Assembly (NCBI GenBank): GCA_009841725.1 | Contig: VYGS01000046.1 | Coordinates: 31,780 to 72,888, forward strand | Reading direction: 5' to 3' | From: Gammaproteobacteria bacterium | GTDB taxonomy: Bacteria; Pseudomonadota; Gammaproteobacteria; Arenicellales; Poriferihabitantaceae | Length of the DNA stretch: 41,109 nucleotides | Shown here: positions 1 to 41,109 of the stretch, piece after piece | Layout of the letters: each line of letters begins with the position of its first letter | Position numbering within the stretch: position 1 is the stretch's first letter | Position numbers and translations under genes: made by a program | Notes under the pieces: model-generated | Seen by the model: only the letters and a program-made list of their open reading frames with translations | Database searches by the model: none | Told to the model about the DNA's origin: nothing

Positions 1-669
1 CAATTCAAAAAAAACCTCGAAGCGTCCCGGGGGAATATTGTCACCGGCATCAATATCGGCAAGAATGCCACCACCCCGGTCACCGACGCGATCCACGACT
101 ATCTGGAATGCCTGCGGGGCGTTTATGCGCTGGCCGACTACATCGCGATCAACATCTCCTCCCCCAACACCGAAAGCCTGCGACGGCTCCAGGATCACGA
201 CATGCTGGATGCGCTCCTCGAGGCTCTCGACCGGGAACGCCGTCAACTCGCCGACCGGACCGGAGTCCGCAAGCCGCTCATCGTCAAGATTGCTCCGGAT
301 CTGGATACCCGCCAGATCGACGCCATTGCCGCCTCGATGCGAGCCCATTCCATCGACGGCGTGATCGCCACCAATACCACGGTATCGCGCCCCGGGGTCG
401 AAAATCACCCCTTCGCGGGGGAAGCGGGGGGCCTGAGCGGCGCTCCGCTCAGGGAGTCGTCCACCCGGGTGGTCAGGATGCTGCATGACAACCTCCAGGA
501 CGAAATTCCCATCATCGGCGTCGGCGGAATCCTCGACGGCGAGGCCGCCCTTGAAAAACTCGAGGCGGGTGCGCGCCTGATCCAGCTGTATACCGGCCTG
601 ATCTATTCCGGGCCGGCCCTTGTCGGACGGATTCTGAAAGAGCTGGAGAAAGTCCGTCCGGCGACGTGA
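1..669 (+). CDS. pyrD: Quinone-dependent dihydroorotate dehydrogenase (5' truncated by window edge)
   Basis: Frame 1 is open from base 1 and reads GINIGKNATTP, YIAINISSPNT, VKIAPDL, ATNTT, GGLSGAPL, IIGVGGI, QLYTGLIYSGP, all class 2 DHODH motifs. Confidence 0.96.
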   Translation, partial: QFKKNLEASRGNIVTGINIGKNATTPVTDAIHDYLECLRGVYALADYIAINISSPNTESLRRLQDHDMLDALLEALDRERRQLADRTGVRKPLIVKIAPDLDTRQIDAIAASMRAHSIDGVIATNTTVSRPGVENHPFAGEAGGLSGAPLRESSTRVVRMLHDNLQDEIPIIGVGGILDGEAALEKLEAGARLIQLYTGLIYSGPALVGRILKELEKVRPAT

Positions 670-759
670 TCCATACAGCGGCTGCCTGCGCCCGGCGTGA
701 CACCCGGACAAAAGTTGTTGTTAGAATATTGGGGCCCGCCTCTGTCCATGCCGATCCGA

Positions 760-1352
760 TGAATCACAACCGAAACCACTCCGGCATCCATACCGGCGAA
801 AGCGCCCGGTTCGTTTTTCCATTCATCCTCTCGCTCTGCCTGATGGGGCTTGTCCTGGTTCCGTTGCCCGGCAAGGCCGATCTCGTCAAGGAGCAGCAGA
901 CAATACGAAAACAGTATCCCGGTGTCACCCACATCAGCGCCGATCAGCTTCAGGACGCGCTCGTCGGCGATGAAGCGGAGACCGTCCTGTTCGACGTGAG
1001 GGAAAGGGCCGAGTACGCCGTCAGCCACATCGAAGGCGCGATTCAGGTCGATCCCGACATGTCGGGGGAGGAGTTTCTGGCCCGTTACGGAGACCGGATC
1101 GGGAATCGCAAAGTGGTGTTCTACTGTTCCGTCGGATACCGGTCCTCGCACATGGCGGAGCTCCTCCGGAACCAGTCTCCGGCCGACCCTCCGACAGATG
1201 TCCTGAATCTGCGCCACGGTCTTTTCGGCTGGCACAACGAAAAAAGGAATCTGGTTCGGGGCGACTCCCCGACCGACTTGATTCATCCGTACAACTTCTG
1301 GTGGGGACGGCTGCTGGAACGTCGGAATCTGACCAGCTACCGGCCCAGATAG
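760..1352 (+). CDS. Exported or membrane-anchored rhodanese-like domain protein
   Basis: Hydrophobic N-terminal segment, DVRERAEYAVSHIEGA, active-site loop YCSVGYRS. Start uncertain (666/748/760); a TGnTAGAAT extended -10 at 719-727 favours the downstream starts. Confidence 0.85.
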
Positions 1353-1380
1353 TGCCGGGTCAACGGACTCGACGCGACCC

Positions 1381-2286
1381 ATGAACGCCGTGCTCAATCC
1401 GCCGCGCATTTTTCCGGATGAACGGCACTATCAGGCCTGGAAAAACCTGAAACTGGCCGGATACGACCCGAAGCATTCGAATGCGCCCGTCAACATCGCG
1501 AATCCCTTCAATCTGAGACGCGACGAGACCGCTCAGGTCCTCGACCGGATCCGACGACGGAATTTCGCCCTGTACCGGCTTGATCCGGAACGGTTCAATA
1601 CCCCGCAAGCCGTGAAGGCGCTGTGTCGGCACATGGGCCTTGAGACCTCCGTCGACAGTCCGGAAGCCGGCGAAGACAACGTCTCGATTCTCGAGGACCG
1701 GGAAGAATCCTCCGGACACCCCAGCCGGTACATTCCCTACACATCCCGGACCCTGAACTGGCATACCGACGGCTACTACTACCCGGAGGGCCGGAAAATC
1801 CGCTCCTTCGTGCTGCATTGCGCCCGCCCCGCCCATTCGGGCGGAGAGAACAGCATGATCGATCATGACATGCTGTATCTGGAAATGCGGGACCGCGACC
1901 CGGATCTCGCCGACACCCTGTGCCTGAGCGATGTGCTCACCATTCCGCAAAACAGGGAGAACGGCCGGATTCTGCGAGACGCCTTCCAGGGACCGGTGTT
2001 CTCCACCGACCACGACAGCCGCCTGTACATGCGCTATACCCGCCGCAAGCGCCACATTGCCTGGAAAAACCATCCGCAGGTCAACGAGGCCCTGGAACTT
2101 CTGGATTCGTTGCTCGACAACCCCCTCCCGTGGAAATCGACAGTCCGGCTGGCGGCCGGAGAAGGCATCCTGTGCAACAACATCGTGCATCGGCGATGCG
2201 CCTACACCGACGTCTCCGGCGGGAAAGCCGGACGGCTGTTCTACCGGATCCGCTTCCTCGAGCGGGCGGGCACTGGCGGTTCCTGA
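1381..2286 (+). CDS. TauD/TfdA-family Fe(II)/2-oxoglutarate dioxygenase-like protein
   Basis: HxD motif (LNWHTDGYY), LHCARPAHSGGEN, distal His in CNNIVHRR, terminal RLFYRIRF. Confidence 0.8.
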   Translation: MNAVLNPPRIFPDERHYQAWKNLKLAGYDPKHSNAPVNIANPFNLRRDETAQVLDRIRRRNFALYRLDPERFNTPQAVKALCRHMGLETSVDSPEAGEDNVSILEDREESSGHPSRYIPYTSRTLNWHTDGYYYPEGRKIRSFVLHCARPAHSGGENSMIDHDMLYLEMRDRDPDLADTLCLSDVLTIPQNRENGRILRDAFQGPVFSTDHDSRLYMRYTRRKRHIAWKNHPQVNEALELLDSLLDNPLPWKSTVRLAAGEGILCNNIVHRRCAYTDVSGGKAGRLFYRIRFLERAGTGGS

Positions 2287-2378
2287 AGGAATCGGGGTGA
2301 ACGCCGCGACGCCGGAAGCGGGTTGCTCCGGATGGCACTGTGGTAAGCTTGTTTCGAATCGACCTCTCTTGAAGCGAC

Positions 2379-3068
2379 ATGCTCTGGAAAGAAAAAACCC
2401 CGGGCCGATCCGGACGGATGGCGGACAGGGTGCAGGATTTTTCGTTTCGGATCGCATGCCGGGAGCTTCCCGTCGATCATGCCTGGGCATTGCGTGAGCG
2501 GATCGTCGGCATCCTTCCCTGGCTGGTGGATGAGCCGAAGGCCGCCATCCATTCGGTCCATGCGGCGTCCTCGGCAAACGGATGGATCCGTCCTTCGCTG
2601 GAGTCCGGCAGCATGATCCAGCTTTCCCGCCGAACCCGGCTCTATCTCAGGCTTCCCGCACACCGGATCGAGGACGCCCGGGCACTCTGTGGCAAGGAAT
2701 TCACCGTCTCCGGATGCACGATGCGCATCGGCGACTTCGAACCGCGAAGTCTGGCTCCCTCGAGCACCCTCTTCACGCGATCGATGGATGCGGCGGAAGT
2801 GGAGGACGAGGAGGTCTTCACCGACATCGTGGTCGGTTCGCTCGAAGAGCTGGGTGTCTATCCATCCAAGATGCTGTGCGGACTCATGCACGGGATTTCA
2901 CATGGAAACGGGTGCATCAAGGCGAGAAGCGTGTTGCTTGCGGATCTCGAACCCCGCGAATCGATCCGGATCCAGCAACGGGGCCTGGGAAAGAATGGCC
3001 TGCTCGGCTGCGGCATTTTCCTTCCGCACAAGAGTCTGGATGCGGTCTACGACAAGAGCCGGGACTGA
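2379..3068 (+). CDS. cas6: Orphan Cas6 homologue (type I-MYXAN Cas6/Cmx6-like RAMP protein)
   Basis: LPVDHAWAL, LYLRLP and the C-terminal Gly-rich loop QRGLGKNGLLGCGIFLPHK typical of Cas6/Cmx6. No other cas gene or array in the window. Confidence 0.8.
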   Translation: MLWKEKTPGRSGRMADRVQDFSFRIACRELPVDHAWALRERIVGILPWLVDEPKAAIHSVHAASSANGWIRPSLESGSMIQLSRRTRLYLRLPAHRIEDARALCGKEFTVSGCTMRIGDFEPRSLAPSSTLFTRSMDAAEVEDEEVFTDIVVGSLEELGVYPSKMLCGLMHGISHGNGCIKARSVLLADLEPRESIRIQQRGLGKNGLLGCGIFLPHKSLDAVYDKSRD

Positions 3069-3122
3069 CACGGAAAACCGACTCTGTCCCGCTGATCAAT
3101 GAATCCGGCAGCAGGCATTCTG

Positions 3123-3154
3123 CTCCGATTCGGGCCACCGCATCCGAATCGGGG
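3123..3154 (+). other. Strong hairpin / inverted repeat downstream of cas6
   Basis: CCGATTCGG (3125-3133) and CCGAATCGG (3144-3152) are exact reverse complements with a 10-nt loop; no U tract follows. Confidence 0.55.
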
Positions 3155-3207
3155 GGATATGGGATAAAATGGCGTTACGCCAAACCGACACCGATTGAAA
3201 TTCCGTC

Positions 3208-3780
3208 ATGCTACAGAAGGCCCGAATTCGCACGGCCTGGAAATCCCGGGACCGGACCGTTTCAGTGGACGATCTGGCCAACGCGCTGTCGGCCATCTGC
3301 TGGCGCATTGCCCTGTCGGCGGCCAAAAACCTCCATCAGCAGGATTTCATCTATGCCGACGACGGCCAGCGTCTGGCCGTCATCCGGGAATACCTTTTCT
3401 TCCTGATCCATTGCTCGGACCGGCTGATGCACGATCGGCTCCGGCAAGGTGACCGGGAGACCTTCGTCACCCGGCTTTCGCTCAACTGCCTGAGGCACTA
3501 CGCCGAGAACACGCTGGAACTTCTCGAACGGCAACCCGACATGAAGGAGGCCCTCGATGCGCTGAACCACGTCACGAGCACGCTGGCCGGCTTCCGTTTT
3601 CCGGATCAGCGACCGGGGTATGAAATGTACCGGCTGCTCGGCGCCCGGATCCGAGAAATTCTCGGCGAGGACCAGATCAACAAATGGGTCATCGACCAGA
3701 TCATGGAGGTGGATGGCCCGGAAGTCTTCGACCTGTTTGACAAATCCTGCACGAAACTGGTGCGCAATTCCGGGTACTGA
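3208..3780 (+). CDS. Conserved hypothetical protein (predicted helical)
   Basis: Clean 190-aa ORF ending 3 bp before dsbD; motifs ICWRIAL, QRLAVIREYL and NKWVIDQIMEVDGPE resemble an uncharacterised family I recall from sulfur oxidisers. Confidence 0.75.
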   Translation: MLQKARIRTAWKSRDRTVSVDDLANALSAICWRIALSAAKNLHQQDFIYADDGQRLAVIREYLFFLIHCSDRLMHDRLRQGDRETFVTRLSLNCLRHYAENTLELLERQPDMKEALDALNHVTSTLAGFRFPDQRPGYEMYRLLGARIREILGEDQINKWVIDQIMEVDGPEVFDLFDKSCTKLVRNSGY

Positions 3781-3783
3781 AGC

Positions 3784-6060
3784 ATGCTCCGACTCCTCTC
3801 CAGCCTCCCCGCCCTGCTGCTCGTCCTGGGACTGGCGCCGGGGACGATATGCGGGGCCCTGGCACAAGGGCTGGACGACGACGAACTCCTGCCTGAAGAC
3901 CAGGCGTTCCGCTTCGAGCTCGTTCCGGGCGAGCCCTCCGCGATCCAGGCGACCTGGCGGATCGCGGAGGGATACTACATGTACCGGGACAAGATCGGAT
4001 TTCGCATCGACGATGCGGGATTTTCCGCCGCGGTCCCGGAATATCCCCAGGGCATCATCAAGGACGATCCGCTGTTCGGCGTGACCGAGGTGTACACCGA
4101 CCAGTTCTCGATCCGGATCGATGTCGGGGGCGGGGACGGCGCATTCACCCTGATCTCGGACGGCCAGGGCTGCAACGAGCCGATCGGTGTCTGCTATGCG
4201 CCGATCACCCACACCACCCGCTTCGTCAAGGCCGGCAACACGATCCGGTTCGCATCGCTGGTTTCGACTTCGGAACCGGAAGCGGAAGCCGCTGAAACGA
4301 CGGAACAGGCGCAGGTGGAGGCGGAGGACATCGACCTGCTTCGCGATCTTCTCTCGAGTTCCTTCTCGCAACCCGAATTTCTCGATGTCGACGAGGCGTT
4401 CAGGGTCGAGGATCTCTCGATCGGTCTGCAATCGATTTCCGGCCACTTCGTGATCGAGCCGGGATACTACCTGTACCGGGACAAGGTCGGTGTCATGCTC
4501 GACGAGTTGTCCCTCGCGGTTCGCATACCCCAGGAGCCGGAACAGTACGCCGACCCTACCTTCGGCACCACCGACGTCCATCGGACGGATTTCTCGTTTT
4601 CCGCAAGCCGCCCGACGACCAGCGCGGCCGGACCGGCTGTCGTGACACTGACCTACCAGGGCTGCGCCGAAGGAGCGATCTGCTATCCGCCCGTAACGAG
4701 GCAGTTCAATCTCGTCGCACCGGCAATGGCGGACGAAACCCCGTCCGCCGCGTCTTCGTCAACTCCGGCAACGGAGCAGGATTATTCCCTGATCGCGATC
4801 CTGTCCGGCGCTTTCATCGCCGGCATCCTGCTGACATTCACGCCGTGCGTATTGCCGATGATCCCGATTCTCTCGAGCGTGATCGCGGGACAGGGCGAGG
4901 CAATCAGCCGGACCCGGGCCGGGTCGCTGTCCCTGTCCTACGTGCTCGGTACCGTGATCACGTATGCGGCGATGGGCGCTCTGGCCGGCGCGACCGGCGA
5001 CCAGCTGCAGGCCTACTTCCAGAACGCGTGGGCCATCGGAATCCTGTCCGGTATTCTCGCCCTGATGGCGCTGTCCATGTTCGGCCTTTATGAACTACAG
5101 GTGCCCTCCTTCCTGCAATCCAGAATCCAGCAGAAATCGGGCAGCCTGACCGGCTCCATCCCGCTGGTGTTCCTGCTGGGACTGGTCTCGGCATTGATCA
5201 TCGGCGCCTGCGTCTCCCCGGTGCTGATCTCGATCCTGAGCATTGCCGTGGCCACCGGCGACCCCGTGCTCGGCGCACAGACCATGGCCGTGATGGCGCT
5301 CGGCATGGGCGTCCCCCTGATCTCGATCGGTGTCGGAGCGGGATATCTGCTCCCCAAGGCCGGTGTCTGGATGGAATCAATCAAATACCTGTTCGGCATC
5401 CTGCTGTTCGCGGTCGCGATCTACCTGTTGCAAATCCTGCCCCAGGTGCCGATTCTCCTGATCTGGGGAGCCTATCTCATCATCGTGGGCTATGCCTTCA
5501 TGCAGGCTCGCGCCGAGCCGGACACGCCGAAACATAAATTCACGGTGGTGCTCAAGGGTGTCGGTGTGGTTCTCCTGGTCTGGGGAATCTGCGCACTGAT
5601 CGGCGGATTCATGGGACAACGGGATCTGCTGCGCCCGATCCCGGAACGTCTCTTCACTTCGGGCCCCGCGGCCCTGCAATCAGCCGAAACCCATCTGTTC
5701 GACCGGATTTCGACCGTGGACGAACTGGATCAGCAAATCGTCCAGGCGGCCTCGAACGGACGCGGTGTCATCATCGACTACTACGCCGACTGGTGTGTCG
5801 ACTGCCTCAAGATGGAAGAATCCACGTTCAAGGACAAATTGGTGATCGAGGAGATCGGCAACCGGTTCATCGCCCTGCAGGTGGACGTGACCAACCCGAA
5901 CGATGCAAACGCCAATTCCCTGAAGAAACGGTTCAACGTGTTCGGCCCGCCTGCCATGATCTTTCTTGGCCGGAACGGCACTGTCCTGAGCGACTTCAAT
6001 TTCTACGGATACAAGGGCCCCGAGGCGTTTCTGGAGCATCTCAAGCGTGTCACCCTGTAG
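3784..6060 (+). CDS. dsbD: Protein-disulfide reductase DsbD with two N-terminal Ig-like domains
   Basis: Signal peptide; two nDsbD copies (GYYMYRDK...QGCNEPIGVCYAP and GYYLYRDK...QGCAEGAICYPP); TM domain TPCVLPMIP and GACVSP; thioredoxin domain YADWCVDC. Confidence 0.93.
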   Translation: MLRLLSSLPALLLVLGLAPGTICGALAQGLDDDELLPEDQAFRFELVPGEPSAIQATWRIAEGYYMYRDKIGFRIDDAGFSAAVPEYPQGIIKDDPLFGVTEVYTDQFSIRIDVGGGDGAFTLISDGQGCNEPIGVCYAPITHTTRFVKAGNTIRFASLVSTSEPEAEAAETTEQAQVEAEDIDLLRDLLSSSFSQPEFLDVDEAFRVEDLSIGLQSISGHFVIEPGYYLYRDKVGVMLDELSLAVRIPQEPEQYADPTFGTTDVHRTDFSFSASRPTTSAAGPAVVTLTYQGCAEGAICYPPVTRQFNLVAPAMADETPSAASSSTPATEQDYSLIAILSGAFIAGILLTFTPCVLPMIPILSSVIAGQGEAISRTRAGSLSLSYVLGTVITYAAMGALAGATGDQLQAYFQNAWAIGILSGILALMALSMFGLYELQVPSFLQSRIQQKSGSLTGSIPLVFLLGLVSALIIGACVSPVLISILSIAVATGDPVLGAQTMAVMALGMGVPLISIGVGAGYLLPKAGVWMESIKYLFGILLFAVAIYLLQILPQVPILLIWGAYLIIVGYAFMQARAEPDTPKHKFTVVLKGVGVVLLVWGICALIGGFMGQRDLLRPIPERLFTSGPAALQSAETHLFDRISTVDELDQQIVQAASNGRGVIIDYYADWCVDCLKMEESTFKDKLVIEEIGNRFIALQVDVTNPNDANANSLKKRFNVFGPPAMIFLGRNGTVLSDFNFYGYKGPEAFLEHLKRVTL

Positions 6061-6132
6061 TCGTCCTCCGTCAAGCCACCGCCCGCTGATCCGTATTCTG
6101 ATTACCGTCATGCATCACTTCCGATCAAACCG

Positions 6133-7020
6133 ATGTCCCAAAGACACCCTGTCATCGCAGTAACCGGCTCTTCGGGAGCCGGAACCTCCACCATCAAGGA
6201 TGCTTTCGAGCATATTTTCCGGCTTGAGAACATCAACCCCTGCATGGTCGAGGGAGACAGCTTCCATCGGTATGACCGCGACGAGATGGAGCGGCGCACC
6301 GAGGAGGCCATGCGCGAAGGAACCCATTTCAGCCATTTCGGCCTGCAGGCGAATCTGCTTGAGGAACTCGCGGCACTGTTCGAGGAATACGGAAAGGACG
6401 GATCGGGCCAGCGACGCTTCTACCTGCACGACCGGAAGATCGCCAAACGTCACGGACAACCTGTCGGCACGTTCACCCCGTGGGAGAATATTCCTCCGGG
6501 AACCGCTCTCCTGTTTTACGAAGGGCTGCACGGCGGAGTGGTTCACGATACCGTCGACGTGGCCCGGCACGTGGACCTGCTGATCGGCGTCGTGCCCATA
6601 GTCAATCTCGAATGGATCCAGAAAATCCACCGCGACACTTACGCCAGAGGCTATCGTCCGAAAGACGTCACGCAGACCATCCTGAGGCGCATGCACGACT
6701 ACGTCCACATCATCACGCCCCAGTTTTCCAACACCGACATCAACATCCAGAGAGTTCCGACCGTCGACACTTCCAACCCGTTCATCGCCCGGGACATTCC
6801 CACGTCGGATGAAAGCTTTGCGGTCATCCGGTTTCAGGATCCGGAAAAATTCAGTATTGACTTTCCCTATCTGCTCTCCATGATCCACGACTCGTTCATG
6901 TCCCGCAGGAACACGATCGTCGTGCCGGGCGGGAAGATGATGCTGGCGATGGAGATCATTCTGAAACCGATCATCCGCAGGATGATGGAGCAGCGCCTGC
7001 CGAACGCGGACGGGAGCTAG
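6133..7020 (+). CDS. prkB: Phosphoribulokinase (proteobacterial CbbP/PrkB type)
   Basis: HPVIAVTGSSGAGT, EGDSFHRYDR, LLFYEGLHG, NLEWIQKIHRD, QRVPTVDTSNPF. Confidence 0.95.
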   Translation: MSQRHPVIAVTGSSGAGTSTIKDAFEHIFRLENINPCMVEGDSFHRYDRDEMERRTEEAMREGTHFSHFGLQANLLEELAALFEEYGKDGSGQRRFYLHDRKIAKRHGQPVGTFTPWENIPPGTALLFYEGLHGGVVHDTVDVARHVDLLIGVVPIVNLEWIQKIHRDTYARGYRPKDVTQTILRRMHDYVHIITPQFSNTDINIQRVPTVDTSNPFIARDIPTSDESFAVIRFQDPEKFSIDFPYLLSMIHDSFMSRRNTIVVPGGKMMLAMEIILKPIIRRMMEQRLPNADGS

Positions 7021-7787
7021 CGACTGAATCCGTCGAGCCAGTCGGCCAGCTTCCCGATCATCACATCGCCGTAGCCGCGGAAAAAATGGGTCGCCCCCTC
7101 GACCGGCACCTGCGCCGAGAGCGGATTTCCGTTTTGCCGTAGCAATTCCTGGCGATGGGGCACCATGGCCAGCGGCCGGGGATATTCCCCGGTGCCGTAG
7201 ATATCCAGCACGGGAACGCTCAGCCTGCCGATCGGAAACGGGGTCTTCAGGTCCTGGCCGACGTCGGTGACTCCAAGCCCCATGGCAATGTAACCGTCAA
7301 TCCGCGGTTCCGCTACGCTGTTCATCCAGTCATTCGCCATGTGGACCCCGCAACTGTGGGCGGCCAGGATGATCCGGCTCACGCCCCGGCTCTCGAGGTA
7401 GTCGATCGCGGCCTCAATCCGCGGATGGGCATACCCGAGAATCGGCAGGTAGTCGTAGTATGTCTTCCCCTTGGCCAGGACCGGCATCTGCAGCGACAGG
7501 GTGGCCCAGCCCCGCTCCGCGAGGCCGGTCCGCAGCGGACCGATCAGTTCCTCCTCATCAAGATGGACATCCCTGCCATGAAGGAGGATGACCGTCCCGT
7601 CCGCCTCTTCGACCTCGATGTGAACCGCCAGAAATTCCCGTCCTCCGCCTTCCAGCCATAGCGGCTCGCCCTCGAAGAGATACGGCTCCACCTGCTCGAC
7701 GATGCGCGCTTCCCGCTCGAAGTCGGGAACCTCGTCCGCCCAGGCGGATATTGCGGCACCGCCTGCAGCAAGAAGCAGTGAAAGCAT
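7017..7787 (-). CDS. Exported alpha/beta-hydrolase-fold protein (DUF3530-like)
   Basis: Signal peptide, LLHGR, LRTGLAERGWATLSLQMP, nucleophile elbow AHSCG, C-terminal GATHFF. Alternative start at 7913. Confidence 0.75.
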   Translation of the reverse strand: MLSLLLAAGGAAISAWADEVPDFEREARIVEQVEPYLFEGEPLWLEGGGREFLAVHIEVEEADGTVILLHGRDVHLDEEELIGPLRTGLAERGWATLSLQMPVLAKGKTYYDYLPILGYAHPRIEAAIDYLESRGVSRIILAAHSCGVHMANDWMNSVAEPRIDGYIAMGLGVTDVGQDLKTPFPIGRLSVPVLDIYGTGEYPRPLAMVPHRQELLRQNGNPLSAQVPVEGATHFFRGYGDVMIGKLADWLDGFSR

Positions 7788-7954
7788 GGACCGGGCAAGT
7801 CGCCCGGCAATCCCCGGGCCCGTTCTACCCGGCGGGATTCGCCGCGAAGGAATCCCGCCGCCATGGCGGGCGGGTCCGAATGGCGGCAGAAACGAATCGG
7901 TCACATCTTTCACATCGCGCTCCGGGCAGATCAGAAATCCTGCCCGGATTCATT

Positions 7955-9352
7955 CTACATCAGATGTGCGATCAGTCCCTCGATGCTGTCGCGCGCGTCG
8001 CCAAACAGCATTTTCGTGTTGGGCTTGAAGAACAGGGGGTTCTCGACTCCGGCATATCCACTCGCCATGCTGCGCTTGAGCACGACGACCTCGCGCGCAT
8101 TCCAGGCCTCGATGACCGGCATGCCGGCAATCGGCCCCTCGGGATCCTCGATCGCGGACGGGTTCACGATGTCGTTGGCGCCAATGACCATGACCATGTC
8201 CGTATCCGGCAGATCCTCCTGGATCTCATCCATCTCCAGCACGATGTCATAGGGCACCCGGGCCTCCGCCAGCAGGACATTCATGTGTCCGGGCATCCGG
8301 CCTGCAACCGGGTGGATGGCGAACCGGACGTTGACGCCCTTCTCGCGAAGCCGGCGGGTCAGTTCGTACACGGCGTGCTGGGCATGGGCCACCGCCATTC
8401 CGTATCCCGGCACGATCACCAGGGAATCGATATTGTTGAGCGCCGCGCCGCATTCGTCCAGGGAGATTCCGACCGCGGTCCCCTGGCTTGCGTCCGTGGC
8501 CGCCGAGCTCACCGACTGCCCGCCGAATCCACCCATGATGACGCTGATGAATTTCCGGTTCATCGCCCGGCACATGATATAGCTGAGGATGGCGCCGCTG
8601 GAGCCCACCAGCGCGCCGGTGACGATCAACAGATCGTTCGACAGCATGAAGCCGGTCGCGGCGGCGGCCCAGCCGGAATAGCTGTTGAGCATCGAGATGA
8701 CCACCGGCATGTCGGCGCCACCGATCGCCACGACCATGTGAATGCCAAACAGGAGCGCGATCGCCGTCATGATCATCAGCGCGATCATGCCATAGGAAAT
8801 GCTGTCGGCCTGCAGAAATTCGTAGCCGTACCAGATGCACACCAGCAGGCCGGCCAGATTGACCCAGTGCCGACCGGGCAGCATTATCGGCCTGCTGGTG
8901 ATGAATCCCTGGAGCTTGCCGAAAGCGATCACCGATCCGGTAAATGTCACCGCGCCGATCAGGATGCCCAGGTAAATCTCGACCTCGTGAACGACCTTCT
9001 CGGCACCGGAAAAGAGGCCCTCGCTGCCGAGATAGCTCGAGAAACCCACCAGCACCGCCGCCAGTCCCACGAAACTGTGGAGCAGGGCGACCAGCTCCGG
9101 CATTTGCGTCATCTGGACACGGCTGGCGCGCCAGGCGCCCACCGCTCCGCCCACAAGCATCGGAATCAGGATGTAGACATAGCTCTCGATGTTGTCGTTA
9201 AAGGCCGTCGCCACGATGGCGATCGCCATCCCGATCATGCCGAAAAGATTTCCCCTTCGGGCGCTTTCCTGATGGCTCAGTCCTCCCAGGCTGAGTATGA
9301 ACAGGATGCTGGCCACGATATAGGCGGCCGTGATCACGCCTTGATGCACCAT
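7955..9352 (-). CDS. pntB: NAD(P)+ transhydrogenase subunit beta
   Basis: [64 protein letters not shown]. Confidence 0.97.
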
Positions 9353-9364
9353 GGTTTCCACGGT

Positions 9365-10924
9365 CTATTCCTTCCTGAACATTCTGAGCATGCGCTGGGT
9401 TACCAGAAACCCGCCCGCAACATTGATGGATGCCAAGGTAACGGCCACGATTGCGAGCCAGACTGCAAGCTGGCTGGAGGCGTCGACCTGTAGCATCGCC
9501 CCGATCAGGATAATGCCGCTGATCGCATTGGTCACGCTCATCAACGGCGTGTGCAACGCGGGGGTGACGTTCCAGATCACCTGCCAGCCGATGAAGCAGG
9601 CCAGCACGAACACCGTGAAGTGCGTCATGAACGATGCGGGCGCGACCGAGCCGACCGCAAGAATCAGGGCGGTCCCCATGCCCAGGCCGATCAGCGTGGA
9701 AAGCGTGCGGTTCCGGGGAGGTTCGACGGCCCCCTCCGCAACGGATGGTTCCGGGGCCGGCGCGGGAGCCGCGGCCGTGGGTTCGATCGGTGGAGGGGGC
9801 CACAGGATTTCTCCACGCTTCACGACGGCGCTGCCCCGGACAATGTCGTCCTCGAGGTCAAGCACCAGATTCCCGTCCTTCCCGGGAGTGAGGTCGGACA
9901 GCAGGTGGAAGATGTTGGCGGCGTACAGCGTGCTCGCCTGGTTTGCCATCCGGCTGGTCAGGTCGGTATACCCGATGATGGTCACGCCGTTTTCGCATAC
10001 CACCTCATCGGGGACGGTGAGTTCGCAATTGCCGCCCTGCTGTGCGGCAAGATCGACGATCACGCTTCCCGTGCGCATGGAACGCACCATCTCCGCCGTG
10101 ATCAGCTTCGGCGCCGGCCTGCCCGGAATCAGGGCAGTCGTGATAATGATATCGACCTCCCGGGCCTGTTCCGCGAACAGGGCCATCTCGGCCTCGATGA
10201 ACGCATCGCTCATGACCTTGGCGTAGCCTCCCTGGCCTCCGCCTTCCTCCTCGAATTCCAGATCCAGGAATTCGGCATTCATGCTCTCGATCTGGTCCTT
10301 GACTTCGGGACGCGTGTCGAAGGCCCGGACAATCGCCCCGAGGCTGACCGCCGCGCCGATCGCCGACAGTCCTGCGACCCCCGCGCCGATCACCAGCACC
10401 TTGGCCGGGGCAATCTTGCCGGCGGCGGTGATCTGTCCGGTAAAGAATCGGCCGAAATGATTGCCTGCCTCGAGCACCGCCCGATAGCCGGCGATATTGG
10501 CCATGGACGACAGCACGTCCATTTTCTGTGCGCGCGAAATCCGGGGAATCGCATCAAGCGCGAGAACCGTGCCGCCCGTTCCGGCAATCTCCGCGGTCAT
10601 CTCCTCGCGCTGAGCGGGCTCATACAGGCAGATCAACGTCTTGCCATCGCGAATCCGTGTGGATTCGTGGCAATCCATTTCCGGATGCATTCCGGGAGGC
10701 TGAATCTTGCAGACGATATCCGAGCGGTCCCATAACGACCGTGCATCGGGGCACACCTCGGCTCCGGCCTTCGCATACTCCGGGTCCGAAAAGCCGGCCG
10801 ATTCCCCCGCACCGGTCTCGATCAGCACCGCATAACCCAGTCCGCTGATCCGCCTGGCCTCCGAAGGCGTACAGGCAACCCGCTTCTCGTTGACCGTGAC
10901 TTCTTTTGGAATACCTACAATCAC
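9365..10924 (-). CDS. pntA: NAD(P)+ transhydrogenase subunit alpha (unsplit)
   Basis: GIPKE...[50 protein letters not shown]; GTG start at 10924. Confidence 0.97.
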
Positions 10925-11050
10925 GAATATCTCACCACTGATTTCGCAAAGTGACAAGTTAAAGCAAACCGTCAATTCTAACAATACTTATTTCTTTATT
11001 GCATAATCAGTGCTCCTTATTGATTTTGTGAAGGAAGCAACCACCGTGAA

Positions 11051-12586
11051 ATGCCAGCGCAGCGCAGGGGGCGGGCCATGCTGAAGCGTGCCTACGGCGC
11101 GACGGTCTTTCTCTCGGCAGCCATGCTCATGGTGCTCGAGATCACGGCCGGCCGCATCATTGCGCCCTATGTCGGCAATTCCCTGTACAGCTGGACCTCC
11201 GTGATCGGCATCGTGCTGGCCGGGCTGTCTTTCGGCAACTGGCTCGGCGGATGGCTTGCGGACCGCAACCACGGCCATCTCACACTCGGGATCACGCTCG
11301 GCCTGGGTGCGCTCGCATCGCTCCTGGTCCTGGCCCTGCTTCCCGCCTTCGGCACGCTGCTGCAGGGCCGAACGCTCAGCCTGGCCTGGACCAGCATACT
11401 GCTGGTTCTCGGCCTGTTTCTGCTGCCTTCCATTCTGCTCGGGGTCATCTCCCCCCTGGCCACCACCCTCTATCTGAAGATCGACGACAGCGTCGGCCGT
11501 GCGGTCGGCCTGCTGCATGCGCTCGCCGCCACGGGCAGCATCTTCGGCACGTTTGCCGCCGGATTCCTGTTCATCCAGTGGATCGGCACACGCTGGACCG
11601 TCATTCTGGTCGCCGCCGTGCTCCTGCTGCTGGCCGTGCCCTGGCTCCTTCGCGGCAGGCATCGGACCGCCATCCTGACATCCCTGCTTGGAGCCGGGGC
11701 CGTGATCACGGCGATTGCCGGGCATGTCGACGGATTTGCAAGCCCGTGCGACGAGGAAAGCCGCTATTACTGCCTGCGGGTAGTCGAGGAAGCGGACGGG
11801 AACGGCGAGGCCTGGGCCCGCTCTCTGGTCATCGACCATATGCGCCACGGCACCAATGTACTGAATGACACACAAGCCTTGTGGACGCCCTACATTCACG
11901 GAATGGATACCCTCGTCGAGGCCCGGTTCCCGCACGGAAAGCACCTCCGGTACTTCTTTGTCGGCGGAGGCGCCTATACCCATCCCCGCGCCCTCGCCGA
12001 CCGCACGCCGCGGCCGGAGATCGTGGTCAGCGAGATCGACCCCGCCGTCACCGGAATCTCGGAATCCATGCTTGATCTCGATGCCTCGGGCATGACCATC
12101 CATCATACCGATTCGCGATATGCCCTTTCCCTCTACGACGGGGGACACTTCGATGTCATCGTGCTGGACGCCTTCCACGACGTCGGCATCCCGCACCATC
12201 TGGTCACGCGGGAATTCAACGACAATGTCAGGCAAAGGCTCGCCGACAACGGGTTGTACCTGATCAACGCGATCGACCGGTTCCCCGACAGCGCACTGAT
12301 CCGTTCGATGCTCACCACCCTTGAAGAGAGTTTCGAGCATGTCGGGGTATGGATCGAGCGCCCGGAGGACGGCCAGGACCGGCTGACCTACATCGTGTGC
12401 GCTTCCCGCACGCCGCTTCCTTTCGCGTCGATCGCGTCCGCCCACGGCCTGCCCAGGACATGGTACGACATCAGCGAGTTCGTCGAACAGCAGCGCGAGC
12501 AGCACGGGGCCGTCGTCCTGACCGATGACTATGCTCCTGTCGAACGGCTGATCAGCGTCCTGTTCACGAGTCCCGAGCAGATCTAG
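11051..12586 (+). CDS. Fused membrane domain / spermidine-synthase-like SAM-dependent methyltransferase
   Basis: N-terminal TM block (LEITAGRIIAPYVGNSLYSWTSVIG), VGGGAYT, EIDPAV, VIVLDAF, HLVTREF, terminal LTDDYAPVE. Start 11051 or 11078. Confidence 0.85.
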   Translation: MPAQRRGRAMLKRAYGATVFLSAAMLMVLEITAGRIIAPYVGNSLYSWTSVIGIVLAGLSFGNWLGGWLADRNHGHLTLGITLGLGALASLLVLALLPAFGTLLQGRTLSLAWTSILLVLGLFLLPSILLGVISPLATTLYLKIDDSVGRAVGLLHALAATGSIFGTFAAGFLFIQWIGTRWTVILVAAVLLLLAVPWLLRGRHRTAILTSLLGAGAVITAIAGHVDGFASPCDEESRYYCLRVVEEADGNGEAWARSLVIDHMRHGTNVLNDTQALWTPYIHGMDTLVEARFPHGKHLRYFFVGGGAYTHPRALADRTPRPEIVVSEIDPAVTGISESMLDLDASGMTIHHTDSRYALSLYDGGHFDVIVLDAFHDVGIPHHLVTREFNDNVRQRLADNGLYLINAIDRFPDSALIRSMLTTLEESFEHVGVWIERPEDGQDRLTYIVCASRTPLPFASIASAHGLPRTWYDISEFVEQQREQHGAVVLTDDYAPVERLISVLFTSPEQI

Positions 12587-12595
12587 AGAAACCCG

Positions 12596-13744
12596 TCAAC
12601 TCACGGCACGGGACGAATCCGAAGCGGCGGGGGCGCAGGCGGCCTCGAAACGCTCCCTGGCGTGCCCGCTCTCCATCGCTCGCCGGGACATGTTTGCGGC
12701 CCGCTCCCACGACTCGGCCAGGCCGGTATGGACCAGGGCAATCGAGGCTCCGTAGACCAGGCTGTCGAACATCGGTCCCGGCAAGCCGGCAAGCGCCTCC
12801 CGGCCCTGCTCCACGGTGGCCGACACCGCCGGCGACAGGGCTTCGGTGCGATTGAATCCGGTGCGGCCGAATCCCTCCAGCAGGGCGTCGTCGATCGGAA
12901 TCATGCGCTGCCGGCGTTCGATACCCAGCGAAAACGGGGACAGCCTGCGCATTTCAAGGCCGGAATCGTCGCTAAAGGCGAAGCATCTCGAAACCTGGCT
13001 CAGGGAGGGGATGCACCCGCCTTCGACGCCCTTGACCAGGACCATCGACTGGAATCCGGCATGGCGGGCCAGCGATTCGTAGACCGGCGGGTAGGCCTTG
13101 TGCACATACCCGGTACACAGATGGGTCCGCAGTCTTCCGGAGAGGGGCTTGATCGCCACTTCCAGCGTCGAGATCAGCGAGCGCTTGACCATCTTGTCGC
13201 GCAATGGGCACAGATCATGCAGTTCGGGCAGATACCGGTCCTGATCCAGGTATGCCCATCCGACACGGGGGTCGTCCAGCTGTCCGGCGGCCCGCGCCGG
13301 CGACAGGTCGACCGGCAATCCCGCCGCCTGAAGAACCTGATGCCCGGTGATGCCGTATTTCGGCCCCGCCTGCCGCATGCCGTGGAGACAGACGGGCAAG
13401 CCGCAGGCCGCGAGCACCGCGGGCAGGAAGGGCGTGGCCGGCAGGCCCCTGACAAATCCGTTGAACGGATCGGCCAGCAGCATCACGTCCCCGGCCTGCG
13501 CGGTTGCGCTCCGGCAACGCCCGGCGATCGCTTCCAGCACTCCGAGATTCTCGTCATCGGTTTCGCGTTTCATGCGCAGCGCGATCAGGAATATGGCCAC
13601 CTGCACCGGATCGATCTCGTTGTTGAGGATCATGTCGAACCCGTCCCGGGCCTGATCACGGGAAAGCGGCTTGCTCAACTCGGGGCCGGTCGCAATGCGT
13701 TGCAGGTAGGAGCGCATTCTCCTTTGGGGTGAATCAGTCGCCAT
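12596..13744 (-). CDS. Anthranilate phosphoribosyltransferase-like protein (glycosyltransferase family 3, TrpD2/YbiB-like)
   Basis: RIATGPELSK, QVAIFLIALRMKRET, GYVHKAYP, VKGVEG; lacks the GTGGD PRPP loop of true TrpD. Confidence 0.75.
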   Translation of the reverse strand: MATDSPQRRMRSYLQRIATGPELSKPLSRDQARDGFDMILNNEIDPVQVAIFLIALRMKRETDDENLGVLEAIAGRCRSATAQAGDVMLLADPFNGFVRGLPATPFLPAVLAACGLPVCLHGMRQAGPKYGITGHQVLQAAGLPVDLSPARAAGQLDDPRVGWAYLDQDRYLPELHDLCPLRDKMVKRSLISTLEVAIKPLSGRLRTHLCTGYVHKAYPPVYESLARHAGFQSMVLVKGVEGGCIPSLSQVSRCFAFSDDSGLEMRRLSPFSLGIERRQRMIPIDDALLEGFGRTGFNRTEALSPAVSATVEQGREALAGLPGPMFDSLVYGASIALVHTGLAESWERAANMSRRAMESGHARERFEAACAPAASDSSRAVS

Positions 13745-13933
13745 CGTTTCAGGGTCCAGGAATGAATATCGAATCCGGCGTCTCTGTCCCAAAAACGCAT
13801 CATCAAGGGAAACGTCAACAAGACACGTCCGCACATGCAGTCTTCAGGCCAGACGGGGACGTCCCTCATTGTAAATGGATTGCCGACGACACTGCAATCA
13901 CGGGAGGTCGCAAGTTCGCGGACCGGTGCTCTT

Positions 13934-13963
13934 TTGCAACGCCTGCCTTCGATGGATTAGAAT
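13934..13963 (+). promoter_or_regulatory. Candidate sigma70 promoter for the thioredoxin gene
   Basis: TTGCAA-18 bp-TAGAAT ending 33 bp before the ATG at 13997. Confidence 0.45.
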
Positions 13964-13996
13964 GGGGATTATCCTGACTTCTGGGTCGACTTTCCC

Positions 13997-15046
13997 ATGT
14001 ACAGAGTCTTTGTCGCATCGTTGTCTGCCTTGTTGCTGACGCTACAGCTTGTTCACTCGCCGGTATCTGCCCAGAGTTCGGAAACGGCAGAGGCGGGAGA
14101 GTTTTTCGGGGCCATCCAGACCACGCATCCGGACTGGTTCAAGGAAAGCTTCCTGGAATTCGAGGAGGATATCGACGAGGCGGCCGAGCAGGGAAAGCGG
14201 CTGGTCCTGTATTTCCATCAGGACGGATGCCCCTACTGCAATTTGCTTGTCGAGCACAATTTCAAGAATCCGGACATCCTGGATACGATGCAGGCAAATT
14301 TCGATCTGGTTGCCATCAACATGTGGGGGGACCGGGAGGTCGTTCAGGTTGGAGGACGGCCGTTTACCGAAAAAACCCTGGCTTCGGCCCTGAACGTCGA
14401 CTTCACCCCAACCCTCCTGTTTTTTTCCGAAAACCGCAAGGTGGTCTTCCGGCTCGACGGCTATCGCCCGCCCGAGGAATTCACGCATATCCTCGACTAC
14501 GTATCCGGGCGACTGGAAAATGAATTCACCTATTCGGAATATCTGGCATCGACAGGTCGAACCGACACCTCGTCACCGCTCGGGGAAGCGGGCTGGCCGA
14601 TGGCGGGGCTGACCGACCTGTCCCGGGCCGGGACGCGGCCACTGGCCGTGTTGTTCGAAGAGCCGGATTGCGAACCGTGCAACCTGTTGCATCACAAGAC
14701 ATTCAAGGATGAAAGCGCCGCGCCGATCCTGGAGCAGTTCAACATCGTGCGCTACAACCGGTGGTCCGACGACCGGGTCGTCCGGCCGGACGGCACCCCG
14801 TCCACGGTCAGGCAGTGGGCCCTGGACCTCGGGCTCGGATTTACTCCGGCGATCGTTCTGTATGACACCCGTGGAAACAAGGTGATCGCCCTGGACGCGA
14901 TGTTCAAGACCTTTCACGTGCTGGGCGCCTTCGAGTATGTCGCAAGCGGCGCCCACGAGCATGAACCGAGTTTCCAGAGATACCTGAGCGAGCGGGCCGA
15001 GCACATCAGGGCGACCGGGCAGGATGTCGACATCTGGCGTTACTGA
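13997..15046 (+). CDS. Periplasmic double thioredoxin-fold protein (SoxW-like)
   Basis: Signal peptide, PDWFKESFLEFEEDI, two CxxC motifs (GCPYC and DCEPC), FTPT and FTPA cis-Pro loops. Confidence 0.85.
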   Translation: MYRVFVASLSALLLTLQLVHSPVSAQSSETAEAGEFFGAIQTTHPDWFKESFLEFEEDIDEAAEQGKRLVLYFHQDGCPYCNLLVEHNFKNPDILDTMQANFDLVAINMWGDREVVQVGGRPFTEKTLASALNVDFTPTLLFFSENRKVVFRLDGYRPPEEFTHILDYVSGRLENEFTYSEYLASTGRTDTSSPLGEAGWPMAGLTDLSRAGTRPLAVLFEEPDCEPCNLLHHKTFKDESAAPILEQFNIVRYNRWSDDRVVRPDGTPSTVRQWALDLGLGFTPAIVLYDTRGNKVIALDAMFKTFHVLGAFEYVASGAHEHEPSFQRYLSERAEHIRATGQDVDIWRY

Positions 15047-15225
15047 ACCCGAAATCAGGCCAACGGAATTCCGGACAGCCCTACCCCATCCGGGCATGGT
15101 GCCGAATGTGCAAATCGGCGGGGTTACTGCTACAATTTTCATATAACCGTGCATGCGGGCGGGTTTGTCATGCGCTGGCGGCATGTTTCGCCCGCACCGG
15201 CAAAGAATTGAACGAGGTTCTGAAC

Positions 15226-15441
15226 ATGAAAACGATCGCCGCTTCCCTGATCACGCTTTTGCTGGTCGTCGGCAGCGGTAGTGCTGGCATCATCCCGGAT
15301 GAATCCGAGCCGTGTGCAGCCGATATCCGGGTATACCAGACTCAACCCGCCGCCGATGACGAGGCCGATGCCGGGGCCACCGGACAGGACAGTTCCGGAA
15401 CACCGACAGATCTCATACTGGATGAAGAACCAGAGTGCTGA
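15226..15441 (+). CDS. Small secreted acidic peptide (71 aa) ending in DEEPEC
   Basis: GAGG RBS before the ATG at 15226, Sec-type signal MKTIAASLITLLLVVGSGSA, candidate promoter GTGCAA-17-TACAAT at 15108-15136. Confidence 0.65.
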   Translation: MKTIAASLITLLLVVGSGSAGIIPDESEPCAADIRVYQTQPAADDEADAGATGQDSSGTPTDLILDEEPEC

Positions 15442-15674
15442 ACCGCCCGGCGCCTTCACATTGCAACAGGAAGACGGCTGCGCCGAAGCGGCTCAAGTCT
15501 CGGCCAAGCCATCCGCCCCCGGACGGTGCGGACACTCGCCCGGGCCTCGCGGAGCGATGGCCGGACTATCCTCTTGGGATATAGAGCCTCTCGCATGGTG
15601 ATACGATTTGCCGCCAATGGCATACGGTGAATTTGCTATACTGGTTTGCCAACATACTATTAGGAGGATAAATC

Positions 15675-16376
15675 ATGAAAAAATCCCTGATTCTTGTTGC
15701 ATCCACGCTGGCCCTCGGTTTGAGTTTCACCGCCCAAGCCGAAAACAAGCCGGTCGGCATCACCCCGGATCTGATGTCGGTGACCATCATGCACAACGGC
15801 CAGCCCGTTGAGGTCATGAGAAACCAGGACAACAACAATACGGTTCTTCCGGCGTATTCCCGCACATCCCGGCCCTGTCCTCCCTTCTGCATACAGCCGA
15901 TGACGCTGGCGCCCGGGGTGGAAACGCTGGGAGAAATCGAGGTTCTGGACTATGCGGCCAAGATGTCAGGCGGTGACTCCAGCATCCTTCTGGTCGACTC
16001 CAGAACCCCCGACTGGGTGGCCAAGGGCACCATTCCCGGAGCGATCAACATTCCGTGGACCGATCTGGTCCCCGCCAAGGGAGCCACCACCGAAGGCATC
16101 ACCAACATCATGAAGAAGCAGTTCAATGTGGTGGCCGCCGAGGATGCGGACGTGTTCGCCATCGACGAGGCGCTGGCCAACAACACGGTCTCCGAAGTGT
16201 TCGACTACTCCAATTGCAAGACGCTGGTCCTGTTCTGCAACGGGATGTGGTGCGGTCAGTCGCCCGCGAGCATCCAGACCCTGCTGAAATACGGCTATCC
16301 CGCCGAACGGATCAAATGGTACCGGGGCGGCATGCAGACTTGGGAAATACTGGGCCTGTCGACAGCCAAGCCCTGA
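15675..16376 (+). CDS. Periplasmic rhodanese / sulfurtransferase (SoxL-like)
   Basis: Strong RBS AGGAGG, signal peptide (AQA cleavage), SRPCPPFCIQP, VDSRTPDW, GTIPGAINIPW, active loop FCNGMWCGQS, WYRGGMQ. Confidence 0.88.
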   Translation: MKKSLILVASTLALGLSFTAQAENKPVGITPDLMSVTIMHNGQPVEVMRNQDNNNTVLPAYSRTSRPCPPFCIQPMTLAPGVETLGEIEVLDYAAKMSGGDSSILLVDSRTPDWVAKGTIPGAINIPWTDLVPAKGATTEGITNIMKKQFNVVAAEDADVFAIDEALANNTVSEVFDYSNCKTLVLFCNGMWCGQSPASIQTLLKYGYPAERIKWYRGGMQTWEILGLSTAKP

Positions 16377-16439
16377 CCGGATCCTGGCGGATACGGGGCA
16401 TCCGGACGGTGCCCCGCCCGCCATGTCGCGCCAACGGAA

Positions 16440-16501
16440 AGGCGGATTCCGTCATCGGGAATGCCGCCTGCCGGATGAAGCCGTACCCTTCGGGGTGCGG
16501 C
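16440..16501. terminator. Two hairpins between convergent genes; probable bidirectional terminator
   Basis: AGGCGGATTCC...GGAATGCCGCCT (16440-16469) and GCCGTACCC-TTCG-GGGTGCGGC (16480-16501, cUUCGg tetraloop). Confidence 0.55.
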
Positions 16502-16503
16502 CC

Positions 16504-17250
16504 TTATCTTGAAATGGTCACGACGGTCCCGTAATCCGGCAATTGATCCGGATTGTCGAGGTACAGTCTGAGCGCACCGCTCATCGCGCGCACCTCCACG
16601 CGGCGGACCATGGCGTCTGCGGTGTTGCCCGACATGTCGGTCAGCCGGACCGTCTCGCCGGATACCGGCATGGGCCCGTCCTGTCCGCCGAGCGGGATCT
16701 CGAGCACCTTCACCCCGGCACCGAAAAGTATCTGCGCTGCCGGATCCGCTTCGGGAACCACGCGCTCTCCCCTGCTTGCCGAGCTGTCCAGCAGGACTCC
16801 CGCTTCGGGAGCCGTGATCCGGCTGGATTCGAGCTCGTGCTTGCGCAATGCCAGCATGGCGGCACGGAGATCGACGGCATGGACCCGTTCGCGTCTCGTG
16901 CTCTCCGACTCCTCCAGTTCGCTGAGCGACAGGGACCCCTCGTCATACAGCTCGACATCCCTGTCGTAGGCCCTGTCGGCCTGTTCAAGCCTTGCCTCGG
17001 CAGATTCAAGGCCGGATTCCGCCGCCTTTACCGCCGCCGACAGGTGCGCGTCCTCCAGTTTCAGCAATACCGTTCCCTGTTCGACCCGGTCTCCCTGCCG
17101 GTGGGGAATGGAATGGATTTCCCCGCTGATTCCCACGCCCAGCCGATAGATTCGCTCATGGGAGACCCGTCCAGCCATGTCGCCGAAGACGGGTGCCGCC
17201 ACCAGCAACGAAATGCTGGTGAGAAGGAGAAATACAGGATTCTTGTTCAT
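16504..17250 (-). CDS. Efflux periplasmic adaptor (membrane fusion protein), short form
   Basis: Lipoyl-like halves (SGEIHSI...GDRVEQGTVLLKL and ITAPEAGVL) flanking a coiled coil; cleavable-looking signal peptide. Confidence 0.8.
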   Translation of the reverse strand: MNKNPVFLLLTSISLLVAAPVFGDMAGRVSHERIYRLGVGISGEIHSIPHRQGDRVEQGTVLLKLEDAHLSAAVKAAESGLESAEARLEQADRAYDRDVELYDEGSLSLSELEESESTRRERVHAVDLRAAMLALRKHELESSRITAPEAGVLLDSSASRGERVVPEADPAAQILFGAGVKVLEIPLGGQDGPMPVSGETVRLTDMSGNTADAMVRRVEVRAMSGALRLYLDNPDQLPDYGTVVTISR

Positions 17251-17270
17251 GCTGATGATCGGTCTATGGT

Positions 17271-18590
17271 TCAGGTTTCGTCGGCTCCAAGCAGTGTCCC
17301 GCCCGCCAGCGCATCCAGCTGCTCCCAGATCAGGACCCTTTCATACTCGGTCCTGATCACACGGTGAAGCGCCTTGGCCACATTCAGATTGCCCGCACCG
17401 ATACTGGCCCGGTAATCCAGTTCATATTCCAGCCGGATCCGGTCGAGCTCGCGTTCACGGTAGTCCAGTTCCGTCGCGGCGGCGTTTGCCTCGGTCCGGT
17501 TGCTGCCCAGTTGCTGGACGAGATCGAGCACCTTCATTCGCAACACGTGCTCGATCGAGCCCAGGGCGGCCTTGTTCCGCTCAACCTCCGCAGCCGCCTC
17601 CGCGATGTCGGCATCCCGGCTGACGCCCGGATAGATCGGTATCCTGAGAAACGCCGAGGCCCGAAGGTCGTCACGGCTGCCGGGATAGCTTTCCGAATAG
17701 CCGGTGGCTTCAAGCTGAAGCCCCAGGGTCGGCCGAACCATCCTGGCCGCTTCCAGGCGTTTGCGGCTCGATTCAACGTTCAGGCGGGCAGCACGGATTT
17801 CCGGGGCATGGTCCAGAATCCGTGCCAGGATTTCATCATAGTCGGGAACAGGCCGGTCATAGGCCGAGGTATCCGGCTCGACCATCTGGTCCGGATAGGC
17901 ATCGGGACGGTTCAGTACCAATGCAAGCCGAAGACGGCTCTTGCGCCGTTTCTGGCCCACCACCATGCGGACCGCAAACTTGTCGAGATAGAGCGTCTCG
18001 AGCTCGCCCACTTCGATCGGGTTGGCATCTTCGAACCGTTCCATTCTCTCGAGTTTGCGGTCGTAGCGCAGGAAGGCCAGGGTCATGTCTTCGTCCGCAA
18101 CGATGTAGGCGTAATCCGACAGGATCACCTCCAGAAATGCACGAATGACGTTGAGCCGGTTGTCCGTCCGGATCCGGCGGTGTTGTTCCCGGGCCGCATC
18201 CAGGCCGAGACCGGCACCGTCCAGGCGCGTCCGGGTCAGGCCGAAATCGGCCAGCGGCTTGCTGATGATCAACCGCATGCGGCTGTCATCGATAAAATCC
18301 GTCCTGGAAGGGATGTGCCGGTCGGATTGCCGGACTTCGGCCTCGACATGGGCCCTGAGGGAATGGGCCGCACTGATCGACAGGAGCGAGGCTTCCGCCG
18401 ACCGGATTGCTGCCTGCGCCGCCATCACGTCCGGATAGTTGTCGTCCAGCATCCGGAGAGCCTGCTCCAGGGTCAGGACATCGGGAAACGGCACCGGCCC
18501 GTCGGTTTGCGCGTGCCCGGCTCCAAAGAGCATGGCCAGAACAAGGGCTGCTCCGGCCCACCTAAATCGGCGACTCGATCTTCCTGACAT
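17271..18590 (-). CDS. TolC-family outer membrane efflux protein
   Basis: Signal peptide, LTLEQAL...YPDV, two internal repeats (KPLADFG and RIPIYPG), helical coiled-coil pattern, about 440 aa. Confidence 0.85.
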   Translation of the reverse strand: MSGRSSRRFRWAGAALVLAMLFGAGHAQTDGPVPFPDVLTLEQALRMLDDNYPDVMAAQAAIRSAEASLLSISAAHSLRAHVEAEVRQSDRHIPSRTDFIDDSRMRLIISKPLADFGLTRTRLDGAGLGLDAAREQHRRIRTDNRLNVIRAFLEVILSDYAYIVADEDMTLAFLRYDRKLERMERFEDANPIEVGELETLYLDKFAVRMVVGQKRRKSRLRLALVLNRPDAYPDQMVEPDTSAYDRPVPDYDEILARILDHAPEIRAARLNVESSRKRLEAARMVRPTLGLQLEATGYSESYPGSRDDLRASAFLRIPIYPGVSRDADIAEAAAEVERNKAALGSIEHVLRMKVLDLVQQLGSNRTEANAAATELDYRERELDRIRLEYELDYRASIGAGNLNVAKALHRVIRTEYERVLIWEQLDALAGGTLLGADET

Positions 18591-18635
18591 CAATTCCGGT
18601 ATCCGCGAAACCCCGACGCCAACCTGTCTCCTGCC

Positions 18636-19187
18636 TCAGGATTTGGCGTTGTGCTCTCGGCGATACTTGCTAAACTTCATGTCCCGGTATTTCTCCTGGA
18701 TGACGTACTCTCCCAGCAGAATGAAGTCATCGGCATTCTTGAGCGCCCCGGTATAACGGGTGATCAGCTCGCCGTCCGGGCTGAAAAAGGCGAACACGGG
18801 CGTTGCCCGAACCCGCATGGCCTTCAGTGCGAACTGGCTCTCCTCAACCTCGTTTCCATCGAAATCGACCACCATCAGGTCGCCTTCCGCATCCAGGGCA
18901 ATCACCCGGAAGTTGTCCTCGTAGAATGCCTGGACTGAAGCCCGGTTCAGCACCTGCTTTTTCATTCTCTCGCACCATGGACAGTCCTTGGTCTCGAACA
19001 TGACCAGAAGCGCGGCCTTCTCCTCGTCCCGGATGATCTCCAGCTCTTCCTGAAGATCCCCGAACGAGGGATCAAAAAAGTCCTCGGGATTGACCAGAAC
19101 ATCCTCGGCGACAGCGCTTCCCGAGAGCACGAACAATATGGCGAGCAACCGACTCACGACGCTCGCGACACGACGGTATGCGTTCAT
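18636..19187 (-). CDS. Periplasmic thioredoxin (SoxW family)
   Basis: GAGGAGG RBS, signal peptide, FFDPSFGDLQEEL, DCPWCERMK, RVRATPVFAFF. Confidence 0.85.
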   Translation of the reverse strand: MNAYRRVASVVSRLLAILFVLSGSAVAEDVLVNPEDFFDPSFGDLQEELEIIRDEEKAALLVMFETKDCPWCERMKKQVLNRASVQAFYEDNFRVIALDAEGDLMVVDFDGNEVEESQFALKAMRVRATPVFAFFSPDGELITRYTGALKNADDFILLGEYVIQEKYRDMKFSKYRREHNAKS

Positions 19188-19439
19188 GTCCACCCTCCTC
19201 GAATCAGTGTTGTGCCAACTATCTCCATACGGATATGATGCACTCCGACAGGGAAGCACACCCCCTTGCCATGAATGCCCCACACCACGGAAACCGGATC
19301 CTGCCGATCATGCGAACCGCCCGGTTCCGTTTTCGAAAAGATGGCCGACTTCGGACATTATATACCCTTGGGGCCCGATATGCGGGCTCTTGCAGGAAAG
19401 CCGCGGAACCCTTTCCCGGTTTCGGCCGTTGGCGGCCGG

Positions 19440-20171
19440 TCAGCCCCAGGCAGATGAAAACAGGGCCTGCATCGCCTCCCAGGATTCCCGGTCGGCCGCC
19501 GCGTTGTATCCGACAGGGATGCCGTGCCTTTCGGCATTCGTGTCGGCCGCCTTGCTGGTAAAGCCGTGCCCCGCCCCTTTGTGGACAATCACCCGGTAAT
19601 CCGCCCCGACACCGTCCATCTCGCTTTGGAACGCGGCGACATCGTCCATGGAGACCATGGCATCGTCCTCGCCATGGCAGACCAGCACCCTGGCCCGGAT
19701 CTCGCCCGGCCCGGGGGTGTGGAAGGGGGCAAGTAATCCGTGAAAGCTGACCACGGCCGACAGCGGCATGCCGACACGGGCCATGTGAAGCACCATCGCA
19801 CCGCCAAAACAATAGCCGATGGCGGCGGTCTTCCCCGGGTCGACATTCGGCTGCGCCAGCAGGGTGCCGAGTCCGGCACGAAGCCGTTCCGTGGCCACGT
19901 TGATGTCGGCCAGCACCGAATTCATCGCGGCTCCGGCCTGGTCCGGATTGTCGGCCCGGTATCCGTTTCCGTACAGGTCGATTCCAAGCGCGCAATATCC
20001 AAGCCCGGCGAGCATCTCGCAACGCTGCCGGGTATAGTCATTGATTCCCCACCATTCGTGAACGACCAGAACGCCCGGAACCGGTTCCCCGCACCCCTCG
20101 TCGCAAGCAAGATATCCCCGGTGAAGCGTATCGTTGCAGCGGTATTCGATGTCTCTGGCTTGAAGTTTCAT
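19440..20171 (-). CDS. Dienelactone hydrolase family protein
   Basis: PGVLVVHEWWG, IGYCFGG nucleophile, VSFHG, HGEDD, AGHGFT. Confidence 0.92.
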   Translation of the reverse strand: MKLQARDIEYRCNDTLHRGYLACDEGCGEPVPGVLVVHEWWGINDYTRQRCEMLAGLGYCALGIDLYGNGYRADNPDQAGAAMNSVLADINVATERLRAGLGTLLAQPNVDPGKTAAIGYCFGGAMVLHMARVGMPLSAVVSFHGLLAPFHTPGPGEIRARVLVCHGEDDAMVSMDDVAAFQSEMDGVGADYRVIVHKGAGHGFTSKAADTNAERHGIPVGYNAAADRESWEAMQALFSSAWG

Positions 20172-20354
20172 GATGCGGGTTCCGGTCTGTTTGAATTGGG
20201 CTGACGACATGGCGATCGGCGATTCATTATACCGCAGCAAAATTTTCCGATTGTGACCCGCAGGACACTGCAGTCCGTTCACGGCCACGAATTTCCAAAA
20301 GTTGGGCATATAATCGGATTGACCCGCTTTGGCTTGACAGGGCCTGTCGAATCC

Positions 20355-21752
20355 ATGAAATACCTGCCCCTGATGTTCAACGTCTCCGGCCTGCGATTGC
20401 TGATCGTCGGCGGCGGCAACATCGCCACCCGCCGCGCGAAAGTGATTCGGCAGGCGGGGGCCGTGATCGATGTCGTGGCCAGGGACGCAAGCCCGGAGAT
20501 CCGGGAAATCGCCAGGCGGAGCGGAGGCGAACTGGCGCTGCGATCATGGCGAGCGGGGGATATCCGGGAAGACCATGCCCTGGTCGTCGCCGCCACGAAC
20601 GACGATGCGCTCAACAAGCAGGTCCGGGAGCGATGCCGGGCCCTGAACATTCCCGTCAACGTGGTCACCGATTCGAAATCCTCCGATATCGCCTTCCCGA
20701 GCGTGATCGACAGGGCGCCCCTGACCATTGCGGTCTCGAGCGGCAGCGCCTCTCCCCTTCTCGCCCGGCTGCTCGCCGAGCGCATCGATGCGCTGATCCC
20801 GGACGGATACGGCAGGCTGGCGGCACTGGTCGGAAAATACCGGCACACGGTCCGGGCAACCTTTGAAAGCCCCGATGAGCGGAAGCGGTTCTGGGGCACG
20901 ATTCTTCGGGGGGCGGTCGCCGAGCACGTGTTCTCGGGCAACCACGACGATGCCGAAGCCCTGCTGGAGAGCCGCCTGGCCGAACCCGGGGAGCATGCCG
21001 GCACCGGCGAGGTCTACCTGATCGGAGCCGGGCCGGGCGATCCCGACCTGCTGACTTTCCGCGCCTACCGGCTGCTGCAACAGTCGCACGTCGTGCTGTA
21101 CGACCGGCTGGTCTCCAGGCCCATCCTCGACATGATCGGCCCGGAAACGGAGATGATCCACGTGGGGAAGCGCCGCTCCCACCATCCCGTGCCCCAGGCC
21201 GGCATCAACGACATGCTCGTCGAGTACGCCCTGCAGGGCAAGCGGGTCGCCCGCCTCAAGGGCGGCGACCCGTTCATCTTCGGCCGGGGCGGAGAGGAGA
21301 TCGAGCAGCTGGCCGCACGGCGCATCCCGTTTCAGGTGGTTCCCGGTATCACCGCCGCTTCCGGCTGCGCCTGCTACAGCGGTATCCCGCTGACCCACCG
21401 GGACCATGCCCAGTCGGTCCGGTTCGTCACCGGGCAGTTGCGGGACGGGACGGTCAATCTGCCATGGAATCAACTGGTGGCGGACAACCAGACCGTGGTG
21501 ATCTACATGGGGCTGAACGGGCTGCCGATCATCTCCGAGCAGCTCCTTGCGCACGGCATGCGCCCGGACATGCCGGCGTCACTGATCGAACGGGGCACCA
21601 CCCCGGATCAGAAAATCCATTGCGGAACGGTTGCATCCCTGCCCGCTCTTGTCGGCAAGGCCTCGGTCAAGCCCCCCACCCTGCTGATCATCGGCTCGGT
21701 GGTCGAACTCCACCGCACCTTGCGATGGTTTCGTCAGGACGCCCGGGGATAG
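20355..21752 (+). CDS. cysG: Multifunctional siroheme synthase
   Basis: YLPLMF...IVGGGNIA, AVSSGSASP, GEVYLIGAGPGDPDLLT, RLKGGDPFIFGRGGEE, VVPGITAA. Confidence 0.95.
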   Translation: MKYLPLMFNVSGLRLLIVGGGNIATRRAKVIRQAGAVIDVVARDASPEIREIARRSGGELALRSWRAGDIREDHALVVAATNDDALNKQVRERCRALNIPVNVVTDSKSSDIAFPSVIDRAPLTIAVSSGSASPLLARLLAERIDALIPDGYGRLAALVGKYRHTVRATFESPDERKRFWGTILRGAVAEHVFSGNHDDAEALLESRLAEPGEHAGTGEVYLIGAGPGDPDLLTFRAYRLLQQSHVVLYDRLVSRPILDMIGPETEMIHVGKRRSHHPVPQAGINDMLVEYALQGKRVARLKGGDPFIFGRGGEEIEQLAARRIPFQVVPGITAASGCACYSGIPLTHRDHAQSVRFVTGQLRDGTVNLPWNQLVADNQTVVIYMGLNGLPIISEQLLAHGMRPDMPASLIERGTTPDQKIHCGTVASLPALVGKASVKPPTLLIIGSVVELHRTLRWFRQDARG

Positions 21753-21929
21753 GGACAAGTCAGAGCGGCCCTTTCTCTATCTCTGTCAGGACTTCTTTCG
21801 GGATCGGCGTCAGAATCCAACAACCCGGTGCGCAACCGAACGGGCGGAAATCAACCCGGGATTCGTTCGTGCCCGCCATCGGGAATCCCGGACCCGCAAT
21901 TTTCGATAACCGTATCCCGGGGACCGGCT

Positions 21930-22256
21930 CTAGACCACGCTTCCGAACGACCTGTCCACGCTCCCGAAAGGCACTTCGAGACCGGCAACCGTGCAACCCT
22001 GGGCAACCGGTCCGCCGGGAAACAGGTAATACAGAAACCGGGTGCCGCCCTTGATGTGGAATTTCTCGTTCAGGGCGTCAACCAGCTCGCGGCGATTGAC
22101 CACCTCGTGCTTGGAGCAGTATTCCTGCAAGGCGGCCACCACCTCCCAATGATCATCGGTCAATTCGATGCCGAGACTCCCTGCACGGGTCAGGGCTTCG
22201 TCAACATCCCATCCCTGGGGGGCGTGCGGAAACATGTCCGGATCGGGCTTGCTCAT
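21930..22256 (-). CDS. TusE/DsrC/DsvC-family protein lacking the C-terminal cysteine (RspA-like)
   Basis: GIELTDDHWEVV, LYYLFPGGPVAQGCTVAGL; ends SFGSVV instead of the CV/CI end; GAGGAG RBS. Confidence 0.85.
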   Translation of the reverse strand: MSKPDPDMFPHAPQGWDVDEALTRAGSLGIELTDDHWEVVAALQEYCSKHEVVNRRELVDALNEKFHIKGGTRFLYYLFPGGPVAQGCTVAGLEVPFGSVDRSFGSVV

Positions 22257-22305
22257 TCAAAGACTCCTCAGATTAAATTGCTCACGATTCAAAGGGGCCC
22301 GGGCC

Positions 22306-23280
22306 TCATGGAATGAGAACGGTCGATCCGGTGGTCGCCCTGGATTCCAGATCGAGATGGGCCCTTGCCGTATCCGACAGCGGATAGCTCTGATTGATCG
22401 CGATATTCACGATCCCGTCGTTCACGGCATGGAAAAGGCGTTCGGCTCCCTCTGCCAGGAGTTCGCGGGTTGCAACATGGGTCGCCAGGGTCGGACGGGT
22501 CACATAAAGCGACCCCTTCGGGGCCAGAATGGCCGGGGAAAACGGTTCCACGGGACCCGAAGCATTGCCGTAGGTCACCAGCACGCCGAAAGGCTGCAAT
22601 GAGTCGAGGGATGCCTCGAATGTCGCCTGTCCCACCGAATCGTAGACCGCCGCAACACCCGATCCCCGAGTGATCTCCCGGACACGTCCGGCGACATCTT
22701 CCCGGTCGTACAGGATCACGTGATGGGCTCCGTTCGCCAGGGCCAGTTCGGCCTTGGACCCGGATCCGACGCAGCCGATCACCTCGGCGCCGAGATGGCG
22801 CGCCCACTGACACAGGATCAACCCGACGCCGCCGGCCGCCGCCATGACGAGAATCCGGTCACCCGGCTTCACGGCATGCGAGCGAAAGAGCAGATAATGC
22901 GCGGTCAGTCCCTTCAGCATCATGGCCGCGGCAGTGCGTTCGTCAATCCCGTCGGGCAGCTTGAGAAGCCTGTCAGCCCGGATCACCCGGGATTCACAAT
23001 AGGCTCCGGGCACCATGCAATAGGCGACACGATCGCCTTCGCAAAGGCCGTCGACATCCGGTCCGACGGATTCGACGACTCCGGCCCCCTCCATTCCGAG
23101 CACGGCGGGCAGGGAGGGCAGCGGATAGAGGCCGCTGCGCATGTAGACATCGATGAAGTTCAGGCCGACTGCGCTCTGCCGGATCCGGACTTCCCCGGAT
23201 CCGGGATCGCCGACCTCGATTGTCTCCCAACGCAACCTGTCGGCACCTCCGGTATCATGAATGCGAACGGCATGAGTCAT
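22306..23280 (-). CDS. qor: NADPH:quinone oxidoreductase (zeta-crystallin/MDR family)
   Basis: GLNFIDVY, LGMEGAG, MLKGLTAHYL, AAAGGVG, YDSVG, KGSLYVTRPTL. Confidence 0.9.
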   Translation of the reverse strand: MTHAVRIHDTGGADRLRWETIEVGDPGSGEVRIRQSAVGLNFIDVYMRSGLYPLPSLPAVLGMEGAGVVESVGPDVDGLCEGDRVAYCMVPGAYCESRVIRADRLLKLPDGIDERTAAAMMLKGLTAHYLLFRSHAVKPGDRILVMAAAGGVGLILCQWARHLGAEVIGCVGSGSKAELALANGAHHVILYDREDVAGRVREITRGSGVAAVYDSVGQATFEASLDSLQPFGVLVTYGNASGPVEPFSPAILAPKGSLYVTRPTLATHVATRELLAEGAERLFHAVNDGIVNIAINQSYPLSDTARAHLDLESRATTGSTVLIP

Positions 23281-23326
23281 CACGCAATCTCCACTTCTGT
23301 TGCAACCGCCCCGGCCTGCAATCGCA

Positions 23327-23421
23327 CTGGTCTAATTCTTGGATTTTGTCTGGTACTATCACCAGAGTTTGGAAATCCCTATCTTGCGCAGGTGTCCTGA
23401 TATATTTCCGGGCAAGTCCAG
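23327..23421 (+). promoter_or_regulatory. Candidate TauR (MocR-family) binding boxes upstream of ald-xsc-pta
   Basis: CTGGTCTAA (23327), CTGGTACTA (23350) and inverted CTGGACTT (AAGTCCAG at 23414-23421), resembling the CTGGACYTAA TauR repeat. Confidence 0.5.
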
Positions 23422-23446
23422 TATCTTAACCGATCAAGTTTCAACG

Positions 23447-24565
23447 ATGCTAGTAGGCGTACCGAAAGAGATCAAGAATCACGAATACCGGGTCGGCCTG
23501 ACCCCCACCAGTGTCCGCGAGCTGACACGCCATGGACACGAGGTGGTCGTGGAGGCGAATGCCGGAGAAGGCATTTCCGCCGACGATGACCAGTACCGGA
23601 AATCCGGGGCGGTCATCGTCGATACTGCGGAAGAGGTGTTTGCCCGCTCCGAGATGATCGTCAAGGTCAAGGAACCCCAGGCGGACGAACGCGCACTGCT
23701 GCGCGAAGGCCAGATTCTCTATACCTATCTTCATCTGGCTCCCGATCCGGAACAGACCCGGGACCTGATCGACAGCGGCGCGACCTGCATCGCGTACGAA
23801 ACCGTGACCTCGCCATTCGGCGGCCTGCCCCTGCTGGCTCCGATGTCCAAGGTCGCAGGCCGGATGTCGATCCAGGCGGGGGCCTACTGCCTCGAGCACC
23901 CGCATGGCGGACTGGGCGTGCTGCTTGGCGGAGTGCCCGGCGTGGATCCGGCAAAAGTCGTGATCCTGGGGGCCGGGGTCGTCGGAACCCATGCGGCGCA
24001 TATCGCCGTGGGCATGGGAGCCGATGTCTGGGTGCTGGACAACAACGCGGCTGCGCTCGAGCGGCACTGGCAACATTTCGGACGATCCACCAATTCCATA
24101 TTCTCGACATCGGATTCGCTGGAAAAGCATGTCCTCGAAGCCGATCTGGTCATCGGCGGAGTGCTGGTTCCGGGTGCCGAGGCGCCGAAGCTCGTGACCA
24201 CGGAAATGGTTCGGGACATGAAGCAGGGCGCCGTCATCGTCGACGTGGCGATCGACCAGGGCGGATGCTGTGAAACCTCCCGCCCCACCACTCATGCCGA
24301 GCCGACCTACGAGGTCGACGAGGTGGTGCACTACTGCGTCGCCAACATGCCCGGGGGCGTACCGAAAACGTCTACCTTTGCCCTCAACAATGTCACGTTG
24401 CCGTTCGCCCTCCAGTTGGCGGACAAGGGCGCAAGACAGGCCCTGTTGGACGATGTCCACCTTCGAGACGGCCTGAATATCCACCGGGGGCAGGTGACGC
24501 ACCGGGAAGTCGCCGAGGACCTCGGATACACCTTCGTCGATCCGACCCGGGCCCTGGAACACTGA
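23447..24565 (+). CDS. ald: Alanine dehydrogenase
   Basis: GVPKEIKNHEYRVG, TYLHLA, LPLLAPMS.VAGR, DVAIDQGGC.ETS, HYCVANMPG. Confidence 0.96.
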   Translation: MLVGVPKEIKNHEYRVGLTPTSVRELTRHGHEVVVEANAGEGISADDDQYRKSGAVIVDTAEEVFARSEMIVKVKEPQADERALLREGQILYTYLHLAPDPEQTRDLIDSGATCIAYETVTSPFGGLPLLAPMSKVAGRMSIQAGAYCLEHPHGGLGVLLGGVPGVDPAKVVILGAGVVGTHAAHIAVGMGADVWVLDNNAAALERHWQHFGRSTNSIFSTSDSLEKHVLEADLVIGGVLVPGAEAPKLVTTEMVRDMKQGAVIVDVAIDQGGCCETSRPTTHAEPTYEVDEVVHYCVANMPGGVPKTSTFALNNVTLPFALQLADKGARQALLDDVHLRDGLNIHRGQVTHREVAEDLGYTFVDPTRALEH

Positions 24566-24603
24566 TCCGACACCATACAATCTGAAACAAGGAGAACTCA
24601 ACC

Positions 24604-26367
24604 ATGCCCAGAATGACGCCTTCGGAAGCGTTTGTCGAAACACTTGCCGCAAACGGAGTAACGGAAATCTTCGGAATCATGGGTTCCGCCTTCATGGACG
24701 CGATGGATATCTTCGCGCCCGCAGGAATCCGCCTGATTCCGGTCGTGCACGAGCAGGGCGCGGGACACATGGCCGACGGCTACTCCCGGGTAAGCGGACG
24801 GCACGGCGTGGTGATCGGGCAGAACGGTCCGGGAATCAGCAATTGCGTCACGGCCATTGCGGCAGCCTACTGGGCCCATTCCCCGGTCGTCATGATCACC
24901 CCCGAAACCGGCACCATGGGTCAGGGGCTGGGCGGTTTCCAGGAAGCCAACCAGCTACCCATGTTCCAGGAGTTCGTCAAGTATCAGGGGCATGTCAACA
25001 ACCCGAAGCGCATGGCCGAATTCACCGCTCGCTGCTTTGACCGCGCCCTCTCCGAGATCGGTCCGACCCAGCTCAACATTCCGCGGGACTACTTCTACGG
25101 CGATATCGACGTCGACATTCCGCAGCCCATGCGTCTGGATCGCGGGCCCGGCGGCGACGACTCCCTGAACCGCGCCGCCGAAACCATCAGCCAGGCCCGG
25201 TTTCCGGTCATCATGTCCGGAGGCGGGGTGGTCATGGGCGACACCGTGGAAGATTGCAAGGCGCTGGCCGAAAGACTGGACGCCCCGGTCGTCAACAGCT
25301 ACCTGCACAACGACTCCTTTCCGGCAAGCCATCCGCTCTGGTGCGGACCGTTGGGCTACCACGGTTCGAAAGCGGCGATGAAAATCATCAACAAAGCCGA
25401 CGTGGTGATCGCGCTCGGAACCCGTCTTGGCCCGTTCGGAACCCTGCCCCAATATGGTTTCGACTACTGGCCGAAGGACGCGAAAATCATCCAGATCGAC
25501 GCCGACCACAAGATGCTCGGGCTGGTCAAGAAAATCGATGTCGGAATCTGCGGCGACGCCGGGGCGGCTGCCCGGGCCCTGCTTGAGCGGCTGGACGGAC
25601 GCGAGCTCGTCTGCGACGGCAACCGCGCGGAACGCTCGGCGATTGTCACCGCAGAGAAAGCCGGGTGGGAGAAGGAACTGGACGAATGGATTCACGAGCA
25701 GGACGACTACAGCCTCGACATGATCCGGGAACAGGACGAGGAGGACGGCTCCTGGCTCCATCCCCGCCAGGTCCTGCGGGAGCTTGAAAAAGCCATGCCG
25801 CCCGACGCCATGGTATCGACCGACATCGGCAACATCAACGCCATCGCCAACAGCTACCTGAGATTCGAACGCCCCAGAAGCTTCCTGGCCCCGATGAGCT
25901 GGGGCAACTGCGGCTATTCGCTGCCCACCATGATCGGAGCCAAATGCGCCGCTCCCGACCGGCCCGCGATCGCCTATTCGGGCGACGGCGCCTGGGCCAT
26001 GAGCTGTGCGGAAATCATGACCTCGGTACGGCATGACATTCCCGTCACCGGCGTGGTCTTTCACAACCGGCAATGGGGAGCCGAAAAGAAGAACCAGGTC
26101 GATTTCTACAACCGCCGGTTTGTGGCCGGCGAGCTCGACAATGCCAGTTTCGCGGGAATCGGGCAGGCAATGGGCACCGAGGGGATCATCGTGGACCGCC
26201 TCGAGGATGTCGGCCCCGCGCTCACCCGGGCGGTCGACATGCAGATGAACGACGGCAAGTCGACCGTCATCGAGATCATGTGCACCCGGGAACTTGGCGA
26301 CCCGTTCAGGCGGGACGCCCTGTCGAAACCGGTCCGCCACCTGCCCAAGTATCGGGACTACGTCTGA
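24604..26367 (+). CDS. xsc: Sulfoacetaldehyde acetyltransferase (ThDP-dependent)
   Basis: MTPSEAFVETL, FGIMGSAFMD, HEQGAGHMADGY, GDGAW, NRQWGAEKKNQ, ELGDPFRRDAL; followed by pta. Confidence 0.96.
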   Translation: MPRMTPSEAFVETLAANGVTEIFGIMGSAFMDAMDIFAPAGIRLIPVVHEQGAGHMADGYSRVSGRHGVVIGQNGPGISNCVTAIAAAYWAHSPVVMITPETGTMGQGLGGFQEANQLPMFQEFVKYQGHVNNPKRMAEFTARCFDRALSEIGPTQLNIPRDYFYGDIDVDIPQPMRLDRGPGGDDSLNRAAETISQARFPVIMSGGGVVMGDTVEDCKALAERLDAPVVNSYLHNDSFPASHPLWCGPLGYHGSKAAMKIINKADVVIALGTRLGPFGTLPQYGFDYWPKDAKIIQIDADHKMLGLVKKIDVGICGDAGAAARALLERLDGRELVCDGNRAERSAIVTAEKAGWEKELDEWIHEQDDYSLDMIREQDEEDGSWLHPRQVLRELEKAMPPDAMVSTDIGNINAIANSYLRFERPRSFLAPMSWGNCGYSLPTMIGAKCAAPDRPAIAYSGDGAWAMSCAEIMTSVRHDIPVTGVVFHNRQWGAEKKNQVDFYNRRFVAGELDNASFAGIGQAMGTEGIIVDRLEDVGPALTRAVDMQMNDGKSTVIEIMCTRELGDPFRRDALSKPVRHLPKYRDYV

Positions 26368-26386
26368 TCGGGGAACGGCCGGGGCC

Positions 26387-27373
26387 ATGTCCCTGTTCGA
26401 GACAATCTTCGAGCGCGCCCGGGCCGCCCAAAGTACCATTGTCCTGCCTGAAGGCGGCGACCCCCGCGTCACGGCGGCGGCAGAACGGGCCCTTGAGATG
26501 GGCCTTGCCCGAATCGTCCTGCTCTGCGGGGAGAGTGACCCCGGACTCGGCACGCACGATGCGCTGACGGTCGTCAATCCCGAAACGGACGAGCGTATCG
26601 GCCGTTACGCCGATGCGCTGTACGAGCTTCGCCAGCACAAGGGACTGACGCGGGATCAGGCCCAGGAAGCGGTGAAAGACACCCTCGTTTTCAGCGCCAT
26701 GATGACCCGGCTGGGCGAAGCGGACGGATATGTCGCCGGAGCCGTGCACACAACCGCCAGCGTGCTGCGGGCGGCCTTGCAGGTGGTGGGTGTGGCGAAG
26801 GGGGCAAGACAGGTCTCCAGCTTCTTCATCATGGAACACCGCATGGCGCACCAGGCGGTACAGGGTGTCGCCCTGTATGCCGATTGCGCCATGGTGATCG
26901 ATCCGGGGCCGGAGGAACTTGCCGACATCGCCATGGCGACGGCCCGGCATGCCCGCAGTCTTCTGGCCATCGAACCGGTGGTTGCCCTGTTGTCCTTTTC
27001 GACGGCCGGCAGCGCCGTTCATCCCTACGTGGACAAGGTGAGACAGGCCGGAGAGCTCGTCGCCGCCGCGATGCCCGACCTGGCGCTCCTGCCCGAGGTC
27101 CAGTTCGATGCCGCCATCCTGCCCGACATATTGGCGAGGAAGGCGCCGGATCTCGAAGCGCCCGCCCCGGCCAACGTGTTCATCTTTCCGGACCTGCAGT
27201 CGGCGAATATCGGCTACAAGATCGCGGAGCGAATCGGCGGCGTCATCGCGACCGGGCCGATCCTGCAGGGATTGTCGAGGCCGGTCAACGATCTCTCCCG
27301 GGGCTGCAGCATCGACGATATCGTCCGGCTCATCGCCATCACCGCGCTGCAGGGCCAGCCACCGCACCCGTGA
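26387..27373 (+). CDS. pta: Phosphate acetyltransferase
   Basis: IVLPEGGDPR, VSSFFIM, ALLSFSTAGS, QFDAA, ANVFIFPDLQSANIGYK, GPILQGL..PVNDLSRGC. Confidence 0.94.
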   Translation: MSLFETIFERARAAQSTIVLPEGGDPRVTAAAERALEMGLARIVLLCGESDPGLGTHDALTVVNPETDERIGRYADALYELRQHKGLTRDQAQEAVKDTLVFSAMMTRLGEADGYVAGAVHTTASVLRAALQVVGVAKGARQVSSFFIMEHRMAHQAVQGVALYADCAMVIDPGPEELADIAMATARHARSLLAIEPVVALLSFSTAGSAVHPYVDKVRQAGELVAAAMPDLALLPEVQFDAAILPDILARKAPDLEAPAPANVFIFPDLQSANIGYKIAERIGGVIATGPILQGLSRPVNDLSRGCSIDDIVRLIAITALQGQPPHP

Positions 27374-28425
27374 ACGTCCGGTTCACAACCCTGTATCTCA
27401 GGAAGCGCTTTCCGCTCGCCATCAGTCGCGGGGTCAGCCATGGAAGCGAGAACCTGTTCGTCGGCGTCACCCGGGACGGCATCACCGGATGGGGCGAGTT
27501 GTCTCCCGGAAGATCCGAAGGCGCAGCCACGGCCAAGCTCGCCCAAAGCGCGCTCGAATCGTTTCTGGCCGGGCTTGAAGACGACCTGTCGATCCATGAG
27601 ATCGACCTGCGCGGCACGTTGCAGCAGCTGCCGCGTTGCGCCGCGGCCGGGCTCGACATCGCGCTCTGGGACTGGCTGGGCAAGAAGGCCGGGCTCCCCC
27701 TGTATCGGCTGTTGGGACTGGGACTGCCGTCGGCTCCCACTTCCGTCACGGTCGGCATCGACACCCCCGAGGCGGTCAAGGAACGGATTCCAGTGATTCT
27801 GGGCCACCACCGTGTGCGGGCGCTGAAGATCAAGCTCGGCTCTCCGGCGGGGATCGAGGCTGACCAGGCGATGTATACGCAGGCAGCAAAAAGCGCGAAA
27901 CCCTACTGCGTCCGGCTGCGTGTCGACGCCAACGGGGGATGGACTGTCGACGACGCAATCCGCATGATGGACTGGCTGGCCGAACGGGGCACCGATTACG
28001 TGGAGCAACCGCTGCGGGAAGGACAGGAAGAGGACTTGCCGGCCCTTTTCAGGACACGGCGCCTGCCGATCTTCGTGGACGAGTCGTGCAGGGTATCCGG
28101 CGACATTCCGAAATGGGCCGACTGCGTCGACGGCGTCAACCTGAAGCTCATGAAGTGCGGCGGAATCACCGAGGCGTTGCGGATCATCTCCACCGCGCGT
28201 GCGTTCGGCCTGAAGACCATGATCGGCTGCATGGGCGAGTCGTCCATGTCGATTTCCGCGGGCGCGGCCCTGTCCGGCCTGGTCGATCATGTCGATCTGG
28301 ACTCGCATCTCAATCTGGATCCGGATCCCTGTTCCGGGGCAACGCTCGCCGACGGTGTCGTGACACCCAATCCGAATCCGGGACACGGGGCGCGGATAGA
28401 ACTGCCGGAGATGCAGGATGCTTGA
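27370..28425 (+). CDS. Enolase-superfamily dipeptide epimerase / N-acetyl-D-glutamate racemase (DgcA-like)
   Basis: GTG start overlaps the pta stop (GTGA); PLAISRG, KIKLG, RVDANGGW, EQP, DES, NLKLMKCGG, GCM.ES, DLD. Confidence 0.88.
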   Translation: MNVRFTTLYLRKRFPLAISRGVSHGSENLFVGVTRDGITGWGELSPGRSEGAATAKLAQSALESFLAGLEDDLSIHEIDLRGTLQQLPRCAAAGLDIALWDWLGKKAGLPLYRLLGLGLPSAPTSVTVGIDTPEAVKERIPVILGHHRVRALKIKLGSPAGIEADQAMYTQAAKSAKPYCVRLRVDANGGWTVDDAIRMMDWLAERGTDYVEQPLREGQEEDLPALFRTRRLPIFVDESCRVSGDIPKWADCVDGVNLKLMKCGGITEALRIISTARAFGLKTMIGCMGESSMSISAGAALSGLVDHVDLDSHLNLDPDPCSGATLADGVVTPNPNPGHGARIELPEMQDA

Positions 28426-29452
28426 ACCCCGTCACCGTATCGCGATCTACATGGAGGCGAACCTGGATTCCGACTACGGCAAGATGGGATTCGGCGTGAT
28501 GCGTTTCTGCCGGAACGAAATCGTCTGCATCGTGGATTCGACGCACGCCGGCAAGACGGTTCGCGAAGCCAGCCCTCTGCCCTATGACCACCCCGTGGTG
28601 GCCGGAATAGACGAGGCTGCGGAAATGGGCGCCGAAGTCCTGGTGCTCGGCACCGCTCCGTCCGGCGGCCGGATCCCGGAGAGCTGGATCGACCCGTTGA
28701 CGAGGGCGATCCGGTGGGGAATGAGCCTGGTAAACGGGCTGCACGATCCCCTGAACGAACGGCTTGGCCATCACCTGAAACCGGGGCAGTGGATCTGGGA
28801 TGTCCGGCAGCCCGGGTTCACGCCGGCGATCGCCTCCGGCCAGGCCGCCACGCTCTCGAACCGGCGCATCCTGATGGTCGGAACCGACATGAGCATCGGG
28901 AAAATGACCGCGGGACTCGAAATCTGGAAATGGATGCGGGATCGGCGACCCGGCATCAGGACCGATTTCCTGGCCACCGGGCAGATCGGGATTACGGTCA
29001 CCGGCACGGGGATCCCGCTGGACGCCTTCAAACTGGATCATGCCTGCGGCGCCGTCGAAACCCTTGTCATGGGCTCGGCCGAAGCCGATGTCGTTATCGT
29101 CGAGGGACAGGGCTCGCTGCTTCATCCCGGAAGTTCCGCCACCCTTTCCCTGATCCGGGGCGCCTGTCCGACCCATCTGATCATGTGCCATCGCGCCGGC
29201 ATGTCGACGCTCAGGGCGCCGTCGAACGTGAAGATCCCCCCGCTGAAGGCGTTTATCGAACTCAACGAGCGGGTCGTGTCGGCTTGCGGGGCGCTGGCCC
29301 CCGCCGTCACCGCCGGGATCGCGCTCAATACCTCGGAACTGGAAGAGGCCGCCGCGCTTGAGGCGATCGGGGCGCTGGAACTCGAGACCGGATATCCGGT
29401 CGAGGATGTCGTGCGCTTCGGCGCCGGAAAACTGGCCTCTCTTCTCGCGTGA
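28418..29452 (+). CDS. DUF1611-family P-loop protein (DgcN-like D-glutamate N-acetyltransferase)
   Basis: GKM..GV.R, NGLH, VGTDMSIGKMT, ATGQIGI, VEGQGSLLHP; paired with the epimerase. Confidence 0.88.
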   Translation: MLEPRHRIAIYMEANLDSDYGKMGFGVMRFCRNEIVCIVDSTHAGKTVREASPLPYDHPVVAGIDEAAEMGAEVLVLGTAPSGGRIPESWIDPLTRAIRWGMSLVNGLHDPLNERLGHHLKPGQWIWDVRQPGFTPAIASGQAATLSNRRILMVGTDMSIGKMTAGLEIWKWMRDRRPGIRTDFLATGQIGITVTGTGIPLDAFKLDHACGAVETLVMGSAEADVVIVEGQGSLLHPGSSATLSLIRGACPTHLIMCHRAGMSTLRAPSNVKIPPLKAFIELNERVVSACGALAPAVTAGIALNTSELEEAAALEAIGALELETGYPVEDVVRFGAGKLASLLA

Positions 29453-29576
29453 ACCCTCCGCACGGAGGATGCCCGGTCTTTCGGAATTTATCGATTATGA
29501 CATTGAAATCTGGCTTCATGATAACATCAGTGCTTTCTTCCAAATATCAAATTACAGTCTCTCATCAGCATGATCA

Positions 29577-30284
29577 ATGAAACCACTCAATGATTTATCA
29601 GTTGAAGATTCTGGAGATATGTGTGCCAAGCTGAATCAAATTGACGTTACCATACCGCCTCGGACACAAGGAAGAACCTCGCAGCACAGAGAAGCGCGGG
29701 TGGCACGTGATTTTCTTGAAGTGATCTCAGATACGGACCTGCTTAACTATCCCCTACACATAAGACATCAAGACAGACCTGATTTCCTCTTGTCGTCCCA
29801 AGGCAGAACGACGGGTATCGAGATCACCGTATGCGAGCATCCAGATGCATCAAGAGCAGACGCATACTCCGAGAACAAGGGGTTATCAGGTATCCAAGGC
29901 GTGCCATCATATCGTATTGGAGAACAACGTTCTCGTAAAGAAATAAGGGCAATTGCGACAGGAAACGCCAACATCTACCCTGCTATGGGGAGGGAATGGG
30001 AAGATAACTGGATTGATGCCATAGTGGACTCGGTGAAGAAAAAGGACGGGAAGTTCAGGTCTGAAGAATTCGGGAAGCATGACAGAAACTGGCTACTTGT
30101 TTATGACAACTGGAGTCCTTATCCTACCGATCTGGACGATCGGGATTTCGAACACCTCGTCAATCGGTTACATGGGAGTAGCTGTCAAAATACTTTTGAC
30201 AAGGTATTCATTCTTAAGCGGAATTCCTATGGACTTTTGGAGTTTTCTCCCAAGTCAATGAAATATGTCGAGTATCCAATTTAA
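29577..30284 (+). CDS. Hypothetical protein with a PD-(D/E)XK-like nuclease signature
   Basis: HQDRPDFLL...TTGIEIT pattern, later KKK and WLLVYD; the nuclease assignment is motif-level only. Confidence 0.5.
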   Translation: MKPLNDLSVEDSGDMCAKLNQIDVTIPPRTQGRTSQHREARVARDFLEVISDTDLLNYPLHIRHQDRPDFLLSSQGRTTGIEITVCEHPDASRADAYSENKGLSGIQGVPSYRIGEQRSRKEIRAIATGNANIYPAMGREWEDNWIDAIVDSVKKKDGKFRSEEFGKHDRNWLLVYDNWSPYPTDLDDRDFEHLVNRLHGSSCQNTFDKVFILKRNSYGLLEFSPKSMKYVEYPI

Positions 30285-30300
30285 GATTTCTTATCGAACA

Positions 30301-31413
30301 ATGCTATCGCCCACAGACAATCAAGAAGAACAAATTGAAGGTCTCGGGAAACCGGACGACTTACAAACAACCGATTACCCGCTTGATGACATCATGGTTC
30401 GCTCTGAAACGCGAGCCGTCGGGGATGTCGTCAGACGCATAGAGGGCAATCGATTTCTCATGGATCCTGATTTTCAACGCGATTTTGTATGGGAACCAGC
30501 GCGCCAGTCGAAGCTCATCGAGAGTTGCATAATGCGTATTCCCCTTCCGGTCCTGTACGTTGCGGAAGGCATTGACGGCCGTATCGTTGTAGTGGACGGG
30601 CTGCAAAGACTGACTACCTTCGTCCGATTCATCAAGAACGAATTGAGGCTCACGGGGTTAGGCAAAGACCATCCGCTCCACGGCAAACGTTATTCCGATC
30701 TACCCGTTAATCTACAGGAACGTGTCGAAGACACTCAACTGACGCTCTATATACTCGACAAGAACGCACCACAACGCGCCAAATTGGACATTTTCGATCG
30801 AGTCAACAGTGGCTCTGCCCTGACCCGCCAACAGATGCGCAACGCACTTTACAATGGCATCGGCACGCAATGGTTATCCAAAATGGCCAACCGTACCGAA
30901 TTCCTTGAAGCGACTGGAGGATCTCTGAACAGCAAGACTATGCGTGACCGCGAGGCTGTAAATCGCTTTGCGGCATTCCACGTTTTGGGGGCTGATGCAT
31001 ACCACAATGGAGACATGGACGAATTTCTCGCTCGTACCATTGTGCTCTTGAACGACAAGGACGAGGCGTGGCTCAAACGTCTGGGAAAACGGTTCTGTCT
31101 CTCCATGCGCAACAATCATGTCATTTTCGGGAAGCACGCTTTCCGAAGATCCCTGACCCGGGCGCAGGATCAGCGCTCGCCCATCAACATTTCCCTCTTC
31201 GATGTTTTTTCAACATTATTCTCTGTCACGCCAGAGAAGACAATCAATAACAATGCCGATGAAATTGTGGGCCGTGTCGTAGAACTCGTGAACGACGAAG
31301 AATATGCATATACCGTCACATACTCCACAAACAGCACCAGCCAAGTAAAATCCCGCTTCAACTTGACCATGGAAGCCCTCGGAGACTTTCAGGATTTGGA
31401 GTTCCTCAAGTGA
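30301..31413 (+). CDS. DUF262 (GmrS/ParB-like) protein, Menshen NsnA-like
   Basis: PDFQRDFVW, LIESCIMRIPLP, VVDGLQRLTT, IFDRVNSG. Start 30265 or 30301. Confidence 0.88.
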   Translation: MLSPTDNQEEQIEGLGKPDDLQTTDYPLDDIMVRSETRAVGDVVRRIEGNRFLMDPDFQRDFVWEPARQSKLIESCIMRIPLPVLYVAEGIDGRIVVVDGLQRLTTFVRFIKNELRLTGLGKDHPLHGKRYSDLPVNLQERVEDTQLTLYILDKNAPQRAKLDIFDRVNSGSALTRQQMRNALYNGIGTQWLSKMANRTEFLEATGGSLNSKTMRDREAVNRFAAFHVLGADAYHNGDMDEFLARTIVLLNDKDEAWLKRLGKRFCLSMRNNHVIFGKHAFRRSLTRAQDQRSPINISLFDVFSTLFSVTPEKTINNNADEIVGRVVELVNDEEYAYTVTYSTNSTSQVKSRFNLTMEALGDFQDLEFLK

Positions 31414-32555
31414 CTATTGGACAAATTTCTCTACGAAACTTCAAGTGCTTCAAGGCGCTGGACCTGCCATGTGCACCCCTGACGCTTCTTACCGGCCGCA
31501 ACGGTGGGGGCAAATCAACCGCACTTCAAGCATTCCTGCTACTCGTCCAAGGCCTCCGAGAGGCTCCGAACAATAACCTTCTTCCGCTTAACGGAGCGCT
31601 TGTCAGTCTTGGTACCGGAGGCGATGTGCTCCACTACTCAGCCTCCTCCCAGAAGCTGCGCTTGGGCGTATCAAATTCTGTTGAACAGGCGATCTGGGAT
31701 TTCGAGGTCGATAAAGGCCTCTCAACACGTGGCCTCATGACTCTTACCGACATCAGATACTCTAGAAGCGATGATGCCCTCGATATCTCTAACCACCAAA
31801 TCCGCCCCTCAGAGATGGGAAACTCCGACCTGATCCACTCACTTTGGAACGCCACCTTCATAGGCGCCGGACGGGAAATGCAACTCGAATCCTATCCTGT
31901 TCCTCAGTCACCAGCTCACGTACGTGGAGACGTCGGTCGTTCAGGGGAGTACGCTCCATACTGGTATCTCGAGTTTGCGGATGAAGAGGTCGCCCCCAAG
32001 CGTCGACATCCGAAAGATCAACGAGAGACCGTCCGGGCACAGGTTGATGCTTGGCTCGACGAATTTTTTCCCGGTGCACGCGCTAACGCAGACCGACTGT
32101 CTGCAGACGCTCCCTTACGTCTCTCTTTCAGTCTTGGGAAGACCAGTCCATGGTCGAAACCGGCCAATGTTGGCTACGGCCTCAGTTATGCATTTCCGAT
32201 GCTCGTGACACTGTTGACAGCCGAAGCCGGATCTACTGTTGTGATCGATAGTGCAGAATCCCACCTTCATCCCCAAGCCCAATCTGCTGTCGGTTATCTT
32301 ATTGCAAGAGTGGCTGGCTCAGGTCTGCAAGTCCTGCTCGAATCTCACAGCGACCATCTGCTAAACGGCGTACGACTTGCCGTTCGCGATGGCTTGCTGG
32401 AGCCCAATGATGCCACTATCCACTTCTTCGACCAACCCGCCCAATCTTCCGTGACTACTGTATCGGTAGATAGGAACGGCGCAATCAGCGACTGGCCTCA
32501 AGGATTCTTCGATCAGACAGAGCGGGATCTCGCCGCACTTTCCGGGTGGTGCTGA
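31410..32555 (+). CDS. ABC-type ATPase with C-terminal DUF3696, Menshen NsnB-like
   Basis: LRNFKCF, Walker A GRNGGGKST, VGYGLSY, IDSAESHLHP, ESHSDH, terminal DWPQGFFDQ; GTGA overlap with the upstream gene. Confidence 0.88.
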   Translation: MTIGQISLRNFKCFKALDLPCAPLTLLTGRNGGGKSTALQAFLLLVQGLREAPNNNLLPLNGALVSLGTGGDVLHYSASSQKLRLGVSNSVEQAIWDFEVDKGLSTRGLMTLTDIRYSRSDDALDISNHQIRPSEMGNSDLIHSLWNATFIGAGREMQLESYPVPQSPAHVRGDVGRSGEYAPYWYLEFADEEVAPKRRHPKDQRETVRAQVDAWLDEFFPGARANADRLSADAPLRLSFSLGKTSPWSKPANVGYGLSYAFPMLVTLLTAEAGSTVVIDSAESHLHPQAQSAVGYLIARVAGSGLQVLLESHSDHLLNGVRLAVRDGLLEPNDATIHFFDQPAQSSVTTVSVDRNGAISDWPQGFFDQTERDLAALSGWC

Positions 32556-32563
32556 GCCGCCCT

Positions 32564-33514
32564 ATGCGCATATTCCTGAACGAATTGGCCCTTGCAGAAG
32601 CCTGGACCTCCGCTTCTTCGGCTTGCCGGATTTTGGTCGATATTCTTCATGCACGCCAACAGCAGTCAATGCTCCGTGATTCTCTCTACTGTACTCGGGG
32701 AATGGCATCTGTGCCAATTCCCTCCGGAATACCCCTGTCACATGCGGCGCAGAAACTGCCGCACGACATGCGGATTCAGCTGTTAAGCTGGATAAACAAA
32801 TACGGTCCATTCATCGAAGACGACCGAATAGCTATCTTCGAGGATCTTTTTTTCTTCGAAAATGAAGATGTTACTGAACTAGGTATTGGTGAGGCGGCCC
32901 GACGCATCCGGGCCAAAATCAACACTGCAACCTTAAGCCCGACCGGTAATCTATCCAGCCGCTTTGGGGGTGATGAACTTGACGTTGTACATGGACTGCT
33001 GGAAAACCCCATTGCCCGAATTTCGGTTCCCAACTACACTGACATAAATCGCTTGGTCAAAATACTTGCCGGTCTAGTTCCCGCCCCGAAGAATTGGGGG
33101 GAACTCCTTGAGGTTTGTCGCAGCCGATTCGATTTACTCCACATCGGACCCAATTGCGATAAAACCATAGCTCGTTTCCCCTATATTCCGGCTGCAGGGC
33201 GTCGTATCATCAGCCTGCTTGGTATATTGCAGCAAATCATGACCGAGACGGATAGTGCTGGCCGACTTTCTCAAACCGGACTGGAACTACACAAGAATTA
33301 CTTTACCGGTGAAGAAGCTTGTTTTTCGGACGAATCCGAGTCTCGAAGGAACCAGCCGAAAAAATTCACGTTTCCAGACCCCGATGGCGGAAACAATTTC
33401 GTGTGTTTCTGGCATGGTAAGGTCCGGACTGCCGCGATCAGAATTTATTTCGATTGGCCGGTAGAACCGGGCAAGAGGCGCATCCGTATCGTTTACATCG
33501 GTCCACACATTTAG
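32564..33514 (+). CDS. Putative effector with C-terminal RelE-like domain, Menshen NsnC-like
   Basis: Third gene after DUF262 and the DUF3696 ATPase; starts MRIFLNELAL and ends WHGK...IRIYFDW...IVYIGPHI. Alternative GTG start at 32546. Confidence 0.6.
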   Translation: MRIFLNELALAEAWTSASSACRILVDILHARQQQSMLRDSLYCTRGMASVPIPSGIPLSHAAQKLPHDMRIQLLSWINKYGPFIEDDRIAIFEDLFFFENEDVTELGIGEAARRIRAKINTATLSPTGNLSSRFGGDELDVVHGLLENPIARISVPNYTDINRLVKILAGLVPAPKNWGELLEVCRSRFDLLHIGPNCDKTIARFPYIPAAGRRIISLLGILQQIMTETDSAGRLSQTGLELHKNYFTGEEACFSDESESRRNQPKKFTFPDPDGGNNFVCFWHGKVRTAAIRIYFDWPVEPGKRRIRIVYIGPHI

Positions 33515-33518
33515 ATCC

Positions 33519-34214
33519 ATGGACAATCTCAAGATAGTGGCTTTCGATGTATTCGGCACGGTGGTCGACTGGTACGGCTCGGTCTCCCGGGAGATCGCCT
33601 CGGTCGCCCCGCAAATCGATGCGGACGAATTCACCTTGGCCTGGCGCGGCGGGTACGCCCCGGCCATGCAGAAGGTCGCATCCGGGGAACTTGGCTGGAC
33701 CCTCATCGACGACCTCCACCGGATGATTCTCGATGAGCTGCTGGACCGGTTCGGGGTCGACGGCCTGGACGAAGCGCAAACCGTTCACCTGAACAGGGTC
33801 TGGCACCGCCTCGGCCCGTGGCCGGATTCCGTGGAAGGGCTGGCCCGCCTGAAAACCCGCTACACGATCTGTACGCTGTCGAACGGCAACATGGGCCTGC
33901 TGGCCGACATGGCGAAACGCGCCGGCCTGCCCTGGGACTGCATACTGTCTGCCGAGGTTTTCCGCAAGTACAAGCCCGATCCCGCCACCTATCTCGGTGT
34001 CGCGAAGACGTTTGACGTGGCGCCGGAAGAGGTGATGCTCGCCGCCGCCCACCACGACGATCTGGAGGCCGCCCGGCGCTGCGGCCTGAAAACCGCGTTC
34101 ATCGAACGACCGATGGAATTCGGGCCGAACCGGGGCAACGATATCTCGCCCCGCCCCGGCAACGACCTGCACTGCCGGGATATTCTGGATCTGGCCGAAC
34201 GGCTATCCTGCTGA
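33519..34214 (+). CDS. Haloacid dehalogenase type II (HAD superfamily)
   Basis: AFDVFGTVVDW, WHRLGPWPDS, LSNGN, YKPDP..Y, AAHHDDL.AA. Confidence 0.92.
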   Translation: MDNLKIVAFDVFGTVVDWYGSVSREIASVAPQIDADEFTLAWRGGYAPAMQKVASGELGWTLIDDLHRMILDELLDRFGVDGLDEAQTVHLNRVWHRLGPWPDSVEGLARLKTRYTICTLSNGNMGLLADMAKRAGLPWDCILSAEVFRKYKPDPATYLGVAKTFDVAPEEVMLAAAHHDDLEAARRCGLKTAFIERPMEFGPNRGNDISPRPGNDLHCRDILDLAERLSC

Positions 34215-35174
34215 GGTGTGTGCCGGGCTCAGTGCCGGCAGACGATCCAGATCGACATTGCCCCCGGACAGGATCACCCCGATCCGCTTGCCGGCGAACC
34301 GGTCCGGATTTCCAAGGATGGCGGCAAGGGGTGTCGCCGCGCTGGGTTCGACAACGATCTTCATTCTTTCCAGGATGCGGTACATCGCGCCGATGATCTC
34401 CTGTTCGCTGACCGTCAGGATTCCGGTGACACAACGGGAAATGAAATGCCAAGTGAGCGGCTCAAGGCTGGTCTTCAGCCCGTCGGCAACGGTCCGTACC
34501 CGGTCCATTCGGACAATATGCCCGGCTTTCAGGGACTGGAAGGCGTCATCCGCCTGCTCCGGCTCTGCCGCATAGATCTCGGTGCCGGGCGAGAGACTCG
34601 AAAGCGTCACACAGCTCCCCGACATCAGCCCGCCGCCTCCAATTGGCGCGACCACCGCATCAAGCGGGGCGGATTGCTCGAGCAGTTCCAGCGCGCAGGT
34701 TCCCTGTCCGGCGATCACCCTCGAATCATTGTAGGGATGGACGAACTCGGAACCGGTTTCGGCGATCACCCGCTCGAGCGTTTCCACCCGGGCTCGATTC
34801 AGCGGTTCGCACGGTACGATGCGGCCGCCGTACCCGGCCACTGCGTTCTGCTTGCTTCTCGGTGCGTCCGACGGCATCACCACCGTGGCCGCGATGCCGA
34901 GTCGGCCCGCGGCATAGCTCAGCGCCTGGGCATGATTGCCGGAAGAATGGGTGGCCACGCCCCGGCTGTGCTGTTCACGGGGCAGGCCAAAGACCGCGTT
35001 GCACGCCCCGCGAGCCTTGAACGAGCCGGTTTTCTGGAAGTTCTCGCACTTGAAAAACAGCTCCGCGCCGGACAGCGCGTCCATGAAGGCGCTCCGCAAG
35101 ACCGGGGTGACGTGAACGTGCCCGGCAATCCGCCCGGCCGCCGCCCTGACGGAATCGATGTTCGGTATGTCCAT
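34203..35174 (-). CDS. bhcB: PLP-dependent serine/threonine dehydratase family; closest in motifs to beta-hydroxyaspartate dehydratase BhcB
   Basis: FKCENFQKTGSFKARGACNAVFGL, GVATHSSGNHA, VHPYNDSRVIAGQGTC, AAEPEQADDA, TVADGL, LTWHF, GGNVDLD.LP. Confidence 0.72.
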   Translation of the reverse strand: MDIPNIDSVRAAAGRIAGHVHVTPVLRSAFMDALSGAELFFKCENFQKTGSFKARGACNAVFGLPREQHSRGVATHSSGNHAQALSYAAGRLGIAATVVMPSDAPRSKQNAVAGYGGRIVPCEPLNRARVETLERVIAETGSEFVHPYNDSRVIAGQGTCALELLEQSAPLDAVVAPIGGGGLMSGSCVTLSSLSPGTEIYAAEPEQADDAFQSLKAGHIVRMDRVRTVADGLKTSLEPLTWHFISRCVTGILTVSEQEIIGAMYRILERMKIVVEPSAATPLAAILGNPDRFAGKRIGVILSGGNVDLDRLPALSPAHTSAG

Positions 35175-35214
35175 GCCGGCTCGAAAAGGCGACTGCTTGC
35201 AGACCGCTCGCCGG

Positions 35215-37383
35215 CTAGCTCCCGCGCGACGCCTTGAATTCCCGCCGCCGCGGATGGAGAACGTATTCGGTGTAGCCGTTCGGCAACTCGCACCCCCGGA
35301 ACACCAGTTCCAGGGCCGTCCGGTAGGCAATGCTGCCATCCAGATTGTCGGACATGGGCGTATAGGCCGGATCCCCGGCATTCTGCCCGTCGACCACGGA
35401 CGCCATTCTCTCGAACACCTCTTCCACCAGCTCACGGCTGACCAGGCCGTGGCGCAGCCAGTTGGCAATGTGCTGGCTGGATATCCGCAGGGTCGCCCGG
35501 TCCTCCATCAGCGCCACGTCACTGATGTCCGGCACCTTGCTGCAGCCGATCCCCTGATCAATCCACCGAACCACGTATCCGAGAATTCCCTGGGCATTGT
35601 TTTCGACTTCGCGCACAATCCGCGACGGATCAAGATCCGGATCCGTCATGACCGGGACTGTGAGAATGTCCTCGAGGCTCCCCTTGACGCGACCGGCAAG
35701 CTGCCACTGCCGCTGCCCGACATTCACCATGTGATAATGCATGGCATGCAATGTCGCGGCAGTCGGCGAAGGCACCCATGCCGTGTTCGCTCCCGCGCGG
35801 GGGTGGGCGATTTTCTCCCGGACCATGCCTTCCATGAAGTCGGGCGCGGCCCACATTCCCTTGCCGATCTGTCCATGTCCCGGCATCCCGGTTTCGAGTC
35901 CGACCTCGACGTTGCGGTCTTCATAGGACAGCAGCCACGGGGCCGTCTTCATCTCGCTCTTGGGAATCATCGGCCCGGCTTCCATTTCGCTGTGTATCTC
36001 ATCGCCGGTCCGGTCGAGGAATCCGGTGTTGATGAACACCACCCGCTCGCGCGCGGCACGAATGCATTCGGAAAGATTGACCGTGGTCCGGCGCTCCTCG
36101 TCCATGATGCCGATCTTGACCGTGTTTTCCGAAAGGCCCAGATGCGTCTCGACCCGGGAGAACAGATCGACTGCGAGCGCGACTTCGTCCGGGCCATGCA
36201 TTTTCGGCTTGACGACATAGATGCTGCCCTTGCGGCTGTTCCGGATGCCCGATCCCTTGAGATCGTGCAATGCGGCCACGGCCGACACCATGGCGTCCAG
36301 GAAGGTTTCCGGGATGTCGTCACCATCGCAGGTGACGACATCCGTGTCAATGTGCATGCCGACATTGCGCACGAACATCAGCCCCCGTCCGTGCAGCGTG
36401 AACGGCGTCCCGTCCGGCCCCAGATATTCCCTGTCCGGGTTCAGCCGCCGGGTGAAGCGCTTGCCGCCCTTGCTCATCTTTGCCGTCAGGGTTCCCTTCA
36501 TGAGGCCGCACCAGTTCCGGTAGGCGTTCACCTTGTCTTCGGCATCGACCGTCGCAACGGCATCCTCGAGATCCATGATCGACGTAATCGCCGATTCGAT
36601 CACCATGTCCTTGATGTGCGCGAGATCGGCCTTGCCGATTTCGCTGTCATCCCCGATCTCGAGCTCGATGTGGAGATCGTTGTTCCGAAGGAGAATTCCG
36701 CAAGGCGAATCGGGATTGCCGCGATACCCGGCAAAGCACTCCTTCATGCCGAGACCGGATTCGCTGCCGTCACCCATGCGCGCGACAAGCCGGCCCGCGC
36801 AAACCCGATAGCTGACGACATGCGCATGACTTCCCGCGGCAAGCGGAACGGCCCGGTCGAGAAAGTCCCTCGCATACGCGATGACCCGGGAACCTCTCAC
36901 CGGATTGTAACGACTCCCCTTCGCGCCGCCGTCCGTTTCCGGGATGATGTCGGAACCGTACAATGCGTCATACAGGCTGTTCCAGCGGGCATTGGCGGCG
37001 TTGAGCGCATAGCGGGCGTTGTCGACCGGCACCACCAGCTGGGGCCCGGCAATCACCGACACCTCGTCATCGACATTGTCGGTGACGATCCGGAACGGTT
37101 CGCCCCGCCTGCACAGATAGCCGATCTCCTCCAGGAATTCCCGGTAGGCGTCGAAATCGACCGGTCCGGGATTCGCCCGGTGCCAGTCGTCAAGGCGTTC
37201 CTGGAGACGGTCGCGCCGTTCAAGCAATTCCCGGTTCCTCGGACGGAATGTCCGGATGATGTCAAACAGGCCGTCCCAGAACCCCTCCGGGGCAACCTCC
37301 GTTCCGGGAAGAATTTCATTGTTGACCAAGTCATAAAGTGACGGGTCGATACTCAGTCCGTGCTTGTCGATACGCTGTTTCAT
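35215..37383 (-). CDS. glcB: Malate synthase G
   Basis: [79 protein letters not shown]; 722 aa. Confidence 0.97.
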
Positions 37384-37462
37384 TGTTTATCGGAATGTAG
37401 ACATTGTTTTCGTAACCTTCCCCTCGCCACGGGAATATATCAGGTGTTGTGCATCGCAACAA

Positions 37463-37577
37463 CGCCCTGTCTCCACATGCACCCCCGGGGCCGGAGCGAT
37501 CAAGTCGATAGCGGACAGTTCATGTGCTATTAAACCGGACAGCTCTATTTGCTCTTGACACGCCCTGTCTCCACATG
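37463..37577 (-). mobile_element. IS-end remnant (81 bp) flanked by a 17-bp direct repeat
   Basis: CGCCCTGTCTCCACATG at 37463-37479 and 37561-37577; the insert on the minus strand starts TGTCAAG and holds two subterminal repeats, AGCAAATAGAGCTGTCCG and AGCACATGAACTGTCCG. Confidence 0.55.
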
Positions 37578-37644
37578 GCGCGTCCGTCGAATCCCGAATC
37601 ACGGGGCGCACCGGGTACGTCCGTTCGCCCGATGGGCTGCCGAT

Positions 37645-38535
37645 TCAGCCGCCGAGAAACAGCTCGCCAACCTTGGGATTGGCGAGCAGATCGTCGCCCC
37701 TCCCGGCAATGGCCAGTTCTCCGGACACCAGGACATAGCCGATATCCGCAAACTCGAGGCCTTTTTTGGCATTCTGTTCGACCATGATGATGGTCTTCTG
37801 CTCGTTGTGCTGGAGATCGTGAAGAATCTCGAACACCATGTCGATGAACCGCGGCTCCAGTCCGATTGACGGCTCGTCAACCAGCAGCAGTTCGGGGTTC
37901 ATGACCAGCGCCCTGGATATTTCAAGCAGTCTGCGTTCGCCACCGCTCAGGACCTTGGCCTGATGCTTGCGTCTCGCCGCCAGTCGGGGATACTTGTCGA
38001 ACACCCTTTCCGCGGCCTCGCGGGCCCGGGCGGGCCGATCCTTCAGATAGCCGCCCATCCACAGGTTCTCTTCCACCGTCATTCCGGGAAAGATGGACTT
38101 GTCCTGCAGGATGTACGCGATCCCGGCCTGGGCGAGTTTCTGGTTCGGGGTCATGGCGGTGACATCCCTGCGTTCGCTGCCGATGGTGATCTGACCGGAG
38201 AAAATTCGCGTGAATCCGAAAATGGAATGCAGGATGGTGGACTTCCCCGCGCCGTTGGGGCCGATCAGGCACAGGGACTGCTTGCGGCCGACCCGAAGAT
38301 GAAAATCATGCAGGATCTGCATCTTCCCATAGCCGGCATTGAGACCGTCGATCATCACGTAGGGATCGCCCTTGCACAGGCTGTCCAGATCCGAGACGTT
38401 CACCGTCTCGGCCATTTCGGCCACCTGCCGGGTCACCTCGTCGACCGAGATCACGGCATCGACTTTGCCGCCCCCGTAGCCCCGGATCGACGCCGCCGTG
38501 TCCTGAGGAGTGTTCTTGTCCTGTTCGGTACTCAT
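37645..38535 (-). CDS. Branched-chain amino acid type ABC transporter ATP-binding protein (LivF-like)
   Basis: GPNGAGKST, LSGGERR, LLVDEPSIGL, MVEQNA; about 55-aa N-terminal extension. Confidence 0.92.
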   Translation of the reverse strand: MSTEQDKNTPQDTAASIRGYGGGKVDAVISVDEVTRQVAEMAETVNVSDLDSLCKGDPYVMIDGLNAGYGKMQILHDFHLRVGRKQSLCLIGPNGAGKSTILHSIFGFTRIFSGQITIGSERRDVTAMTPNQKLAQAGIAYILQDKSIFPGMTVEENLWMGGYLKDRPARAREAAERVFDKYPRLAARRKHQAKVLSGGERRLLEISRALVMNPELLLVDEPSIGLEPRFIDMVFEILHDLQHNEQKTIIMVEQNAKKGLEFADIGYVLVSGELAIAGRGDDLLANPKVGELFLGG

Positions 38536-38547
38536 GGCGAATGCCCG

Positions 38548-39291
38548 TCAGTGTGCGCCGAGGTAGGCATCGATGACCCGCTGATCGTTCTGGACGGCTT
38601 CCGGCTCCCCTTCCGCAAGCAGTTCACCGTGTGCCAGACAATAGATCTTCTGGGCCAGATTCATGATGACCCGCATGTTGTGCTCGATGACAAACAGCGT
38701 GATGCCGAATTCCCGGTTGGCCCGCAGCAGCCGGTCGATCAGTCCGTTGATCAGGGTCGGATTGATGCCCGCGGTCGGCTCGTCGAGCAAGAGGGCCTTC
38801 GGCTCGTTCATCAGCGCCATGGCAAACTCCAGCAGCTTCTGCTGTCCGAAGGAAAGCGAACCGGCCTTCAGGAACCGCTTCTCGTACAGGCCCACGAAAT
38901 CCAGCAGGCGGTCGGCATTCTCGTAATCGGCAGTGCTGTTGCGGCTGAACGATTCGAGAAACCGCATTTTCCTGTGGGGCAGCGAAATCAGCATGTTCTC
39001 GACGCAGTTCATGGCCTTGTAGATCCGCGTTTGCTGGAAGGTCCGGATCAGGCCGAGCCGCGCAATTTCCTGAACATGGATGCGGGAGATCTCCTTGCCC
39101 TCGAACTGTATGGAGCCCGAATCGATCGGATGATAGCCGACAACGGAATTGAACAGGGTCGTCTTGCCCGATCCGTTCGGCCCGATCAGGCCGGTAATGG
39201 CGCCCTGCTGCACGCTCAGGGTAATGTCCTTGTTGGCAACCACCCCGCCGTACGCCTTGGACACATCGCGGATTTCGATGATCGCGCTCAC
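38548..39291 (-). CDS. ABC transporter ATP-binding protein (LivG-like)
   Basis: GPNGSGKTT, RTFQ, LSFGQQK, LLDEPTAG, IEHNM, VIDAYLG; GTG start overlaps the upstream stop. Confidence 0.93.
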   Translation of the reverse strand: MSAIIEIRDVSKAYGGVVANKDITLSVQQGAITGLIGPNGSGKTTLFNSVVGYHPIDSGSIQFEGKEISRIHVQEIARLGLIRTFQQTRIYKAMNCVENMLISLPHRKMRFLESFSRNSTADYENADRLLDFVGLYEKRFLKAGSLSFGQQKLLEFAMALMNEPKALLLDEPTAGINPTLINGLIDRLLRANREFGITLFVIEHNMRVIMNLAQKIYCLAHGELLAEGEPEAVQNDQRVIDAYLGAH

Positions 39292-40337
39292 GCGCCCGCC
39301 TCCTGCATGGCTTCGCCGGTCTTTTTCTCGACCCGGATTCCGAACCATTCGGGACGGACGTGCATGAGCCAGCCCATGATGCCGTCGCGAAAATACACCA
39401 CGGTCACCACGATCAGGGCGCCAAGTGCCACCCACTGCCATCCGAGCAGATAGTTCCAGGTGACTTCCTTGAACAGGTGAAAGACAATCGCGCCGATGAC
39501 CGGGCCCCAGAGCGTGCCCTTTCCGCCAAGCAGGACGCACACCACCATGAAGATTCCGAGATTGATCGTCTGGTAGGCGGTTTCAAGCGGCTCGAAGTGA
39601 ATCAGCTGGAATGCCGAAATCCCGCCGGCCACGCCCACAAAGAACGCCGCGATGGACCAGGTCGTCAGCTTGTACCGAAGGGTGTGGATCCCCATCGCTT
39701 CCGCCTTTTCCTCGTCGTCTCGGATCGCGTTGATGGCCGCGCCGAAGCGCGTGGTGTACAGCCACCTGAGAAAGATGAAGATCACGGTCCCGGTTGCGGC
39801 GAACAGGGCGTAGAAAAAGATCTTGCCCTGTTCCAGATCATAGGGAAAGACCGGCAACGAGATACCCTGGCCGCCGCCCACCCAGTCCCAGTTGGAGACC
39901 AGTTCGCCGGCGGCTATCGCAACACCCAGAGTGCCAATGGCGAAGTATGGCCCGCGAAGTCCGAACGTCAGATAGCCGATGATCAGCGCCGTCACGGAAC
40001 AGAACACGCCGGCTCCCAGGATACCGAGCGCGACCCCGGTGAAGTATTGCGCATCGGTGAACCGGTAGACGTGATCGCCGAAGGCGTTGGTGTACTCGCC
40101 CACGTCATGGGTCAGCGCAATGCAGATCACGGCCGCGACATACATGCCGGTACCGTAGAAGAAGATGTTGCCCAGCGAGTTGTAGCCCATCTGTCCGCCG
40201 GTCATGTCCCATGTCAGGGCCACGATGATCATGAGCCAGAGCGTCGCCAGCTGCGTCTTGAAATCCGGCATGACGAACGGAGCCAGCAGGGTGAACAGCA
40301 GCGCGGCGCCGTAGAGAATCAGTTTTCGGGTCTTCAT
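39288..40337 (-). CDS. ABC transporter permease (LivM-like)
   Basis: GQMGYNSLG, LRGPYFAIGTL, AIRDDEEKAEAMGI, LLGGKGTLWGP; ATG at 40337. Confidence 0.92.
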   Translation of the reverse strand: MKTRKLILYGAALLFTLLAPFVMPDFKTQLATLWLMIIVALTWDMTGGQMGYNSLGNIFFYGTGMYVAAVICIALTHDVGEYTNAFGDHVYRFTDAQYFTGVALGILGAGVFCSVTALIIGYLTFGLRGPYFAIGTLGVAIAAGELVSNWDWVGGGQGISLPVFPYDLEQGKIFFYALFAATGTVIFIFLRWLYTTRFGAAINAIRDDEEKAEAMGIHTLRYKLTTWSIAAFFVGVAGGISAFQLIHFEPLETAYQTINLGIFMVVCVLLGGKGTLWGPVIGAIVFHLFKEVTWNYLLGWQWVALGALIVVTVVYFRDGIMGWLMHVRPEWFGIRVEKKTGEAMQEAGA

Positions 40338-40345
40338 GGCCGCGC

Positions 40346-41109
40346 CTATTGGAGGCTTTTCCTGACCCGCCGCTGCTGAATCAGGCGGAACAGCAATACG
40401 GCCAGCAGCAGCATGACCGCAATGGCCTGCTGGTACCCGATCCCGAAGATGTGCGAGCCGTACTGTTCGAGCGCACCGATTCCCAGGCCGGCCGCGATCA
40501 CCCCGGGCAAGTTGCCCAGGCCGGCAGCGGTGACGATCACGAAGGCCCGGATGGAGTGGGTGATGCCGTAAAACGGCTGGATGACCCAGACCATGACGAT
40601 GATCGCTCCGGCGGCTCCGCAGATGGCCGAGTTCAGCGAAAAGGTAAAGGCGTAGACCTTTTCGGTGTCGATGCCAAGCACGCGCGCCGCCCGCGCATCC
40701 TGGGCGGTTGCGCGGATCGCCTGCCCCATTCGGCTGGACTTCATGAAAATGACGACGCAGGCCGCAAGGGTTGTGGCAAGCAGCACCCCGAGCAGCTTGG
40801 CGATCGGCACATCGATGAATCCGTCGAAAAAATACAGCGTGTCGTAGTCGAGCTTGATGCTCTGCGTGTCGGACCCGAACAGGAGGTTCAGTATCTGCGC
40901 CATCATGATCGCGATGCCGAAGGTCGCCAGCAGCGAGGTGAAGAGATCCTTCTCGACCACTCTGGATATCACCAGCTTGTAGGCCACCCATCCGATGCAC
41001 CACATCACCACGAATGCGGCCGGTACGCCAAGCAGGGGGTGGACCCCCTGGTTCGCAAGCCACCACGAGACATACCCGCCCGCGATGACGAAATCCCCCT
41101 GCGCGAGAT
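40346..41109 (-). CDS. ABC transporter permease (LivH-like), 5' truncated by window edge
   Basis: LAQGDFVIAGGY at the window edge, GQAIRATAQD..AA..LGI, AGLGNL.G. Confidence 0.92.
   Translation of the reverse strand, partial: LAQGDFVIAGGYVSWWLANQGVHPLLGVPAAFVVMWCIGWVAYKLVISRVVEKDLFTSLLATFGIAIMMAQILNLLFGSDTQSIKLDYDTLYFFDGFIDVPIAKLLGVLLATTLAACVVIFMKSSRMGQAIRATAQDARAARVLGIDTEKVYAFTFSLNSAICGAAGAIIVMVWVIQPFYGITHSIRAFVIVTAAGLGNLPGVIAAGLGIGALEQYGSHIFGIGYQQAIAVMLLLAVLLFRLIQQRRVRKSLQ

Follow-up and report, generated by a model that had tools for sequence, protein, structure and literature searches.

The window analysed here, the whole 41,109-nucleotide stretch of DNA, contains a co-oriented run of genes in the order pyrD, rhodanese, TauD, Cas6, hyp190, dsbD and prkB. 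In the middle of this run (2379..3068, + strand) lies an intact open reading frame for a 229-residue Dsr-associated Cas6-like protein, which on the basis of PF09559, TIGR02807, a structural model and a phylogenetic tree is derived from the Cmx6/Cas6b family and is not linked to CRISPR. It is preceded by a gene for a TauD-like Fe(II)/2-oxoglutarate dioxygenase (1381..2286, + strand; PF02668, E 1.1e-17), of the family named dsrQ in the literature, which shows no variation in its H128-x-D130 motif, H270 or R272 across 35 sequences. The TauD-like gene ends 92 nt before the Cas6-like start, and a further 139 nt separate the end of the Cas6-like gene from hyp190 (3208..3780, + strand), which encodes a 190-residue conserved protein of unknown family. 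Pfam and NCBIfam searches with hyp190 returned no match. Its AF2 model (pLDDT 91.4) is all-helical, with six helices, and gave no Foldseek match at E<=0.001, and a VIA match to the Cbp3 homologue 6rwt_A is weak, its Z of 9.0 falling under the safe level for helical bundles.

The outer neighbours, a rhodanese-domain protein (666..1352, + strand; PF00581, E 4.4e-15) and the DsbD thiol:disulfide reductase (3784..6060, + strand; NF001419, E 1.1e-159), adjoin these genes in the window genus only. The rhodanese cluster consists of five proteins, each of which comes from the window or from one of the same-genus loci L033-L036, and the dsbD cluster has four; dsbD itself starts 3 nt past hyp190. The layout given in a preliminary description of this DNA, with a TauD-like gene on one side of Cas6, a hypothetical gene coupled to dsbD on the other and a run extending from pyrD to prkB, agrees with the ORF coordinates. 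The GC content at the Cas6-like gene is 0.61-0.62, most of the window lying at 0.57-0.66, and an Rfam search of positions 1-8000 of the window gave no match. Elsewhere in the window is a gene for a DsrC/TusE-like protein (21930..22256, - strand; 39% identity to DsrC by tblastn) that has no C-terminal Cys. Its translation ends in neither Cys-Val nor KGGY, and the lack of the latter tail rules it out as the KGGY-tailed paralogue that usually follows the Cas6-like gene.

The 2379..3068 frame encodes a genuine Cas6-type protein of the Cas6b/Cmx6 family. It matches Pfam PF09559 with an E-value of 1.2e-50 (172.6 bits, against a cut-off of 26.7) and TIGR02807 (cas6_cmx6) with 105.8 bits, barely exceeding the cut-off of 98.85. 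The AF2 model (pLDDT 84, pTM 0.80) and the alignment reveal two ferredoxin-like (RRM) domains and a C-terminal glycine-rich loop. Foldseek returned Cas6 proteins without exception among the top matches, headed by 8fcu_B (E 9.6e-15), and the best fold match is to 8fcu_B/8fcj_B with a TM of 0.72-0.77; the E-value for 8fcj_B against the protein is 1.4e-23. The genome has a single PF09559 gene, and genes of this type currently carry the annotation label 'type I-MYXAN CRISPR-associated protein Cas6/Cmx6'.

That label finds no counterpart in the surroundings. Tandem Repeats Finder detected no repeat array over the 41-kb window, and none of the Cas1, DevR/Cas7, Cas5 and Cas3 families was found on the contig that holds it (C139), so the absence of cas genes and arrays originally reported for the 41 kb holds. 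The window thus offers the Cas6 no CRISPR partners, but a CRISPR-Cas system is present elsewhere in the genome: contig C83 carries a type I-E operon, cas3-cse1-(cse2)-cas7-cas5-cas6e-cas1-cas2, with its own Cas6e. This is the sole cas operon in the genome; no CRISPR array was found beside it or elsewhere in the assembly, a 93.8%-complete MAG, and the genome has no DevR/Cas7 of the I-B type. Processing of an array elsewhere by this Cas6, which had been named as an outcome that would speak against a non-defence role, is not what was found.

The Cas6-like genes form a distinct, single-copy and vertically inherited clade that is no longer part of a CRISPR-Cas system. The window protein shares 24-26% identity with three Cmx6 relatives carried on plasmids, two of them CRISPR-linked, and in the tree a branch with an SH-aLRT of 98 divides 54 clade sequences from 17 canonical or solo ones, the canonical sample being narrow (14 cyanobacterial proteins together with L113 and L118). 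The protein thus lies outside the CRISPR-linked Cmx6 proteins, grouping with which was the other outcome that the preliminary description had set against its proposal. A single match was found in 41 of 61 relatives, and identity drops from about 65% between members of the genus to about 50% at family level and about 40% at order level; it is this fall with taxonomic distance, together with one match per genome, that indicates vertical, single-copy inheritance. Of the clusters formed at 50% identity, around 300 match the clade profile at E<=1e-30, and PF09559 members as a whole amount to 1567 clusters at E<=1e-3.

The distribution of the clade follows that of the dsr genes. Among 300 evenly drawn gammaproteobacterial genomes, 301 in some of the counts, a Cas6-like match was present in 92/300, of which 91 had the clade form, and dsrA in 93/301; 88 had both and 203 neither. 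One of the four genomes with Cas6 and no dsrA (G081) has a true CRISPR-linked Cmx6, accompanied by a 21-repeat array and cas3, and in the remaining three the set sits at a contig end. Conversely, five of the 93 dsrA-positive Gammaproteobacteria lack a Cas6-like match. The distribution of hyp190 is much the same, with 90 of 301 genomes positive and 88 of those also having the Cas6-like gene. A phylum-level sample gave 2/301 matches, other families being dominant, and is informative only when combined with a dsrA search: none of 55 dsrA-positive genomes from other classes of the phylum has the Cas6-like gene. Three of these genomes were inspected and contain dsrABEFHCMK and dsrQ with no cas6-like gene, so dsrQ and the cas6-like gene are separable. 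The Cas6-like gene is therefore dispensable for some rDsr systems, and the suggestion that the clade would be limited to sulfur oxidisers stands as a linkage to dsrA within the Gammaproteobacteria, but does not extend to the dsrA-positive genomes of other classes.

Within the Gammaproteobacteria the Cas6-like gene belongs to a set of accessory genes found with the reverse-type dsr operon for sulfur oxidation. The usual order starts from dsrA and the divergent dsrQ (the TauD-like gene) and continues with a 67-residue protein gene, a 235-residue protein gene, the cas6-like gene, a gene for a cysteine-free DsrC paralogue that ends in KGGY and a second 67-residue protein gene; farther along come a 2OG oxygenase, DUF6866 and hyp190. 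With ORFs in the related loci chosen by conservation weighting, and with one locus that has lost the Cas6 ORF (L053) placed outside the counts, dsrAB lies divergently upstream of the Cas6-like gene in 59 of 79 loci overall and in 48 of the 55 that have 5 kb or more of flank on the upstream side, and dsrQ is found no more than three genes upstream in 61/79. The whole set is retained in a genome of 1.1 Mb. The mention of solo cas6 genes near dsr genes in the preliminary description is borne out, and it holds the key to this finding. The conservation of the neighbourhood that it had looked for (TauD-like, DsrC-like and the gene at 3208) is likewise seen in the related loci, so its reservation that the arrangement might not be conserved falls away.

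In the window genus the set is broken, with dsrQ, the cas6-like gene and hyp190 lying between the rhodanese gene and dsbD. The window genome does encode an operon of the oxidative type, with dsrABEFHC(M) at C121:17938-22462 (TIGR02064, 631.6 bits), where the second 67-residue protein gene is also found, and dsrK on C133. The divergent placement beside dsrA is consequently absent from this genome, the Cas6-like gene being on C139 and dsrA on C121, and in the same-genus loci L034-L036 there is no dsrAB within 7 kb. Four other members of the set were not found in the window genome; the genes for the KGGY paralogue and for the 67-residue and 235-residue proteins are reported missing. Lamprocystis purpurea DSM 4197 carries the set, and at its Cas6-like locus (L097) it is DsrQ that is missing. 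Taken with the separate clade, the single copy and the near one-to-one co-occurrence with dsrA, the conserved neighbourhood supports the earlier proposal of a domesticated, non-defence Cas6, and it appears that energy metabolism has acquired an RNA-handling fold from a defence system.

A comparison of 260 clade members with 119 canonical sequences reveals a protein surface that is in part retained and in part rebuilt. His34, where helix 1 begins, occurs in 245/260 of the clade and 117/119 of the canonical proteins, and Arg85, Arg91, Arg134 and the loop glycines 202, 204, 210 and 212 are common to both, the glycines being kept in at least 95% of the clade. From its position His34 is a candidate catalytic residue; in the alignment the CAST Cas6 structure has Asn at this place. 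The canonical loop, for instance GIGGKRRLGCG or GLGGKRRMGCG, bears a K-R-R motif (K206, R/H207 and R/K208), which is missing from the GLGKNGLLGCG loop of the window protein. An Arg-less glycine loop had been noted at the outset, and this is correct for the window protein but is partly a trait of its genus: across the clade no Lys appears in the top three residues at position 206, Arg occupies position 207 in 160/260, and 78 members have Leu and 64 have Lys at position 208.

Altogether the clade has lost the canonical basic residues at positions 89, 130, 132, 206 and 208 and gained basic residues at 71, 84, 96, 164 and 183. The median pI is 6.31 in the clade (48/260 above 8) versus 9.16 in the canonical proteins (92/119 above 8), with the window protein at 8.24. 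Near-invariant and specific to the clade are an insert with Trp69 (258/260), Glu144 (258/260), His217 (230/260) and Lys218 (250/260). A RAMP fold reused in sulfur handling, another early thought, is a weak reading if it is to work through a cysteine relay, because the clade-specific Cys167 occurs in only 209/260 members; Cys211 is shared with canonical Cas6.

A tentative explanation, to which we give a little less than an even chance, is that the Cas6-like protein is an RNA-hairpin-binding protein whose surface has been rebuilt for cellular RNA and which acts on messages of the dsr regulon. Such a protein would still bind an RNA hairpin, and perhaps cleave it, its binding surface having been remodelled towards a cellular RNA with a change of specificity, and it would act post-transcriptionally on the dsr regulon, for example on the stability or stoichiometry of the dsr and accessory mRNAs. 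The conserved His34, Arg85, Arg91, Arg134 and loop glycines, along with the new basic residues, argue for RNA binding and are compatible with the RNA regulator of the preliminary description, whereas the lost basic residues, the low pI and the lack of a target hairpin argue against it. When the spacers 3' of the cas6-like gene were folded in related loci, no common stem-loop emerged. The dsrC-dsrM gap was also considered as a source of targets. It often contains strong GC stems, yet their sequences vary from locus to locus and T runs often accompany them, so that they look like terminators. A fuller scenario, which we regard as rather unlikely as a whole, is that an ancestor of the gammaproteobacterial sulfur oxidisers captured the Cas6, an endoribonuclease, from a type I-B CRISPR system and that the protein is now dedicated to controlling the dsr regulon after transcription, by cutting or clamping a hairpin in a dsr or accessory mRNA.

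The same residues may be read differently. The Cas6 fold could have been put to new use within the Dsr accessory machinery as a subunit that binds proteins and no RNA, be it an adaptor, a chaperone or an assembly factor, a role that we think possible though doubtful, in which, with similar reserve, it would hold or present the KGGY-tailed DsrC paralogue, DsrQ or hyp190. The near-neutral or acidic character of the clade, unlike canonical Cas6, fits this role, as do the loss of five canonical basic positions, the Trp69 insert, Glu144 and His217-Lys218 that canonical proteins lack, the conserved position right beside the DsrC paralogue and small proteins with no known function (61/79 loci), the search for an RNA target that found none and the weak likeness of hyp190 to an assembly chaperone fold (the Cbp3 homologue mentioned above). 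Against this, a pure protein adaptor would have no need of the retained His34, Arg85, Arg91, Arg134 and glycine loop, and there is no constant partner, given the genes missing from the window genome and from Lamprocystis. Longer or fused forms of the Cas6-like protein were also looked for and none was found, which is weak evidence against an adaptor. A complex prediction with DsrQ, hyp190 and the Cas6-like protein scored 0.00, a value that counts neither for nor against binding.

It is improbable that the protein is instead a nucleic-acid-binding regulator at the dsr promoter, recognising an ATCCC-N4-GGGAT palindrome as DNA or as a hairpin and so controlling dsrA and the divergent set. In 34 of 60 loci, that of the window genome among them, the palindrome does occur in the 330 nt preceding dsrA, and its strict form is found once in the 2.6 Mb of the window genome (C121:17742, 196 nt before dsrA). 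It is missing from the dsrQ-dsrA spacer in all three genomes inspected that have no cas6-like gene, too small a control at three, and for none of the genes in the set does Pfam report a classical DNA-binding domain. Yet 26 of the 60 loci, and the gene-bearing 1.1-Mb genome, have no match to it, and in many copies a CCC arm stands opposite a GAG arm, so that the 5-bp stem contains a C-A mismatch. Its shape resembles the canonical repeat hairpin (a 5-bp stem and a GNRA loop), but the mismatches and the freely varying spacer letters led to its rejection as a Cas6 RNA site and give it the look of a tolerant DNA operator. Cas6 proteins are not known to bind double-strand DNA.

An ordinary crRNA-processing Cas6, be it a relic of a type I-B system that has since been lost or a nuclease for the I-E system or for an unassembled array, has in its favour the HMM family membership and an I-E operon without an assembled array in a MAG that is not wholly complete, but with a Cas6e in that operon, no I-B-type DevR/Cas7 in the genome, a separate clade, single-copy synteny with dsr across many families regardless of CRISPR presence and retention in the 1.1-Mb genome, it is very improbable indeed and already close to refuted.

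If the protein is a post-transcriptional controller of dsr, no housekeeping, chromosomally fixed task outside defence would have been described for a Cas6 before, and dissimilatory sulfur oxidation would gain a new layer of control. Cas proteins that have moved from immunity to other functions are few and closely watched, and the dsr clade would add a widespread case, set in core energy metabolism, with its roughly 300 clusters and its presence in 91/300 sampled Gammaproteobacteria. A gene set that lies beside dsrAB and is kept even in a 1.1-Mb genome would also mean that the known list of dsr genes is incomplete for the Gammaproteobacteria. Furthermore, as the clade genes are labelled as Cas6/Cmx6, CRISPR counts in sulfur oxidisers and symbionts are inflated.

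With respect to known systems, the closest comparison is with the Cas6b/Cmx6 of type I-B ('I-MYXAN'), such as that of Synechocystis sp. PCC 6714 (L113) and the CAST proteins 8fcj/8fcu, which belong to the same Pfam and TIGRFAM families. The Cas6b of Synechocystis 6714 is described in a passage of PMC11096372 as a working Cascade subunit that co-purifies with a 71-nt crRNA. The dsr-associated protein has in common with this group the double ferredoxin-like fold (TM 0.72-0.77), the helix-1 Asp-His, Arg91, Arg134, Gln199 and the GxG...GCG loop. Unlike the type I-B proteins, to which it is 24-26% identical, it falls in a clade of its own without an array or I-B effector genes, has lost the K-R-R of the loop and three further basic positions, has gained the Trp insert, Glu144 and His217, has a median pI of 6.3 versus 9.2 and is neighboured by dsr genes rather than by cas3-cas8b-cas7-cas5. 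The plasmid pGMOR1 of Gloeobacter morelensis (L114) also carries a Cmx6-family gene, with no cas gene in the 9 kb that flank it on each side. Unlike the dsr clade, this solo Cmx6 groups with the canonical proteins, and its neighbours are a PAPS-reductase-family gene, a cupin and a DNA methyltransferase.

On the sulfur side, searches of the main texts of papers returned none that places Cas6 beside dsr. The relevant passage of PMC7596348 deals with the tauD-like gene only, for which the release of sulfite from sulfonates is proposed, and the paper nowhere contains the words Cas6 or CRISPR. The gene at 1381-2286 in the window belongs to this family, the tauD-like gene divergent from dsrA that was named dsrQ by Lenk et al. 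2012 (as cited in that passage), and it is this dsrQ that stands upstream of the cas6-like gene in 61/79 related loci.

The co-oriented run of genes at the start of the window, all on the forward strand, begins with pyrD (1-669) and continues with a rhodanese-domain gene (666-1352), a TauD-like dioxygenase gene (1381-2286), the cas6-like ORF (2379-3068), an ORF for a 190-aa protein, hyp190 (3208-3780), which has no Pfam or NCBIfam match, dsbD (3784-6060) and finally prkB (6133-7020). The 229-aa product of the cas6-like ORF matches PF09559 'Cas6' in Pfam (E 1.2e-50, 172.6 bits) and TIGR02807 'cas6_cmx6', the latter at 105.8 bits, barely above the cut-off of 98.85. An AlphaFold2 model using 35 homologues is confident (pLDDT 84, pTM 0.80), and Cas6 proteins alone make up its top structural matches, with 8fcu_B and 8fcj_B (TM 0.72-0.77), the Cas6 of a type I-B CRISPR-associated transposon (CAST) complex, in first place; by sequence, too, the 8fcj_B chain is the sole real match among PDB entries (E 1.4e-23). 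Tandem Repeats Finder detected no CRISPR array in the 41-kb window. Given the family matches, the model, the Cas6-only structural matches and this lack of an array, the preliminary description was correct in calling an orphan, full-length Cas6 with nothing CRISPR-like nearby. The GC content of the cas6-like region is similar to that of the remainder of the window. A separate stretch at 29000-34000, spanning co-oriented ORFs (29577-34214), has a GC content of 0.48-0.56 against about 0.61 elsewhere and may be an acquired island.

The window lies on contig C139 of a 2.61-Mb MAG of 168 contigs, 93.8% complete, in which the window's gene is the only one to match PF09559. No array was found in the assembly, and a genome-wide search revealed no DevR-type Cas7 of the I-B kind; there is a type I-E operon on contig C83 with cas3, cse1, a small ORF at the cse2 position, cas7, cas5, cas6e, cas1 and cas2, which likewise has no adjoining array. 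CRISPR arrays are frequently lost in assembly. As the type I-E system has its own Cas6e and the I-B Cas7 is absent, the Cmx6-type gene is without a plausible effector partner. The type I-E operon itself is complete from cas3 to cas2, at about 11.7-20.2 kb on the contig (L002:3681-12214), with no array assembled. Its 146-aa cas2 ORF shares about 345 nt with the 3' end of a convergent UvrD/PcrA-like helicase ORF, perhaps a sign of a break in the assembly or of decay at this locus.

Relatives of the gene were collected by a pattern scan of species-representative genomes, which gave at least 599 candidate stretches, of which at least 584 were confirmed. The best 80 of these come from Arenicellales/'Candidatus Poriferihabitaceae', Acidiferrobacterales, Chromatiales (Lamprocystis), Thiotrichales, Sulfuricaulis, Sedimenticolaceae and others, and their ORFs were called by conservation, clustered and annotated by cluster with Pfam. 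In the recurrent map dsrA, dsrB, dsrE, dsrF, dsrH, dsrC, dsrM and dsrK run in one direction and, divergently from dsrA, there follow the TauD-like gene, a 67-aa gene, a 235-aa gene, the cas6-like gene, a DsrC-like gene and a second 67-aa gene, with a PKHD-type 2OG oxygenase, DUF6866 and hyp190 a few kb beyond. The TauD-like gene is already named dsrQ (Lenk et al. 2012, as cited in PMC7596348). Within these best 80 of at least 584 loci, less L053, whose Cas6 ORF was dropped in gene picking, dsrQ lies at most three genes upstream of the cas6-like gene in 61 of 79, a DsrC-like gene at most two genes downstream in 61 of 79, and divergent dsrAB upstream in 59 of 79. The proposed tie between a solo Cas6 and dsr is borne out. 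Where at least 5 kb of upstream flank is available, dsrAB is present in 48 of 55 loci; three of the seven exceptions belong to the window's own genus. Public databases label the clade proteins 'type I-MYXAN CRISPR-associated protein Cas6/Cmx6', and a full-text literature search, with supplementary tables outside its reach, returned no mention of Cas6 beside dsr genes.

The DsrC-like neighbour is distinctive in its own right. True DsrC ends in a redox-active ...GCV arm, whereas this paralog ends in ...RKGGY in 59 of 61 copies and is cysteine-free in 49 of 61 (best 80 of at least 584 loci). It lies directly downstream of the cas6-like gene in related loci L037-L112 (e.g. L058:7740-8078) and was not found in the window's genome. 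In the dsrC-dsrM spacers of L053-L111, strong GC-rich stem-loops stand right behind dsrC in many loci, often with T runs next; they look like partial terminators, which would raise the dsrABEFHC message over dsrMK.

The association extends to whole genomes. Across a sample of 300 genomes spread evenly over Gammaproteobacteria (271 genera), the clade profile matched 92 of 300, with one genome unscored, and the dsrA model 93 of 301; both matched in 88, Cas6 alone in four, dsrA alone in five (completeness 78-99%) and neither in 203. As related genomes are not independent observations, these are given as bare counts with no test statistic. Among the four Cas6-only genomes, the weakest match (118 bits, 30% identity) is that of G081, a genuine CRISPR gene with cas3 and a 21-repeat array next to it; in the other three (G192, G227 and G317) the accessory set ends at a contig edge exactly where dsrA is expected. 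The hyp190 gene occurs in 90 of 301 class genomes, 88 of them shared with the Cas6 match, and 85 hold all three genes. Even the 1.1-Mb G247, presumably a reduced symbiont, retains dsrKMCHFEBA with dsrQ, a 67-aa gene, the cas6-like gene, the DsrC paralog, two small genes, hyp190 and an oxygenase on the divergent side. Its locus (L122, G247:C2:282000-297000) holds the dsr operon, dsrQ, cas6-like, the DsrC paralog, three small genes, hyp190 and the 2OG oxygenase within 10 kb.

In the genomes sampled the link with dsrA is confined to the class. In a phylum-wide sample of 301 genomes dsrA was present in 57 and the clade profile matched two, both in Gammaproteobacteria, so that the gene is undetectable with this profile in 55 dsrA-positive genomes of other classes. 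In three of six examined genomes from other classes dsrAB stands with no dsrEFH close by; the other three have dsrABEFHCMK with divergent dsrQ, two of them with the 67-aa gene; in these last three loci (L126, L127 and L129) the cas6-like gene is absent also by six-frame hmmsearch, and the dsrQ set can therefore exist without it. Hence, the cas6-like gene is a lineage-specific addition to that set in Gammaproteobacteria, and Dsr-based sulfur oxidation does not universally include it.

A total of 71 proteins went into a quick maximum-likelihood tree: the window protein, five locus proteins and every third full-length profile-search match (48 of 147) on the clade side, and 14 of 120 cyanobacterial relatives, the CRISPR-linked L113 (Synechocystis sp. 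PCC 6714) and L118, and the solo gene of L114 (Gloeobacter morelensis plasmid pGMOR1) on the other. The branch parting the 54 clade rows from the other 17 has an SH-aLRT of 98, with genomic context checked for six of the 54 and a narrow canonical sample. A single match is present in 41 of 61 related genomes, and identity drops with distance, being about 65% for the genus, about 50% for the family and about 40% for the order. Judged from these sequence comparisons, the clade is a lineage of its own, inherited vertically. With its own clade, no effector partner and a dsr context, the window protein is, as proposed, a domesticated, non-defence Cas6 linked to dsr.

In the window's genome the set is split. 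Contig C121 carries dsrABEFHC(M), with the second 67-aa gene, a 66-aa gene and a cupin gene still upstream of dsrA, and C133 carries dsrK, whilst dsrQ, cas6-like and hyp190 have been relocated to C139, between the rhodanese gene and dsbD. By tblastn at 1e-5 the first 67-aa gene, the 235-aa gene, the PKHD oxygenase and DUF6866 were not found in this genome, and the KGGY paralog query gave a single weak match (28.7% identity) to a DsrC-like gene at window 21930-22256 with a different tail. The sulfur/redox gene string of the preliminary description is real, but since the rhodanese-to-dsbD arrangement is common to the same genus only (clusters of 4-5 members) and usual set members are missing, this neighbourhood is secondary and specific to the genus. 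A functional core is best sought in the three genes still together. The predicted model of hyp190 is a confident six-helix bundle; of its structural neighbours only a Cbp3-type assembly-chaperone homolog stands out (Z 9.0), and the C-terminus of hyp190, ...SGY, is reminiscent of the GGY with which the DsrC paralog ends.

What the protein does was approached by comparing 260 clade with 119 canonical sequences. Both keep Asp33-His34 where helix 1 begins (the histidine in 245/260 and 117/119), Arg85, Arg91, Arg134, Gln199, the loop glycines and loop Cys211. His34 may be catalytic, judging from its position, the place where other Cas6 enzymes carry their catalytic histidine; the solved CAST Cas6, unlike the clade, has Asn there. 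The clade has lost basic residues at 89, 130, 132, 206 and 208, and has gained an insert with Trp69 (258/260) and Arg71, Arg/Lys at 84, Arg96, Lys164, Arg183, Glu144 (258/260), His217 (230/260) and Lys218 (250/260). We read this as an RNA-binding face rebuilt, not abandoned, and for that reason favour, at a little short of an even chance, a protein that would bind, and possibly cleave, RNA hairpins of a cellular target. This reading is weakened by the lack of a conserved hairpin after the gene or within the dsr operon of related loci and of any Rfam match in window 1-8000. The main rival, rather unlikely in our estimate, is that the protein is an adaptor or assembly factor for other proteins, which fits both the clade's loss of charge (median pI 6.31 against 9.16 in canonical sequences; 8.24 for the window protein) and the many small uncharacterised neighbour genes. 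There is a small probability that the protein reads the only conserved non-coding element found, a palindrome, ATCCC-N4-GGGAT, which in 34 of 60 loci precedes dsrA by 80-280 nt and is absent from all three examined loci without the cas6-like gene; as many copies carry mismatches, it is probably a DNA operator of a dsr regulator. The strict form has a single match in the 2.6-Mb genome (C121:17742, 196 nt before dsrA); in the dsrA-dsrQ spacers of L037-L110 the palindrome often has a similar companion site some 25 nt from it. Since the clade-specific Cys167 is found in just 209 of 260 members, a cysteine relay is unlikely.

Beyond the clade, pGMOR1 carries another Cmx6-type gene without cas neighbours (L114:8974-9765). 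It lies in a row with PAPS-reductase-family, cupin and DNA methyltransferase genes and was perhaps recruited independently to an island for DNA modification or defence. Among the canonical relatives, the Cascade of Synechocystis 6714, including Cas6b, has been reconstituted with a 71-nt crRNA (PMC11096372). Plasmid-borne cyanobacterial Cmx6 proteins share only 24-26% identity with the window protein and, unlike the window gene, two of their genes, that of Synechocystis 6714 among them, belong to cas6-cas3-cas8-cas7-cas5-cas4/1-cas2 operons with arrays.
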